From: an uncultured Candidatus Cloacimonadota bacterium
GTDB taxonomy: Bacteria > Cloacimonadota > Cloacimonadia > Cloacimonadales > JAJBBL01
Assembly: GCA_964490765.1 (NCBI GenBank)
Contig: CAZBDV010000010.1
Coordinates: 2,451 to 66,450 of the forward strand
Direction of reading: 5' to 3'
Length of the DNA stretch: 64,000 nucleotides
Of this stretch, positions 1 through 64,000 are shown piece by piece. The stretch's first letter is position 1; the number at the start of each line of letters is the position of its first letter. Position numbers and translations under genes: made by a program. Under the pieces are notes generated by a model. The model was not told where the DNA came from, did not search any database, and saw nothing but the letters and a program-made list of their open reading frames with translations.

Positions 1-273
1 CATTTTCACGATGTGGATGATAACGGGCATAGATACGGACCTTACAGCGAGCAGGTTCTGGAAGCGATCGAGAGAATCGGAAATTATGTAACTTCTCTGG
101 CCAACGAGTGGGAGGGGGAAATATTTATCTTTTCCGATCACGGTATGCATCAATATATTGACCGGGAGAGTGGAGAATATCACGGTACGCATTATACCGC
201 CAGCGCGGAAGATATAATCGGGATATTTGCCAGACTAACCGGCAAAGGAGAAGGAGGAATGAGTGAAGAGTAA
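1..273 (+). CDS. Alkaline-phosphatase / nucleotide-pyrophosphatase superfamily enzyme, C-terminal fragment (5' end outside window)
   Basis: Frame is open from nt 1 (HFHDVDDNGHRYGP...IFIFSDHGMH). DxxGHxxGP and SDHGM metal-site motifs typical of this superfamily. Stop at 271-273. Confidence 0.6.
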   Translation, partial: HFHDVDDNGHRYGPYSEQVLEAIERIGNYVTSLANEWEGEIFIFSDHGMHQYIDRESGEYHGTHYTASAEDIIGIFARLTGKGEGGMSEE

Positions 274-760
274 TTCCAGAAGAAAAACGAGTGTAACGGC
301 GAAGGGGAGAAAGCCCCGTTCCGGGCAGTGGATTTCTATCTTTATAATCCTGGCAGTCCTGATAGTTTTGCTGAGTATCCTTTTAGAGATGAGGCAGCAT
401 GAGATCGGGCGGGTTGAGGGATTGAGCATAATCGACGAAGAAGAGATGTATCAACCGACCGCTCTGGACCTTAATAATATTCCCAATACCATAATAAGGA
501 TGAATGACGGGACAGAACTGGAGGGGTATCTACTTACCGACATACTGGCATATTACGAAATAGATCGAGATTCGATTGAGAGTATTTATCTCTCCTCACT
601 GGATGGGAGCAGGATTATCGTCTCTTACGATGAGATCAGGGAAGAAGATGTTATGCTAATGGTCGTAGAGGGTCTGCATCGAACTTACAGGTTGGCTTTT
701 CCGCAAGATCCTTTTCGCAACCGCTGGTTGAAGGATATAGTCCTGATCGAGGTGAACTGA
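263..760 (+). CDS. Membrane-anchored hypothetical protein, possibly with a molybdopterin-oxidoreductase-fold-like domain
   Basis: 165-aa ORF with a basic N-terminus and one hydrophobic helix (WISIFIILAVLIVLLSILL). The C-terminal RLAFPQDPFRNRWLKDIVLIEV resembles, from memory, the C-terminal strand pattern of Oxidored_molyb domains. Overlaps the upstream ORF by 11 nt and sits 4 nt before the ABC ATPase. Confidence 0.5.
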   Translation: MKSNSRRKTSVTAKGRKPRSGQWISIFIILAVLIVLLSILLEMRQHEIGRVEGLSIIDEEEMYQPTALDLNNIPNTIIRMNDGTELEGYLLTDILAYYEIDRDSIESIYLSSLDGSRIIVSYDEIREEDVMLMVVEGLHRTYRLAFPQDPFRNRWLKDIVLIEVN

Positions 761-764
761 ACCT

Positions 765-1460
765 GTGTTGAACGTCAAAAACTTCACCTTTCGTTATACT
801 GCAGAGAGCGGCTTTCTCTGGAATCCCCTGAATTTCTCTGTCAGAGCGGGGGAGATAATCCTTCTGAGAGGAAAAAACGGGAGCGGGAAAACTACACTTC
901 TGCAATGTCTCTGCAGTATCATACCTCAGGCGATAGAAGGTGAACTCCGGGGAGAGATCAGTTTCAGGGGCAGCCCTGTTACCTCCAGGCCATTAAGGGA
1001 GATAGCACCCGAGATAAATATTCTCTTTCAGGAACCGGACAAACAGGTCTTTATGCCGACGGTAGAAGAGGAGATCGCCTTCGGCCCGGAAAATCTCTGT
1101 GTCGAAAGGGGAGAGATAGAGCGGAGGCTGAATGAAATACTTGAGCGTCTAAAGATCACTGAACTCCGCAGAAGGCTGACTGCAGAACTCTCATTCGGGC
1201 AGAAGAAACTGGTTGTTTTAGCCAGTATTCTGGCAATGACGCCAGCGATTATCCTTCTCGACGAGTTATCGGCCGGTATTGAAGAAGGGTTGATTGAGAG
1301 TATTGGATCATATCTGGTGGAACTGAAAGAAATTGGGAGATCATTCGTGCTGAGTGAACACCACCCAGCTTTCGCTGAGCTGGCGGATCAGATAATCGAC
1401 CTGGACGAGATGGCAACACCCGGTCGCTTAGCTGAACCCTGGAATAACCCGGGAGCTTGA
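765..1460 (+). CDS. ABC transporter ATP-binding protein, ECF/CbiO (EcfA-like) type
   Basis: Walker A GKNGSGKTT, signature LSFGQKK, Walker B IILLDE. GTG start. Followed by a second ATPase and a T component. Confidence 0.85.
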   Translation: MLNVKNFTFRYTAESGFLWNPLNFSVRAGEIILLRGKNGSGKTTLLQCLCSIIPQAIEGELRGEISFRGSPVTSRPLREIAPEINILFQEPDKQVFMPTVEEEIAFGPENLCVERGEIERRLNEILERLKITELRRRLTAELSFGQKKLVVLASILAMTPAIILLDELSAGIEEGLIESIGSYLVELKEIGRSFVLSEHHPAFAELADQIIDLDEMATPGRLAEPWNNPGA

Positions 1461-1461
1461 G

Positions 1462-2130
1462 TTGATGAAGGTTCTCTACAGGATTTCTGACCTCGAATTT
1501 GCCTATAAAGGCGAAGTGTCGGTTTTCAAAAGTCTCAATATGGTCATTACCCGGCTGGGTGTAACTCTCATTACCGGCAGTAACGGTGCGGGGAAAACAA
1601 CTCTCTGTCGGTTGCTGACCGGCCTGGCCAGTGGTTATCACGGTTCTATCCTGCTGCAGGAGAGGGAGCTTTCTGGATTGAACCGGGCTGCGATAATGGA
1701 TGATATTCTCTATATCAAGCAGGAATTACAGGGCAATCTGATGGGTATTACACCCGAAGAGGACCTGAAGATCTGGCAGAATCGGTTTGCCGAAGAGGAT
1801 ACAGAAGAGAAGAGAAGATTACGGGAAGCAGGACTGGCGAAACTCGGTATTGCAGAGCTTAAAGATAAGCCTCTCTGGGAGTTGAGTTACGGACAGAAGA
1901 GGAGAAGTATGCTCTCAGTATTACCACTCTTCCCGGATAAATACTGGATTATAGACGAACCTACAGCAAGTCTGGATGACAGAGGGATCGAGCTGCTGAC
2001 TACCCTAATCGAGAAGAAGAGAAAGAGGTCTGACGGCGTATTGATCCTTACCCACCGTCCAGGCTTATTCCGGACAATAACAGATTATACCTTTGCTATA
2101 ACTGATGGCAAAATTGCAGGAGAGAGCTGA
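1462..2130 (+). CDS. ABC transporter ATP-binding protein, second ECF-type ATPase (EcfA'-like)
   Basis: Walker A GSNGAGKTT, signature LSYGQKRR, Walker B YWIIDEPT. Starts 1 nt after the previous stop. Confidence 0.85.
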   Translation: MMKVLYRISDLEFAYKGEVSVFKSLNMVITRLGVTLITGSNGAGKTTLCRLLTGLASGYHGSILLQERELSGLNRAAIMDDILYIKQELQGNLMGITPEEDLKIWQNRFAEEDTEEKRRLREAGLAKLGIAELKDKPLWELSYGQKRRSMLSVLPLFPDKYWIIDEPTASLDDRGIELLTTLIEKKRKRSDGVLILTHRPGLFRTITDYTFAITDGKIAGES

Positions 2131-2134
2131 AAGG

Positions 2135-2866
2135 ATGAAGAGTACCCTGAATACCAGAACGATTATTGTTATCGCTCTCGCCCTCTCCAGTATAGTAGTC
2201 ATCAGGCAGAATATAACAACGCAACTTGGTGTGATCATAATGGCTCTGATCCTTCTCGTTCTCCAGGAAGAGCGAAGAGCTATCTTCAGCAGGCTGACAG
2301 GCAGACTGAAACACTTCTGGATCGCCTTTCTGGCTATAATGATCCTGCAGGTACTCTTCAGAAGAGATGGAGACGTTATCTTTCAGTTCCATATTCTGAA
2401 AATAACTCAGACAGGTATCTACTATGGGATAACAGTAGCTCTCCGATTAATAAACCTGATCCTCATAGCCGACCTCCTCTTCAGGATTTCATCTGCAGAG
2501 TATATGCTGGCCTTTAAAGCCTGGCACATTCCCTTTGAGATATCATTTCTTATTACTACTGTAATACGCTTCATTCCTGATTATTACCGGCTCTTTCTCG
2601 CTTACCGGGAGACTTTGTATCTCCGTAACATCGAAATCAGGAAACTGAGTATAAAAAATAAACTGTCTGTTCTGGTAGCTTTGCTTATACCGGTATTGAC
2701 AGCCAATCTTGCCGATGTAAAATCTCGTGCTGTAGCTCTTGATATGAAAGCATTCCGGCTCTATCCGCAGCGAACATATCTCCACGAGGCAAGACTTCGA
2801 GGCCAGGATTATTTGATACAATTCCTGAGCCTGATCATCTTTCTATTCGTCATCCTGGTGTTTTAG
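2135..2866 (+). CDS. ECF transporter transmembrane T component (EcfT/CbiQ family)
   Basis: Polytopic hydrophobic ORF directly after two ECF-type ATPases. SRAVALDMKAFR resembles the A-x-A-M-E-x-R-G coupling-helix motif. I prefer the ATG at 2135 (AAAGG just upstream, right after the upstream stop at 2128-2130) to the track start at 2105. Confidence 0.75.
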   Translation: MKSTLNTRTIIVIALALSSIVVIRQNITTQLGVIIMALILLVLQEERRAIFSRLTGRLKHFWIAFLAIMILQVLFRRDGDVIFQFHILKITQTGIYYGITVALRLINLILIADLLFRISSAEYMLAFKAWHIPFEISFLITTVIRFIPDYYRLFLAYRETLYLRNIEIRKLSIKNKLSVLVALLIPVLTANLADVKSRAVALDMKAFRLYPQRTYLHEARLRGQDYLIQFLSLIIFLFVILVF

Positions 2867-2962
2867 CAGGATTCGATTCTCTCCCTTAACAGAGCGATTG
2901 GAATGCTGGAGAATGACAATTTACTTGACGTTTTTACCCGACTCGAATTTTTCTGAACCAGT

Positions 2963-3050
2963 GCTGAAGTGGTGGAATTGGTAGACACGCTAGGTTCAGG
3001 ACCTAGTGGGCGAATAGCTCGTGGGGGTTCGAGTCCCCCCTTCAGCACCA
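2963..3050 (+). tRNA. tRNA-Leu: tRNA-Leu (anticodon CAG), class II with long variable arm, CCA encoded
   Basis: Acceptor GCTGAAG/CTTCAGC, discriminator A then CCA. Anticodon stem CTAGG/CCTAG with loop TTCAGGA. T-arm GGGGGTTCGAGTCCCCC. Confidence 0.93.
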
Positions 3051-3096
3051 TTTTTATAGTAGTAACCAATTCACTAATTACGGAGTGTAATTCCTC

Positions 3097-3810
3097 ATGA
3101 CCAGGCTGGAACAGACCATAATCGCAGAAATCGAGCGGGCTAACAGTATCTGGCAGCTCTTTACGGCAAATGAGAAGCTACTTGTAGCTGTATCCGGCGG
3201 AAAAGATTCTCTCGCACTCTATCATCTCCTGCGACAGTATCCCCTGCAGTTGGCTGCTGTCCATATCAGGCTCAGTAAAGGATTCAAGATCGATTTCTTA
3301 GAAAGGAACAACCTCCGTGATGAGATCGAGGTCATTGAAACCGACATCTACGATGAGATCAAAGCTAAGGAGAGTAACCTGAACACCTGTTATCTCTGCT
3401 CCCGTGAGAGAAGAAAGAGAATCCTTCAGTTTGCCGAAAAACAGAATATCAAGAAGATAGTCTTCGGACATCACCGGAACGATGTGGTGGAAACCCTGCT
3501 GCTTAACCTCATCTTCAGCAGAGAGGTCAGTACACTGCAGCCGAAGCAGGTACTTTTCGCCGGGAAGTTTCAGATCATCAGGCCTTTTTATACTCTTTCT
3601 GAAAAACTGCTCTATTCACTGCAGAAAGAGAAACAGTGGTATATTGAGCCTGATCGGTGTGCCGAAGCAAAAAGTTCGAAAAGAGAATATATCAGAGAGT
3701 TATTACGAAAACTGCAAAAAGATCATCCCGGAATTGATGTCAGCGATAATATCTTCTCTGCTCTGCAATCGGTGAAGAGCTCTTTTCTCCCCTTTCCTCC
3801 GAAAAGTTGA
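3097..3810 (+). CDS. PP-loop ATPase, tRNA thiolation enzyme of the TtcA/TilS-like family
   Basis: SGGKDS PP-loop motif (VAVSGGKDSLAL) and a CYLCSRERRKR CxxC motif as in TtcA-type enzymes. 237 aa. Confidence 0.7.
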   Translation: MTRLEQTIIAEIERANSIWQLFTANEKLLVAVSGGKDSLALYHLLRQYPLQLAAVHIRLSKGFKIDFLERNNLRDEIEVIETDIYDEIKAKESNLNTCYLCSRERRKRILQFAEKQNIKKIVFGHHRNDVVETLLLNLIFSREVSTLQPKQVLFAGKFQIIRPFYTLSEKLLYSLQKEKQWYIEPDRCAEAKSSKREYIRELLRKLQKDHPGIDVSDNIFSALQSVKSSFLPFPPKS

Positions 3811-3818
3811 TTCATCTG

Positions 3819-3843
3819 TTAATCCCTCAGAGTGAGGGGTTAA
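3819..3843 (+). terminator. Stem-loop after the PP-loop ATPase gene (no clear U-tract)
   Basis: TTAATCCCTCA gag TGAGGGGTTAA: 11-bp stem with one G-U pair, 9 nt after the stop. Confidence 0.35.
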
Positions 3844-3948
3844 GCTAACTTCTGGGAAATCATAGAGTTAATCTCATTGACAAAGATATTGACAGGGGAT
3901 TAGTAATTCTTCGAGAGTTAACATAAGCTTAAAACCGAGGGAGGAGTA

Positions 3949-4446
3949 ATGGAGAAGCAAGAATTGTTAGAGGCTATTCGTAAGGGTATTATGGCGGAGC
4001 GTGACAGTATTGAGCTCTATGAGAAGGGGTTGCATAGTGCTGAAGATGACGAAGTAAGGTCCTTCTTCCAGGAGAGAATCGATGAGGAGACGCGGCATTA
4101 CAGCTATCTTGTCCGCTATTATAAGGATATCGAGGATGACAGGGAATTGAAAGATCTGAGCGAAGGTCTACCGGGAACAGAAGGGGAGAAGATATTCAGT
4201 GAAGAATTTCTCCGCCGCATCGGTGAAAAACAGACCCTTTTCTCTGCTATTTCGACTGCTGTATTACTGGAGAAAGATTCGCTGCAACACTATAAGAACC
4301 TGGCTCAGGATGCTGAGCAACCGGAGTTGAGGAGCTTCTTCAGCCAGATGGGCCGCTGGGAGACCGAGCATTACATAGATGTTCTCAATATTCAGAAAGA
4401 GGCGGAGAAATTCTACTGGGAATTGAACGATTTTGAACCCTATTAA
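3949..4446 (+). CDS. Ferritin-like / rubrerythrin-like di-iron domain protein
   Basis: Two E...ExxH motifs (AEDDEV...DEETRHYSYL and EKDSLQ...WETEHYIDVL) in a 165-aa helical protein. GGAGG RBS. Confidence 0.7.
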   Translation: MEKQELLEAIRKGIMAERDSIELYEKGLHSAEDDEVRSFFQERIDEETRHYSYLVRYYKDIEDDRELKDLSEGLPGTEGEKIFSEEFLRRIGEKQTLFSAISTAVLLEKDSLQHYKNLAQDAEQPELRSFFSQMGRWETEHYIDVLNIQKEAEKFYWELNDFEPY

Positions 4447-4557
4447 AAATAAAAAGAAGCAGCCGGGACAGGAAAGAGTTCAGATGTGAGAGAAGCGACC
4501 TGTTTTCAACAGGAGATCTATTTCCTGATAGCTGAATAAGTATTTGTGATTACAGGC

Positions 4558-5298
4558 TCAAGAACTGCTCTTCTCTTTGTCAGTCATTTTCTGGCTGATC
4601 TTATCAAACAGATCAGGATTCTCCTCTATGAATTGATCTTTCAGCTTCCAGAAGGCATTATCTTTAATCATTCTCTTCTTACTGTACTTGTATCCGATTA
4701 CCGATACAATCAGGGCACCAATCGTATTAACGATGAAATCCCGCATCGTATCCAGCACCCCTAATCTGGTAGAGAAGTAACCGTAAACCTCTTCCAGATT
4801 TCTCGCTTTCTGCATATCGGCACCAAAGATACCATCGACCAGGAATTCGAAGATCTCCCAGAGAACACCAACAGTCATAGCAAAGCAGAAGGTGAAGAGA
4901 GCAATGAAAAAGGGGCTCAGTCTGATATGGATATTCCTGTCTTTGTTAAGGGTAAATATAAGCAGAAAACCTATGTAGCCTAGAAGAAAGGCGGAAATCG
5001 AATGTAACATACTGTCCCACCAGGGGAAGCGACGGAAATATTGCTGCACTTCACCGAGATACATTGAAGCGAAGATGAATAGCAGAATTATGATCTGCAT
5101 AGGTGCAGGAATCGATATTCTTGCCCGTTTAGCAAGAATCGTTGGTAAAAGGAACAGCAGGAGAGTCAAGACAGCACTGAGCAAAATCTCCCACTGAGCG
5201 TTCAAATAGTTGAATACAATTGCAGCTGCTGTCAGGATAATGAAGAAATACCTCATTATCGGTTCGATTCTTCTGGCGGACCATTTCCTTTCTTTCAT
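4558..5298 (-). CDS. Integral membrane protein (VanZ/YjdF-like, family uncertain)
   Basis: 246 aa with several hydrophobic helices. WWDSMLHSISAFLLGY and DTMRDFIVNTIGALI resemble D/H and D...N..GA motifs of VanZ-like proteins. Confidence 0.6.
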   Translation of the reverse strand: MKERKWSARRIEPIMRYFFIILTAAAIVFNYLNAQWEILLSAVLTLLLFLLPTILAKRARISIPAPMQIIILLFIFASMYLGEVQQYFRRFPWWDSMLHSISAFLLGYIGFLLIFTLNKDRNIHIRLSPFFIALFTFCFAMTVGVLWEIFEFLVDGIFGADMQKARNLEEVYGYFSTRLGVLDTMRDFIVNTIGALIVSVIGYKYSKKRMIKDNAFWKLKDQFIEENPDLFDKISQKMTDKEKSSS

Positions 5299-5708
5299 AG
5301 TTTATCTCCTGTAGCATCTAATACCGGTATCTATGGCTTATCAATGAACGATATACCATTGAATAATATCATATTATTGGTTGCATTAACCGGGCAGGCG
5401 GTGAGCCACTGAGAACGAGACTGAATTCTACAATCCTTTTCTATAGACTCATAACAGCACTGCATTATTATCTCTGATGATTTTAACCATTTCTGCAGAA
5501 CTTTTTCTTCTGTCAAACTGTTTTGTCTCAAGGGGAGATGTAACTGCTCAGCGATATTCTCTTTTCAGGACTATGCGATTTCTATTATGATATTTAAAGC
5601 CTGAAAACTCATAAACCAATTCACTGCATAAGCTGTTACAGAACGGTTAATTACTTTACAATAATCTGTGACTCTGATTTCTTGTTCTAAAAAAAGCGAG
5701 GTGAATCT

Positions 5709-6125
5709 TTGAGCGAGATTAGATACGAAATAGTAAAGAAAGCTAACAGGGAAGATGTAGCTAATCTATATCGTAAAGCCGGCTGGTGGAGTGAGAAAAA
5801 CGATAATATAGAGTTTCTCGATGACCTGATTGCCAACTCCTTTCTCTTTGTCTGTGCTTATGATGGGAAAGATCTGATCGGTATGGGTCGTTCCCTATCA
5901 GACGGCATCAGCGATGCTTATATTCAGGATGTAACAGTGCTGGCTGATTACAGGAGACGTGGTATCGGTGGATCGATAATCCGCATACTGGTAGATAATC
6001 TTTACTCCAGGGGTATTCGATGGGTCGGGTTGATAGGAGCACCTGGAACACAGCATTTCTATGAGGAGCTAGGTTTTAAGGTAATGAAAGATCACATACC
6101 AATGCAATATAAAGGAAAGGGTTAA
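5709..6125 (+). CDS. GNAT-family N-acetyltransferase
   Basis: Acetyl-CoA motif A YRRRGIGGSII and typical GNAT length (138 aa). TTG start preceded by GAGG. Confidence 0.8.
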   Translation: MSEIRYEIVKKANREDVANLYRKAGWWSEKNDNIEFLDDLIANSFLFVCAYDGKDLIGMGRSLSDGISDAYIQDVTVLADYRRRGIGGSIIRILVDNLYSRGIRWVGLIGAPGTQHFYEELGFKVMKDHIPMQYKGKG

Positions 6126-6227
6126 GAGCTAAGGGCTAAGAGCTAAGGGCTAAGAGCTAAGGGCTAAGAGCTAAGGGCTAAGGGCTGAGTAATGAAAGAC
6201 CATATACAAATGCAATCTAAAGGAAAG
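6081..6227. repeat. 39-bp imperfect direct repeat (6081-6119 and 6189-6227) flanking a minisatellite
   Basis: The two copies align with 35/39 identities. Copy A is the present 3' end of the GNAT gene. Copy B would encode VMKDHIQMQSKGKK* with its TGA overlapping the ATG at 6230. Confidence 0.9.
6122..6188. repeat. Tandem minisatellite: 14-bp unit AAGAGCTAAGGGCT (7-mer AAGRGCT), about 4.5 copies
   Basis: Read directly: ...aagagctaagggct repeated four times, then aagggctgag. TAA occurs in every unit. Confidence 0.95.
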
Positions 6228-6229
6228 AA

Positions 6230-7138
6230 ATGAGCAGGCCTGATCTAGGTAACTTACGTAAGGTACAGATAGACGATTACGAACTTTTATCGAAACTTCT
6301 TAGCCGTTATCAGACTCCCAGAAGCGCTTATAATATAGTCAATCTGATGATCTGGGGAACTCAGTTCAAGGCACAATGGATGGAGTTTGAGGGGAGGTTG
6401 ATCCTCTTCAATGAGACCTGGATGTGTGTCTTGATGCCGCTGGGTATATATTTTCCCCCGGATGAACTGGTAGAGATATCGGAAGCCTTCTGTGAGAGTA
6501 AGAAGTGCGGAGCAGTTTCACTGATCGATAATGAGTATATGGCACTCTACAGAACCAGTTATTCCGGTTATGATATAACTAAAGACTACAATACAGCAGA
6601 TTATATTTATCTTACAGAGAAGCTGGCCCGATTGAGCGGTAAGAAGTTACAGAAAAAGAAGAATCTGATCTCACAGTTTAGAAAGAGATATGGTGAATAT
6701 GCAGTATTACCTCTTCAGGGAGCAGATTCAGGTGATTGTCTCGATTTTGCAGATCAGTGGTATAAAGATCATCCGGAAGCCAGAGATGAGGGATATTATT
6801 ACGAGAGAAGGGCTTTACAGACGGCCTTCGAATATTTCGACCTTCTGAAGCTGGAAGGGCTGATAATCAGGCACGAGGGTAGAATGATAGCCTTCACCAT
6901 CTTCTCAGAACAGAGTGTTGATATGGCGAATGTCCATTTTGAGAAATTCGACCGTGAAATGAAGGGGGCTGCACAGCTTATAAACTGGGAAGCGGCCAGA
7001 CATCTGCAGGATAGATATCTCTATGTAAACAGAGAAGAGGATATGGGGGTACCCGGATTAAGGAAGTCGAAACTCTCTTATCAACCTTTGATGGTGCTGG
7101 ACAGTTACAGGATGCAGAAAAAGAAGCGAGAAAAATAA
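6230..7138 (+). CDS. DUF2156-like protein (GNAT-fold, related to the C-terminal domain of lysyl-phosphatidylglycerol synthase)
   Basis: 302 aa. N-terminal YNIVNLMIWG pattern and overall size and pattern recalled for standalone DUF2156 proteins. Assignment is from memory. Confidence 0.5.
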   Translation: MSRPDLGNLRKVQIDDYELLSKLLSRYQTPRSAYNIVNLMIWGTQFKAQWMEFEGRLILFNETWMCVLMPLGIYFPPDELVEISEAFCESKKCGAVSLIDNEYMALYRTSYSGYDITKDYNTADYIYLTEKLARLSGKKLQKKKNLISQFRKRYGEYAVLPLQGADSGDCLDFADQWYKDHPEARDEGYYYERRALQTAFEYFDLLKLEGLIIRHEGRMIAFTIFSEQSVDMANVHFEKFDREMKGAAQLINWEAARHLQDRYLYVNREEDMGVPGLRKSKLSYQPLMVLDSYRMQKKKREK

Positions 7139-7161
7139 AAAGAATAATATGAGGTAGAATA

Positions 7162-7530
7162 ATGTTCAAACTAAAAGTTACGTCGAGTTTTTCGGCAGCC
7201 CATAAATTGGACGGTTATGCTGGAGACTGTTGTAACCTGCACGGCCATAACTGGCGGGTTCAGGTAGTAATTCGGTGCAGGGAACAGGATAATATTGGCC
7301 TGACGATAGATTTCCGGGAGGTCAAGAAACGGCTTCAGGTTGTAGTATCAGAAGTTGACCATAAATATCTGAACGATCTCGACTGTTTCCGGGGTAAGAA
7401 TCCGACATCAGAGGAGCTGGCACGCCATCTGTTTAAGCGGCTTGTATCTGAATTCGACGACCTCGATTGTGAGATTGGCGAAGTCGAGATCTGGGAATCA
7501 GAAAACAGTTCTGTCGTCTATTCTGAATAG
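7162..7530 (+). CDS. queD: 6-carboxy-5,6,7,8-tetrahydropterin synthase
   Basis: SSFSAAHKL...CCNLHGHNW zinc/catalytic motif, 122 aa, typical QueD. Confidence 0.85.
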   Translation: MFKLKVTSSFSAAHKLDGYAGDCCNLHGHNWRVQVVIRCREQDNIGLTIDFREVKKRLQVVVSEVDHKYLNDLDCFRGKNPTSEELARHLFKRLVSEFDDLDCEIGEVEIWESENSSVVYSE

Positions 7531-7535
7531 CCGAT

Positions 7536-8159
7536 ATGTTACATATTGCGGAAGCCGAGTTCATCACCAGTGCTGTCAAACCAGTACAGTTTCCCCCCTC
7601 ACCCTATCTGGAGATTGCAGTTGCCGGACGGTCCAATGTCGGGAAGTCATCTCTTATCAATATCCTGCTCAACAGGAAGAAAATAGCGAAGACCAGCTCT
7701 ACTCCCGGTAAGACGAGACTGGTTAATTTTTTCCAGGTCAGGGTTATAAGGTATGATAACTCACGGGAGCGTATAGGAGAGGGGTTCTTCTCACTCGTAG
7801 ATCTGCCAGGATACGGATATGCCAGAGTCAGTAAGACAGAACGGGAAAGCTGGAAAACGATGATCAAGGGCTATCTGGAAGACAGGCCACAGTTGAGATT
7901 ACTCCTTCTTCTTGTTGATATCAGGCACAGTGCAGATCCAAAAGATCTGTTGATGCTCGAGATGCTCAACTCCTATCAGTTGCCCTATCTCATAATAGCC
8001 ACTAAAGCGGATAAGATCCCCAAAAATAGTGTCAGGAAGCAGGTTGATAGCCTGAGTCAGGAGTTGCATACAGAGAGGGGTAATATAGTTCCTGTTTCTG
8101 CTTTGACAAAAAGAGGGCTGGATATACTTATCAACAAACTCGAAGAGGTCCTCTTCTGA
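7536..8159 (+). CDS. engB: Ribosome-biogenesis GTPase EngB/YsxC
   Basis: G1 GRSNVGKSSLIN, TSSTPGKTR, G3 DLPGYGY, G4 TKADK. Confidence 0.9.
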   Translation: MLHIAEAEFITSAVKPVQFPPSPYLEIAVAGRSNVGKSSLINILLNRKKIAKTSSTPGKTRLVNFFQVRVIRYDNSRERIGEGFFSLVDLPGYGYARVSKTERESWKTMIKGYLEDRPQLRLLLLLVDIRHSADPKDLLMLEMLNSYQLPYLIIATKADKIPKNSVRKQVDSLSQELHTERGNIVPVSALTKRGLDILINKLEEVLF

Positions 8160-8202
8160 TAGTGGCCTGTGCTGTCATAGTTAATCAGATACCTGATTAT
8201 AA

Positions 8203-9048
8203 CTAATGGTTACTGCTGTTCTCCCGTTTGAGCATCTTGGCCAGTTTGTTTCCCACGTAAGAGACTTTCTTATCTTTCTCGCCACGCCAATCATAGATAA
8301 CGAATTTAGTAAGGGCCATGAAATCGGGTGACTTGTCTTTCAATCCTTTTTGGAGATAGATAGAGAGTATCTTTCTGAGCGACATCATAAGAGTTTTGAT
8401 CCTCTTATCGGAGCCGGTCATGATCCATTCTCTGATATAGGGGTAGGTCTCGGCAGGGCGAGTTCTGACTACCTGTAGCAGTATATGGGTTACTTTCTTC
8501 TGGACTTCCAGGCTCTCATCATCCAGCGCTTTGGTCAGAAAGTCGAGGACAAAGTGCGGGTCTCTTTCAGCGATCAGTTCCAGGCCATGAAAGGATACTA
8601 TTCGTTTTTTCTCGATATCTGAATTGAGCCATTCAGGCATCATCTCTTTCATAATATTAGGGTGTTTTTTCCACATCTCATAGATGATGCTCTCAACCTC
8701 CCAGGGAACAGTTTCGTAATGCTCTTCCAGAAGTGTTACGATCTTTTTCGGTTCGTTTACATTTAGATTATAGAAATAGAAGAAGGCGGTTGCCCTGATC
8801 CCGTACATCTTATGAGAGATCATATCTCTGGCAATCATTGTCATCTTCCGCCTGTTATTGTAGTTGGTCATCAGTTTTCCGACCAGTTCCCTGATGAAAT
8901 AGTTGGAGGTTTTGCTCAATTCTTCGAGTAAACTGCGAGCCTGGTCATCCTTTTTTGCATCGAGTAGAGTAAAGATCTTACTGACCTCCTCCTCGATTGT
9001 TTGTGTTTGCAGCGCATCAAGCCTGCCGACATCTTTGATTTCGATCAT
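8203..9048 (-). CDS. Helical-repeat (HEAT/armadillo-like) hypothetical protein
   Basis: 281-aa all-helical ORF with repeated amphipathic helices. Possible DNA-alkylation-repair-like fold, but this is not supportable by eye. Confidence 0.5.
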   Translation of the reverse strand: MIEIKDVGRLDALQTQTIEEEVSKIFTLLDAKKDDQARSLLEELSKTSNYFIRELVGKLMTNYNNRRKMTMIARDMISHKMYGIRATAFFYFYNLNVNEPKKIVTLLEEHYETVPWEVESIIYEMWKKHPNIMKEMMPEWLNSDIEKKRIVSFHGLELIAERDPHFVLDFLTKALDDESLEVQKKVTHILLQVVRTRPAETYPYIREWIMTGSDKRIKTLMMSLRKILSIYLQKGLKDKSPDFMALTKFVIYDWRGEKDKKVSYVGNKLAKMLKRENSSNH

Positions 9049-9413
9049 AACTTACCATCTTAGTATTATTTTTTTGATTACTGATAATACGTGCTGTCAG
9101 GCAGAAAACTTCTCTATAAATATCTAACCGGTATTACAAAGTCAGGCCAATACATAAGATTCATTTTATTTCCGATTGCAGTTTACTGAACTCACACATC
9201 ACGTAAATTGTTCATAACTCATACAAAGATATCTATTGTATAACAGCAGTCAATAGTTTTTTTCTTTATCTGTTATCCGTGAGGTTACAACTTAATAGCT
9301 GTTTGACCATTGCTGATTACCGGGGTTAGAGAATTTTTTCTTGATTATTACCCGGCTTGTATAGTAAGTGTATCCATTGATTTTAGGATACTGAGTAGTA
9401 TCAAGGAGAGAGT

Positions 9414-10472
9414 ATGGCAAAGAAGACGAGACGTTCTTTGAAGAGCGGCTTACCACCGGGTAGTCTGGTCTATATCGGTGAGGAAAAGACGAGTAAGATA
9501 AAAATCACCTCCATTCGTTATAACGAGTCAGAGGTGATTAGAGAGGAGTTCAGTAAGCCAGAACCGGAACTATTCAGTAAAGACTCTTATATCAGGTGGG
9601 TAAACCTTGATGGCTTACATAATGTCGAGCAGTTAAGAGAAATGGGGAATTTACTTAACATTCACATCCTGACCCTTGAGGATATTCTCAATACAGAGCA
9701 GAGGCCAAAATTAGAGGATTATGGTGACTATTATTTTATTGTTTTGAAGATGCTCTCTTATGATAGTAAAATCAGAGATATAGTAGAGGAGCAGGTCAGT
9801 ATCGTGATCAAAGACAACCTGATAGTTACTTTTCAGGAAAAGGAGGGTGATGTATTTCAGCCTGTCAGGGAGAGGATCAATACTGCCGGTACACGACTCA
9901 GGCGTATGGGGATTGACTTTCTGCTCTATGCTCTGATGGATGCGATCATCGATAACTATTTCATCATTCTGGAAAAGGTGGGTGATGAGATAGAGAATAT
10001 TGAAGAGTTGATTTTAGAGGATCCGGCAACAGAAGTCATGAAGCGTCTCTATATGTTGAAACGGAATGTCGTTCTGTTGAGAAGAACGATCTGGCCTATT
10101 AGGGAAGTGGTCGGCTTTCTGGAAAGGACCGATTCCAGACTGGTGAAGGAAGAGACGAAGATCTATTTCCGTGATCTCTATGATCATAGTATACAGGTTA
10201 TAGAGAACATCGAAAGCCTGCGAGACCTGATTGCCGGTATGGTCGATATCTATCTCTCGACTATCAGTAACCGGATGAATCAGGTAATGAAGGTCCTGAC
10301 TATCATAGCGACTATATTCATTCCGCTGACCTTTATAGCCGGGGTTTACGGAATGAACTTTCTTAATATGCCTGAACTGGAGTGGAAATTTGGTTATCCG
10401 TTAGTTTTGTTTCTGATGCTGATGATTGGAATTTTTATGTTATATCTGTTCAAACGGAAAAAGTGGTTGTAA
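9414..10472 (+). CDS. corA: Magnesium/cobalt transporter CorA
   Basis: C-terminal two TM helices with the YGMNF signature (GVYGMNFLNMPE). 352 aa. GGAGAG RBS. Confidence 0.9.
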   Translation: MAKKTRRSLKSGLPPGSLVYIGEEKTSKIKITSIRYNESEVIREEFSKPEPELFSKDSYIRWVNLDGLHNVEQLREMGNLLNIHILTLEDILNTEQRPKLEDYGDYYFIVLKMLSYDSKIRDIVEEQVSIVIKDNLIVTFQEKEGDVFQPVRERINTAGTRLRRMGIDFLLYALMDAIIDNYFIILEKVGDEIENIEELILEDPATEVMKRLYMLKRNVVLLRRTIWPIREVVGFLERTDSRLVKEETKIYFRDLYDHSIQVIENIESLRDLIAGMVDIYLSTISNRMNQVMKVLTIIATIFIPLTFIAGVYGMNFLNMPELEWKFGYPLVLFLMLMIGIFMLYLFKRKKWL

Positions 10473-10491
10473 CCAATAAAGAGAGGTAATT

Positions 10492-11283
10492 ATGAAGTAC
10501 TGGCAGCCCGTAAAAATCGAAGATGAGAAATATTACATAAGCAAGCTGGGACCTCTGGAAATCAGGCTCATCAAGATCGGTAATGAACTGAGACTAACGG
10601 AGAATTATCTGACAGAGGAGGTGAGAGCCGAAGAGGATTGGGAACAGATTGTTGTCCCTTTACAACCGGGAGAGAACACTTATTCAACAGCTTATAAACG
10701 GTGGGTAGTGCCGACAGGAGATTTATCACTCAGGATGGTTCCTGTTCTATCCGATCGCCCTATCCTGGTACAGCCTGAGAGTAAGATCCAGATCCTGCCT
10801 GACAGTAAAACGACGTTCTATGTTTCTCTGCCCGTCGTCTTAAGGATTACTACAGGGGAAGGGAGTATAATAACCGATATACCGACCCAGATTCTTTCCA
10901 ATACCTGGTTCGGAGAGCCTTTTGAAGGTGAACTCTGTTATGCAGTAAAATCGACAGCCAGAACCGAAATAGCAGACCGCACCGTCAAACCGTATGTCGC
11001 TATTTGCCCCATATTAGTAGAAAACCATTCACCCGCTAATTTCGCTTTTCAGCGTCTTTCGGTCCATACAGAGTATCTGGGTATCTATGTCGGAGTCAAG
11101 CATCTCTGGACAAACAGGATAGAGGTCAGGATAGAGGGTGAGGAGCAGGAGAGTCTGATAGATATCTCAGAATCTCCACCAGAGATCGAAGAGATTAAAG
11201 AACAGCTGTCCGCAGCCAGAGAGGTACCATCGAAGAAATTCCACAGGAAGATGTTCTCTGACTTCCCGTTTATCAAAGGTTAG
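10492..11283 (+). CDS. Hypothetical protein
   Basis: 263-aa ORF with RBS GAGAGG, 19 nt after corA and 9 nt before an MscS-family gene. No motif recognised. Confidence 0.6.
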   Translation: MKYWQPVKIEDEKYYISKLGPLEIRLIKIGNELRLTENYLTEEVRAEEDWEQIVVPLQPGENTYSTAYKRWVVPTGDLSLRMVPVLSDRPILVQPESKIQILPDSKTTFYVSLPVVLRITTGEGSIITDIPTQILSNTWFGEPFEGELCYAVKSTARTEIADRTVKPYVAICPILVENHSPANFAFQRLSVHTEYLGIYVGVKHLWTNRIEVRIEGEEQESLIDISESPPEIEEIKEQLSAAREVPSKKFHRKMFSDFPFIKG

Positions 11284-11292
11284 GAGTTTACT

Positions 11293-12159
11293 ATGTTGAC
11301 TACAATTTCAGAAACGATATCGAGATATCTCACACCGGAAGTCATCCGGACAGGAATCAGGGTAATAGTCATTATCTTTATCGGTCTTCCGCTGGTTAAG
11401 ATTTTATCCCGTTCTATCGGCAAAGCTATAGGTAAGAAGAAGGATTCACTTCAGACCGAAATGATCGTGACTAAGGGAATACTTTATACCGGGCTGGCAC
11501 TGATCTTCGTTGCATTGTTAAACGAATTCGGTTTTAAGATCTCGGTATTGCTGGGTGCTCTGGGTATATTCGGCCTGGCTCTCGGTTTTGCTTCTCAGAC
11601 GAGTGTATCCAATATTATCAGTGGACTGTTTCTCATAACAGAGAGACCGTGTGAGATCGGGGATATGGTCCAGATTGGTTCCACAACCGGAATAGTCCTC
11701 TCTATTGATATCCTCTCGACTAAACTCAGGACCTTCGATAACAGATATATCAGAATTCCGAACGAGACGATTCTCAAGACAGAGATGGTCAATATATCCA
11801 GATTTCCGATCCGGCGTATGGATCTCGATATCGGGGTAGCGTATAAAGAGGATATCCGGAGAGTTATCGCTGTCTTGAAGGATATAGCGGGAAAGAATCC
11901 CTACTGTCTGGAAGAACCGGCACCATTGATATTTCTCAACGGATTCGGTAGTTCTTCAATTAATATCAGATTTGCCATCTGGTTCGAGAAATCAGATTTC
12001 TTCAACCTGCGAACCAGTATCAATCTGGAGATCAAAGAGAGGTTCGATGCTGAAGGAATAGAGATCCCATTCCCGCATATCAGTGTATATACGGGTGAAG
12101 CAACAAAACCGCTGCCACTGAAGGTTACCGATTACAGTAAGAATTCAAAGCCGAGTTAG
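11293..12159 (+). CDS. Mechanosensitive ion channel, MscS family
   Basis: Pore-helix region GLALGFASQTSVSNIISGLFLITERPCEIGDMVQI followed by a beta domain. Confidence 0.85.
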   Translation: MLTTISETISRYLTPEVIRTGIRVIVIIFIGLPLVKILSRSIGKAIGKKKDSLQTEMIVTKGILYTGLALIFVALLNEFGFKISVLLGALGIFGLALGFASQTSVSNIISGLFLITERPCEIGDMVQIGSTTGIVLSIDILSTKLRTFDNRYIRIPNETILKTEMVNISRFPIRRMDLDIGVAYKEDIRRVIAVLKDIAGKNPYCLEEPAPLIFLNGFGSSSINIRFAIWFEKSDFFNLRTSINLEIKERFDAEGIEIPFPHISVYTGEATKPLPLKVTDYSKNSKPS

Positions 12160-12618
12160 AGTGCCACTCCCCTTATCTATCAGTATCAGATCAACATCTG
12201 CCTCTTCAAAGAGCTGTTGTGCAAGTTTGTCAGGGTAATCATCAAAGATGTATACTGTCTTGATTTCGGCATTGATAATTATCTTGGCACAAATACTGCA
12301 AGGGTGGTTCGTGCAGTAAAGCTCAGCACCTCTGGTTGAACTGCCGTTGATAGCGGCCTGGATAATAGCATTCTGCTCGGCATGGACACCACGACAGAGT
12401 TCATGCCGCTCTCCGGAAGGGACATTGTTGAGTTTTCGGATACATCCGGTATGTTCACAGTGAGCTATATGTTTCGGTGCTCCGTTGTATCCAGTTGAGA
12501 TAATCTGATTGTCTTTTACCAGAACGGCTCCGACCTTGCGTCTGAGACAGGTGGAACGTGATGAAACGAGAACTGCCATATCCATAAAATACTTTTGCCA
12601 GGTTGGGCGATTTTCCAT
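12145..12618 (-). CDS. dCMP deaminase (ComEB-type cytidine/deoxycytidylate deaminase)
   Basis: HAEQNAI and PCSICAK zinc-binding motifs. 157 aa. Confidence 0.85.
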   Translation of the reverse strand: MENRPTWQKYFMDMAVLVSSRSTCLRRKVGAVLVKDNQIISTGYNGAPKHIAHCEHTGCIRKLNNVPSGERHELCRGVHAEQNAIIQAAINGSSTRGAELYCTNHPCSICAKIIINAEIKTVYIFDDYPDKLAQQLFEEADVDLILIDKGSGTLTRL

Positions 12619-12838
12619 AGAGATTTCCTTTTTCCAGATTAAATAGAAATTCTCGCTCCGGCTCTCTGTGTCAAGTAATGTTTTGACCCGTGTTTATGGC
12701 TGGGAAAAGAAATTTGCTGGACTAATCCTCTCAGAAGTTGCAGGCAGGTTTCAGTAGTTAGTGAGCCAACAAATTACTTTACACGATTTCGTCTGGAAGT
12801 AAAGTTGAGAGAAGAAATAAAATGAGAAAGAAGTGTAG

Positions 12839-13459
12839 ATGAATATGATTAACAGAAGAGAGCAGATATTGATTCGCAGTATCCCGATGATAGTTTTGGG
12901 GCTCTCAGTCTTACTCTTCAATGCCTGCAGTAAAGGAACGGAAGAAGCAGAGATGTTCTTCAGGGTTAATGAAGAACTACTGGGAGAATATTATTCCGAT
13001 TCGCTATTAACGATCGATATGCGAATTCCAGTTGACTGGGTAGACATTACAGAAGAACTCAGGATGCTGGTTGATGAGATTTATGCCGAGAGTGGTGTTG
13101 ATTATGAGCAGGGGCTTAATTTCCTGAAGAGTTACGGAAACTTAGATGAGATTGTCTTTCTGTTATTGTTCGAGTTCGATCACAGCCTGATCAGCAATGA
13201 GCCTGAAGAGGCAATTCTGAGCTTTCTTGCCGACTTTTCTCAGACTACAGAAGTTCTGCAACAGGGGACTTATAGCCATAATGAGATCAGATTTCACCAG
13301 ATGACATCCCAGGATAACAATGGCCTGATCAATATCAAACTCTTCGGGTATAGTAACGAAACTACTCTGTTTGTTTTAGATTACTATATCCCCCGGGATA
13401 TATATGTTGATTATATTGAAACTATAGAGTCTTCCATCGGTTCACTTACAAAGCATTAA
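12839..13459 (+). CDS. Hypothetical lipoprotein
   Basis: Signal peptide with lipobox LLFNAC. No other motif. Confidence 0.6.
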   Translation: MNMINRREQILIRSIPMIVLGLSVLLFNACSKGTEEAEMFFRVNEELLGEYYSDSLLTIDMRIPVDWVDITEELRMLVDEIYAESGVDYEQGLNFLKSYGNLDEIVFLLLFEFDHSLISNEPEEAILSFLADFSQTTEVLQQGTYSHNEIRFHQMTSQDNNGLINIKLFGYSNETTLFVLDYYIPRDIYVDYIETIESSIGSLTKH

Positions 13460-13470
13460 AAGGAGGTTAT

Positions 13471-13767
13471 ATGTTGAAGAAAATCGTTACAATGCTAATA
13501 TTAGCTTTCCTCATGCTTGGTTTTGTAGCCTGTAGTACGCACATTCATACTGTAGGAAACGGACCTCAAACATATCAACAGAATGAAGCACGACAATGGT
13601 ATGTTTTGTGGGGTTTAGTACCTATTAACGATGTAGATACCAGCCAATTAGCTGAGGGTGCTACAGATTATGAGATAAAGACAGAACAGAGTTTTCTTGA
13701 TGTAGTGATAAACATATTTACAAGTGCTGTCACAGTATATTCCAGAACGGTGACAGTTACGAAATAG
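13471..13767 (+). CDS. Small lipoprotein, Bor/Iss-like
   Basis: Lipobox GFVAC, 98 aa. WYVLWGLVP...YEIKTEQSFLDVVINIFTSAVTVYSRTVTV parallels the Bor pattern (...KTETQQTF.NGLL.FIT.GIYTP...) recalled from memory. Confidence 0.55.
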   Translation: MLKKIVTMLILAFLMLGFVACSTHIHTVGNGPQTYQQNEARQWYVLWGLVPINDVDTSQLAEGATDYEIKTEQSFLDVVINIFTSAVTVYSRTVTVTK

Positions 13768-13822
13768 GACGGAATAAAGAGCCATGGAAGACTCTTTTTC
13801 CTATAACATTTGGAGAGTGATG

Positions 13823-16723
13823 ATGAAAAAAGGTTTATTAATATTCAGTATGATTATACTAATATCCGTTCTGCAGGCCGGACAGATCAGTTATCTGATA
13901 ACGCTCGACCGGTCAGAAGTCGCAGAAACCGATATTTTGCAGAGGCTCGATCTCTCGATCTATCATATCAGTGGTGATATTCTGATCACCGGTATCAATA
14001 GATTACAGGGATTGGATAGAGCGGGTATCAGTTACGAAGTAATCGATAATGATCCCTGGTCGGAGAAATACTACATAGTATCTGATAAAAGGGGTGAACA
14101 TATATCCATAGATCCTTCCTGGGGCAGAGTGATATACCGTGATGAAAAAATAGTCCTGATCAAAACTTCCCTCTTATCGGTAGAACAAATAACGAATATA
14201 CCCCACAGTATCACAGAGCTATATCCCAATCCGGTAAGATACAATTTCGAGAAGATCTATCCTTCACGTAATGCCAGGAAACCGATACAGAGAGATGATA
14301 TCGATACATTGCTCAACGAGATCAACCCGGACAGCCTTGGCTATTTCGTGCAGACGATGGAGAATTTCGTAACACGTTATTGCTTTGCCCCGAACAGGGA
14401 TGAAGTTGCTGACTGGATAAAGAATGAATTCTTAAGGTTCGGTTATACTGACGTCGTTGTTGATTCTTTCTATCAGAACAATGTCTGGCACAAGAATATC
14501 GTGACTACTATAGAGGGAACTGTTTCTCCCGATGAGATAGTCATCATTGGAGGACATCACGACTCTATAACCTCAGCATCTTACAGTAACCCGTCCAACC
14601 CCGCTCCCGGTGCCGATGATAACGCTACCGGGTCCGGAGCAGCAATGGAGATAGCCCGGGCAATGAAGGCAGTAAATTTTGAACCGGAGACTACGATCCG
14701 CTTTATCACATTCGCCGCTGAAGAGGTGGGACTCTGGGGTAGTCATCATTATGCCCAGCAGGCATACGATAACGGGATGAACATCAAGTTGATGATCAAT
14801 AACGACATGATAGGATATACCCCGTATGGCCCTGGAAACTGGACAATCAATCTCATAGAATACAGTGGTTTCGAAAATGAAGCCAATCTGGCCCGCCAGA
14901 TCATTGATCTCTATACTGATATTACTACTGTAACGAACGACTATAATTCTGCCTATTCAGACAGTTATCCCTTCTGGACAAGAGGATTTCCACCCATTTT
15001 CTTTATTGAAACCGATTTCAACCCTTATTATCATACCGTTAATGACCTATTTGTCCATATTGATATGGATTATGCTGTAGAGACCGTTAGAGGCTCCGCA
15101 GCGATAGCTGCTATGGTCAATGCCATCCCTTCTATACCGGAGGAATTCGTCGTTATCGATGCAGGTAATGGTTCAGAACTCAACCTGCAATGGGCTCCTG
15201 TTTCCTCCACCCCCATAGAGCATTATGAAATAGCGGTCGGACTGAGCAGTGGGAACTATACAGAGTATTATACTACAGAGGACACTCTTTATACTCTCTC
15301 TGGCCTTGATGAGGGGGTAACTTACTATATCGGGCTGAATGCAGTCAGTATAAACGGTTATGAGAGTGCCGTAATAGAGAAATTTGGAGTTCCCAGGACA
15401 GTTCCCCTGACTCCTGCAAATTTTGCCGATCTTCCACAGAGCGGTCATATAGAGCTGAGCTGGTCACCTAATCTGGAAGCAGATCTGGCTGGATATAACG
15501 TTTACAGATCTGAAAATCCGGAAGAGATCGGTTATCAACTCAATCAGGAACCGATAGTTACAGAATTCTATAACGATACCGAAGCAGAACCGGCAATGTA
15601 TTATTATTACAGCCTGACAGCGCTAGACGAAACCGGTAATGAGAGTGAAGCAACAGAGCAGGTCAGGTCAAGGCTGGTTACTATGGATCAGGGGGTTTTG
15701 ATTGTAGCCGACACTCCAGACGGTAACGGCAGCTTTCAGAATCCGTCCATAGAGAGTACAACCGAGTTCTACAATCAAATACTTAGTAATTATTCTCCCG
15801 ACATCTACCCCTTATGGGAAGAAGCTGAGGTAAAATTAGCCGATCTGGGGGCCTATTCGACAATTATCTGGCACAAGAACAACGGTTCGATGAATGTATA
15901 TGATAGCGGAACGATAAGTTCGATAAAGCAGTTTCTCGACCTTGGAGGGAATATCCTCTTTTCTCTCTATTTCCCCGGAAATCTTCTGGGGGGTGTTAAC
16001 CAGTATCCTTCGGAATTTGTCGATGGTGATTTTATATACGATTATCTGATGGTGGATCAGGTATATCGTAATAGTACAGCACGTTTCGATGCAGCCGAAC
16101 CACTCACCGATAGCTATCCGCTGATCTCAGTCGATGCAGAGAAAGCTCCTGAAGGGCTGGAATATCATATCATTAATATCGAAAGTATCAGACCCCGAAT
16201 ACCGGGAATAGCTATCTATGCCTACTCTTCATCGTTTCCTGAGGGAACTCCCGGAGCGGTAATGAATGACCTGCCCGTTGGTGTCGAATATATCGGTGAT
16301 GATTACAAATCTATCCTTTTGAGCTTTCCGCTCTATTACATGGAAGAAGATGATGCCCGTGATCTGATTAACTACATTATGGATGAGAAGTTCAACGAAA
16401 CAACCGGTGTAGAAGACGAGCAGGAACTCATCCTGCCCGGCAGCAGGAACTTCACCCTCTATCCGAATTATCCCAATCCCTTTAATCCAGAGACGGTTAT
16501 CAGGTATAGCTTGAGAGAGGAAACTGATATCGAACTAGCTATTTACAATATCAGGGGGCAGAAGATCAGGCTGCTTGATAGAGGTAAAAGAGAAGCGGGT
16601 GAACACAGTATAGTCTGGAACGGAAGGGATGACTCAGATAGAGAGGCCGCCAGCGGTATCTATTTTTTCAGATTGCATACCGACAGTGGTGATGAACTCA
16701 GGAAGATGTTACTGATAAAGTAA
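13823..16723 (+). CDS. Secreted M28-family aminopeptidase with Fn3-like domains and a T9SS C-terminal sorting domain
   Basis: M28 metal ligands GGHHDS, GADDNATGSGAAMEIAR, FAAEEVGLWGS, NNDMIG. GYNVYRS...YYYSLTALD Fn3-like modules. C-terminus YPNYPNPFNPETVIRYSL...SGIYFFRL...RKMLLIK. Start chosen at the ATG after GGAGAG (track start 13784). Confidence 0.85.
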   Translation: MKKGLLIFSMIILISVLQAGQISYLITLDRSEVAETDILQRLDLSIYHISGDILITGINRLQGLDRAGISYEVIDNDPWSEKYYIVSDKRGEHISIDPSWGRVIYRDEKIVLIKTSLLSVEQITNIPHSITELYPNPVRYNFEKIYPSRNARKPIQRDDIDTLLNEINPDSLGYFVQTMENFVTRYCFAPNRDEVADWIKNEFLRFGYTDVVVDSFYQNNVWHKNIVTTIEGTVSPDEIVIIGGHHDSITSASYSNPSNPAPGADDNATGSGAAMEIARAMKAVNFEPETTIRFITFAAEEVGLWGSHHYAQQAYDNGMNIKLMINNDMIGYTPYGPGNWTINLIEYSGFENEANLARQIIDLYTDITTVTNDYNSAYSDSYPFWTRGFPPIFFIETDFNPYYHTVNDLFVHIDMDYAVETVRGSAAIAAMVNAIPSIPEEFVVIDAGNGSELNLQWAPVSSTPIEHYEIAVGLSSGNYTEYYTTEDTLYTLSGLDEGVTYYIGLNAVSINGYESAVIEKFGVPRTVPLTPANFADLPQSGHIELSWSPNLEADLAGYNVYRSENPEEIGYQLNQEPIVTEFYNDTEAEPAMYYYYSLTALDETGNESEATEQVRSRLVTMDQGVLIVADTPDGNGSFQNPSIESTTEFYNQILSNYSPDIYPLWEEAEVKLADLGAYSTIIWHKNNGSMNVYDSGTISSIKQFLDLGGNILFSLYFPGNLLGGVNQYPSEFVDGDFIYDYLMVDQVYRNSTARFDAAEPLTDSYPLISVDAEKAPEGLEYHIINIESIRPRIPGIAIYAYSSSFPEGTPGAVMNDLPVGVEYIGDDYKSILLSFPLYYMEEDDARDLINYIMDEKFNETTGVEDEQELILPGSRNFTLYPNYPNPFNPETVIRYSLREETDIELAIYNIRGQKIRLLDRGKREAGEHSIVWNGRDDSDREAASGIYFFRLHTDSGDELRKMLLIK

Positions 16724-16748
16724 GGAAGATGTAAAGATTAATAGCTTA

Positions 16749-17906
16749 TTATGGCCCTTCGAGCGCCGAGGAAACGAGATCTTTGAGTTCTTCGTCGATT
16801 CTCCAGCTCCAGAGTGAGAGGGCAGATCTGCCATTATTATCGGTAAGCCCGGCATCACAGCCATGTTCAAGTAGTAGTTTGGTTATTTGATAATTTCCTG
16901 TAGCAAGGGCGTGAAAGAGGGAAGACCAACCGTTCTCATCAACAGCATTGACCTCGGCACCTTCTCTCAGTAAAATCCTTACTGGTTCTACTGCTCCCAG
17001 TTTAACACCCCTGATCAGGGGTGTTTCTTCAAACTGTAGTTCACGGATATCAGGATCAGCGCCTGCCTCAATAAGTTCAGCTACCAGTGCAGGATTATTC
17101 TCTTCTATTGCCAGGAAGATAGCAGGGAGATCATACCGCACGTCTCTAACATCGGGATCTGCACCCCCCTTCAGCAGGAGAGAGACTATCCGCTCATTAC
17201 GCTGATAGATCGCTTCGATAAGGGGATACTCACCTTTTGCTGTCTTCAACTCCGGATTGGCACCATACTGTATATGCAATTCAACCATCGAAATGTCGTT
17301 ATTGGCTACTGCAGATAACAAGGGAGTCCAGCGGTATCTGTCACTACGGTTGACCTGAGCACCTTTTGAGAGAAGCAGTTCTGCGACACGGCGATGTTGA
17401 AACAATTGAGCATATCTCAGAGGGGTCAGCCCATCTTCGTCCGGCCTGTCTATTTCTGCTCCGCTGTTAATCAATAATTCTACGGTCTCATAATGACCAT
17501 TTCTCGAACCGAGTAGCAGTGGGGTGAAAGAATCCCGGTCTATAAAATCGGGATCGGAACCGATAGCCAAAAGAAGTTCTGTTGTATGGACATATCCTTT
17601 ACCAGCTGCCCTGACCAGATCATCAGGCCGAAAATGGAGTTTTAATTCTATACGCCTGACTACCGGAATATCGTCTATGCCTGTAGTCAGGATCTTGCTC
17701 AATTCACTCTCCAGAACCTCCAGATCGGGAAATCTGCCCAGCTCGATTAAAAGCTCTATTATTTGCTCCATTGTTCTGTCCCTTTCCTCTATCTCGGGAA
17801 TTACTGCGTTGCCGGCTGTATCATCCGACGTATCTCCAGACAGCAGAGGAAGGATCACAATACAGGAGAGTATTGTCAGAAATAATAGTTTTGCAAAGAA
17901 ACTCAT
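16749..17906 (-). CDS. Secreted ankyrin-repeat protein
   Basis: N-terminal signal peptide (FFAKLLFLTILSCIVILPLLSG), then about 8 ANK repeats (e.g. TPLLLGSRNGHYETVELLINSGAEID, TPLLSAVANNDISMVELHIQYGANP). ATGA overlap with folA. Confidence 0.85.
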   Translation of the reverse strand: MSFFAKLLFLTILSCIVILPLLSGDTSDDTAGNAVIPEIEERDRTMEQIIELLIELGRFPDLEVLESELSKILTTGIDDIPVVRRIELKLHFRPDDLVRAAGKGYVHTTELLLAIGSDPDFIDRDSFTPLLLGSRNGHYETVELLINSGAEIDRPDEDGLTPLRYAQLFQHRRVAELLLSKGAQVNRSDRYRWTPLLSAVANNDISMVELHIQYGANPELKTAKGEYPLIEAIYQRNERIVSLLLKGGADPDVRDVRYDLPAIFLAIEENNPALVAELIEAGADPDIRELQFEETPLIRGVKLGAVEPVRILLREGAEVNAVDENGWSSLFHALATGNYQITKLLLEHGCDAGLTDNNGRSALSLWSWRIDEELKDLVSSALEGP

Positions 17907-18424
17907 CTATTCACGCTTCTCACATATATGAGGAAATCGTGCTCGTACTGGTTCTTTTCATCTCTAATCCCCTTTCTGGTAGATACCAGCTGCCATTCCC
18001 GTTCATCAAACTCCGGGAAGTGTGTATCACCGGGGAAATCTTTATGGATCCTCGTAATGTATAGCTTCTGTGCTTGAGGGAGAAAGAGTTTGAAGAGTTC
18101 AGCCCCACCTATAACGAATAACTCTTTATCTCTCCAGGAACCATTGCGAGATTTATTTTGCCAGAGTTGCTGAAACTCGGTGATATCGGCCACACGGCAG
18201 ACATCGTCATCTATCTCATTGCTGGAGAATATGACATTGATCCGGCCCGGTAGTGGTTTGCCTATCGATTCATAAGTCCGCCTGCCCATGATCACAATAT
18301 TATCCCAGGTCAAAGATTTAAAATATTGCAGGTCGGAAGGCAAATACCAGGGCATTCTGTTCCCTTCTCCAATTACACCATTTGCTGCTATGGCTACGAT
18401 GAGCGAGACATACGGTTTATTCAT
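17903..18424 (-). CDS. folA: Dihydrofolate reductase
   Basis: SLIVAIAANGVIGEGNRMPWYLPSDLQYFK...IVIMGRRTYESIGKPLPGRINVIFSS aligns with canonical DHFR. Confidence 0.9.
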   Translation of the reverse strand: MNKPYVSLIVAIAANGVIGEGNRMPWYLPSDLQYFKSLTWDNIVIMGRRTYESIGKPLPGRINVIFSSNEIDDDVCRVADITEFQQLWQNKSRNGSWRDKELFVIGGAELFKLFLPQAQKLYITRIHKDFPGDTHFPEFDEREWQLVSTRKGIRDEKNQYEHDFLIYVRSVNR

Positions 18425-19022
18425 CCAAAAACTTGATTACCTCTCCATCGGGGATGGGACGGACTTTTCCACCACTGTTCATATCCCTGACACCACCTGC
18501 GGTTATATGAGCTTCATCCGTATAACCTCTGTTTTCCCAATAACCGGATACATAGTCCTTAGAGAAAATAACTTCTACGACACTCTTGGCCGATTTATAA
18601 CCCCAGAGATAGGGGCAAAAGATCCTGACAGGGCCACCATAATCTTCATCAAGCAGTTCCCCGTCGAATTCGTAAGCGAGAAGAGTCTTCTCCTTCATAG
18701 CTATATCAAGGGGTATCGAAGTATCATACTTCTTGCCGACAGACCAGAAGCGAACGAAACCAGTCTCCGGTTTTATTCCTGCCAGTTCAGCGATATCGGA
18801 AAGCCTGACACCACCCCAGTGGCCGAATACCGAAAAACGGGTTACACTCGTCAATCTCCCCTCTACTACAGTTTTTGGTAGCTTGATTATCTCTTCCCAG
18901 CTCAAAATACCAGGCTTCTCACAGGTTCCTTTGATCTCGACCTGCCAGTTGTTACGGTCCAGTTTACCTGGATGTCCCTCTGCCCAGAATATAGGGGTAT
19001 CTAAATCTTTCAGTTTACTCAA
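18417..19022 (-). CDS. Small cytoplasmic sulfite-oxidase-fold (molybdopterin-binding oxidoreductase-like) protein
   Basis: 201 aa. LSWEEIIKLP...LTSVTRFS...LLAYEFDGELL...GGPVRIFCPYLWGYKSAKSVVEV matches the small SUOX-like family pattern (...HCVTRWS...LLAY..dGepL...G.PlRlvvP.lyfwKsakwl). TTG start, no signal peptide. Confidence 0.7.
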   Translation of the reverse strand: MSKLKDLDTPIFWAEGHPGKLDRNNWQVEIKGTCEKPGILSWEEIIKLPKTVVEGRLTSVTRFSVFGHWGGVRLSDIAELAGIKPETGFVRFWSVGKKYDTSIPLDIAMKEKTLLAYEFDGELLDEDYGGPVRIFCPYLWGYKSAKSVVEVIFSKDYVSGYWENRGYTDEAHITAGGVRDMNSGGKVRPIPDGEVIKFLDE

Positions 19023-19125
19023 AACTCCTCCTCGTCTCCTCTGACTCTATTTGCTGAGTGAAAAATCTCTCGATATATACTGTCAACTTTCTCGTAGATA
19101 TATCGTATCAAATTTTCAGCTATAA

Positions 19126-21612
19126 CTAATCTGACAGATTCGGGAAGACAATCTTTACGGTTGTTCTGATAAGAAAGGATGGATCATCCCTCATATCGAA
19201 CAAAAACCTCCTGCTCAAATCACTGTCAATATTCAACAGGCTCCGGGCTGTAACAAATCTTATATGTTCTGAAGGTGAATCGATGTAGGGGACGATCAGT
19301 GTGACTGCCTCATCGTCGGAGAACATTCCCAGAGCGGCAATGACGGTTGTGATATATTTTTTCTCTCTGAGAAAGCTGGAAAGATGGTCCAGATAGCTCT
19401 CAATTTGCAGGTCACCTATCAGATTGATAGCGTTTTTGACCTTCAGGGAATCTTCTGCTGTCAGGGCGTCTGCCAGATTATCCTGAAAGTATTCAGAACT
19501 AAGGGCAAATTCGTAAATTGCCCTATATTCCAAACCACTCTTCGTATCGAGTTTGTTCTCTATTATATGCTCTGTAACCGCTTCTTCGAACTCCAATATC
19601 CTTGCCCGGGCTCGTCTTACCCTGTCGACACTACTTCCAACTTCCCATTCGGCAGCAATGGAAAAAAGCTCTTCAACATCGGTCAGATCGTCGATAAAGG
19701 ATATATCTTCAGATACTATCTCTTCCTCATCCTCAACCTCTGTTTCATAATCTATTATCTCTGTATCGAGTCCGATACCATAAAGCCCTCTAACCCAAAA
19801 ACTATCGTTCTGCCAGATTGTATCCGGATAGATATCTACTCCTCCGAGATCCATGAAGATACCGATCCCGCCACTATCCCTCGCCTGATTGGCATAGCCG
19901 TAGTTGATATCGCGGTTGCGCTCGTAACGGTCATCTCCCGCAACATCCAGGAAGATGCCGACTGAATTGGTCAATCCAAGCCCGTTACCACCATCGATTG
20001 AATAATGATCGTCTCCCGACCTGTCGATCAGGAAACCGACGGCATAGTCGTGCCCTGCACCCTGGCCGGGCCCAAATCTCGAGTAGTAGGAATTATCTCC
20101 CGCCTCATTGAAAAGAAAGCCACCCGCCAGGTGAATTCCACTACCCTGGGCGTACTGCACTGCATTGAAAGTATCGTTACCACCACCGGAGATGAGAATA
20201 CCGAGAGCATACCAGTAACCAACGCCCTGGGCATAGATGCCTCCCTCGAAGCTGTCATTACCTCCTTTATCGTAAAGTATTCCCACACCACCACCCCAGT
20301 CGGGACGAACACCGAAGCCGAAACCCTGTGCCATCGAACGGTAGTCATCAGGCCTGAGTGGTTTGTGTTTGTACCTGGCTCCGGTGTAATAGAGGTCATT
20401 ACCGGCGAGGTCAATCAGAATACCTGCTCCAAGTGTACCACCAAAGCCCTGACTGTAACCTGTCGTATGATAGATGTCATTACCCTCGCTGTTAATATTT
20501 ATTGAAATCCCGAAGGTTGCAGCACCGAGAGTATAGCGGCCGAGACGGTAAATATCGTTACCCCCTCCATCGTAATGATACTGAATACCAGCAAAGGCAG
20601 AAAAAGCCAGATCGTCCCCGAAATAGCTGTCATCGCCAGTCCTGTCGATCGAATAGCCTATACCCCCAAGAACCCGGTTCAGGCCTCCCACTTTCCGGTT
20701 ACTCCAGAGATCGTCACCATCCATATCGATTACCAGATAGTAAGGGTGTTTGAAATCATTATAGAGTTCTCCATAATAGTTATCATTACCACCCGGTTCG
20801 ATTATCAGGGCAAACCGTTCATAATAGTTATCGTCTCCTCTCGTTCCAATGACAAAATCGCCCCACTCGGTTGTTTGTCTTAAGGGTGATTTATTGCTGA
20901 ATTCAAACCGGTTCAGGTTATCATTGAGAACTTCAGTGCCGTGACAGAAAACCTTACCTGCTTTTACAAGCATCGCCCAATCTATCTTATCGAGGATCTC
21001 TTTGATCTCAATCAGAGGGAGTTCGTCCAATTCCGAATCTGCCAGTTCCGGATAGAATTTCTCGTACCGCTCATCATCTCCTGTATCTGACCACATCTTA
21101 TAAGAGAGACGGGCAATGAGTTCCTTATCATTCTCTGTCATAGTTTCAAATGCCTGGCTACGGTATCTTTCAGCTGAAAGAAATAGCATCTCTACATAAT
21201 CGAAAAGGTCATACTCATTCTGAACATTGAGAGTCATATAATCCGAGAAATACTTTTTCGATTCAACCACATCGAGTTCTCCGGTCAGAATCTGATCGTC
21301 ATAAGAGAAGATTGTTCCGGCAATACCGGTTATCATCTTTTCCGAATCTCCCTTATTCATCATATCGCGCAGGTTATCGACGAAACCGGGGAATTCCATA
21401 GGACGGTTGATGATATCGACTATACGGTTGATCTTGTATTCTGTTGAGAGTGACCAGTCTTTGATAAAACCGAGAGAATTAGTTTCCTGACCTGCCCGCT
21501 GAAGAAGTGAATCTACGAGAGTGTACTCGTATTCTTCCATTACTGTTCCACTCAGTGTAACCTGTAGAGCAATAATGATTGCCATTAGTAACAGATATTT
21601 CCTGCATTCCAT
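19126..21612 (-). CDS. Large secreted repeat protein: N-terminal domain, beta-solenoid-like GGNDxY repeats, C-terminal HEAT-like repeats
   Basis: Signal peptide. At least 12 copies of G(G/D)(N/D)D-x-(Y/F) spaced about 22-28 aa apart (GGNDNYYG, GDDSYFG, GGGNDIYR, EGNDIYH, AGNDLYY, GGNDSFEG, GGNDTFNA, AGDNSYY, SGDDHYS, AGDDRYE...). The C-terminus has helical HEAT-like repeats. Confidence 0.7.
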   Translation of the reverse strand: MECRKYLLLMAIIIALQVTLSGTVMEEYEYTLVDSLLQRAGQETNSLGFIKDWSLSTEYKINRIVDIINRPMEFPGFVDNLRDMMNKGDSEKMITGIAGTIFSYDDQILTGELDVVESKKYFSDYMTLNVQNEYDLFDYVEMLFLSAERYRSQAFETMTENDKELIARLSYKMWSDTGDDERYEKFYPELADSELDELPLIEIKEILDKIDWAMLVKAGKVFCHGTEVLNDNLNRFEFSNKSPLRQTTEWGDFVIGTRGDDNYYERFALIIEPGGNDNYYGELYNDFKHPYYLVIDMDGDDLWSNRKVGGLNRVLGGIGYSIDRTGDDSYFGDDLAFSAFAGIQYHYDGGGNDIYRLGRYTLGAATFGISININSEGNDIYHTTGYSQGFGGTLGAGILIDLAGNDLYYTGARYKHKPLRPDDYRSMAQGFGFGVRPDWGGGVGILYDKGGNDSFEGGIYAQGVGYWYALGILISGGGNDTFNAVQYAQGSGIHLAGGFLFNEAGDNSYYSRFGPGQGAGHDYAVGFLIDRSGDDHYSIDGGNGLGLTNSVGIFLDVAGDDRYERNRDINYGYANQARDSGGIGIFMDLGGVDIYPDTIWQNDSFWVRGLYGIGLDTEIIDYETEVEDEEEIVSEDISFIDDLTDVEELFSIAAEWEVGSSVDRVRRARARILEFEEAVTEHIIENKLDTKSGLEYRAIYEFALSSEYFQDNLADALTAEDSLKVKNAINLIGDLQIESYLDHLSSFLREKKYITTVIAALGMFSDDEAVTLIVPYIDSPSEHIRFVTARSLLNIDSDLSRRFLFDMRDDPSFLIRTTVKIVFPNLSD

Positions 21613-21863
21613 TTCCTGTCCTCATTTCTTACTTATAACTGACATCTTCTCTGTCCGGCCAATGGGTGTAAAGTTATTTCCGAAGGCCGGAACGTCCAGA
21701 GAAGCAACAGTTTTCAGAGGGATACAGTAACAAAACCATAGGAACCGAAGGAACAAACTATATCCCGCTTGCAGGCTTCCTGTTGTTATGTAAGTATTTA
21801 TGTTGCCACTCCAGCACTGAGAATCAGATGTATCTGGTTTTGCTTAACAGTTTGTTTCTCTCT

Positions 21864-24800
21864 TTACTTAAGGAGAGTCATCTTTTTTATCTCCCGGTAC
21901 CCTCTATCCGTTTGCAGGTAGTAGAAATAGATTCCAGAAGAACAGTTATCACCCTTTTCATCCTTTCCATTCCAGTCAATCTGATGATATCCGGGCAGGT
22001 ACAGATCATCAATGATCAGGGTCCGAACTTTCCGTCCTGCTATGTTGTAGATAGTCAGTGTAACCCTGCTCTCTTCAGCAAGCGAGAATTTTATAAGCGT
22101 ATCGGGATTGAAGGGATTGGGTATGGCATTATGCAGCTTTGTCTCCAGAGGTTCGACAGGATCATCGATACTGCTCACTATCTCATATTCTGCGACAGCT
22201 ATATCGCTCGGAAGCCATTCAGCCTTATAGGCTCGGGCTTTTAGAGTAGTATCCTGGTTCAGCAAAACAGGTTCGCTGTATAAATAGGAATTCTGAGTGG
22301 GATCACTCCCGTTCAGAGTATAATAGATGTGAGTATCTTCGATAGTGCAGCTAATGGTAACGAGAATCTGTTCTTCATAAGTTCCTGCTTCTGGTGAGAA
22401 TGCTGGAGTAGATATCTTTGGCGGGACAATAATCGTTACTGATTCCGAAGGATCTGATTCCGCTATATCATAGAGGGCAGTAACGTAATATGTATAGGTT
22501 GAATCAAACTCGATATCATTGTCCAGATAGTTGAACTCTGTTATCAATTCCTCATTGATCATCTCCTCATTTCTGTAAACATTGAAACCGAGAAACTCCA
22601 GGTTTCGCCGATTCTCTGCCCTTTTCATCAGGGGTGGTTCATCAATTAAGGGCAGCCTGGAAGCATAAAAATCGGGTGAGAGGTACCATACGAGATAGAT
22701 CGACTCATAGTTGTTCTGTGGTGTAGCATTCAGGTATTGCGGGATTGGAGGGGAGACGAATTGCAGTTCGAAATCAACTCCACCTGTCGTAGTGTTAGGT
22801 TCTACAAGTACCTCTTCTATTATGAGTGTCTGGTAGTACTCCAGAGAAGCTCTGACTGCGTAAACACCCGGAATGAGTGGCAGGGAATAATAACCTTCAT
22901 TATCGGGATTGACACTGAAACCGGAAGCGGAAACCTCAACCTCAGATACTTCGCCATATTCTCCTGCAAGGGTGACAATCCCCTCAATTGAACCGGCAGA
23001 AGTAGCATCAGCAATGATAACATCGTCAATACACCAATTTCTGTCATTTTCGGCAGTATAGTTCCATTTGAGTCTGACATCGGAATGACTAGCAATCTGG
23101 GGAACGGAGAGATAACAATAAGCCGGATTGTCTGTTGTCTCTGACCAGCTCTCCAGAGTAACCCAGTTAAGACCATTATCGATACTGTAGGAGAGGGTAC
23201 CTGTTGCAGTGCCGGAACCTCTTCTGAAGTAATGAGTGAAAGAGATAACGGGTTCGACACAGCTGGTCAGATCGATCCTGGGTGTTATGAGATCTGCATT
23301 CTGAGCATTACCAGTCCCATAATAATTGCTGTTGATATATGCATAATTACCAGTTGTTCCTATCAGGCCACTATAAGTCATGGATCCGAACTCCCAGGTC
23401 TGTCCCATTCCATTATAGTCGATACTCTGCCAGAGGTCAGGTATATCGAACGATTCGTTAAAATATTCGCCAAACGGAAGGTTTAGAGAAGAATAATCCG
23501 TTCTCCCAACGGCTCTTCTTCCGGAGGAGTATTCATAGGCTGCTGTATAAGAGAAGGCTTTGTAATAGTATTTAGTATTCTCCTGCAGACCTGTATGACT
23601 GAAGGAGTTGGTACTGCCAATATAGAGAACAGTTCCCCCACCCGGTATCTCTTCCCCGACATCATAGGAAGAACCGGTATCCGGAGAGCCCAGAACATCA
23701 TTCTCCGACCAGATAATCATCACGTTATCGTTATTGCTGTTTTGCTCCCAATCCAGCTCTATCTCAGTCAATCCAGCTGTTGTTGCGGTGAAAAGAGAGG
23801 GGTTCATAACATCACCGAGATAAGTCTGGGTTAAGAGTAGAGCTTCGTTTGCATTGAGTCTCCCACTACCAAGTAGCCCTAAATAATTGGGATTAACAGA
23901 ATAATGATCGTCAGCACTGTCACTCAAGATATCAAGGACTGTATCATTATCGAGTATGACATCATAACGGTAAGCGAGTGAGATAACAAGTGCTGCAACC
24001 CCCGAGACATGTGGACAGGCAACTGAAGTTCCCTGGGCATATTCATATCCATTATTCATTACTGTACTCAAAATTCCTCTGGCAGAGATTATATCGGTTT
24101 CTCCTCCAGGTGCAGAAATATCGATCCAGCTGCCGTAATTAGAATAATAGGCCTTCTGGTCCTGGTTCGTGGTGGCTGCTACAGCATAAGTCCCGGAATA
24201 AAAGGCGGGATACCAGTCACCGGAAGAATCACTGTTACCGGCCGCAAAGATTACTATCCCACCATCCATAACATCCCCGCCACCATTAGTGTTGAAATAA
24301 TCAATAGCATCAAGAACAATCTGCTCATATACACCTGCCGGGGTATAAGTCCAGCTGTTCTGTGATATTGCCGCCCCAATATCTGCTGCTCCTATCATTG
24401 CTAGATGTATATTATTGAAACTATTCTCACTGACAATCTGGGCACTCATCAATCTTATGCCGTCAGAACTGCCGGAACCTCCCGCTATACCGGCAATACC
24501 GGTACTATTGTTGGTAGCGGCTGCAATTATTCCGGCAACGAATGTCCCATGATCTCCAGGAGTTACCGTCATACTGTTACTGTGATAATTGTAACCTGTA
24601 TATGGCCACATATTCGGTGCCAGATCTGCATGATCGTAATCTATACCCTGGTCAAGAACTGCTACAATGACATCGGAATGCCCTTTTTCGATATTCCAGG
24701 CGTTCACCATAGATATATCTGCTCCGGGAGTTCCCCCAACCTGACCAGTATTATTCAGATTCCACTGACTGGTAAACTGGGGGTCATTAGGTGTCCAGCG

Positions 24801-25298
24801 GGGAGTGTCATCTGCAGCGTTTCGCTTAACTTCATAGTTAAGCAGTTTCTTCTTGTACTCCGGTTCAGCGATACTAATTTCCGGTAACTTCTCATAGGCA
24901 GAGACAACTTCAGGAATAGCAAAATCGGTGGAAAAATGCAGTTCATACCAGAGATGGAAACCCCATTCACAATGCCTGGCAGAATTCTTCTCATCCAGTA
25001 ACTCGGAATCGTATAACCAGCGAATATCCCTGACAGCATAGATGCTGTTCAACTCATCAATCGCTGCTATCCCGAATCGGATAATACTTACACCATCAAC
25101 CACTGCGGGTTGCAGGTTAAGCTTAGAAGAATATTCGGGGTTGATCTTTATTCTTATATGTCCGTTATAATAAGCAGATTCTTCCAGAGCAGCCAGGTCA
25201 ATGGGTGGAAGTTCTCCCCTCTGTAAAGGTATCGCGTTGAGAAGCCCACACAGAGCAATGGTGACTGTTAGGATGGTGATCATTCTTCTTAGTATCAT
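21864..25298 (-). CDS. Secreted subtilisin-like serine peptidase (S8) with accessory beta domains and a T9SS C-terminal sorting domain
   Basis: Catalytic triad contexts VAVLDQGIDYDH (D), HGTFVAGIIAA (H), GTSVACPHVSGVAAL (S). Signal peptide. Fn3-like and IYYTLNGSDPT (chitobiase-C-like) modules. C-terminus IPNPFNPDTLIKFSL...SGIYFYYL...KKMTLLK. Confidence 0.9.
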   Translation of the reverse strand: MILRRMITILTVTIALCGLLNAIPLQRGELPPIDLAALEESAYYNGHIRIKINPEYSSKLNLQPAVVDGVSIIRFGIAAIDELNSIYAVRDIRWLYDSELLDEKNSARHCEWGFHLWYELHFSTDFAIPEVVSAYEKLPEISIAEPEYKKKLLNYEVKRNAADDTPRWTPNDPQFTSQWNLNNTGQVGGTPGADISMVNAWNIEKGHSDVIVAVLDQGIDYDHADLAPNMWPYTGYNYHSNSMTVTPGDHGTFVAGIIAAATNNSTGIAGIAGGSGSSDGIRLMSAQIVSENSFNNIHLAMIGAADIGAAISQNSWTYTPAGVYEQIVLDAIDYFNTNGGGDVMDGGIVIFAAGNSDSSGDWYPAFYSGTYAVAATTNQDQKAYYSNYGSWIDISAPGGETDIISARGILSTVMNNGYEYAQGTSVACPHVSGVAALVISLAYRYDVILDNDTVLDILSDSADDHYSVNPNYLGLLGSGRLNANEALLLTQTYLGDVMNPSLFTATTAGLTEIELDWEQNSNNDNVMIIWSENDVLGSPDTGSSYDVGEEIPGGGTVLYIGSTNSFSHTGLQENTKYYYKAFSYTAAYEYSSGRRAVGRTDYSSLNLPFGEYFNESFDIPDLWQSIDYNGMGQTWEFGSMTYSGLIGTTGNYAYINSNYYGTGNAQNADLITPRIDLTSCVEPVISFTHYFRRGSGTATGTLSYSIDNGLNWVTLESWSETTDNPAYCYLSVPQIASHSDVRLKWNYTAENDRNWCIDDVIIADATSAGSIEGIVTLAGEYGEVSEVEVSASGFSVNPDNEGYYSLPLIPGVYAVRASLEYYQTLIIEEVLVEPNTTTGGVDFELQFVSPPIPQYLNATPQNNYESIYLVWYLSPDFYASRLPLIDEPPLMKRAENRRNLEFLGFNVYRNEEMINEELITEFNYLDNDIEFDSTYTYYVTALYDIAESDPSESVTIIVPPKISTPAFSPEAGTYEEQILVTISCTIEDTHIYYTLNGSDPTQNSYLYSEPVLLNQDTTLKARAYKAEWLPSDIAVAEYEIVSSIDDPVEPLETKLHNAIPNPFNPDTLIKFSLAEESRVTLTIYNIAGRKVRTLIIDDLYLPGYHQIDWNGKDEKGDNCSSGIYFYYLQTDRGYREIKKMTLLK

Positions 25299-25525
25299 GG
25301 AATATCAATCTCCCTGTATTTAATTTATAACAGTAACTATCATATATTTCTGATGTCAATAATTATCTGACATCTAACAAGACTATGGAAGGAGAGTTCA
25401 GGCAAATCATTTATCAATTATTCTCATCTCTAACCGAGAAAATGGATTTTTTTTTTGCGCTGGAGTAGAAAGTCGTTAGATTGGTTAGTAAATGATAACA
25501 TAAAGTGGTTGGCAAGGAGTTACTT

Positions 25526-26347
25526 ATGTTAAGAAAAATTATCGAAATCGACGAAGAGAAGTGTACTGGATGCGGGCTCTGTATACCCGACTGTCCGGAG
25601 GGAGCATTACAGATTATTGATGGTAAGGCTAGACTTATCAGCGACCTTTTTTGTGACGGTCTGGGAGCTTGTGTAGGGGCCTGCCCCGAGGGGGCTATGC
25701 ATGTCGTAGAGCGAGAGGCACCACCCTATAATGAAGAGATCGTAATGGAGAATATAATCAAAGCGGGTCCGAATACGATTAAGGCTCATCTGGAACATCT
25801 ACTCGATCATGGTGAGCACGATCTTTATGCAGAGGCAGTAGCAGTCTTAAAGAAGAAGAATCTTCCTGTTCCCGAGATATCCGAGAATGTAGGGAAGATG
25901 GCTTGTGGTTGCCCCGGTTCTCATACGAGAGCGATATCTCGGGAAAATCCAGAGGAACCTTTATCTTCTGTGAAACAGAAATCGGAGCTGAGGCAGTGGC
26001 CTGTGCAGCTACATCTGATCAATCCTCAGGCACGGTATCTCGACAATGCTGATATTTTGCTTGCTGCTGATTGCACACCCTTTGCGTATGCTAATTTCCA
26101 TCAACGATTCATCAAAGGTAAGATAGCAATCACTCTCTGTCCAAAGTTAGACCAGGGAATGGAAGATTATCTGGACAAACTGCTAACGATCTTCAAGACT
26201 CACGATATCAAATCTGTTACGGTAGTACATATGGAGGTTCCCTGTTGTACCGGTATAGTTCTTCTTGCAGAGCGAGCGATCAGGGAATCAGGCAAAAACA
26301 TTATTTTGAAAGAATACACCATCTCGGTAGACGGCGAGATTATCTGA
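25526..26347 (+). CDS. 4Fe-4S dicluster domain protein with a Cys-rich C-terminal domain
   Basis: CTGCGLCIPDCP and CDGLGACVGACP ferredoxin motifs, then further CGCP / CC motifs. ATG at 25526 follows AAGGAG (track start 25505 is a GTG). Confidence 0.75.
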   Translation: MLRKIIEIDEEKCTGCGLCIPDCPEGALQIIDGKARLISDLFCDGLGACVGACPEGAMHVVEREAPPYNEEIVMENIIKAGPNTIKAHLEHLLDHGEHDLYAEAVAVLKKKNLPVPEISENVGKMACGCPGSHTRAISRENPEEPLSSVKQKSELRQWPVQLHLINPQARYLDNADILLAADCTPFAYANFHQRFIKGKIAITLCPKLDQGMEDYLDKLLTIFKTHDIKSVTVVHMEVPCCTGIVLLAERAIRESGKNIILKEYTISVDGEII

Positions 26348-26366
26348 ACCGGGAGGATCAGGAATT

Positions 26367-26966
26367 ATGATACAGAAGAGAATGACGCAATCAGAGCGTC
26401 AGAAACAGATAGTTGGCGAGGCGATGAAGATCATCAACAGGGAGGGATATGCCGCCTTTACGACACGAAGGCTTGCCCGCCAGATCGGTATAAGTGAACC
26501 GGCTATATACCGTCATTTCGCCAGTAAAGATGAGATTATCATCAGCATCATATCGAAGATGGATGATCTCTGGTTAGAACTCGATCTGCTACTGCAGGAT
26601 ATCGACGATATTGAAGAGAAGTTCTGTACTTTTATTATGATGCACTTCCGCTATATCGAGAATAATCCTGATATTCTGGCAGTTCTCTTTGCCGATGAGT
26701 ATATCAGATTGAACAAGGCTGTCAGAGAGCATCTCTACAGGGTAACCGATAAACGATTCAATTTTCTTAACGAACTTATCGAGAAGATCATAGAGTCGAA
26801 TATGACTAAGGGTATCAATCCTAAAGCACTGGCAATAATAATAGTTGGTGCAATAAGAACTACGGCACTTAACTGGCGGAATGCAAATTATTCCTATTCC
26901 CTGGTCGAGATGGGAGAGGATATCTGTATAAATTTAGCGAATATGATATTATGCAACAAAAAATAA
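26367..26966 (+). CDS. TetR/AcrR-family transcriptional regulator
   Basis: N-terminal HTH FTTRRLARQIGISEPAIYRHFASKDEII. 199 aa. Confidence 0.85.
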   Translation: MIQKRMTQSERQKQIVGEAMKIINREGYAAFTTRRLARQIGISEPAIYRHFASKDEIIISIISKMDDLWLELDLLLQDIDDIEEKFCTFIMMHFRYIENNPDILAVLFADEYIRLNKAVREHLYRVTDKRFNFLNELIEKIIESNMTKGINPKALAIIIVGAIRTTALNWRNANYSYSLVEMGEDICINLANMILCNKK

Positions 26967-26986
26967 AAGATTGGAGGTAATTAACG

Positions 26987-28600
26987 ATGTTCTGTTATCA
27001 ATGTCAGGAAGCACTCAATAACAAAGGATGCGAGAGAGTAGGGGTTTGCGGTAAGAAGCCGGAAACAGCAGAATTACAGGATTTACTGATCTATGTCAGT
27101 AAGAAACTATCAGAAACGGCCCTTGAAGCTACAGGGAAGGGCATTTCTACCGATACAGCAGGTGAATTGGTTATCAAAGGGCTCTTCTATACGATTACCA
27201 ATACGAACTTCGATAACGAATCTCTGAAGCAGATGATTCATTCCCTGTGTGACGAGAAACGGCGACTTATGAAGCAGGTTGATCCTGAAAGGGCTGCGAG
27301 AATCCCGACAGATGAGGAGATACTACAGAAGGCCGGAGAGGTTGGTGTGCTGGCAACCAGTGATGAGGATATTCGTTCTCTCAGCGAGCTTTTAATCTAC
27401 GGTCTGAAAGGGATGGCAGCCTATGCAGAACATGCCCTAGTATTGGGTAAGAGAAGCCTGGAAGTAGAGAAGTTCATGTTCAGAGCTCTGGCTACAACTC
27501 TTGATGAAAATCGTGATAAGGACACAATGCTCAATCTCGTAATGGAATGTGGCGAGAAGGGAGTCCAGATAATGTCACTGCTTGATGAAGCTAATACCGG
27601 GACTTACGGTAAAACAGAGCCCACAGAGGTCAACATAGGTGCAGGAAAGAATCCTGGGATTCTCATCAGTGGTCACGACTTGCGTGATCTGGCAGATCTG
27701 CTTGAGCAGACGAAAGATAGTGGAGTAGATGTCTATACTCATGGAGAAATGTTACCTGCTCACGGTTATCCTTTTTTCAAGAAGTATCCACACCTTGTGG
27801 GAAACTATGGAGGCTCCTGGTGGCAGCAGCCCAAAGAATTTGAGTCATTTAACGGCCCGATCCTTATGACGACCAATTGTATCGTTCCACCACGTGAATC
27901 CTATAAATCGAGAATCTTCACCACTGGTGTAACAGGTTATCCGGGATGTGAGCATATCCCCGACAGAAAAGGGGAGGAGATGAAAGATTTCGCGAAACTG
28001 ATTGAGCTGGCCAAAAAGAGTGCCCCACCAGAGCAGTTGGAAGAGGGAAGTGTGTTTACCGGGTTCGGTAAAGATACCCTGCTGGCTAACAAAGAGAAGA
28101 TAATCGATGCAGTCAGCCAGGGTTTAATTAAGAGATTTGTCGTAATGGCAGGTTGTGATGGCAGAATGCCGAGCCGTAATTACTATACCGATGTTGCTGA
28201 CAAATTACCAGATGATACGATCATCCTCACTGCCGGCTGTGCCAAGTATCGTTATAACAAACTCCCATTGGGCAATATTGGTGATTTCCCCAGGGTTCTT
28301 GATGCAGGACAGTGTAATGACTCTTATTCTCTGGCGGTACTGGCTCTCAAGCTCAAGGAAACTCTCGATCTCGACGATATAAATAAACTGCCTATCTCTC
28401 TCGATATTGCCTGGTATGAACAGAAAGCTGTTCTGGTTCTTCTGGCTTTACTATATCTCGGGTTCAAGAATATCAGATTGGGACCAACTCTCCCCGCATT
28501 CCTCTCATTGAATATTGCAACCTTCCTTGTAGAAAACTTCGATATTAAACCGATTGATAACCCGGAGTCCGATATCAATGCTATGATGCATGGACAATGA
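26987..28600 (+). CDS. hcp: Hybrid-cluster protein / hydroxylamine reductase
   Basis: N-terminal MFCYQCQE...C...GVCGK cysteine cluster, 537 aa, conserved CNDS / GCDG regions. Confidence 0.9.
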   Translation: MFCYQCQEALNNKGCERVGVCGKKPETAELQDLLIYVSKKLSETALEATGKGISTDTAGELVIKGLFYTITNTNFDNESLKQMIHSLCDEKRRLMKQVDPERAARIPTDEEILQKAGEVGVLATSDEDIRSLSELLIYGLKGMAAYAEHALVLGKRSLEVEKFMFRALATTLDENRDKDTMLNLVMECGEKGVQIMSLLDEANTGTYGKTEPTEVNIGAGKNPGILISGHDLRDLADLLEQTKDSGVDVYTHGEMLPAHGYPFFKKYPHLVGNYGGSWWQQPKEFESFNGPILMTTNCIVPPRESYKSRIFTTGVTGYPGCEHIPDRKGEEMKDFAKLIELAKKSAPPEQLEEGSVFTGFGKDTLLANKEKIIDAVSQGLIKRFVVMAGCDGRMPSRNYYTDVADKLPDDTIILTAGCAKYRYNKLPLGNIGDFPRVLDAGQCNDSYSLAVLALKLKETLDLDDINKLPISLDIAWYEQKAVLVLLALLYLGFKNIRLGPTLPAFLSLNIATFLVENFDIKPIDNPESDINAMMHGQ

Positions 28601-28711
28601 ACCTGTAGAAAATAGGTGATTCAGTAGTTATATATAACCTTGTGAACTTAATGTCGTAAAGCATCAATTAAATCAAATAACTAACCGATAAAATGAGGGA
28701 AGGAGATTGCT

Positions 28712-29902
28712 ATGAAGATAAAGATCAAGAATAACATTTACTGGGTAGGTAAGACAGACTGGGAGTTGAGGACTTTCCATGGTTATGAGTATTCTACCCA
28801 TCGTGGTTCGAGTTACAACTCTTATCTCATTAAAGAAGATAAGATTGCTCTGATCGATACTGTCTGGAAACCATTCAGTAAAGAGTTCGTAGAAAATCTG
28901 GCCAGTGAGATCGATCTTAATAAAATCGACTATGTTATCGCCAATCATGCTGAGATTGATCATAGTGGCGCCCTGCCGGAATTAATGGAACTCATCCCCG
29001 ATAAACCTGTCTACTGCACAGAGAACGGGATAAGATCACTCAAAGGGCATTATCACAAAGACTGGAATTTTAAACCGATCAAAACAGGGATGAGACTAAG
29101 TCTAGGATCAAAGGAGTTGGTCTTCATCGAAGCACCGATGCTCCATTGGCCTGACAGTATGTTCGTCTATCTGACCGGAGATAATGTTCTTTTCAGTAAT
29201 GATGCCTTCGGCCAGCATTATGCTAACGAATATCTCTTCAATGATAAGGTTGACCAGTGTGAACTCTTTCAGGAGGCGATAAAATACTATGCTAATATCC
29301 TGACACCTTTTAGTCCTCTGGTTAAGAAGAAGATAGAGGAGTTCATCTCGCTCAACCTGCCACTCGATATTATCTGCACCAGTCACGGAGTTATCTGGCG
29401 TGATAACCCGATTCAGATAGTAGAAAAGTATATGAAATGGGCTGATAATTATGCCGAGAACCAGATCACACTCATTTACGATACGATGTGGGACGGAACG
29501 AAAAGGATGGCAGAACATATCGCGAAAGGAATAAAACAGGCAGATAGAGACGTTACTGTCAAACTCTACAATGTCTCTCTGTCCGATAAGAACGATATTG
29601 TTACCGAGATATTCAAGTCAAAGGGTATACTTATAGGATCACCTACAATAAACAGAGGAATACTCTCTGCTATTGCCGGGCTGCAGGAAGAAATCAGAGG
29701 ACTCGGCTTCAAAAAGAAGAAAACAGCAGCATTTGGAACCTATGGCTGGAGCGGTGAATCAGTCAAGATGCTTACAGAAGGGTTGAAGTCTGCAGGCTTC
29801 GAAGTAGTTAACGATGGAATCAAAGCTCTATGGAATCCCGATAATAAGAGTCTCGAGGAGTGTATCACATTCGGAAAGAGCTTTGTTGAGTTATGTAAGT
29901 AG
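28712..29902 (+). CDS. Flavodiiron protein (FprA-type, metallo-beta-lactamase-like plus flavodoxin-like domains)
   Basis: HAEIDHSG di-iron motif. C-terminal flavodoxin-like segment (ILIGSPTINRG...AAFGTYGWSGE). 396 aa. Confidence 0.85.
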   Translation: MKIKIKNNIYWVGKTDWELRTFHGYEYSTHRGSSYNSYLIKEDKIALIDTVWKPFSKEFVENLASEIDLNKIDYVIANHAEIDHSGALPELMELIPDKPVYCTENGIRSLKGHYHKDWNFKPIKTGMRLSLGSKELVFIEAPMLHWPDSMFVYLTGDNVLFSNDAFGQHYANEYLFNDKVDQCELFQEAIKYYANILTPFSPLVKKKIEEFISLNLPLDIICTSHGVIWRDNPIQIVEKYMKWADNYAENQITLIYDTMWDGTKRMAEHIAKGIKQADRDVTVKLYNVSLSDKNDIVTEIFKSKGILIGSPTINRGILSAIAGLQEEIRGLGFKKKKTAAFGTYGWSGESVKMLTEGLKSAGFEVVNDGIKALWNPDNKSLEECITFGKSFVELCK

Positions 29903-29957
29903 ATGATAACGTAATCCTGAAGGGGTTATCCCAGGATTCAAATCAAAAAAAGATAGC

Positions 29958-29989
29958 AAAGAGCAGCTATCAAGCTGCTCTTTCTTTTT
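29958..29989 (+). terminator. Rho-independent terminator after the flavodiiron gene
   Basis: AAGAGCAGC tatcaa GCTGCTCTT followed by TCTTTTT. Confidence 0.75.
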
Positions 29990-30182
29990 GTAAATCTGCA
30001 ATATCTTGCAGTGACCAGGAACACATCCTTTATAATTATCAGACTACACAAATTTATTGCTTGACATATTATCCCTGTTTTCAGATGCAGTTATGTGAAT
30101 CAATTCTATGATCGCGGGGGTATTATCTCTGTATAGTACCGAAGGGTCGCCAATTCAGTAAGATAAGTTAGAGGAGAATGCT

Positions 30183-31136
30183 ATGAGAAGTAGTGTGATC
30201 AGTATCGGAGTTGTATTGTTGCTCATCTTTGCAGGATGTGCAACGGTTCCGCAACCTAATGTGGTCAATGTATCGACTGATACACCTGCGGTCAGTCCTG
30301 TACTTGCAGACAATCAGCCAAGATCATTGAAACGTGTAGTGGCCATAGCTCGGTTCAGTAATGAGACAAACTATGGTAAAGGGTTATACTTGGGTAACGC
30401 ATATGATGCTGGGAAGCAGGCGATGGATATAATGAATACAAAATTGACTCAATCGGGTAAATTTATACTCCTCGAGAGGTCTGACCTGGAATTTCTGGAG
30501 AGAGAGAAGGTTTTTGATCATTCAGCAATGGATCAGATACCGGCTGACTATTTGATAATCGGTTCTATAACCGATTTCGGCAGACGAGCAACAGGGAAGG
30601 TGGGGATTTTCAGCCGCACTCAGAAACAGACTGCTTACGCTAAAGTAAATGTCCGGCTAGTTGATGTGAGAACAGGTCAAATAATATATGGAGAGACAGG
30701 TGAGGGAGAGGCTTTTAGTGAAGCTGGAACTGTTTTGGGAGCCGGGTCTCAGGCTGGTTACGATTCTACATTGAACGATAAGGCGATTGATGCAGCCATC
30801 AGTAAACTAGTTGTCAATATCTCCAATAACTTGCTCAACAATCCCTGGAGGTCATACATACTTTCCCAGCAGGACGGGATCTGGATGCTTGCTGGTGGGA
30901 AAACTCAAGGTATCAAGGTCGGTGATGTATTTACTGTAAAGTTAAGGGGAGATACGGTTATCAATCCGCAGACGAAACTTCCCATAGAGCTACCGGGAAC
31001 CAACGTAGCCAGGTTACGGGTGATACAATTGACAGGAGAAGATCTACAGAGTGAAATCTCTTTCTGTGAGTTACTCGATGGGGAAATTGACTCCGGACAA
31101 TTGACCCGATACTTCGTCACCGAAGACGAACAATAA
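30183..31136 (+). CDS. CsgG/HfaB-family lipoprotein with an extra C-terminal beta domain
   Basis: Lipobox IFAGC. KRVVAIARFSNETNY...LERSDLEFLEREK...IIGSITDFG matches the CsgG-family core. About 95 extra C-terminal residues. Confidence 0.75.
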   Translation: MRSSVISIGVVLLLIFAGCATVPQPNVVNVSTDTPAVSPVLADNQPRSLKRVVAIARFSNETNYGKGLYLGNAYDAGKQAMDIMNTKLTQSGKFILLERSDLEFLEREKVFDHSAMDQIPADYLIIGSITDFGRRATGKVGIFSRTQKQTAYAKVNVRLVDVRTGQIIYGETGEGEAFSEAGTVLGAGSQAGYDSTLNDKAIDAAISKLVVNISNNLLNNPWRSYILSQQDGIWMLAGGKTQGIKVGDVFTVKLRGDTVINPQTKLPIELPGTNVARLRVIQLTGEDLQSEISFCELLDGEIDSGQLTRYFVTEDEQ

Positions 31137-31146
31137 GGGGGGGGTA

Positions 31147-31461
31147 ATGTATAAGAGCATGTTATCTTTGTTGATAGTAGTTACTCTATTGCTTGTTTTA
31201 ATTGGTTGTTCTCAAAACGAAGGGATTGTAATGACTGAAAAGCATGCTTATCTACAGTTTCTGGGAGATGCCACCAATATTGAGATCTCCATCGACGACA
31301 AAGAATTGGATATCGAAAAATATCGAAAAAACATCGTTAAGAACCATTTTCAATATGACCCCGGTTACCATCAGGTTGAAATATTTCGGCAAGGTCAGCT
31401 GATTTTAAAGCAAACAGTATTACTGGAAAGGGGTAAAATTACACAGGTGAACATACCATGA
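31147..31461 (+). CDS. Small lipoprotein (possibly PEGA-like beta domain)
   Basis: Lipobox VLIGC, 104 aa. GYHQVEIFRQGQLILKQTVLLERGKITQVNI resembles the end of a PEGA domain (weak). Confidence 0.6.
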   Translation: MYKSMLSLLIVVTLLLVLIGCSQNEGIVMTEKHAYLQFLGDATNIEISIDDKELDIEKYRKNIVKNHFQYDPGYHQVEIFRQGQLILKQTVLLERGKITQVNIP

Positions 31462-31835
31462 AGAAAAGACTATTATGGATTATTCCGTTATTCGTTATCA
31501 CAATTACCGCCTGTTCTCAGAACCAGACCGGATCTTATTACTGGGACAAATATTCCCATACGCAATATGCCTATCTAAAGAACCCTTCGCTCGAGACTCT
31601 GGACAGACATATAACAACTCTGGAGAAGATCATTTCGGTATCCAGACAGAGAGGATTAAAGGTTCCACCTGGTGTCTATTCCGAACTGGCTATGATGAAA
31701 TGGCTGAAACATCCGGAAGGTGACGTTAGCGAATATCTTCTGAAAGAAGTTAATGCCTATCCTGAATCGCAGGAATTTATCAACTTCTTGATCCTTAATC
31801 TCTTTGCTGGAAGTGAGGTGCATGATGAGGAGTAG
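31458..31835 (+). CDS. DUF4810-family lipoprotein
   Basis: Lipobox ITAC. YYWDKYSHTQYAYLK...LEKII...GLKVPPGVYSELAMM matches the recalled DUF4810 pattern (YYWG.Y....Y.YLK...LE....G..VPPG). 4-nt overlap with the upstream ORF. Confidence 0.7.
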   Translation: MKKRLLWIIPLFVITITACSQNQTGSYYWDKYSHTQYAYLKNPSLETLDRHITTLEKIISVSRQRGLKVPPGVYSELAMMKWLKHPEGDVSEYLLKEVNAYPESQEFINFLILNLFAGSEVHDEE

Positions 31836-31836
31836 T

Positions 31837-32517
31837 ATGACAGACAGTGTAGTGGTTCTCCTTATCATTATGACTTTTTGCCTGTTGTTCACATCCGGCT
31901 GTTCACAGAGTCTGACAAAGGGACAGGTATTTCCCAGAATGTATGAGGAACGACCAGTGACAATACTTGCCCTGCCACCAGTCAATAAAACAACCTCACC
32001 TGTTGCCAAAGAGTATGTGATCTGTACGATAACAGAACCATTGGGAAATACCGGTTATAATCTTTTACCGATTGTTATTACCAACGAGATATTGAAGATA
32101 GAAGGGCTGTATGATACCGAAGTTATCAATCCCACACTCTACCCCCAATTCCGGGATTTATTCAATGTCGACGCTCTTCTCTTAACGGAAATCTTCAGTT
32201 GGGATACGAGTTATTACGTGATTGGTGGTGAAGTGACTGTCGGGTTGAACTATAAACTGGTTTCAACTCATACTGGAGAGGAACTCTGGAAATATTCTGG
32301 AGCGAAAACAGTTGATACGACTAAAAAATCAGAAGGTGGAGGTTTATTTGGCCTGGCAGTTGCCCTGGTAGAAACAGCGGTAACTACTGCGGCAACAGAT
32401 TATATACCGATAGCTCGTGAGATTAATCAATCGATCTTCCAAAATCTGCCTAAAGGGAAGTATTCTCCAGAACACGGACTTGACCGGGACGACCCGGTAG
32501 TAATCGAAAAGCAATAA
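31837..32517 (+). CDS. DUF799-family lipoprotein (GNA1162-like)
   Basis: Lipobox FTSGC. ILALPPVNKTT...GYNLLPI...VDALLLTEIFSWDTSY...YKLVSTHTGEELWK aligns with the recalled GNA1162/DUF799 pattern. ATG at 31837 follows GAGGAG (track start 31804). Confidence 0.7.
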   Translation: MTDSVVVLLIIMTFCLLFTSGCSQSLTKGQVFPRMYEERPVTILALPPVNKTTSPVAKEYVICTITEPLGNTGYNLLPIVITNEILKIEGLYDTEVINPTLYPQFRDLFNVDALLLTEIFSWDTSYYVIGGEVTVGLNYKLVSTHTGEELWKYSGAKTVDTTKKSEGGGLFGLAVALVETAVTTAATDYIPIAREINQSIFQNLPKGKYSPEHGLDRDDPVVIEKQ

Positions 32518-32526
32518 CCAGGCGGA

Positions 32527-33321
32527 TTATTTCAGTAACTCGTAGCGGATTTGCTCTCTGTTGTTGAAAACACCTTTTTCTACAAGGTAAACGAGCATAA
32601 AGAGTGCTATGGCTGCTGCGGAAGAGATCATATACATTATCAGTAATTGATATTTTACCGATTCGATAGGAGCTACGCCACCGAGTATCTGACCGGTCAT
32701 CATACCGGGAAGTTTTACGATACCTAAAACCATCAAGGCGTTGATAGTAGGAATCAGGCCAGCTTTCATCGCGCTCTTTCTGATAGCATCCAGAGCCAGG
32801 CTTTTAGGAGCACCCAGAGAGAGTTTGGCTTCCACTTCATAACGGCGTAATCTCAGTTCGCTTCCGAAGGTATTGAGGCATATGGAGATAGCGGTCATCG
32901 TGTTGGAAATAACCATTGCACTGATAGGGATGACATACTGGGGATCATACCAGGGCATGATCTGCAATACCACATAGAACATAAAGGCAAGTGGCAAAGC
33001 ATTTCCAACGAGCATGGCACTGAGACAGCAGAAAAAGGTTTTTCCAGGCCGAAAATCTATCCGCTTGTAACTGTCGTAAGTAGCAAAAGCTATCATGACT
33101 ATCAGCATCAGCACTGTAAAGTACCAGAGTTGCATGTCGAAGATCCAGCTGAGGATGTAACCCATGATAGTTAGCTGGGCAAAAGACCTTATTGTTCCAA
33201 TAATCACATTTCCTGTGATCCCGAGTTTGTTGATCAGCCCTATAATGGCTACAATCAGCATCAAACCGAGTGATATCAGCACTGAGGTGTTAGATATTAC
33301 AATATAATCACTCATATTCAC
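32527..33321 (-). CDS. fetB: ABC-type iron-export permease FetB/YbbM (UPF0014) family
   Basis: Polytopic protein. GIVKLPGMMTGQILGG motif characteristic of the UPF0014/FetB family. Overlaps the upstream ATPase gene. Confidence 0.75.
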   Translation of the reverse strand: MNMSDYIVISNTSVLISLGLMLIVAIIGLINKLGITGNVIIGTIRSFAQLTIMGYILSWIFDMQLWYFTVLMLIVMIAFATYDSYKRIDFRPGKTFFCCLSAMLVGNALPLAFMFYVVLQIMPWYDPQYVIPISAMVISNTMTAISICLNTFGSELRLRRYEVEAKLSLGAPKSLALDAIRKSAMKAGLIPTINALMVLGIVKLPGMMTGQILGGVAPIESVKYQLLIMYMISSAAAIALFMLVYLVEKGVFNNREQIRYELLK

Positions 33322-34021
33322 CTGCCATGAATTTTCTGATTATCTCATTATTGTTCTCTTTAATTGTAGCAGGACTACCCTCCAGTAGTATGTTACCCTG
33401 CCAGATAAAGAATATCCTGTCTGATATCTGCATCGCATCATTCATATTATGACTGACCATTATGACCGTCTTTTCAAAATCTGTTTTCAAGCTCCTGGTG
33501 AGTTTCAGGACACGATTAGCCCGTTGTGGGTCGAGGGCAGAGACCGGTTCGTCTAAGAGAATAACCTGTGGGTCGAGCAGTAGCGATCTGATGATACAAA
33601 TGCGCTGCTGTTCACCAAGAGAGAGTTCATTACCGGTTTTTTCCAGATACTCTACCGGGATATCGACACTCTTCAAGACTTCAGTGATCTCTTCCCGATC
33701 TAACTTCTGCTTTCTCAATTTGAGGCCGAAAGTTAGGTTATCGTAAACCGTCCCTTCAAAGAGGGTAGGCTTCTGAAAGATCATCCCGACCTTATCCCGG
33801 ATCTCTCGCGGGTGCAGTTCGGTGTGAGAACGATCATCATAGTAGATCTTACCGGCTCGAGGGTCTTCCAGAGCGGCAATTAACCTGAGAAGGGTTGACT
33901 TGCCACTACCGGAAGGACCTATCACCGTATTTATCGAATTGGTGGGAAAACTGACATCGAAATCACTTAGCACAGTGTTCTCTCCGTAAGCAGCTTCCAG
34001 TTTTTCACATCTTATCTTCAT
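33308..34021 (-). CDS. fetA: ABC transporter ATP-binding protein partnered with the FetB-like permease (FetA/YbbL-like)
   Basis: Walker A GPSGSGKST, signature LSLGEQQR, Walker B VILLDEP. Start moved to the ATG at 34021 (GGAG 8 nt upstream). Confidence 0.75.
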   Translation of the reverse strand: MKIRCEKLEAAYGENTVLSDFDVSFPTNSINTVIGPSGSGKSTLLRLIAALEDPRAGKIYYDDRSHTELHPREIRDKVGMIFQKPTLFEGTVYDNLTFGLKLRKQKLDREEITEVLKSVDIPVEYLEKTGNELSLGEQQRICIIRSLLLDPQVILLDEPVSALDPQRANRVLKLTRSLKTDFEKTVIMVSHNMNDAMQISDRIFFIWQGNILLEGSPATIKENNNEIIRKFMAGEYE

Positions 34022-34117
34022 TAACATAACTCCTGAACACAACTCAATCTATTCGGCTCAGAGTAATCTCTGATGGCTCTTTTCTTGTCGGCTATAGCAG
34101 AGTGAAATTAAATAGTG

Positions 34118-35875
34118 CTATCTCGCCTGATAATGCTCCTGGATGAAATGATGATATTCAGGATAATCCTGCATTATCTTTTTATGGTCACCCTTGGCAA
34201 TCATATAGCCACTGTCAAGAAAGATAACATTATCGACATATCTCAGGGTTGATAGTCGATGAGAGACTATGAAGCATGTTATATCACCAAATCTGTTTGA
34301 TATGTCATTCCAGAGATTTTCTTCATTGTCAGCATCGAGGCTGGCTGTTATATCATCGAAGATCAAGATTTCCGGTTCTCTAATCAGAGCTCTGGCGATA
34401 GCGAGCCGCTGTTTCTGCCCACCGGACAGGGTCAGACCCCTCTGTCCAACCATGGTATCATCCCGTTCCGTGAAACTTGCGATCTCCTTATCCATCTGAA
34501 CAATATCGAGAACAGAACGGTAGAATTCCTCCGAAACACTTTCTCTGCCGAAATGGACATTATCCTTAATACTACCTGAGAATAGTATCGGTTCTTGCGG
34601 TACATATCCGATCTTATCCCTGAATCGTGGGAGATCTATATCCTCCAGCGGAATACCGTTGATCTTAATATTACCGCTCTGTGGTTTGAGGAAACCGGTA
34701 AGAAGACCCAGGATTGTACTCTTTCCGGATCCTACAGGGCCGATAATGATTACCCGTTCTCCTCTGTTGATGTGGAAGGAGACATTATTCAGTATATTCA
34801 ATTCCTGTTTTATGTATGAGAAGCAGACATTCACAAAAGTAATCGATTCAACACGATCAATGATCTGCTTATCTTTTTTCGTCTCCTTCGGTTCCGGGAA
34901 TTCTCTAATCTCTTCCAGACGATCTATATTGACAAATGCCTGTTTCCCGGAAACAAACAACTGCGGTAGATCAAGGATAGGAAAGATGATCATTGCCAGA
35001 TAGGTATAGAAGGCAAAGAACGTTCCGATGGTTATCTGGTGACGGACGACCATTAGGCCACCGAATACTATCACTGCAATTTGCCCAAAATAATCTACAT
35101 ATTCATATATCATTCTGAGTCTCGTATTGAGTGTAACGAGACGCATTTCTGTCTGATACCTGTTACCTAAAGCCCTGTCGAAGAACCTTCTGTACTTATC
35201 TTCACAAACAAAGGCCTTGATAATCTTTATTCCCGAAAAGCTCATCTCCAGCTGGTTATTTATCTCACTTACAGCCTCCTGGTTATTCTTGAATGAGCTG
35301 TGGAGCTTATTGGCCGTAAAGTAGAAGATAACCATCATAACGGGCAGTGGTGCGAGAGTCAGTAGTGTCAATTGCGGATTGAGAAGAAACATGGCAATGA
35401 CACAGAACAGTATCTTACTGAATGACTCTACTGCTCTGAATATACCCGAACACATAAACCAGGCTATCTTGGGCCAGTCGGTAATATCGCTGGTTAATCT
35501 CGTTACCAGGTCTCCGGTTCTGAATTTGTTGAAGAACTTATAATCCTTCTTCAGAATGAAGGAGAAATACTTGTTACGCAATGTATACTCAAATGTCAGA
35601 TTCATCAAAGCCCGGAAACCGGGATAGGTGGCTGCCATAAGTCTGACCAGTCCGATAATTACAAATATCCAGATGATTTTCTGCATCTCGGGTGTAATAC
35701 CGGTTAACTCGGCAGGGTCAGCCAGATTGCTCTGAAGTGTATCGAGCAATTGTTTGATTATATAGGGATAGATCACCGTTACAGCTGCTGACAGCAGTGT
35801 TAGAAACAACAGCAGAACTATGAAGAACGGGTGTTGTTTCCATTCCCTGGCTAACCACTTGATATGTTTAGACAT
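34118..35875 (-). CDS. ABC exporter, fused permease/ATPase half-transporter (MdlB/MsbA-like)
   Basis: Six-TM N-terminal domain plus Walker A GPVGSGKST, LSGGQKQR, ILIFDD. Confidence 0.85.
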   Translation of the reverse strand: MSKHIKWLAREWKQHPFFIVLLLFLTLLSAAVTVIYPYIIKQLLDTLQSNLADPAELTGITPEMQKIIWIFVIIGLVRLMAATYPGFRALMNLTFEYTLRNKYFSFILKKDYKFFNKFRTGDLVTRLTSDITDWPKIAWFMCSGIFRAVESFSKILFCVIAMFLLNPQLTLLTLAPLPVMMVIFYFTANKLHSSFKNNQEAVSEINNQLEMSFSGIKIIKAFVCEDKYRRFFDRALGNRYQTEMRLVTLNTRLRMIYEYVDYFGQIAVIVFGGLMVVRHQITIGTFFAFYTYLAMIIFPILDLPQLFVSGKQAFVNIDRLEEIREFPEPKETKKDKQIIDRVESITFVNVCFSYIKQELNILNNVSFHINRGERVIIIGPVGSGKSTILGLLTGFLKPQSGNIKINGIPLEDIDLPRFRDKIGYVPQEPILFSGSIKDNVHFGRESVSEEFYRSVLDIVQMDKEIASFTERDDTMVGQRGLTLSGGQKQRLAIARALIREPEILIFDDITASLDADNEENLWNDISNRFGDITCFIVSHRLSTLRYVDNVIFLDSGYMIAKGDHKKIMQDYPEYHHFIQEHYQAR

Positions 35876-35955
35876 TTTCTCCTCTTTTCGATTTCATACT
35901 ACAGGGTTAAGTTATAGATAATTCACAATTTTCTACTAACGAATTCTTCTCTTGC

Positions 35956-37728
35956 TTATCCTGCTTCTTCCTGATGCAGGAATTGTAACTCTACCAGTTT
36001 CTTGTATTCAGGTGAACTTTTGAGCAACTCATTATGAGTTCCCTGGCCTATTATCCTTCCATTCTGAAAGAGTAGTATCTTGTCTGCATTGATAACAGAT
36101 GAGAGTCGATGTGCTACTATCAGAGCCGTCTTATCCTGCAGGACAGTCTCTATTGCCTGCTGTATCCTCGCCTCGGTTCGAATATCTATTGAGGCTGTTG
36201 CTTCATCGAGAATAACAAGTTCGGGTGAAAAGACGATCGCTCTGGCAAAGCTGAGCAGTTGTTTCTCTCCAACCGAGATGTTCTGGCCTCGCTCCTGAAT
36301 CTCGGCATCGAGTCCAGACTCCTGCCGGTTGAGGAAATCCCTGGCTTCAACGAGCTGTAATGCTCTTTCTATAGATTCCTCCGAGATATCGTCATTGTAG
36401 ATTCGAATGTTCTCTTTAATATCTCCAGGGAAGAGGTAGATATCCTGTAAAACAAGCCCGATCTTCTTACGCCAGCTCTTTGTATTGACCTCATTCAGGT
36501 TCACTCCGTCTATGTAGATACCACCTCTTGTAACCCGGTAGAAATCACAGAGCAGACTGACAGTAGTGGTCTTTCCACTTCCGGAGGAACCGACGAGTGC
36601 TACCTTCTCACCTTTCCTGATACTGAAATTTATGCCCTTCAGTACCCATTCATCTTCTTTATACTGGAACCAGACATCACGAAAATCTATCCGATCAAGG
36701 AATGAGGCCTGTTTTGTTTTCTGCAGTCCGTATGTCTCATGTTTCAAAGCGAGGATCCCGAAAATCCTCTGTAATGAAGCAAAAGCACGCTGGATCTGGT
36801 TGATGTTTTCTGATATCATTAGAAGTGGCCAGAAGATACGCTGGGAGTACTGTATAAAGACTATCAGAGTTCCTATAGTAACTACTCCGACTAGTATCTG
36901 CGGAACCATCAGGTAAATCAGGAGAACAACTATCACAGTCTCGAGCAGGAAACCGTAGAAACCCCAGAAACCGTACTCCATGAACATAGCCCGGGAATCT
37001 ACATTACGCTTCTCCTTACCCTTGTCATCGAGCATTCTCATTACCTTCTCATGCCTGTTAAAGAGCTGTACTATAGATATTCCCTGTATGTATTCAGTCA
37101 GAATTCCTGTTATATCGGCATTCAGTTCCCTTACTCTTCTGAAGAATCTGCTCAGATAGCGGGCCACGAAAAAGACGCTGACAACTATAACTGTGATAGG
37201 TATGAGTAGTATCAGAGTCACATTCCAGTGACGGATGAACATCACAACTACCATACCGGAGAAGAAGAGCAGATTACCAAGAATCATTACAGACAGGTCG
37301 GAAAATAACTGTCTGACATTCTCACAGTCACTCTCAACCCGGGCAATGAGTTCTCCTACCGGATTATTATCGAAATAACCTACCGGTAGTTGCAGAAAAT
37401 GGTCAAAGACCTGATACTTGAGCCCGGTAATGATCTTGATACCCATTTTAGCTAACAGAATAACCTGGAAATATGTCAGAATACCGGAAGTGAAGATTAC
37501 TCCAACAAAAAGTCCGGCATATAAATAGAGCTGTGATACATCCATTGCCGGAACTATATAGTCGAGGATATGAGCTATTATCAAGGGATCAAGCAAGCGG
37601 AGTATGGAGGTCACGACCATCATCGATAACCCTGATATAAAGAGCCACTTCTCTTTCCAGATATAGGGAAACAATAGTTTCACCAGCTTTAAATCAAATT
37701 TTTTTGTTCTTCTCTTCACTCTCATCAT
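35956..37728 (-). CDS. ABC exporter, fused permease/ATPase half-transporter (MdlA-like partner)
   Basis: TM domain plus GSSGSGKTT, ISVGEKQL (degenerate signature), LVILDEATA. Tandem with the previous gene, which suggests a heterodimer. Confidence 0.85.
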   Translation of the reverse strand: MMRVKRRTKKFDLKLVKLLFPYIWKEKWLFISGLSMMVVTSILRLLDPLIIAHILDYIVPAMDVSQLYLYAGLFVGVIFTSGILTYFQVILLAKMGIKIITGLKYQVFDHFLQLPVGYFDNNPVGELIARVESDCENVRQLFSDLSVMILGNLLFFSGMVVVMFIRHWNVTLILLIPITVIVVSVFFVARYLSRFFRRVRELNADITGILTEYIQGISIVQLFNRHEKVMRMLDDKGKEKRNVDSRAMFMEYGFWGFYGFLLETVIVVLLIYLMVPQILVGVVTIGTLIVFIQYSQRIFWPLLMISENINQIQRAFASLQRIFGILALKHETYGLQKTKQASFLDRIDFRDVWFQYKEDEWVLKGINFSIRKGEKVALVGSSGSGKTTTVSLLCDFYRVTRGGIYIDGVNLNEVNTKSWRKKIGLVLQDIYLFPGDIKENIRIYNDDISEESIERALQLVEARDFLNRQESGLDAEIQERGQNISVGEKQLLSFARAIVFSPELVILDEATASIDIRTEARIQQAIETVLQDKTALIVAHRLSSVINADKILLFQNGRIIGQGTHNELLKSSPEYKKLVELQFLHQEEAG

Positions 37729-37752
37729 TTCTCTCTATTCCAATAATTGTGC

Positions 37753-37787
37753 AAAAAAAAACGCCGCAGGATAGTTCCCGCGGCGTT
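37753..37787 (-). terminator. Rho-independent terminator downstream of mscS
   Basis: Minus-strand reading AACGCCGCGGG aactat CCTGCGGCGTT followed by T9. Confidence 0.8.
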
Positions 37788-37973
37788 ATGTTAAGCTCTA
37801 TTATTTGAGTCAATTTGCGATGGGACACCTATCACTGTAATCTAGTTTGCTGCTGCTATTCACCAGTAGCATTAACATTATCATCCTTAACATCGCTCGT
37901 AACTCCTTTGTAAATATACTTGATGACAGAAAAAATTTCCCCGTTTGATTTGTCAAACTTTTTCTACTAGTTA

Positions 37974-38780
37974 TTATTTATTCTGTAAATGAACATCCAT
38001 TTGTGGGAAGGGAATACTGATTCCGTTCTTGTCGAATTCCTCTTTCACCTGCTCGGTAACATCAAAGAAAACAGTCCAGTAATTCGGTGTATCTGTCCAG
38101 CATCTGGACGTAAAGTTGATAGAGCTGTCAGCCAGTTCTCCTAAACGGATAAAAGGTTCGGGATCTTTATGGACCATTTCGTGTTTATCCATCACTCCTC
38201 TTATGATCTCTTTAACCTTCTTGATGTCAGAATCGTAACTAACACCGAATTTGAAATCCACCCTCCTCTTTCCTTCTGTTGTGTAATTTGTTATTACACC
38301 ACTCATAATCTGAGAGTTCGGTACAATTATTGTCTTATTATCGAATGATTTGAATGTAGTTGTAAACATGGTAATATTATTAACTGCACCCATTATTCCT
38401 GCAGCTTCGACGGCATCACCTACCCTGAACGGTTTGAAAAGTATCAGTAGAAGGCCGGCTGCAAAGTTCGATAATGTTCCCTGTAGAGCAAAGCCGATAG
38501 CCAGCCCGGCAGCACCAATAATAGCAATGAATGACGTTGTCTCTATTCCGATCTGCGATAGTGCAGCCATGATAACGAAGATCCATAAGACCGCATTTAT
38601 CAAAGACGCTGTAAAAGAGATTATAGCCTTCTCAATAAGCCGTTTACCCATTATCTTTACGATGATATTTCTGACTATTTTTATAACGAACCGACCAATA
38701 ATGATTATCGCAATTGCGGCAATAATCCTGATTCCGAAAGTAGCACCCCACTCATAAAATTTCGGTAATAGTTCTTCCAT
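37974..38780 (-). CDS. mscS: Small-conductance mechanosensitive channel
   Basis: GAAGLAIGFALQGTLSNFAAGLLLILFKPFRVGDAVE pore-helix signature. 268 aa. Confidence 0.9.
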   Translation of the reverse strand: MEELLPKFYEWGATFGIRIIAAIAIIIIGRFVIKIVRNIIVKIMGKRLIEKAIISFTASLINAVLWIFVIMAALSQIGIETTSFIAIIGAAGLAIGFALQGTLSNFAAGLLLILFKPFRVGDAVEAAGIMGAVNNITMFTTTFKSFDNKTIIVPNSQIMSGVITNYTTEGKRRVDFKFGVSYDSDIKKVKEIIRGVMDKHEMVHKDPEPFIRLGELADSSINFTSRCWTDTPNYWTVFFDVTEQVKEEFDKNGISIPFPQMDVHLQNK

Positions 38781-39030
38781 GTCAAACTCCTCAATATTAT
38801 TAGTTACAAAATAACTGTCTTCCTTTTATTAGTTTCTGACATTACTGTCAAGAAATTAAGCAAACATTACGGTTTATAAGTATCGTTAGAATTGTTGCTT
38901 ACACCGAAAGAAGCAACTCTATATCACCACAATTAGGAAAAACGATTACAGACAACTGCTCAAAGCTATTTTTCTTGACTCGGAATCATAGAGTTACTAT
39001 GTTATAGATACGAAAAAAAGAGGAGGAGTT

Positions 39031-39909
39031 ATGAAATCCTTATTTGCAATTGTTTTAGTCACACTGATAACCCTGTCTGGCTCGCTGATGGCAGAGCCCT
39101 GGAAGATCACCTCAGATGCCAGTTTATCTTTTAATCAGAGTTCGTACAGTGATAACTGGGCTGGAACTGAATTGGGAACAATATCCTGGACTGCCAAATC
39201 CAATACAACAGCTGAGAAGCAGTTATCAGAAATTTTACGTAATACGACATCTTTGAAATTATCTTATGGTCAGACCCATCAACAGAAGACGAGAATAGAT
39301 TCCGAGACAGGTGAAGAGGAGAAGCACTGGGGTAAACCGGAAAAATCAACCGATAAGATAGATCTGGAATCGCTGTTCAGGTTTACACTTCACGGTTATG
39401 TTGACCCCTTCTTTGCTGCTCGTTGGGAGAGTCAATTTCTAGATTTACGCTATGAGGACGAGACATATATCATTAACCCCCATCGTTTTACGGAATCTGC
39501 CGGTATTATGAGAAATTTCATAATGGAACCGAATCACACGTTAACAGCCAGATTGGGTGCTGCCTTCAGACAGTATATGGACCGTAATGAAGAGGTTCGT
39601 CTCGTAGAGACCATGTATGACGGTGGTATTGAATTCATCGCAGAGTATATGAAGAGATTCCTACCACAGGATATTTTTTATAACAGCAGATTACAGGTGT
39701 ATCAGGCATTATTCAACTCTGAGGAGGATGAACTTGTAGAAGATCACTGGAAACGTGTGGATGTAAAATGGGAAAATACTCTATCTACTCGAATCTGGTC
39801 AATAATCAATGCCTCACTCTTTTTTGAGACAGTATATGAAAGAGAAGAACATAAGAATCCACAATTTCGCCAGACACTTGGTCTGGGTATATTCTTTCAA
39901 CTATATTAA
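39031..39909 (+). CDS. Putative outer-membrane beta-barrel protein (DUF3078-like)
   Basis: Signal peptide, alternating amphipathic strands, SYSDNWAGTELGTISW motif, C-terminal GLGIFFQLY ending in an aromatic residue. Confidence 0.6.
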   Translation: MKSLFAIVLVTLITLSGSLMAEPWKITSDASLSFNQSSYSDNWAGTELGTISWTAKSNTTAEKQLSEILRNTTSLKLSYGQTHQQKTRIDSETGEEEKHWGKPEKSTDKIDLESLFRFTLHGYVDPFFAARWESQFLDLRYEDETYIINPHRFTESAGIMRNFIMEPNHTLTARLGAAFRQYMDRNEEVRLVETMYDGGIEFIAEYMKRFLPQDIFYNSRLQVYQALFNSEEDELVEDHWKRVDVKWENTLSTRIWSIINASLFFETVYEREEHKNPQFRQTLGLGIFFQLY

Positions 39910-39940
39910 TAGTTCTGTGATAACAGAGTGATAAAGAGAG

Positions 39941-39969
39941 CGGCGGATTGTTATCCGCCGTTTTTTTTT
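39941..39969 (+). terminator. Rho-independent terminator
   Basis: CGGCGGAT tgtt ATCCGCCG followed by T9. Confidence 0.85.
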
Positions 39970-40140
39970 AACAAGAATTTCCAACAGGTTCCACTCTATA
40001 TTTTATTGACAAAGAGTTAAAGACATATAGCATTGCATAACAACAGTGAAAGTGAAAGCGGTTACAGAGAAAGCAGCTAACAGGGTTGTCTGAAGTACTT
40101 GGAATAAGCACTTGGAATAACAATAAGAGGAGGTAACAAT

Positions 40141-42405
40141 ATGTCAGGTATAAGAGGTATCTTTACCGGTTTGTTAGTCTTAGGATTTTTCGCCATGGTC
40201 TCTCCAATCTTTTCTCAGAGTCTGGAGATAGAGGGCTGGGGGAGAGATAATTATGGCCAGATTACAGATATACCAGATGGGTCCGATTTTGTTTCGATAG
40301 CCTCGGGAGGAGATCATAGTGTGGCTATCAGACAGGACGGCAGCCTGGTGGCCTGGGGGTATAATGTCTATGGTGAATGTAATGTACCTGCAGGTTTCGA
40401 TTATGTAAAGGTCTCGGTAGGAAGAAACCACAGCATAGCGTTAAAAGAGGATAACACTATAGTTGCCTGGGGTAGAGATTGGAATGACGTACTGGCAGTG
40501 CCTGCCGGCAATGACTTTGTTGATATTTCGGCCGGTTATCAGCACAATCTTGCTCTGAGAGATGACGGTAGTATCGTGGGCTGGGGCAATAACAATTATG
40601 GCCAGGTCACTGTTCCTTTCGGGAATGATTATGTAGCGGTAGAGGCTGGTGGATATCACAGTGTAGCACTCCGTGAGAATGGGACTATTACCGCCTGGGG
40701 AAGGAACTGGCATAATGTTTTGAATGTTCCTGCCGGTAATGATTTTGTCGCTATCAGTGCCGGTTATTATCAGAGCATGGCTTTGAGGGAGAATGGTACA
40801 GTAGTAGTCTGGGGAAGTGACGAAGATGACCAGGTAAGTCATACACCAACAACTTCCGATTTTGTTGCTGTATCTGCTACAGGTAATGCTCACTGTATAG
40901 CATTAAGAGAGGATGGCAGTGTTATAGCCTGGGGTGCAGGAGAAGAGGGTGAAGATGGCTTATGGGATCATGGACAGAGTATCTATCCCGATGGGAATGA
41001 TTTTGTTGCCATTGCTGCTGGCAGATTACACAGCCTTGCACTCGTAATGACCGAGCCCCCTTCCGAATACACCCTTACTATTGGAGTTGAGGGAAACGGA
41101 ACAACCGATCCTGAACCGGGAGAGTATGACTATGATGTCGGTACTGAAGTTTTAATCACAGCATACGCTCAAGAAGGATGGGAGTTTGACAGATGGGTGA
41201 TCAATGGCGACGATGTTTTTGAAAATCCCCATACTTTGATAATGAATTCCAACATAACAGCAATAGCCCACTTTGTTCCTGCTGAATATAGCCTTGTAAT
41301 CGAGGTTGAAGGTGAGGGCACAACAGATCCGGAACCGGGTGAATACTTCTACATGGCGGGAGAAGAGGTTGAAGTAACAGCAATCGCTGATGAGTACTGG
41401 TATTTCTGGATGTGGGTTATCGATGATGATTCTTTCTTCGAAAATCCTCATACAGTGCTAATAGATGATGATGTTACTATAGTAGCGCACTTTTTACCTT
41501 TACCACCTCCACAGAATCTCTTTGCACTGGCAGGAGATGGCGTTGTCTGGTTGGAATGGGAATATCCCGACCTACCTGTCGATTTGCACTGTAATTCCAC
41601 GCCTATCGCAGTGGAGCAAACATACAAACGGGAGTTAGCAGAAAGGCAAGATTTTCAGGGCTTCAATCTCTACCGGGATGGTGTGCAGTTGAATACGGAA
41701 CTTTTGACAGAAAACGAATACGAAGATTCTGGTCTCGAGAATGGAGTTACTTATCTCTATTATGTAACAGCAGTTTATGCAGAGGGTGAGTCAGCCCAGT
41801 CCAATGAAGTGGAAGCCACTCCGGAAGAGTTGCTTCTTCCTCCTCCGACAGGTTTGGAAGTGGAAATGTTAGAAGATACTGTGACCCTGTCCTGGATAGA
41901 ACCTGATCATGGTGATCTAATCTTGACCGGGTATAATGCCTATCGTGACGATGTCATGATCAACTCTGAACTGATTGAGGAGACAAATTTCCCGGATACA
42001 AATTTCATTCCGGAACCAGGTGTTATCTATGAATACTATGTAACAGCCGTTTATCTCGATGGAGAGTCTGATCCTTCTGAGGTAGTGGAGTTTATGATAA
42101 CCGGTTTGGAAGATGATCTGGTTTCTGCAAGAACAGCCCTTCTGGGAAATTATCCCAATCCCTTCAATCCCCGGACAGCTATCTCTTTCAGTCTTGCTGA
42201 ACCTGGACCTGTCAGGATAGAGATCTTCAACAGCAGAGGTCAAAAGTTAAGAGAGCTGGTAGATAGTTATTACGATAGTGGTGAGTACAGTATAATCTGG
42301 GATGGGACAGGCGATAACAACCAGCAGGTTGGTAGTGGCATCTATATCTACAGAATGATCAGTAATAATTATCAGGAAACCCGTAAAATGATAATGTTGA
42401 AATAG
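40141..42405 (+). CDS. Secreted RCC1-repeat beta-propeller protein with InlB-B-repeat-like and Fn3-like modules and a T9SS C-terminal sorting domain
   Basis: About 7 repeats of the type DFV.I.AG..HS.AL..DG..V.WG.N.YGQ. Two YTLTI/YSLVIEVEG.GTTDPEPGEY...W.F..WVI modules. C-terminus YPNPFNPRTAISFSL...SGIYIYRM...TRKMIMLK. Confidence 0.85.
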   Translation: MSGIRGIFTGLLVLGFFAMVSPIFSQSLEIEGWGRDNYGQITDIPDGSDFVSIASGGDHSVAIRQDGSLVAWGYNVYGECNVPAGFDYVKVSVGRNHSIALKEDNTIVAWGRDWNDVLAVPAGNDFVDISAGYQHNLALRDDGSIVGWGNNNYGQVTVPFGNDYVAVEAGGYHSVALRENGTITAWGRNWHNVLNVPAGNDFVAISAGYYQSMALRENGTVVVWGSDEDDQVSHTPTTSDFVAVSATGNAHCIALREDGSVIAWGAGEEGEDGLWDHGQSIYPDGNDFVAIAAGRLHSLALVMTEPPSEYTLTIGVEGNGTTDPEPGEYDYDVGTEVLITAYAQEGWEFDRWVINGDDVFENPHTLIMNSNITAIAHFVPAEYSLVIEVEGEGTTDPEPGEYFYMAGEEVEVTAIADEYWYFWMWVIDDDSFFENPHTVLIDDDVTIVAHFLPLPPPQNLFALAGDGVVWLEWEYPDLPVDLHCNSTPIAVEQTYKRELAERQDFQGFNLYRDGVQLNTELLTENEYEDSGLENGVTYLYYVTAVYAEGESAQSNEVEATPEELLLPPPTGLEVEMLEDTVTLSWIEPDHGDLILTGYNAYRDDVMINSELIEETNFPDTNFIPEPGVIYEYYVTAVYLDGESDPSEVVEFMITGLEDDLVSARTALLGNYPNPFNPRTAISFSLAEPGPVRIEIFNSRGQKLRELVDSYYDSGEYSIIWDGTGDNNQQVGSGIYIYRMISNNYQETRKMIMLK

Positions 42406-42417
42406 AATTGTAATCAA

Positions 42418-42449
42418 GGTCCCGGAGCTAATTCAATAGCTCCGGGACC
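42418..42449. terminator. Strong hairpin between convergent genes (no U-tract)
   Basis: GGTCCCGGAGCTA attcaa TAGCTCCGGGACC, a 13-bp perfect stem. Confidence 0.5.
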
Positions 42450-42467
42450 TATAGATTAGCAAGTTGA

Positions 42468-42970
42468 TTATTTTATCGGAACATATATATCTATAATCCG
42501 CATCTCTCTATCCAGACAGTAGGGTTCATCATACCACTCCATTTCGAATCCCTTTTCCTGATCGTATTCTAGGCCTGCTTTACCCATCTCCCTGAAAGTA
42601 AGGTCGTGAGCCTGCGTAAATATGTCCGGTTCTTTACCTTCGATGGTGGCAACCGCAAATCTGGAAGCAGGGATATGGACTTCAGTTAAATCCCCGGGTA
42701 CTTCAGTATCAGTTGTTGCAATGATTGCAATGAGATATCGAAAAGAGTTGTCCTGCGGATTGAAATCGCCACACCAGCCAATCATTACGTTGGGCTCAGT
42801 TCTTCCCGGAAGTTTTTCCAGTCTTTCGATCGTTCCGTCAGAAAAGCATTTATCCCAGAACGGAGGGATGGGATTATCGGCCCCATCAAAAATAGCCGCC
42901 TAATATCTTTACCGATTAATTTGCATTCACTCAGTTCTCTGGTTTTAAACTCTGTCAATTTAGCCATCAC
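42468..42970 (-). pseudogene. GyrI-like small-molecule-binding domain protein, split by a 1-nt frameshift
   Basis: The N-terminal ORF (MAKLTEFKTRELSECKLIGKDIR...) and the C-terminal ORF (...IGWCGDFNPQDNSFRYLIAI...WYDEPY...IDIYVPIK) are in different frames. The C-terminal frame reads AAIFDGADNPIPPFWDKCFSDGTIERLEKL back to a TAG at 42900-42902. Joined, they form one typical GyrI-like protein of about 165 aa. Confidence 0.7.
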
Positions 42971-42992
42971 CTCTTACAACTCCATGATATTT

Positions 42993-43313
42993 TCATAGTA
43001 TTGTTTTTGCTATTGCCGGGATAGGAATCTCTGGTTCCGGGTACCACTTTTGCAGAGCGATATTAATCCATTCCTTCGATGTCTCTAGCTCTCTGATTAT
43101 CAGATAGTTCTGATCTTCTGTTTTCTGCACTTCATACTTCAGAATCCGGACCGTCAGAGGAGTGGCTTCTCCCACCAGTTGAATATTGAGGGTGATGTAA
43201 CGGTTGGCTGAATCGAGTTTCAGGTCGATTATTTTTCCCAGATCTGAGAGATAAGAATTGATGACAGGCTTGAGAATGCTTGTAACTAAATTGTCCTTCA
43301 ATTTCTGCAACAT
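42993..43313 (-). CDS. Hypothetical protein
   Basis: 106-aa ORF, tightly packed with neighbours. No motif recognised. Confidence 0.5.
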   Translation of the reverse strand: MLQKLKDNLVTSILKPVINSYLSDLGKIIDLKLDSANRYITLNIQLVGEATPLTVRILKYEVQKTEDQNYLIIRELETSKEWINIALQKWYPEPEIPIPAIAKTIL

Positions 43314-43357
43314 AACCCCTCCTGCCCCCTAAAGGCTGAATAATAAGCTGCTCTTAT

Positions 43358-43627
43358 TTACTCTACTGCCATCTGTACAATAGTGAAGAGAGTTACTAAG
43401 AGTCCGATAGACAGAAACATCAATGGTGTATCCAGTATATTGAAGTATGCTGAAATAAATGTCCAGATTCCAAGCAGTGCCACAATATAACCGGGCCATT
43501 TCCTGTATAACAGCCCGAGTAAAAAAAATAGCACCCCGAAGACCACAGGATATGCAGGTATTGTCATCCCGGGAATTCCGGAAAGGAATAGCCACAGGCC
43601 AAGAAAAATGTTAAACCAGGTCCACAT
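43358..43627 (-). CDS. Small hydrophobic membrane protein
   Basis: 89 aa with three hydrophobic helices. Preferred over the overlapping 43329..43595 ORF, which has no membrane or fold logic. Confidence 0.5.
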   Translation of the reverse strand: MWTWFNIFLGLWLFLSGIPGMTIPAYPVVFGVLFFLLGLLYRKWPGYIVALLGIWTFISAYFNILDTPLMFLSIGLLVTLFTIVQMAVE

Positions 43628-43784
43628 ATTGCCTCCATAACACCCGATTTTCGGGTTGGTTTCTGTCTATTCCGGGATCCATCAAGTTTCGACTCACTTT
43701 AATACTTAAGTATAGACATTTTATAGATAACAATTGGAGATTTACTGTCAAGAAAAAAAGGATTTACACGACTGAAGTTATTCC

Positions 43785-43820
43785 AAAAAATAAAAAGGGT
43801 AACCGATCGGTTACCCTTTT
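43785..43820 (-). terminator. Rho-independent terminator after the 674-aa cargo gene
   Basis: Palindrome AAGGGTAACCG at CGGTTACCCTT followed on the minus strand by TTTTTATTTTTT. Confidence 0.7.
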
Positions 43821-43837
43821 CAATTTTCTTATGATGC

Positions 43838-45862
43838 TTATTTGAGAAGCATCATCTTACTATATAAGTCTCTTTCGGAGGTTTGCATACGAGAGAAATA
43901 GAGTCCTGAGGGGAGAAGATTGCCCTCCTGATCTTTCCCATCCCAGAGAACTTCGTATCTACCGGCTTCTTTATATTCATTGACCAGTATTTTCACCCTC
44001 TGTCCGCGGATATTATAGATAGTAATATTGACCGGAGTGTTCTCTTTAAGATCGTAAGAGATAACCGTTTCCGGGTTAAACGGGTTCGGTCTGGCCGAGT
44101 AAAGACGGGTATCCGAAATGAGGTGCTGATCATCATCTACTCCGGTAGTAATGATAGTATATTCTACTTCTGTGGTCGGACTTGCCTGCCAATCTTCATG
44201 GAAAGTTTTCGCCCTCAGTAGAACAGTCTCATCAATCAAGATCGGTATCTCATACAGAGTTGAGTTCTCTGTCGGTTCCTCTCCATTTAAGGTATAGTGG
44301 ATATTCCCGATCCCGTTCGGTGAAGTAAGATTAACATAGACAAAATTCTCATACTCGCCACCCGGTGGGTCAACTTCCGGAGCCGGTAACTGATCAAGGA
44401 CCGTAACATTGATTAAATTTGAAGATCCGGATTCTCCCAGATCCTGGTATACGGCAGTTACGTAGTATGAGTAGTCACCCGGGAAGAGATTGATATCCAT
44501 GTAATCGTTCGTATCCAGTAGTTCATCGTTGATAATCTCATAAGGTCCGGTTCCAAAAGTCTGTCTCCAGACATTAAAACCTTCCAGGACAATATCCTCA
44601 AGTTCAGGGGGGATAATGGGACTATCCCAGTTCAGGACTGCATTGAAGCCTTCGATGTTAACCTCTAGATTTAAGGGAACAGGAAGAACAATCTGATATG
44701 GTGCACCTCTGTGAACTATTCCATACTGGATACCACCGTCAAATGAAACGTTTTTTTTCAGGAGTTGAAAGCCACCTGAGTGATCGAGAAGCAGGGTAGG
44801 ATTTTCCCATATGTCTGTTCCGAAAGGATTACTTAATTCCCAGGTATCATTTGCATTATGGCTGTAGTAGATCAAACCAGTAGCAAAATTACCATCCACC
44901 TCTACCATTACTATATGAACATTTCCTTCCGGATCGACCACGATTGTTGGGTCAACCAGGGACAATGTCCCACTAACGAGTTCTGGAGCAGTCCAGATCA
45001 GGCTGTTTATATGACGTCTGCTGTAGTATGTCCTCCAGGGAAAGCCAAAGCCATCCTGGCCGGAATGGGCAAGATGTATTGTATTATCTATGATTTGGAT
45101 CGCAGAGGCGAGGTCATTAGCATTGGGTGTGTTGATTATCTCATAATTCCAGTCGAATTCTCCAGCCTCTTCATTCTGAGCGATATGGATATGATATTCA
45201 CCATACGTTCCTCCTCGATAGGCGATAGCTGTTATGCCACTCGTATCCACAGCGATAACAGGTTCCGCTCCCAGGCCAAATTCTCCCAGCCAGCTTTCCA
45301 TCAGGACATCGTGAGACCAGTTGCCGTTATAATCGGTTATATAAATCAATTTAGGTTCATCTGCCATATTTGATGTAATACCAACTATATGAACCTTACC
45401 CTGAGTGTCGATTGTAGCATCTATATAAGCGATATTACTCGTTCCAGTAGATATACTCTCTGTTGTCCAGTCTCCCGTTTCTTCCCGACTGACTTCATAG
45501 AGGGAGCCTCCACTGGCAGCGTAGAATTTGATTTCATTCTGATATGGATCCAGGATCAGAGCCATATCAATTGTATATCCAAAATCGGTTGTTATCAGTT
45601 CCGGGACTGACCATTCATCAGCGGTATTACGGTTAATATAATAGAGATTGAAGTTGTCTCCATCTTCCTGCCCGAATATAATGTGTATAGTGTTATCAGA
45701 ACTGATCTGTATAGACCGCTTTGCGATAGATTTGTTTACACTGTTACCACTAATCTCTGTCGTAATTGTATTATCCCAATCCGGTACCTGCGCCATCAGG
45801 ATATTGGCGAGAGCAACTAATATAGTTGCTGTTATAACTATAAGATACTTTCTTCCAGTCAT
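43838..45862 (-). CDS. Secreted beta-propeller-like protein with Fn3-like and chitobiase-C-like modules and a T9SS C-terminal sorting domain
   Basis: Signal peptide. Recurrent ...G..HI(V/A).. blade-like repeats. IHYTLNGEEPTENS module. C-terminus RPNPFNPETVISYDL...SGLYFSRM...YSKMMLLK. Confidence 0.8.
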   Translation of the reverse strand: MTGRKYLIVITATILVALANILMAQVPDWDNTITTEISGNSVNKSIAKRSIQISSDNTIHIIFGQEDGDNFNLYYINRNTADEWSVPELITTDFGYTIDMALILDPYQNEIKFYAASGGSLYEVSREETGDWTTESISTGTSNIAYIDATIDTQGKVHIVGITSNMADEPKLIYITDYNGNWSHDVLMESWLGEFGLGAEPVIAVDTSGITAIAYRGGTYGEYHIHIAQNEEAGEFDWNYEIINTPNANDLASAIQIIDNTIHLAHSGQDGFGFPWRTYYSRRHINSLIWTAPELVSGTLSLVDPTIVVDPEGNVHIVMVEVDGNFATGLIYYSHNANDTWELSNPFGTDIWENPTLLLDHSGGFQLLKKNVSFDGGIQYGIVHRGAPYQIVLPVPLNLEVNIEGFNAVLNWDSPIIPPELEDIVLEGFNVWRQTFGTGPYEIINDELLDTNDYMDINLFPGDYSYYVTAVYQDLGESGSSNLINVTVLDQLPAPEVDPPGGEYENFVYVNLTSPNGIGNIHYTLNGEEPTENSTLYEIPILIDETVLLRAKTFHEDWQASPTTEVEYTIITTGVDDDQHLISDTRLYSARPNPFNPETVISYDLKENTPVNITIYNIRGQRVKILVNEYKEAGRYEVLWDGKDQEGNLLPSGLYFSRMQTSERDLYSKMMLLK

Positions 45863-45920
45863 GTTTATAACCTCCTCTGGTTACAATTGATTTTTTACAT
45901 TGATGAGTATCTATGACAAT

Positions 45921-45936
45921 TGCAATAATCATTCCA
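45921..45936 (-). promoter_or_regulatory. Candidate sigma-54 (-24/-12) promoter for the 674-aa cargo gene
   Basis: Minus strand reads TGGAATgattaTTGCA. GG and GC are at the exact consensus spacing and the TTGCA -12 box is complete. It lies 59 nt upstream of the ATG at 45862. Confidence 0.4.
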
Positions 45937-46399
45937 AAAGTATGCATAAGCTCTATCTGAAATAGAACACGTAGATATCGTACTTTACTGTTACATCAAT
46001 AGCGTGCAAGCTAATAGAATATAACTACCATATATTATACTTGTTCACTTAACATGAGGCACCCAATAATGGTAAAAAACTAACCGGAGGATGTTTATTA
46101 GCCGGGCATTTATCAACCGGTGAGCAACATACACGCTAAAACATTGCTTTTGGTGGGAGGCATGAACCGCTTGATCTGCTTCTGGCTGTATCCTGTCGAA
46201 GAGACAAAGAAACGTAAGAGGGAGTAATGATTAATTAACGGGGTAGAAATAGATCGCTGAAAAAAAGAATCTGATCAGGTAGAGAAAAAGCTTTACTTAA
46301 GAATCATACTTCAGTTTATGGTAAAAAATAATAAGAAGGGATATTTTCCAGAGATATTTCAGTTATAGTAAGGAAGAGGAATATAACGGAGGCTAATCA

Positions 46400-48655
46400 A
46401 TGTTTAGATCTTCCCAGATATTAGTCCTGCTGGGGCTTCTACTACTTACAGGGAATTTAATGTCTCAAGCTGCATCAGGTAGTGATCTGATACTTGAGAT
46501 ACGTGTTACAGGAAATGTAAATATCGAATCGGAGTTAATAATAGCTACTTCGAACATCTCTATTGGCCAGACGGCAACTGAAGATCGTGTAGCGGGAGCG
46601 ATCAGAAATCTTAACCAACTGGGAGTCTTTCACGATATTCAGATTCGCAGAGAACGGTTATCTGGTGGTATAAGACTGCTCATAGAGGTGGATGAGTATC
46701 CGATAATAGAATCATTGGAGTATGATGGTAACAGGCGAATCCGTAACAGCAAGCTCGATGAGATCTTGACTATCAGGGAAGGGAACTATATGGCCCCCTT
46801 CTTGTTATCAGAGAATCGGAAGCGTATTTTGAATGAATATAAAAGTGTGGGGTATAATTTTGCTGCTATCGATTATGAGATAAAAGAGTTAACAGGAAAC
46901 AGGGTAGAATTGATTATCCTGATCGATGAAGGTGAGAAGGTAGCGGTTAGAAAGATAAATTTTTATGGCAACAGAGAGATGACAGATCGGCAGCTTCTAA
47001 GAAGAATGAAGACAAAACGGGCAAGTCTTCTTCGTTCTGGACGTTTCGAGCAAGAGAAATTCGATGAGGACTTGAAATCGATTATCAGTCATTACAATGA
47101 TAATGGTTTCATCGATGCCAGGATAGTATCCTGGGAGACGAGAGTTCCCGAAAGCCGTGATATGCATATTGACATCTATCTCTATGAGGGGCGACGGTTC
47201 TACTTTGGTGATGTTATGGTACGGGGAAATGATCGTTTTACAGATGATGTTTTACTGGAGAAATTCGATTTTGATGATGAGGAGAGCTTCAATCTGGATA
47301 AATTCAACTCTCAGGTCGGACAGGTTGCTTCTATGTATTATGAGGAAGGTTATATCTATGCCGGCTTTGATCATGAGTTGATCAGGGATGGTAACCGTAT
47401 CAATATCGAACTCGAGGTCAATGAAAATACCCGGGCAAAGATAAGAAAGATCTTTATTGCCGGAAACAGAAGAACTAAAGAAAAAATTATCCGCAGGCAG
47501 CTTGCCATTAATCCCGGCGATTATTTCCGCCAGTCTCGTGTGATAAGGACTCAGCAGAATATTTATAATATGGGTTTCTTTGAACCCAATATAAGACTGG
47601 ATTATCAACCGATTAACAGTAATGGTGATATAGACCTGCTTATAGAACTGGAAGACAGGTATTCTGGTTCAGCTAATGCTGGTGTAGGTTATAACAGTCA
47701 GGACGGCTTTATCGGGCAATTGAGCCTTTCACACAACAATCTCTTTGGTAATGCCTGGCAGGGTGCCTTTTCCTGGGAGTTTGGCGGTTCAACACAGAAC
47801 TTTTCCTTAGATTTCACCGACCCCTATTTCCTCGACAGCTATACTCTGGTTGGTTTCAATCTCTATCATGCCAGAAGAGACTGGTCCTCATTCAACTATA
47901 AAGTCTTCACCACAGGTGGTAGCCTACGTGCCGGCAGGTCACTGTTTTTTATCGACCATTCTAGGCTGGTAGGAAGATATTCCTATAACAGAAAGAAATA
48001 TGAGATCATTAATCATGACGATCCTACAACTTCCTCCTACCTGAAAGAACTCGACAGTCTCGGGTGGAGAGACACGAGTTCCTTCTCTCTCACTTTCAGC
48101 AGAGATAGCAGAGATAACATATACTATCCAACGACCGGATCGCATCTGATACTATTCTCCGAACTTGCAGGTGGCCCGTTTGGTGGTGATTTCGATTATT
48201 TTAAACAGATTCTGCAATCTACCTGGTATACCAGGACTTTCTGGAAACTGGTTCTTCGCTCCAAGTGGCGGTTTGGTTACGTAACACCTTACGGCAGATC
48301 TGATGAGGTACCACCGGACGAAAGATTCTATCTCGGTGGAACGGGACCCGACGGTCTGAGAGGTTGGGTAGAACGTTCCATTCCCGCCAGATCAGCAGAA
48401 GGGGGCTTAAGAGCTATTATCCATTCCACAGAATTTACCGTCCCCATCGCCGGTGACCAGATTATCGGACTGTTGTTCTTCGATGCCGGCAACAGTTTCA
48501 ATAAATTGGAAGATTTCAACTTCTACGATTTCAAGAAAGGTGCCGGACTCGGAATTAGGATTCATAGCCCTCTCGGCCTGATTGGTTTTGATTACGGTTA
48601 TAACATAGACCAGAAAGAGTGGGAACCTCATTTCCAGTTCGGAGCGACTTTTTAA
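46400..48655 (+). CDS. bamA: Outer-membrane protein assembly factor BamA (Omp85 family)
   Basis: Signal peptide, five POTRA-like repeats (e.g. IEVDEYPIIESLEYDGN, KINFYGNREM, DVMVRGNDRF, KIFIAGNRRT), C-terminal barrel ending HFQFGATF. Confidence 0.9.
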   Translation: MFRSSQILVLLGLLLLTGNLMSQAASGSDLILEIRVTGNVNIESELIIATSNISIGQTATEDRVAGAIRNLNQLGVFHDIQIRRERLSGGIRLLIEVDEYPIIESLEYDGNRRIRNSKLDEILTIREGNYMAPFLLSENRKRILNEYKSVGYNFAAIDYEIKELTGNRVELIILIDEGEKVAVRKINFYGNREMTDRQLLRRMKTKRASLLRSGRFEQEKFDEDLKSIISHYNDNGFIDARIVSWETRVPESRDMHIDIYLYEGRRFYFGDVMVRGNDRFTDDVLLEKFDFDDEESFNLDKFNSQVGQVASMYYEEGYIYAGFDHELIRDGNRINIELEVNENTRAKIRKIFIAGNRRTKEKIIRRQLAINPGDYFRQSRVIRTQQNIYNMGFFEPNIRLDYQPINSNGDIDLLIELEDRYSGSANAGVGYNSQDGFIGQLSLSHNNLFGNAWQGAFSWEFGGSTQNFSLDFTDPYFLDSYTLVGFNLYHARRDWSSFNYKVFTTGGSLRAGRSLFFIDHSRLVGRYSYNRKKYEIINHDDPTTSSYLKELDSLGWRDTSSFSLTFSRDSRDNIYYPTTGSHLILFSELAGGPFGGDFDYFKQILQSTWYTRTFWKLVLRSKWRFGYVTPYGRSDEVPPDERFYLGGTGPDGLRGWVERSIPARSAEGGLRAIIHSTEFTVPIAGDQIIGLLFFDAGNSFNKLEDFNFYDFKKGAGLGIRIHSPLGLIGFDYGYNIDQKEWEPHFQFGATF

Positions 48656-48773
48656 AGAGACATACAAGTCGACAAAACCTCTTCAGTAGAAGGATTTACC
48701 TCACCGGCCGATAAAAATAGTGAAAAAGTCTTGACCGAAAGAGGAGGATTTAAAAGATTACCTTCGACTGTGA

Positions 48774-48852
48774 CGGGGTGTAGCGCAGCTCGGTTTAGCG
48801 CGCTTGATTTGGGATCAAGAAGTCGGAGGTTCAAATCCTCTCACCCCGACCA
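48774..48852 (+). tRNA. tRNA-Pro: tRNA-Pro (anticodon UGG), CCA encoded
   Basis: Acceptor CGGGGTG/CACCCCG. Anticodon stem CTTGA/TCAAG with loop TTTGGGA. T-arm GGAGGTTCAAATCCTC. Confidence 0.92.
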
Positions 48853-48868
48853 TGAAAACCGGAAATGC

Positions 48869-48944
48869 GGGCGTTTAGCTCAGTTGGGAGAGCGCTTGCC
48901 TTACAAGCAAGATGTCGGCGGTTCAAGTCCGTCAACGCCCACCA
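48869..48944 (+). tRNA. tRNA-Val: tRNA-Val (anticodon UAC), CCA encoded
   Basis: Acceptor GGGCGTT/AACGCCC. Anticodon stem CTTGC/GCAAG with loop CTTACAA. T-arm GGCGGTTCAAGTCCGTC. Confidence 0.92.
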
Positions 48945-49385
48945 TTTTCCCTGCTTCACCTTCCTCTGGTTTTTCCTGATCTCCGATCCCGGATCTCTGT
49001 TCACCCTTTTTTTCTTCCTGCTTCACCTTCCTCTGGTTTATACCTCATCACTTCATTACTCCATCACATCATCCCTCCTTGCTTTACCTTCTAATGGCAA
49101 AACCATGTCACTTTATTACCTCGTTACTCCGTCAACACGTTACCACTTTTCTTCTTGCTTCACCTTCCTCTGGTTTTTCCTGATCTCCGATCCCGGATCT
49201 CCCTTCACCCTTTTTTTCTTCCTGCTTCACCTTCCTCTGGTTTTTACCTCATCACTTCATTACTCCATCACATCATCCCTCCTTGCTTTACCTTCTAACT
49301 AATGGCAAAACCCTGTCACTTTGTTACCTTGTTACTTTGTCACCCCGTAACCTCTTTTCTCCTTGCTTTTCTACCGCTGGATCTA
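48928..49385 (+). repeat. Pyrimidine-rich higher-order tandem repeat (2 units of about 200-208 bp plus a partial third) that starts within the tRNA-Val 3' end
   Basis: Unit boundaries: TCCGTCAAC at 48928 and 49128, TTTGTCACC at 49336. Each unit holds three sub-repeats carrying CTTGCTTYACCTTC(C)TCTGG (seven occurrences: 48951, 49018, 49078, 49154, 49222, 49282, 49362). Confidence 0.9.
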
Positions 49386-49648
49386 TCTATTCTCTCCCCT
49401 CTACTATATATGCTTCACAAAATTTTTCCATATTTCTCTGAACTTCTCTTAAAACCCCTCCAGTAAACTCATCCAATCATTTTGATTTTTTTTAAACTTA
49501 TTTCAGTTTTTTCCCCCTCTCAGTTAATGATTATCATAGCACAACTTAGCTAAACTCTGGCAATAGAACAGAAATTATACTTTACAATTTGAGCTATCTC
49601 TGCTCATAGATAAGGAAGATTACAGGCAACAACGGAGGTTTGCCAACC

Positions 49649-51163
49649 ATGCCGAAAGCAAAAAACAAAGTAAAGCTTGATAAAATGGTGTTTCCCGACC
49701 CAGCAGAGAAGATCGCTATCGTCGAGAAGGTAGAGAGCAGCGATGAAATTCTCACCGGGCAAAGGATCGATTCCACCAGCAGTATAAATGAGTTGATAAT
49801 GCAAGACCTGGAACTACCTTTTCATCAGAGAGTACTCAGATTGAATCAATACACCAGGAATTACACCGTTGACAGAGATGGTCCGAACGTTCTCTTTCTC
49901 TCCTCGACCGAAGGTGGTTTTCCCAGAAAGGGATTGAGAATGCTCGGTAAAGAAGGAGAGGTCACAGGGTATTATCCCGCTCTGAACTTCGTCGATCTTG
50001 TCTTGAATGAGGATTCCGTCAGAGAGGGTGCACTGCATATCTTCTCTCATGAATTGGGTCACGTAATGATGAACAACATCATCCCCTCTTTCGCCAGGGT
50101 TCCAGAAGAAAAGACCAGTTCTATCCAGCACGTCAGTATGGGGGTAACCGATTATTTCACGGCCTTCTTTGAAGGCTGGGGCAATCATTTCCAGTATTTT
50201 GCCCATAGTATACCGAAATACAGGGAAGCTCTGGACTTTCTCTACCAGCCGCAAAATATACCGAAAACCCTCTGGCACTGTACCATTGAACGCGAATTAC
50301 GTCAGAGTGGAGTACTGCGCAACGCCTATATCTATGAAAAGCCTCTCTTTCCCGAACTCTACTCTCCGGACATATCACTGATAGATAAGGTACTTCTGGA
50401 ACACACCTATCCGCAATTCAACCCGTTGAAACTGCGTAATGCCCAGCAGATGCTGAGTTGTGAAGGCGTTATATCCACCATATTCCACAGGATAGTGAGC
50501 AGTCCGGTAATCCAGCGTAATTATCAGGTCGCTGCATTCTATACCCCTTTTTGCCTTGAGCCGTTAGAAGGGGAGATCAAAGAGCTAATTTCTCCTTACG
50601 AAAACGTAATGCTCAAGAACTTCCACGTCTGGGCTCAACTTGAAAAGTCACAGAACTACCTCTATTCTCCGGTCTTTATCGAATACCTTATGGAATGGTG
50701 CCGCGCCTTCCCGGAAGATAGCAGGGAACTGCTCTCTATCTTTATCAATATGACTGCCGGATCCACGATTTCGTCTACAGCTCCCGGGCTTTATGAAAAG
50801 GCTGCCTTCTATGGGATCAAGGGTGACATGGATAATTTCGTTGCAGCGCTGAAAGAATACATTTGCGAGATAGACAAGCTTATCAGCGCGGCCTGTGACG
50901 ACCCTGCTAACTTAGCTCAGAACATCGGTCCCGAATTATGGATAGAAAACAAACACTTCCGGATAAGGAAATACCTCTGGCTCCCGGAACCCTTGACAAC
51001 CTTCCGCCTGAATATCAATACCGCCTCTCCAATAGAACTCTCTACCCTGCCCGGAATGGATCTCCCGCAAGCTCTGCAGGTTTCTGAAAAACGCCGGGAA
51101 AGAGGTTTCTTCCAATCCTTCGCAGAGGCTGAAGAATGCGGTCTTGTCCTGCCCAAAAACTGA
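49649..51163 (+). CDS. Cytoplasmic HExxH metallopeptidase-like protein with a C-terminal helix-hairpin-helix (ComEA-like) motif
   Basis: IFSHELGHVMM zinc motif with a downstream FFEGWGNHF (possible third ligand). The C-terminal LNINTASPIELSTLPGMDLPQALQVSEKRRERGFF resembles ComEA-type HhH. No signal peptide. ATG at 49649 follows GGAGG. Confidence 0.6.
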   Translation: MPKAKNKVKLDKMVFPDPAEKIAIVEKVESSDEILTGQRIDSTSSINELIMQDLELPFHQRVLRLNQYTRNYTVDRDGPNVLFLSSTEGGFPRKGLRMLGKEGEVTGYYPALNFVDLVLNEDSVREGALHIFSHELGHVMMNNIIPSFARVPEEKTSSIQHVSMGVTDYFTAFFEGWGNHFQYFAHSIPKYREALDFLYQPQNIPKTLWHCTIERELRQSGVLRNAYIYEKPLFPELYSPDISLIDKVLLEHTYPQFNPLKLRNAQQMLSCEGVISTIFHRIVSSPVIQRNYQVAAFYTPFCLEPLEGEIKELISPYENVMLKNFHVWAQLEKSQNYLYSPVFIEYLMEWCRAFPEDSRELLSIFINMTAGSTISSTAPGLYEKAAFYGIKGDMDNFVAALKEYICEIDKLISAACDDPANLAQNIGPELWIENKHFRIRKYLWLPEPLTTFRLNINTASPIELSTLPGMDLPQALQVSEKRRERGFFQSFAEAEECGLVLPKN

Positions 51164-51329
51164 AAAGATGCTCAGCAGACCGTAAGGCTTCTACGAACTC
51201 AAGAGCTCGAAACAGAATGAATTTTTCTTCTGTTTGCGGGCAGAATTATCATTTTGATATAGCAGTCAGCAGTCTATCGTTCGAAATGGCCTGTCCATAA
51301 TGGATATGTTGCCTGCAGGTTTTGATCAG

Positions 51330-52766
51330 TTAACCCTTACCGGTGATCCTTTTCAATCTGTTAAGCGATATCTTTAGATAGCGGGCAGCCTGGGTCTTAT
51401 TTCCGTCGAACAGTTCGAGTGCTTTCTTCACGATCTCCTGTTGGGCAAGGTCGAAATCGAGTTCATCTTCCGGATATTGCAGGCAGAGGGTCCGGTCAAG
51501 ACCTGCCTGCTTGATTTTAGCTCCATCTATCAGGTAGGCGAAATCGGCAGCCGTCAATTCACCTTTTTCCGTCAGGAAAGCGGTACGTTCCACCGCGCTT
51601 TTCAGTTGCCGGACATTTCCCGGCCAGGAATAGCTGTTGAGAAACTCGATACAATCACTGCTAAGTGTTTTCAGTCTCACGTTGTTAGTTTCAGCCCATT
51701 TTTTCAGGAAAAGTTCCGTCAGGGGGATGATCTCCTCTTTTCTCTCTCTTAAAGGTGGTATAAAGATATGCGCCGAATTGATCCTGTAGTAGAGGTCTTC
51801 CCGGAAACTATTATTCTTGATCTTCTTTTTCAGATCTTTATTAGTAGCACAAATCAATCTCACATCGATCTTTTTACTGGCTATCCCGCCCACTCTGTAT
51901 ATCTCCCGCTCCTCGAGAGCCCTGAGCAGTTTCGATTGCTGCGTAATGGGTATTTCTCCGATCTCATCGAGCAGCAGTGTACCACCCTGAGCCAGTTCGA
52001 ATTTACCCTTCTTCCCCTTGCGGTCGGCACCGGTAAAGGCACCCGCTTCGTAGCCGAACAATTCACTTTCGAACAGGTTTTCCGGGATGGCGGCACAGTT
52101 GACCGTGATATACGGCTTTTCATTGTATTCTTCTCCGTAATGGATGAGCCGGGCAATGATCTCCTTACCGGTTCCGGTCTCACCTTCGATCAAAACGGGA
52201 ATGTTCCTGTTCTGATTAAGTTTTCTGGCCAGTTCCACGATTTCATTCATCTTGGTGGAGAAGAACCCGATCGTACCCAGTCCGAGACTATAGAAGTATT
52301 TTTCGTGCAACTGCTTGAATTTCGTCAGGATATCGGAACATTCTTCCTGTAGCCGCTCTTCGAATTGTGTTGATAAGATCCGGTTCTCTGAGAGGAGAGA
52401 CTGATGTTCTGCCACCCGGTCCAGTACTTTCATCAATAACCCGATATCTATCGGTTTTGTCAAAAAATCATAAGCACCGAGCCTCAATGCTCTGATGACG
52501 AAATCCATCTGCTGCTGGCCGGTGATGAGTACTATATCGATATCCTTCGCTGATGGGATCCGCTTCAACTGCTCCAGCAGATCGAATCCCGACATATCGG
52601 GCATCACGATATCGGAAACAATAAGATGAAAATTCTCCTTCTTCAAGATCTTCAGAGCTTCCATAACACTGCTGCAGTCGCGTACTTCGTGCCCGAGTTT
52701 ATTGCTTATATACACCTTGAGGCTTTTTCTCAGTTCGGCGTCATCATCTATCAGGAGTATCTTCAT
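51330..52766 (-). CDS. Sigma-54-dependent response regulator (NtrC/AtoC family: REC, AAA+, Fis-type HTH)
   Basis: REC domain (KILLIDDD...VSDIVMPDMSG), Walker A GETGTGKE, GAFTGA loop (YEAGAFTGADRKG), C-terminal HTH NKTQAARYLKISLNRLKR. Confidence 0.9.
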   Translation of the reverse strand: MKILLIDDDAELRKSLKVYISNKLGHEVRDCSSVMEALKILKKENFHLIVSDIVMPDMSGFDLLEQLKRIPSAKDIDIVLITGQQQMDFVIRALRLGAYDFLTKPIDIGLLMKVLDRVAEHQSLLSENRILSTQFEERLQEECSDILTKFKQLHEKYFYSLGLGTIGFFSTKMNEIVELARKLNQNRNIPVLIEGETGTGKEIIARLIHYGEEYNEKPYITVNCAAIPENLFESELFGYEAGAFTGADRKGKKGKFELAQGGTLLLDEIGEIPITQQSKLLRALEEREIYRVGGIASKKIDVRLICATNKDLKKKIKNNSFREDLYYRINSAHIFIPPLRERKEEIIPLTELFLKKWAETNNVRLKTLSSDCIEFLNSYSWPGNVRQLKSAVERTAFLTEKGELTAADFAYLIDGAKIKQAGLDRTLCLQYPEDELDFDLAQQEIVKKALELFDGNKTQAARYLKISLNRLKRITGKG

Positions 52767-54451
52767 TCCTTTTCCCTGTCCTGTTTTTTAAATGTCAGCA
52801 CGAATTTCGCACCGTGAGGTTCTAAATTACTGACCTCGATACTTCCATCATACCGCTCGACAAACGTCTTGACGATCGTCAGACCAAGGCCGGTACCCTG
52901 CTCCTGGGTCAGCGGCTTGGTAGAATAAAAAGGTTCGAATATCCTGGCTAAATTATCCTCCGGAATCCCCGGCCCGTTATCCTGCACAGTGAGATGTACT
53001 CTGTCGAAACTCTCCTGCAGGCCGATCTCGATGCTTTTCCTGTTATCCTGCATAGTGCTGAGTGCCTGCAGGGCATTGATGATCAGGATGATGATGATCT
53101 GCTCCAGATATGTCGGTACGAAGTCGATGAAGATATCCTCTTCCGGCAGGTTGAGATCACAGATAACCCCGGCAGAATAGATCTTGTGTCTTACACACTG
53201 AATACACTTGTTGATAGCCGCTTTGATATCTACCCTTTCACTCTGTCTCGATTCCTGCGAGCGGTAAAAATTCTTCATCTGGGTAATGATCTCGTTTATA
53301 TGCTGGACGGAGTTCTTGATGGAATGAAGAAATTCAACGGCATCATCGTGACTCGTTCCGTTAGTTCTATTCATACAGAACAGTGAATTCTCGACATTGA
53401 GGGCTATTGCCGAGAGTGGTTGATAGATCTCGTGCACGATACCGCTGGTAATGGCCGTTATGGAAGTGAGCCGGGCGGTCTTTTCCAGCAAACCTTCGTA
53501 TTTGATATTTTCCACCTCATTTTTATGCTCCAGAAGCAGCTTTGCCATCCTGTCCATCATCCTGTCGTTTAGCAGTTTCTCTTTCAGCTCTACGTATTTA
53601 TTCAAATATTCATTAGATTCTTTATAGGCACCTTTCTGCTGATAATAATCAGCCAGAGAGGCAAAAACTCCCAGCTTGTGCTCGGTATTTTCGCTCTTCT
53701 CCGCATAATCGAGTGCTCTCTTAAGATGTTCATAGGCTTCGTCGATATTATGCTCGATCAGAAAACTACCCAGTTTCTGATGAGCAAGATAGACGGTATC
53801 ATCGTTTCTTCTATCGGCGACCTCTACAGCCTTTTTTAGATAGTTCAAAGCCTGCCTGTGATCTTCCAGATTCATGTAAGCTACCGCTATATTGAGCAGG
53901 GATATTACCTTGCTGCGACCTTTGATAGCTCTATCGTCTGCCGGAGCATACTCGTAAGCCTTGAGGGAGTATTCTAAGGCTTTATCATACTCCTCTCTGG
54001 CTGTATAGACAGCAGATATGTTATTACAGACCCTGGCCGGATTAACTTCATACTGCAAAGCCTGCTGAAAATATGACAGAGCACTGTCATAATCCTGCAT
54101 CGTTACGTAAACTGTTCCAATATTATTCAGACAATCACCTAAAATACTGCTATTATCGATCTCTCTGCACAGTTTCAGGCATTCCAGATAATGATCCAGT
54201 GATTTACCGTATTCGTTGAGGTAATTATAATTCAGGCCCAGATAATAATGAGCATCTGCCAGTTGCTCCGGATCATCGATGCTCTCTGCAAGAGATCTTG
54301 CCAGCTCGGCATATTTCAAACCCTCCCGGTAATTACCTTCAGACCATTGCTGGCTCGCTATCTTAGATAAAAGCTGTAACCGGTCATTGATATCACGAGA
54401 ATTGTCGAGTCTGTATAGCAACTCTTTTACATTGCTTTGTTGTTCAGACAC
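52763..54451 (-). CDS. Cytoplasmic TPR-repeat sensor histidine kinase
   Basis: Multiple TPR-like repeats (e.g. AHYYLGLNYNYLNEYGKSLDHYLECLKL). H-box VHEIYQPLSAI, N-box LIINALQAL, G-boxes QDNGPGIP and GTGLGL. No hydrophobic segment. GTG start after GGGAGG. ATGA overlap with the regulator gene. Confidence 0.85.
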   Translation of the reverse strand: MSEQQSNVKELLYRLDNSRDINDRLQLLSKIASQQWSEGNYREGLKYAELARSLAESIDDPEQLADAHYYLGLNYNYLNEYGKSLDHYLECLKLCREIDNSSILGDCLNNIGTVYVTMQDYDSALSYFQQALQYEVNPARVCNNISAVYTAREEYDKALEYSLKAYEYAPADDRAIKGRSKVISLLNIAVAYMNLEDHRQALNYLKKAVEVADRRNDDTVYLAHQKLGSFLIEHNIDEAYEHLKRALDYAEKSENTEHKLGVFASLADYYQQKGAYKESNEYLNKYVELKEKLLNDRMMDRMAKLLLEHKNEVENIKYEGLLEKTARLTSITAITSGIVHEIYQPLSAIALNVENSLFCMNRTNGTSHDDAVEFLHSIKNSVQHINEIITQMKNFYRSQESRQSERVDIKAAINKCIQCVRHKIYSAGVICDLNLPEEDIFIDFVPTYLEQIIIILIINALQALSTMQDNRKSIEIGLQESFDRVHLTVQDNGPGIPEDNLARIFEPFYSTKPLTQEQGTGLGLTIVKTFVERYDGSIEVSNLEPHGAKFVLTFKKQDREKE

Positions 54452-54767
54452 GGTTCTGACCTCCCATTTAAAACAATGAAATGCCAGCTACCCGCCTTAA
54501 TATGTCAAGTAATTTGAAAATTTATCTCTCCGATCGGTTCCCGTAAAACACCTCAGGTTCTAACCACCTGCTTACCCGGAAATAGCCGGTTGATACTATC
54601 ACAGAGGATTTGCCAAATATTATATCATTTTTATATGGAAAGAGTGTTGACCATCCATATCGCCTGTTCATTTTGGATAACTAAAAGTGGAGAAATTAGC
54701 TTATCACAGGTCTGCTATAAGCCATAAAACAATATCCACTAATATCTTATGGTCGTCTTACCCCCTT

Positions 54768-54783
54768 TGGCACCTTTCTTGCA
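54768..54783 (+). promoter_or_regulatory. Sigma-54 (-24/-12) promoter
   Basis: TGGCACctttcTTGCA is a full match to the TGGCAC-N5-TTGCW consensus. It lies 106 nt upstream of the ATG at 54890, in the divergent intergenic region next to a GAFTGA activator gene. Confidence 0.75.
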
Positions 54784-54889
54784 ATTAAGAGGACCAAGAG
54801 GGATTAGATAAAGAAAACCAGCAGCAACGAAACAGCTGCTAACATTAATTAAGCGTAAAAGATTAGTAAACGATAGGAGGTTAACTAAT

Positions 54890-57298
54890 ATGAAGACTCA
54901 GAACTTGATTTTGATAGTTGGTATAATCCTTGCCCTGAGTTCCCTGTATGGTAACTGGGAAGGTTATTTACCTACTTATGTGGTACATACTTTGTACGAA
55001 GATGGTGATTATTTGTGGCTCGGTACAACAGGCGGTATTATTCATTATAATATCCATACCGAGGAGAAGACCTACTACAATACTCTGAATACCGGTCTCC
55101 ACACGGTAAAGATAACTGCTCTGACCAAAGACCAGCAGGGGAATTTATGGGTTGCTTCTACCTTTGATAACTACCGGGTGACAGGTTATGACTTCGATTT
55201 TGAGGCTCCGACGCTACAAAGAGAATATTGGGCGGGGCTCTACAAATTCGCTACCGATGGTGCGTGGCATTTTTACAATTTCGAGAACACTCCGCTGGAA
55301 TTCGATGTGATCCATGCCCTGGCCGTAGATAATGATAACAAACTCTGGATAGGAACGATTCACTATGGTATCTTTGTACATGACCTGAATGATGGAAGTT
55401 GGACAAACTATACCAAAGAAAACGCCGATATCGGGTCCAATCATATCAGATCGTTCTACGTCAGGGATAATGGCGAGGTCTGGGTTGGGCACTGGCCAGA
55501 TGAAATCCTGGAGCCCAGGTATATTACTGAAGATCGCGACCCGGGAGAGATCCTCGAACCAATGCAGGATCGCTTCGATAAGCAATATAAATGGGAAGAA
55601 CTTGTTTCTGATGGCGGGGGGATCTCCAGATATCATAACGGAGTCTGGACAAACTTTTTTGATCAGCTTCCCAAAGAACATCCCGAGTCCAGTACGGTAC
55701 ATGATATAACTGAAGATGCAAATGGTATACTCTGGTTTGCAGCCACGCTTGACGGTTTTCTCAGCTATGACGGTTATGAGTTCGAGCAGTATCTACTCCC
55801 TTATGAGCCTTATTTTGAGATGTCGGGAATGCCATTTGGGATCGATTTTGATCATGACGGCAATATCTGGCTGGGTACCAATATCGGCATTTATACCTAT
55901 GATGGTGATGAACTGATCAGATATCATTCCGGTAACGGACTGAATCACGAGTACGCCATTACCATCATCCATACTGACTCTTTCAACAATGTCTGGATGG
56001 GTAGCGACTTTAAAGGGCTTTTCAAATATCACAACGGAACAATTACCGAAGCGGAGATCGATTCTGAAATAGCCTGCTATCCGATCAGATCTATTGAGGT
56101 TGATGCTTCCGGTAGGCTCTGGATCGGTGCCGGTGAAAATGTGCTCAATATGGGAACCGGTGGACTGTACAGCTTTGACGGAGATCAGTGGGATTTCTAC
56201 GGTTGGGATCTCATCGATACCTGGCGTGTAAACGATATCTTTACCAGAGACGGTTACATCTATCTGGCAACCGGAGAGAACGGAGATGAAGGTGGTGCTG
56301 CCGTTTATGACGGGACTTCCTGGACGATACATAATTTTTCCACCAGTGATTATGTCCTATGGGCCGGTCATTCCATCACTGCCTGTGAAAACAGGATCTG
56401 GGTCGGTGTTGACGATACCAATGGCGGGCTATCCAGATATGAGAACGGGCAATGGACACTTTACACTTCGGCTAACAGCGGGTTGGCTACAAACAATGTC
56501 ACTACTGTTGCTGTTGATCCACTGGACAATTCCGTCTGGGTAGGTTCCAGATTCGGACTCTACAACTTTGACGGCTCTAACTGGACTTACTATTTCTCTT
56601 TCATGTATCCTGAGTTGACCTATGATTATATCAACGATCTCTATTTTGACGACCAGAACACTCTCTGGGTCGCAATGGAGATGGGTCTGGCCAGTTATGA
56701 CGGTGAGGTATGGCAGAACTACGATCACCTCTTACCGTATTTTGATGGATGGGGTACTGCACCGGTCTGGTCGGTTACCAAAGACGAGTATGACAGGGTC
56801 TGGATAGCATTTTTCGGTGGGGTGATGATGCTCGATCTCGATAACAACGAAGTAGAAACTTTTGATATGGCGAATTCACCGCTTCCGACTAACTTTATCC
56901 CCCAGGTTCGTTCGGACAGGAATGGTAAATTATGGATCAGGACCTGGTCCGATGGTCTCTATGCCTACGAATACGGACAGCATCTCTCCGTTCCGGATGA
57001 CATTGTTGCTGATAACCAGTTACGTGCTTATAATTACCCGAATCCTTTCAATCCCACGACAAGCATTGTCTTTGATAACCCCCACCCCTCCAATATCTCG
57101 CTTGATATCTATAACGTCAGGGGACAGAAAGTCAAGACCCTCCTGGATCGAGAATACCTGGGCAAGGGTGTCCTGAACGTTATCTGGGATGGTTCCGACA
57201 GCAGGGGTAATTCTGTTTCTTCTGGGATCTACTTCTATACGATCTCCGATGATGAAGGGAGATATCGCATTATAAATAAAATGATGATGATTAAATAG
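54890..57298 (+). CDS. Secreted beta-propeller protein built of two-component-regulator-propeller-like repeats, with a T9SS C-terminal sorting domain
   Basis: Signal peptide. Many repeats of the type (N/D)..LW(V/I)GT..G(L/I)..Y(D/N). C-terminus YPNPFNPTTSIVFDN...SGIYFYTI...INKMMMIK. AGGAGG RBS. Confidence 0.8.
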   Translation: MKTQNLILIVGIILALSSLYGNWEGYLPTYVVHTLYEDGDYLWLGTTGGIIHYNIHTEEKTYYNTLNTGLHTVKITALTKDQQGNLWVASTFDNYRVTGYDFDFEAPTLQREYWAGLYKFATDGAWHFYNFENTPLEFDVIHALAVDNDNKLWIGTIHYGIFVHDLNDGSWTNYTKENADIGSNHIRSFYVRDNGEVWVGHWPDEILEPRYITEDRDPGEILEPMQDRFDKQYKWEELVSDGGGISRYHNGVWTNFFDQLPKEHPESSTVHDITEDANGILWFAATLDGFLSYDGYEFEQYLLPYEPYFEMSGMPFGIDFDHDGNIWLGTNIGIYTYDGDELIRYHSGNGLNHEYAITIIHTDSFNNVWMGSDFKGLFKYHNGTITEAEIDSEIACYPIRSIEVDASGRLWIGAGENVLNMGTGGLYSFDGDQWDFYGWDLIDTWRVNDIFTRDGYIYLATGENGDEGGAAVYDGTSWTIHNFSTSDYVLWAGHSITACENRIWVGVDDTNGGLSRYENGQWTLYTSANSGLATNNVTTVAVDPLDNSVWVGSRFGLYNFDGSNWTYYFSFMYPELTYDYINDLYFDDQNTLWVAMEMGLASYDGEVWQNYDHLLPYFDGWGTAPVWSVTKDEYDRVWIAFFGGVMMLDLDNNEVETFDMANSPLPTNFIPQVRSDRNGKLWIRTWSDGLYAYEYGQHLSVPDDIVADNQLRAYNYPNPFNPTTSIVFDNPHPSNISLDIYNVRGQKVKTLLDREYLGKGVLNVIWDGSDSRGNSVSSGIYFYTISDDEGRYRIINKMMMIK

Positions 57299-57307
57299 GA
57301 GTTAAAA

Positions 57308-59080
57308 ATGAAGAATATAAGGTTTAATCAGTTATTGTTAAGTATTGTTTTACTGCTTGCTGCTGCTTTCTGTTACTCGCTGACAGATCTGCAGCCGGAA
57401 TTTGGAAACGCTTCCGGATACAGGAATTCCGTTCCGGAAATAGAACAGGTAAATTTGTCATATGATGTGGATGGCTGTTACATCTATATGAGTTGGCTTC
57501 CTTATGAAGAGGAGGATAACATCGGTTTCAATCTCTATCGTAATAATGAATTTCTCGACTATATCGAAAGGGAAACATATGCATGGGGCTACTATTACGC
57601 CGATTATGATGTTATTAATATGAACCAATACAGTTATTACCTGACTTTCGTCTATGATGACGGAGAGTCCGACCCTTCCGAGACTGTGGCAGTATGGGTT
57701 CTCTACCCACCCTATCCGATCACTGCCCTTCCCTATGGGGATCATGTAGTGATAACATGGGAAGCACCGGAAGAAGATACACGCCTGATCAACGGATACA
57801 ATATCTATAAAAACTTCGAACTACTCAATCCCGAACCGGTCACTGAACTTGCATACATTGATTATGATGTAAACCAGGGGATGCTCTATAACTATTTAGT
57901 GACTGCCGTCTATGAAGATATGGGAGAATCTGCTGAATCTAACTGTTTCTATGTCATCGTAGAAGACAAAGTCGATCCACCTCAGAACATACTACATACA
58001 GTTGATATCGACGAAGTTATGCTCTCCTGGGAGCGTCCTGCAAATAACGGAAACTGGTATCGTTTTGACGATGATACTGTCGGAGGTGCCTACGTATCTG
58101 ACAGCGGAGATTTTACAGCAGTGATCCATTATGATCTCATGGACCTCTTCAACTACAATAACTGGAGACTTGAGAGAATCAGTTTTGTTCCTCTATCAGA
58201 TGAAGGGACATATACTTTTGAGTTATGGGAAAAATCTCCCTGGAGTCCTGATACATATGAGTTATGGACCCAGATAGAACTGGAAGATATAGTTCCGAAT
58301 GAATGGAACACCGTTCCTGTTTCGGAATGGGATGGTCCTGTGATCGCAGGCGGTTATACTCAGTTCAGGATAGCTATCAGATGTGAAGGTGTTAATGCCG
58401 GCATTGCTTATGACGATAGCCCTAATATGCACGAACGTTCTGACTTGCTGATCATAGACGGTAATGAAACAAACCTCTCTGAACAGGGGATAGATGCAAA
58501 CTGGAAGATCAGGGGATACATGTCTCCGCCACAACCTTTTGTGCCCGGAAATGGAATCGAGTTATTGGGATATAATCTTTATCGTGATGATGTGCTGATC
58601 ACTCAGCTGGCTGAAATCAATGAACACTTCATTGAAACAGGTCTTGCCGATGGCGTGTATCAATATCATATGACTGCAGTTTACGAGATCGAGATCGGTT
58701 TTGATGTATATTACATTGAATTTGAATCGATGGAATCGGAGCTCGTAACGGTCTCGGTCGGCATCACAGGAGTAGAAAAGGATCCCGTACAGGAGATCGT
58801 CACCAATGATGTCATTCTCCATAACTATCCCAACCCCTTCAATCCTGATACGACGATTACTTTCAGCCTGAACAACCCTTCCAGAGTGCAGATCGATATC
58901 TATAACATTCAAGGCAGGAAAGTACGCTCTCTGGTAGCCGAAGAATTCTCTTCCGGTCTGCATCAGATCGTCTGGGATGGTACTGATGATTACAGAAAAC
59001 CTGTCGGCAGTGGTGTTTACTTTTCCCGCATGACCACCAAAAAGAGCACCAGTACCAATAAGATGCTGCTACTTAAATAA
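57308..59080 (+). CDS. Secreted Fn3-repeat protein with an unassigned central domain and a T9SS C-terminal sorting domain
   Basis: Signal peptide. Repeated GFNLYRN/GYNIYKN/GYNLYRD...Y.VTAVY modules. C-terminus YPNPFNPDTTITFSL...SGVYFSRM...TNKMLLLK. Starts 9 nt after the upstream gene. Confidence 0.8.
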   Translation: MKNIRFNQLLLSIVLLLAAAFCYSLTDLQPEFGNASGYRNSVPEIEQVNLSYDVDGCYIYMSWLPYEEEDNIGFNLYRNNEFLDYIERETYAWGYYYADYDVINMNQYSYYLTFVYDDGESDPSETVAVWVLYPPYPITALPYGDHVVITWEAPEEDTRLINGYNIYKNFELLNPEPVTELAYIDYDVNQGMLYNYLVTAVYEDMGESAESNCFYVIVEDKVDPPQNILHTVDIDEVMLSWERPANNGNWYRFDDDTVGGAYVSDSGDFTAVIHYDLMDLFNYNNWRLERISFVPLSDEGTYTFELWEKSPWSPDTYELWTQIELEDIVPNEWNTVPVSEWDGPVIAGGYTQFRIAIRCEGVNAGIAYDDSPNMHERSDLLIIDGNETNLSEQGIDANWKIRGYMSPPQPFVPGNGIELLGYNLYRDDVLITQLAEINEHFIETGLADGVYQYHMTAVYEIEIGFDVYYIEFESMESELVTVSVGITGVEKDPVQEIVTNDVILHNYPNPFNPDTTITFSLNNPSRVQIDIYNIQGRKVRSLVAEEFSSGLHQIVWDGTDDYRKPVGSGVYFSRMTTKKSTSTNKMLLLK

Positions 59081-59140
59081 CGCAGTAAGAAGATAAATCT
59101 TGTTCTCATAAAATCCTCATGCAACGAGGTAAATGACCAT

Positions 59141-59174
59141 CAGGGGGTTGGATTGTTCAACCCCTGTTTTTTTT
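59141..59174 (+). terminator. Rho-independent terminator of the two-gene cargo operon
   Basis: GGGGTTG gattgtt CAACCCC followed by T8. Confidence 0.8.
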
Positions 59175-59189
59175 AGAAGTAAGAATAAT

Positions 59190-59535
59190 GTTGTGGAGTT
59201 GTGAAGTCCTGAAGTTGTGAAGTCCTGAAGTTTTGGAGTGCTGACGGTTAATGGAGTAATGGAGTGATGGGGTGATGAAGTGATGGGGTAATGAAGTAAT
59301 GGGGTCACGATGTAATGAATAATGAATATCTGTCAAATTGGTAAAGTAAGGTGTTTGGTTACTTTGCTCCCAATGGACTTGCTTCGACTTCCTTCCGGTT
59401 TTTTTTCAGGGGTGGCAAGCTCCCGCTTGCCACAACCCTTGCTTTGCCCCGGCAGCTTGCTAATCCTCCCTCTGGTTTTTCACCTCAAAACTCCACAACG
59501 CTTTCCGGCACACCTCCTTTTCCGGCCTATTGTTT
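59190..59535. repeat. Diverged second copy of the tRNA-Val-associated repeat family: an inverted purine-rich arm followed by a forward pyrimidine-rich arm
   Basis: 59199-59230 is a perfect 16-bp x2 tandem (GTTGTGAAGTCCTGAA). The reverse complement of about 59262-59290 matches CATCACTTCATTACTCCATCAC of the 49.0-kb unit at about 20/22 positions. 59379-59476 carries CTTGCTTCGACTTCCTTCCGG and CTTGCTAATCCTCCCTCTGG in forward orientation. Confidence 0.75.
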
Positions 59536-59549
59536 TCAGAATACTTAAG

Positions 59550-59633
59550 ACACCGTCACCTCGGGAATATACTTCTACAGAATGACAACATCTGCTTTAG
59601 ATAGAAACGAAAAGATGATCATGATGAAGAAGG
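59550..59633 (+). pseudogene. Remnant 3' end of a T9SS-cargo gene (last ~25 codons of the sorting domain only)
   Basis: This frame reads (stop)DTVTSGIYFYRMTTSALDRNEKMIMMKK, which parallels SGIYFYTI...INKMMMIK, SGVYFSRMTT...KMLLLK and the other cargo C-termini. A TAA lies immediately upstream at 59547-59549 and no upstream coding body exists. Confidence 0.7.
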
Positions 59634-59874
59634 TTAGTAAAGCAGTAATTAACAAAAGGGGCGGATTCAAGGTTCACTCTCCTTTGTTAATATACAAAGA
59701 AAATAATTAGATCTTGAATAGAAGTGATATTGCGTTAGCAACGCCAATTTCACAGTCTTCCTTGCCTTAAAAGCTGTCAACAATTCTGGCTCACCAATTT
59801 CAGTACACCTCAATATGAACATAGTATATCTTCCAATTTTCAAGTCAAAAAGACAGGAATCTTAGCTAATTAAT

Positions 59875-60300
59875 TTAGTGATCTCGATACCTTGCCATCC
59901 AATTTGTTTGATCATGCCCAGTGTTAGGATTTCGTATTATGCTAACAAGATAATGTTTGAAATATAGCTCTTCCGGATAATCGAGACTACCAAAATTTTG
60001 CCATACAGTACGAGAATCGAAAATATGAATTACAATGTGTCCACGATCTCGATTCTTATATATTGAGTGAAGATTCTCTGCAAGCTCTAATACTTCTTCT
60101 TTCGTAGATTCTTCTGATACAAGTATTTCCATACCATTACCTCCAGCTGGGATTTTCCAACTTCTAAGTACTTGATATTCAATTATATCAGATTCATCTA
60201 TTTCAAGAACCTCCGTATCTTCTGATTGACCTTGATTTATAATATAGCCAATCAAAAGCAAAAAGAGAACGATAACTGCGATAATTAAAATGATTTTCAT
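59875..60300 (-). CDS. Membrane-anchored hypothetical protein in an AT-rich islet
   Basis: 141 aa, N-terminal hydrophobic anchor (IILIIAVIVLFLLLIGYII), GGAGG RBS. No motif recognised. Confidence 0.55.
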   Translation of the reverse strand: MKIILIIAVIVLFLLLIGYIINQGQSEDTEVLEIDESDIIEYQVLRSWKIPAGGNGMEILVSEESTKEEVLELAENLHSIYKNRDRGHIVIHIFDSRTVWQNFGSLDYPEELYFKHYLVSIIRNPNTGHDQTNWMARYRDH

Positions 60301-60608
60301 AATTTCCTCCTTAGAATTTAGTTTATAAGATTAATTATTGCGGCAAGATGTCAACGGAATTTAAAATTACGTAGACATCTAATGTGATTTTTAATAAAAG
60401 GGATACATAATATATAGCACCTGACTTACAAGTTATAATATCAGTGTATCGAATGGTTTCTCGCAATCCCAAGCGGTAAGTAGTTTCTCTTCGAGTTCCA
60501 GTTAATCCTTGACTGTCAGAGGAGAAGTATTTCATTCAGGTCAGGGGTTGTTTGAACCCTATCATTGAAGTTGTTAAGAAGTTATAGAAAAAGGGAAAAG
60601 AGTGGGAT

Positions 60609-62255
60609 ATGATTGTTAAGAGCCGGGTGAGAGGTTCTATTAGCAGTACTGTTAGTTTGTTGCTGCTGGTGGTTTTGCTGCAGATGATGCCGTTGGCATT
60701 GGGAGCGACGGAACTGTTTTGCCACCTGCATGAAGAGAGGGGAGAGGCTGCTGAGGAAGCACCTACTTTTATCAGAGAGTTTCTCAGTTTTAGCGAATCG
60801 GGGGATTCTGTGATCCGGATCAGCAGGGTTGATCTTAATCGACTCTTTCAGCAGCGGGAAGGTTTTAGAGCTGGTCATGCTGTCTATTTTGAACTACCTG
60901 CGGGGGAGAGGCTGACCGGTTTCGTGGAGAGTTTCGTAGAAGATATCAACGGGACACTTACCCTGCGAGCGAGAATCGAAGGTTCGGAGTTCGGTTATAT
61001 TCTGATCTCCCATTCAGAGGGGAGATATCTCGGAAGGATCAGTATTCCCGAAAGAGGGGAGTATTATCAATTGATGAGTTCCCGTGACCGTGAGCACTAC
61101 CTTCTGCAGATAGACAAATCAAGGAAGGGGCATATCCAGCGGAGCGGGCCGATAATTCCACCGGCAGATACTAGTCCGCAACGAATGTCAGGCCGGAGAG
61201 AAGCAGGGCCGGATGACCTGGCAGTAATCGACCTGATGATCGTCTATACCCCTACAGCATACTCCTGGGCAGAAGTAAATTCCGGCGGGATAAATAACAC
61301 TATAGCCCAGGCGATGAACATGGCTCAGATAACCCTCGATAACAGCCGGACCTCGATAATATTGAGACTCGTGCTCTCGCGGCAGGTTAATCATGGAGAA
61401 TCACCAAACGGTTCGGTAGAACTTTTCAGGATAAGGTCTTCACCGGAAAGCCCCTGGCCGGAGCAGCATCAGGGTTACCAGGTGGCCGGGTATATGGACG
61501 AGATCCATCTCTGGCGTGACCAGTACGGAGCCGATCTCGTGGCTTACTTTGCCTTCGTCACGGATTGCAGCGGGATGGCCTTCCTGCTCCAGGATGTTAA
61601 CGGACAGCCGGATTATGGTTTCTCCCTGACCAACATTCAGGCTGCAGCCTCATCCTACACCCATATCCACGAAATAGGGCATAACATGGGTGCCCATCAC
61701 CACATAGAGCAGAATTTCCAACCGGGCTCGGGGATTTTTTACTATTCGTCCGGCTGGCGCTGGACCGGTTCTGACGGGAATCATTACTGCAGTGTAATGA
61801 CCTACGAATCAAGCCAGTATTTCTCTGATAATATCGACCACGTAAACGTGCCCTATTTTTCCAATCCCGATGTCCTGCATTTCGGAGTGGAAACCGGTCA
61901 TCCTGTCTATGCCGATAATGCCAGAACCCTGAGGGAGACGAAACACGTCGTGGCCTCATACAGAGGTATTGAAGATCAGTATGCCCCCCTGATCAGGAAC
62001 TATCCCAACCCCTTCAACGAGACGACGACCATCTCCTTTCTGGTGAGCGAACAGGGTAGGGTGAAGATCGATATCTTTAATATAAAAGGCCAGTTAGTAA
62101 CGACCTTGCTAAACGAAGAGATCGATGCGGGAATGCATACAGCCAGCTGGGACGGCAGAGACGCAGGGGGGAGAATACAGGCGAGCGGGCTCTATATCTA
62201 CCGGGTGAAAGATCCGGAGAATATCAGAACCCGTAAGATGATGCTGTTGAAGTGA
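60609..62255 (+). CDS. Secreted reprolysin-like (M12B-type) zinc metallopeptidase with a T9SS C-terminal sorting domain
   Basis: HEIGHNMGAHH (HExxHxxGxxH). Signal-like N-terminus. C-terminus YPNPFNETTTISFLV...SGLYIYRV...TRKMMLLK. Confidence 0.8.
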   Translation: MIVKSRVRGSISSTVSLLLLVVLLQMMPLALGATELFCHLHEERGEAAEEAPTFIREFLSFSESGDSVIRISRVDLNRLFQQREGFRAGHAVYFELPAGERLTGFVESFVEDINGTLTLRARIEGSEFGYILISHSEGRYLGRISIPERGEYYQLMSSRDREHYLLQIDKSRKGHIQRSGPIIPPADTSPQRMSGRREAGPDDLAVIDLMIVYTPTAYSWAEVNSGGINNTIAQAMNMAQITLDNSRTSIILRLVLSRQVNHGESPNGSVELFRIRSSPESPWPEQHQGYQVAGYMDEIHLWRDQYGADLVAYFAFVTDCSGMAFLLQDVNGQPDYGFSLTNIQAAASSYTHIHEIGHNMGAHHHIEQNFQPGSGIFYYSSGWRWTGSDGNHYCSVMTYESSQYFSDNIDHVNVPYFSNPDVLHFGVETGHPVYADNARTLRETKHVVASYRGIEDQYAPLIRNYPNPFNETTTISFLVSEQGRVKIDIFNIKGQLVTTLLNEEIDAGMHTASWDGRDAGGRIQASGLYIYRVKDPENIRTRKMMLLK

Positions 62256-62319
62256 AAAGTTGCTCTATTTATGGGTATAATCTTCAAGAGGGGAAACCGA
62301 TTTGTAATCATTTTGTCAG

Positions 62320-62335
62320 GGGCTATGCTATTGCA
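62320..62335 (+). promoter_or_regulatory. Candidate sigma-54-like (-24/-12) box upstream of the glycosyltransferase gene
   Basis: gGGCtatgctaTTGCA has GG and GC at consensus spacing with a complete TTGCA. It lies 54 nt upstream of the ATG at 62389. Confidence 0.3.
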
Positions 62336-62388
62336 GATCTAGTGATCATTAAAAATGAAGAGGCTCTTACGCCTATCAGAGGAGAATT

Positions 62389-64000
62389 ATGAGAAAGATT
62401 GCATATATTGGAACTTATCCCCCGCGGCAATGCGGGATCGGCACGTTCACTAACAATTTGCTGATGGCAATCGGTAAGAATATTGATAGTGAAAAACCAA
62501 CCGATCATTCTTTAGTAGTCGCTATTAATGACTATGATATTGATTATGATTACCCTCCTGAAGTTAAATATACTGTCCGACAGGGCCATCAACGCGATTA
62601 TGTCGAAGCAGCCGAGTTCATTAATTATAACAAGACGGAATTGTGCATACTGCAGCACGAATTTGGCATCTTCGGTGGTGAAATGGGTGTTTACATCTTA
62701 CCACTTATACGTAAGCTGGAAGTACCGCTTATGGTGACTTTCCACACCATTCTCAAAGATCCCAGTACTACGCAAAAATCAATTGTACAGCAGATATCCG
62801 AAAAAGCCTCAAAGGTTATTGTTATGAGCAATAAAGCCATAGAATTATTGCAATCCGTGTATGGCATCAAAGAAGAGAAATTGATCTTAATACCACACGG
62901 TGTCCCAGTTTATAGGATACCGCCCACTGACATTATCAGAAAGAAATTGAAGTTTGAAGATCGCAAAGTGCTCTTCACTTTCGGATTGATCAGCCGTAAC
63001 AAAGGTATTGAAACAGTTATTAAGGCACTTCCGGAAGTCGTGGAAAAACATCCTGAATTACTATATCTAGTAGTTGGTAATACGCATCCTAATGTCTTAA
63101 AGGATCAGGGTGAAGAGTATCGCAATTATCTGATCCAATTGATCAGGGAATATGATCTAGGTAATCATGTCTCCCTACAGAGACAATTTCTGGATGAGCA
63201 GACTCTCTTTGAATATCTTACCGCTACCGATGTCTATGTAACACCTTATCATAATGAAGAGCAAATCACTAGCGGTACCCTCTCTTACGCCGTTGGAGCT
63301 GGAACAGCTATTGTTTCCACCCCTTATTGGCATGCTCAGGAGCTTTTAGCCGAAGGAAGGGGTATTTTATTCGGTTTCAAAAATTCAGAGCAATTAGCGG
63401 ATATATTAACAGATCTTTTCAATCATCCTGAACAGCTTCAAAAACTGAGGCAGAAAACATATAATTACGGCAGAAAGTTGAGTTGGCCTCTTGTAGGTAA
63501 TCAATATCTCAAATTAGCGAAAAAGATCCAGCGTTCTTTCATCAAAGAAGAGATAGAACATTTTATCATAGAACCCACCCTGCTACCCGATTTCAGTTTA
63601 CAGCATATCAAACGTTTGACTGACGATACAGGGATACTCCAGCATTCTCTGTTTGGTGTACCGAATTTAAAAGAGGGTTATTGTCTTGATGATAATGCCC
63701 GTGCTTTGATTTTAGCGGTTATGGCATATCAAGTGAAATTTAATCCGATTACACAGGAATTAATATTGATATATCTCAGTTTTGTCCATTATATGCAAAA
63801 CGATGACGGGACTTTCAGAAATTTTCTGTCTTATAACCGGCAATATCTCGATAAGAAAGGTTCCGAAGATTCATTCGGACGTGCTATGTGGGCTTTAGGT
63901 TACCTGATAGATCGCTCACCTAACAATTCTTACAGGCAGTTTGCCCAGGATATTTTCAGGAAAGCGAAACCAAATTTTACCACTCTGAAATATCAGCGGG
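62389..64000 (+). CDS. Family-4-like glycosyltransferase fused to a C-terminal (alpha/alpha)-barrel-like domain, 3' end outside window
   Basis: Absent from the supplied ORF track because it has no stop in the window. I translated it by eye with no stop for 537 codons (MRKIAYIGTYPPRQCGIGTF...). GT4-type E-x7-E region (EEQITSGTLSYAVGAG). The downstream DDNARALIL...GRAMWALGYL resembles glycoside-hydrolase-like barrels. AGAGGAG RBS. Confidence 0.8.
   Translation, partial: MRKIAYIGTYPPRQCGIGTFTNNLLMAIGKNIDSEKPTDHSLVVAINDYDIDYDYPPEVKYTVRQGHQRDYVEAAEFINYNKTELCILQHEFGIFGGEMGVYILPLIRKLEVPLMVTFHTILKDPSTTQKSIVQQISEKASKVIVMSNKAIELLQSVYGIKEEKLILIPHGVPVYRIPPTDIIRKKLKFEDRKVLFTFGLISRNKGIETVIKALPEVVEKHPELLYLVVGNTHPNVLKDQGEEYRNYLIQLIREYDLGNHVSLQRQFLDEQTLFEYLTATDVYVTPYHNEEQITSGTLSYAVGAGTAIVSTPYWHAQELLAEGRGILFGFKNSEQLADILTDLFNHPEQLQKLRQKTYNYGRKLSWPLVGNQYLKLAKKIQRSFIKEEIEHFIIEPTLLPDFSLQHIKRLTDDTGILQHSLFGVPNLKEGYCLDDNARALILAVMAYQVKFNPITQELILIYLSFVHYMQNDDGTFRNFLSYNRQYLDKKGSEDSFGRAMWALGYLIDRSPNNSYRQFAQDIFRKAKPNFTTLKYQR

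Follow-up and report, generated by a model that had tools for sequence, protein, structure and literature searches.

A predicted sigma-54 two-component switch beside a two-gene T9SS cargo operon in an uncultured Cloacimonadota bacterium

The locus described here is a sound and fairly ordinary sigma-54 two-component switch, and the same logic has published precedents. It was analysed within a continuous stretch of 64,000 nt from an uncultured member of the Cloacimonadota, here called the window. The tests that were run support both its anatomy and its wiring, in which a soluble TPR kinase acts on a GAFTGA activator, and the activator on a divergent -24/-12 promoter in front of a two-gene T9SS cargo operon. 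We hold with good confidence that a local enhancer-dependent transcription switch is the best explanation of the locus. The original prediction had proposed the same wiring, and this part stood, while its further statement that export is switched on did not, as the circuit would turn on the synthesis of the cargo and not export itself. The features are as follows.

51330-52766, minus strand: NtrC-family response regulator / bacterial enhancer-binding protein, 478 aa, from Pfam domains
52763-54451, minus strand: soluble TPR-HisKA-HATPase_c histidine kinase, 562 aa, from Pfam domains
54452-54767, no strand: upstream activating region, 316 nt, with candidate activator sites
54586-54595, in the upstream activating region: candidate activator site, the 10-mer CCGGTTGATA
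54695-54722: candidate activator site ATTAGCTT with an imperfect palindrome (54699-54722)
54768-54783, plus strand: sigma-54 (-24/-12) promoter TGGCACCTTTCTTGCA, a consensus match with 17.8 bits
54795-54889, plus strand: predicted 5' leader of about 95 nt with two hairpins, from RNA folding
54890-57298, plus strand: predicted secreted double seven-bladed beta-propeller with a T9SS type-A sorting domain, 802 aa
57308-59080, plus strand: predicted secreted tandem Fn3-like protein with a T9SS type-A sorting domain, 590 aa
59143-59175, plus strand: intrinsic terminator closing the operon, stem 59143-59165 followed by a T-run

The kinase, the regulator and the divergent promoter

The regulator is built, in this order, of a REC domain, an AAA+ sigma-54 interaction domain, a lid (AAA_lid_14) and a Fis-type HTH (HTH_8), with Pfam matches to Sigma54_activat (PF00158, E 4e-66, 222 bits), Response_reg (PF00072, 3e-26, 92 bits) and HTH_8 (PF02954, 26 bits). 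The AAA+ motifs are intact, namely Walker A GETGTGKE at residues 195-202, the GAFTGA loop at 242-247 and Walker B LLLDEI at 264-269, and the receiver residues D8/D9, the phospho-acceptor D52, T82 and K104 are present. The REC-AAA+-HTH arrangement with a GAFTGA loop had been read correctly, and the protein appears from its sequence to be an intact enhancer-binding protein, predicted to activate the sigma-54 holoenzyme in an ATP-dependent manner.

The regulator gene overlaps the kinase gene by 4 nt, as previously claimed, both being located on the minus strand. The kinase gene starts with GTG, preceded by GGAGG 8 nt upstream, and its product contains five TPR_12 stretches, a HisKA domain (28 bits) and a HATPase_c domain (86.7 bits), with the phosphorylatable H340, the N-box (457-463), and the G1 (DNGPGI, 491-496), F (FEPF, 505-508) and G2 (GTGLGL, 519-524) boxes all present. 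A hydrophobicity scan with 19-mers found no transmembrane segment, in agreement with the earlier statement that the 562-aa kinase lacks a hydrophobic segment; the most hydrophobic 19-mer, and the only one above KD 1.6 (residues 440-458, KD 2.07), is the N-box helix within HATPase_c. Identical copies excepted, no homologue with more than 26% identity was found. TPR arrays are protein-binding modules, and the cue of the kinase is therefore most likely a protein or peptide partner. The HMM searches that had been proposed for the four proteins matched Reg_prop, Sigma54_activat, TPR_12 and HisKA, each in its expected protein.

The promoter TGGCACCTTTCTTGCA, correctly described before as a full consensus match, is the sole exact TGGCAC-N5-TTGCW match in the 64-kb window, and with 17.8 bits it ranks first in a sigma-54 weight-matrix scan of the window. 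Its GG at -24 and GC at -12 are canonically spaced, and it is close to TGGCACG-N4-TTGCW. Base composition predicts about 0.05 exact matches per 64 kb when both strands are counted; for the 438-nt divergent gap, read on the strand of the operon, the figure falls to about 2e-4. The site is intergenic and points to the ATG at 54890, which is 106 nt away and preceded by AGGAGG at 54875-54880, and the kinase/regulator operon begins 317 nt upstream of it on the opposite strand. From the position of the elements, transcription is predicted to start near 54793-54795. The leader folds with -15.4 kcal/mol (z = -3.25 against shuffles), and in the model its second hairpin encloses the Shine-Dalgarno sequence; no Rfam family matches it.

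If the -24/-12 match were unused, being a chance occurrence or a remnant after the loss of rpoN, the operon would be served by a housekeeping promoter that escaped recognition. In keeping with such a reading, rpoN was not found in the 64-kb window, in an extra 18 kb of the same genome (about 82 kb in total) or in related Cloacimonadota loci, and the scan for sigma-70-like sites, which called none in the divergent gap, may not suit Cloacimonadota, whose promoter types are to our knowledge uncharacterised. It is nevertheless very unlikely, as the regulator keeps every functional motif, which would be unexpected in a relic, as 54768-54783 is the best site of the window, correctly placed and oriented, and as sites with high scores are strongly concentrated in the intergenic DNA of Cloacimonadota. 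In 1.23 Mb of Cloacimonadota loci, 7 of the 10 strong sites, those scoring at least 16 bits, fall between genes, where 13% would be expected (P = 5.5e-5), and the weight matrix performs as expected on 80 unrelated activator loci. Three activators in the Cloacimonadota loci carry GAFTGA, and in a relative (L006) a TPR-AAA+-HTH activator directly adjoins a perfect TGGCACGCTTATTGCA located upstream of the gene for a secreted GLUG-repeat protein. The enrichment, the GAFTGA activators and the arrangement in L006 indicate that sigma-54 promoters work in Cloacimonadota, and an rpoN gene is expected in the remainder of the genome. The original prediction had suggested a test for enrichment of such sites upstream of cargo genes; among the seven strong intergenic sites of the 1.23 Mb, only 54768-54783 precedes a cargo gene.

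The pair could also act on distant targets while some other activator fires 54768-54783, the adjacency being incidental. The regulator sites in the gap are candidates only, the palindrome 54699-54722 is no better than chance (27% of shuffles have one), and in a second relative (L066) a TPR-kinase/activator pair lacks a strong sigma-54 site in its vicinity. The 82 kb of genome contain no further activator, however, and activators mostly act on neighbouring promoters, as in L006 and at most of the 80 control loci; together with the small chance of a perfect site in the divergent gap, this makes incidental adjacency quite unlikely, and control of the divergent operon by the adjacent pair is preferred.

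The operon and its products

The two genes of the operon are separated by 9 nt, and the terminator consists of a 10-bp stem, 5 of whose pairs are GC, and then GTTTTTTTTA, which bears out the closely spaced pair and clean terminator described before. Hydrophobic N-terminal h-regions are found at residues 3-21 of the product of 54890-57298 and 8-26 of that of 57308-59080, the signal peptides being judged by hydrophobicity only, and TIGR04183 scores 29.8 and 40.3 bits respectively (cut-off 23), so that the signal peptide and T9SS sorting domain claimed for both products are retained.

The product of 54890-57298 matches Reg_prop with 118 bits, and Por_Secre_tail (PF18962) with 23.8 bits is just below the Pfam cut-off of 27. 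Its AF2 model (pLDDT 82, pTM 0.78) contains two seven-bladed propellers and the sorting domain, and the fold models as HTCS-sensor/PorZ-like: Foldseek matches the sensor domains of BT4663, BT4673 and BT3049 (E 1e-32 to 1e-27) and PorZ (5m11, E 9e-27, TM 0.45/0.48), and phmmer against the PDB finds HTCS sensors (3e-23). The Reg_prop repeats had thus been recognized correctly, but their occurrence in a free secreted protein is not unusual as then believed, since dozens of free Reg_prop propeller proteins with a sorting domain are among the top matches and the structure of PorZ is solved. The gene was also considered as a hybrid two-component sensor and rejected, as it encodes propellers only, with no Y_Y_Y or kinase domains, and its C-terminus is the sorting domain.

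PorZ is a component of the T9SS attachment complex and passes lipopolysaccharide to the sortase. Should 54890-57298 be the PorZ of this organism, the circuit would tune the secretion and attachment machinery and not a cargo pair. The gene product is laid out like PorZ, with a signal peptide, a pair of seven-bladed propellers and a sorting domain; PorZ 5m11 is the PDB match that superposes best globally, and the NCBIfam PorZ model (NF052228) tops its matches with E 5e-35. The score of that model is, however, 121.1 bits against an equivalog cut-off of 260, phmmer against the PDB does not find PorZ, paralogues with propellers and a sorting domain are numerous, and even close relatives lack an orthologue of the gene, which would not be expected of core machinery. 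We consider this identity unlikely, and treat the product as cargo.

The product of 57308-59080 has two copies of an RGI_lyase-type beta-sheet domain and a Por_Secre_tail (32.2 bits) in Pfam, and its modules recur in giant multi-repeat sorting-domain proteins. The AF2 model has a pLDDT of 68 with a poorly modelled middle beta domain, and its Foldseek matches are fibronectin-III tandems.

The locus is found in a variable region that comes after BamA-tRNA-Pro-tRNA-Val. Contigs of the same strain are 100% identical to it, and no orthologous locus was found in the searched collections. The 64-kb window holds no core gene of the T9SS machinery, a system described as possibly present in Cloacimonadota (PMC11285876). 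Seven T9SS cargo genes are located in these 64 kb, and because of this density the adjacency of the circuit to a cargo gene weighs little.

Proposed mechanism and a candidate second target

The activity of the soluble TPR kinase would change in response to a cytoplasmic cue, for which a partner protein or peptide is the likeliest candidate; the kinase would autophosphorylate on His340, and its phosphate would pass to Asp52 in the NtrC-type regulator. The phosphorylated regulator should then oligomerise on sites within the 316-nt region upstream of the promoter, candidates being CCGGTTGATA near -182 and, closer to the promoter, the ATTAGCTT/palindrome region near -73, and by ATP hydrolysis and its GAFTGA loops it would open the closed complex of the sigma-54 holoenzyme at 54768-54783. 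The resulting transcript is expected to start near the predicted position, to carry the structured leader of about 95 nt and two cistrons, and to end at 59143-59175. Both products would cross the inner membrane via Sec, exit by the T9SS through their type-A C-terminal domains and probably reach the cell surface, where that of 54890-57298 may be a double-propeller binder of a ligand or glycan with the HTCS-sensor/PorZ fold, and that of 57308-59080 an Fn3-rich stalk or adhesin-like protein.

The present analysis adds a probable second target of the regulator, marked by a weaker -24/-12 site in front of another cargo gene 9 kb away.

43838-45862, minus strand: candidate second target, a T9SS cargo gene, 674 aa, from Pfam
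45921-45936, minus strand: candidate second sigma-54 promoter TGGAATGATTATTGCA, 13.0 bits
46111-46120, minus strand: second copy of CCGGTTGATA, 184 nt upstream of the candidate -24 element

The inferred protein has weak matches to BNR_4, CHB_HEX_C_1 and Fn3_assoc and a sorting domain in Pfam. TGGAATGATTATTGCA is located 58 nt upstream of the gene, departs from the consensus at two positions of the -24 hexamer and shares TTGCAATT with the main promoter; apart from these two sites, no position upstream of a cargo gene in the window exceeds 6.8 bits. The exact 10-mer CCGGTTGATA has only two copies in the window, each 182-184 nt upstream of a -24 element, and a 10-mer at matched distance is found in 0.57% of shuffles, the shared-motif argument being post hoc. 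No other cargo gene in the window is preceded by as long an intergenic region as 43838-45862, which has 537 nt, and the two cargo units with sigma-54 sites have the two longest upstream gaps of the cargo genes there. Judged from these sequence features, the regulator encoded by 51330-52766 probably drives this gene as well. More tentatively, and with less than even confidence, the TPR kinase and its activator might together command a small sigma-54 regulon devoted to surface proteins sorted by the T9SS. It would comprise at least two transcription units 9 kb apart that share CCGGTTGATA as an enhancer some 183 nt ahead of the -24 box, and the soluble TPR part would read an intracellular protein signal.

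Related systems and significance

The original prediction compared the locus with PorX/PorY/SigP of P. gingivalis, likewise a two-component system tied to T9SS. PorX is not an AAA+ activator and pairs with an ECF sigma factor, and Pfam and NCBIfam profile searches found none of the three components here. PorXY-SigP controls the genes of the T9SS machinery, and it is therefore the wrong comparator for the regulation of cargo.

The classical two-component sigma-54 systems NtrB/NtrC, AtoS/AtoC and ZraS/ZraR have the same domain order in the regulator, the same HisKA/HATPase core and regulator genes that adjoin the target promoter, and the kinase is soluble like NtrB, but the sensor is here a TPR array in place of PAS or periplasmic domains, and the genes controlled encode secreted surface proteins. 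Like PorZ of P. gingivalis (5m11) and the periplasmic sensor domain of BT4663 (4a2l/4a2m), the product of 54890-57298 has tandem seven-bladed Reg_prop propellers with an Ig-like domain behind them at the C-terminus; the hybrid systems of Bacteroides have transmembrane and kinase parts that this product does not, and relative to PorZ it falls below the family cut-off with no detectable sequence match.

Control of T9SS cargo by sigma-54 is not the uncharacterised logic it was first taken for. In Flavobacterium psychrophilum the gliding operon remFG-sprCDBF, which includes the T9SS cargo gene for SprB, has a sigma-54 promoter validated by mutagenesis (PMC9723704). There too a -24/-12 promoter heads an operon that encodes a T9SS-secreted surface protein, but no cognate activator was assigned to it and none adjoins the operon, a second promoter is present, and SprB, an adhesin of gliding, has no relation to the products described here. 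A parallel is found in the PEP-CTERM system, where the kinase PrsK, the NtrC-type activator PrsR and the TPR protein PrsT go together with sigma-54 promoters (Haft et al. 2006, PMC1569441), and in which pepA is RpoN-dependent (PMC9850573). In both systems a REC-AAA+-HTH activator of the NtrC type is joined by a histidine kinase and a TPR module, and -24/-12 promoters lie in long intergenic regions before genes for C-terminally sorted proteins. All NCBIfam equivalog models score below their cut-offs for the regulator and the kinase; the best model of the regulator is PrsR (TIGR02915) with 349.8 bits against 502.6, and the kinase reaches 66.6 bits against 300 for PrsK (TIGR02916), so neither is a member of the PrsR or PrsK family. 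The TPR part is here fused to a soluble kinase, whereas Prs has a separate PrsT and a membrane-bound PrsK, and T9SS type-A domains in Cloacimonadota stand against PEP-CTERM in Proteobacteria. If the regulon reading is true, it would be a T9SS counterpart of the Prs system, and the signal read by the TPR part might come, for instance, from a metabolic partner or reflect the state of the secretion pathway.

Cloacimonadota is an uncultured phylum that is important in anaerobic digesters and anoxic sediments, and T9SS-type surface and secreted proteins are abundant in its genomes; we know of no work on its gene regulation. With the switch, the general view of sigma-54 as a governor of the cell exterior (PMC3162934) gains an instance from outside the Bacteroidota and is otherwise unchanged. 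Being self-contained, with a predictable promoter and one or two defined targets, it offers a concrete handle that could be moved to a heterologous host.

Sigma-54 promoter and divergent regulatory genes

On the two strands of the 64-kb window TGGCAC-N5-TTGCW has a single exact match, TGGCACCTTTCTTGCA at 54768-54783 (+), the main promoter; base composition predicts ~0.05 such matches per window and ~2e-4 in the promoter's own gap and strand. With 17.8 bits the main promoter also ranks first in the window for a sigma-54 weight matrix, which was built on approximate base frequencies of published promoter compilations. The promoter is located 106 nt upstream of the ATG at 54890, with AGGAGG at 54875-54880. 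ORF calling and a terminator of a 10-bp stem and T-run agree with the predicted layout, a 4-nt overlapping regulatory pair divergent from two closely spaced, terminated genes, and the sigma-54 observation is confirmed as originally described:

51330-52766 (-): regulator gene, NtrC-type, 478 aa
52763-54451 (-): TPR histidine kinase gene, 562 aa, overlapping the regulator gene by 4 nt
54768-54783 (+): main promoter
54890-57298 (+): gene 1 of the operon, propeller protein, 802 aa
57308-59080 (+): gene 2 of the operon, Fn3 protein, 590 aa, starting 9 nt after gene 1
59143-59165: terminator 3' of gene 2, 10-bp stem followed by a T-run

The regulator has the predicted REC-AAA+-HTH organization, with Response_reg, Sigma54_activat (4e-66), AAA_lid_14 and HTH_8 domains, and it retains D52, Walker A, GAFTGA (residues 242-247) and Walker B. 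The kinase contains five TPR_12 stretches followed by HisKA and HATPase_c, with H340 and the N, G1, F and G2 boxes. Strong hydrophobicity is confined to the N-box helix within the ATPase domain, and the kinase is therefore soluble, in agreement with the cytoplasmic location given originally. The wiring is that of a standard two-component sigma-54 system adjoining its own target promoter, and the proposed mechanistic reading of kinase, regulator, promoter and operon is well supported at the level that sequence analysis allows. Convergent with the regulator gene is a 507-aa ORF (49640-51163 (+)) with a zinc-protease-like HELGH (HExxH) motif and a weak helix-hairpin-helix match at the C-terminus, for which no signal peptide, other family match or homologue in the related loci was found.

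Two motifs were rejected. The imperfect palindrome GCTTATCACAG-GT-CTGCTATAAGC (54699-54722), a candidate activator site, is unique in the window, but is statistically unremarkable for a region of 316 nt, an equal one being found in 27% of shuffles. The direct repeat TATCACAG is not specific to the locus because the 8-mer is over-represented across the window, mostly in genes. For the predicted leader, 54795-54889 (+), the fold is more stable than in shuffled sequences (z = -3.25), with two predicted hairpins, one at 54820-54840 and a second around the Shine-Dalgarno sequence. Neither the long gap nor the leader matched a riboswitch or any other RNA family of Rfam.

Predicted exported products of the operon

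Both products carry the T9SS C-terminal sorting domain expected from the original prediction, scoring 29.8 (gene 1) and 40.3 bits (gene 2) against TIGR04183, the type-A sorting domain, with a cut-off of 23. Neither was found to contain a catalytic domain. The first is indeed made of propeller repeats (Reg_prop, 118 bits), and its AlphaFold model, based on 29 homologues (pLDDT 82, pTM 0.78), has two propellers of seven blades each and, at the C-terminus, a beta-sandwich. In the PDB, Foldseek matched it to the periplasmic sensor domains of BT4663, BT4673 and BT3049, which are Bacteroides hybrid two-component systems (E 1e-32 to 1e-27), and to PorZ (5m11, E 9e-27), which gave the best global superposition (TM 0.45/0.48). 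The sequence search matched hybrid-system sensors at 3e-23 and did not find PorZ, and the NCBIfam PorZ model gave 121 bits with a cut-off of 260. We therefore call the gene 1 product PorZ-like in architecture but outside the PorZ family. Free propeller proteins with a sorting domain are common.

Gene 2 encodes two RGI-lyase-type (Fn3-like) beta domains and the sorting domain, and an exhaustive search showed that giant proteins of 1,000-6,000 aa with a sorting domain contain many copies of its modules. The model (pLDDT 68) had fibronectin-III tandems as its only fold matches, and no identity could be assigned to the middle domain, where the model is of low confidence.

Sigma-54 sites and cargo genes in Cloacimonadota

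Cargo genes, whose products carry the T9SS sorting domain, are a major class in the window, so adjacency to one is unremarkable in itself. There are seven, including the two of the operon, and an eighth lies just past the right end; the other five encode an M28 peptidase, an S8 subtilase, an RCC1-repeat protein, a BNR-like protein and an M12 metalloprotease. None of the T9SS core genes is in the window. Eukaryote-like repeats are seen in the RCC1-repeat protein with a T9SS sorting domain (40141-42405 (+)) and in a 385-aa ankyrin-repeat protein (16749-17906 (-)). A CsgG-family protein gene (30183-31136 (+)) with a GNA1162-like lipoprotein gene nearby (31804-32517 (+)) may constitute a curli-type or related outer-membrane export module.

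The long gap upstream of the operon (438 nt) is matched among the cargo units only by that of the BNR-like gene (537 nt), these two being the longest, and the latter contains a weaker sigma-54-like site:

45936 to 45921 (-): second site, TGGAATGATTATTGCA, 13.0 bits, with the BNR-like cargo gene (43838-45862 (-), 674 aa) 58 nt downstream
46111-46120 (-): copy of CCGGTTGATA upstream of the second site

The remaining cargo upstream regions in the window have no match above 6.8 bits. The main promoter and the second site have TTGCAATT in common at the -12 element, and the 10-mer CCGGTTGATA has just two exact copies in the window, in the same orientation, one 182 nt upstream of -24 of the main promoter and the other 184 nt upstream of -24 of the second site; a common 10-mer at matched distance occurred in 0.57% of shuffles. 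The two upstream regions also share ATTAGCTT, at -73 (main) and -79 (second), and global alignment revealed no colinear similarity between them past such short motifs. A further ATTAGCTT at 13500 falls within a small lipoprotein ORF and was taken as chance. The gene at 43838-45862 may be a second target, to which we give slightly less than an even chance, the argument being post hoc. A further 18 kb of this genome contained no additional sites. The second-best matrix match in the window, TGGCACAAATACTGCA at 12285-12300 (+) with 15.3 bits, is probably due to chance because it falls within a cytidine/deoxycytidylate deaminase gene (12145-12618 (-)), in antisense orientation.

Indirect evidence that sigma-54 may work in the phylum comes from a sample of 1.23 Mb of Cloacimonadota DNA: of its 10 matrix matches of at least 16 bits, 7 are intergenic, compared with an intergenic share of the sequence of 13% (P = 5.5e-5). 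In a control set of 80 unrelated metagenome activator loci the matrix also found strong sites, mostly intergenic. No phylum-wide enrichment of sites before sorting-domain genes was seen in the Cloacimonadota sample: among the seven strong intergenic sites, the main promoter of the window itself is the only one ahead of a cargo gene, with 44 cargo genes among the 939 genes called. Scans of the window and related loci with an RpoN-box regex and Pfam found no rpoN, and literature searches for rpoN or sigma-54 in Cloacimonadota, of which Cloacimonetes is the older name, gave nothing relevant.

Three activators with GAFTGA are encoded in these loci. In L006, a related locus whose BamA is 67% identical, the stretch 12739-16838 (-) of the corresponding variable region past tRNA-Val covers a one-component TPR-AAA+(GAFTGA)-HTH activator, followed directly by a perfect sigma-54 promoter, TGGCACGCTTATTGCA (14480 to 14465), and then by the gene for a secreted GLUG-repeat protein with a signal peptide and without the T9SS sorting domain. 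L066 has a TPR-kinase and activator pair. From these two arrangements, predicted TPR-linked sigma-54 activators adjoining exported-protein genes recur in the phylum, in one- and two-component forms. Two other loci, L046 (8221-8236) and L047 (9300-9315 (-)), have a common near-perfect sigma-54 site, TGGCACGGCAATTGCA (19 bits); the gene for an ATP-grasp protein, 326 nt downstream of it, is likely another sigma-54 target in the phylum.

Genomic setting and known parallels

A BamA-based scan of species-representative genomes gave 72 loci, nearly all from Cloacimonadota, with best matches at 78-84% identity. BamA-tRNA-Pro-tRNA-Val is conserved in the closest relatives, and the genes past tRNA-Val are different in each. 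Synteny stops exactly at a tandem direct repeat of ~205 nt (48939-49368) that starts from the tRNA-Val 3' end, with copies 95% and 86% identical, which suggests that the region past tRNA-Val, including the whole sigma-54 locus, is variable or insertion-prone. In protein and metagenome collections the regulator has full-length matches of 35-37% identity at best, and the kinase and both operon products have, identical copies aside, no homologue above 26-38% identity. The predicted sigma-54 circuit is lineage-specific, since these homologues are distant and the other contigs carrying the locus are from the same strain (100% identical).

Sigma-54 control of T9SS cargo, originally put forward as a different logic without a known characterised example, does have a precedent. 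A genome-wide study of transcription start sites in F. psychrophilum located a sigma-54 motif ahead of remFG-sprCDBF, which encodes the T9SS-secreted adhesin SprB, and confirmed the contribution of the motif by promoter mutagenesis; the sigma-54 targets listed there include exported proteins whose function is unknown (PMC9723704). Experiments have shown that a PEP-CTERM gene depends on RpoN (PMC9850573), and it is already an accepted general picture that sigma-54 controls the exterior of bacteria (PMC3162934). The PEP-CTERM system is the closest logical parallel to the circuit; PrsR is the top-scoring model for the regulator but the score is below its cut-off, so the resemblance is one of analogy and not of membership. 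The circuit is no new logic. What is new is the phylum, the TPR sensor fused to a soluble kinase, and a possible two-unit regulon with a common upstream element.
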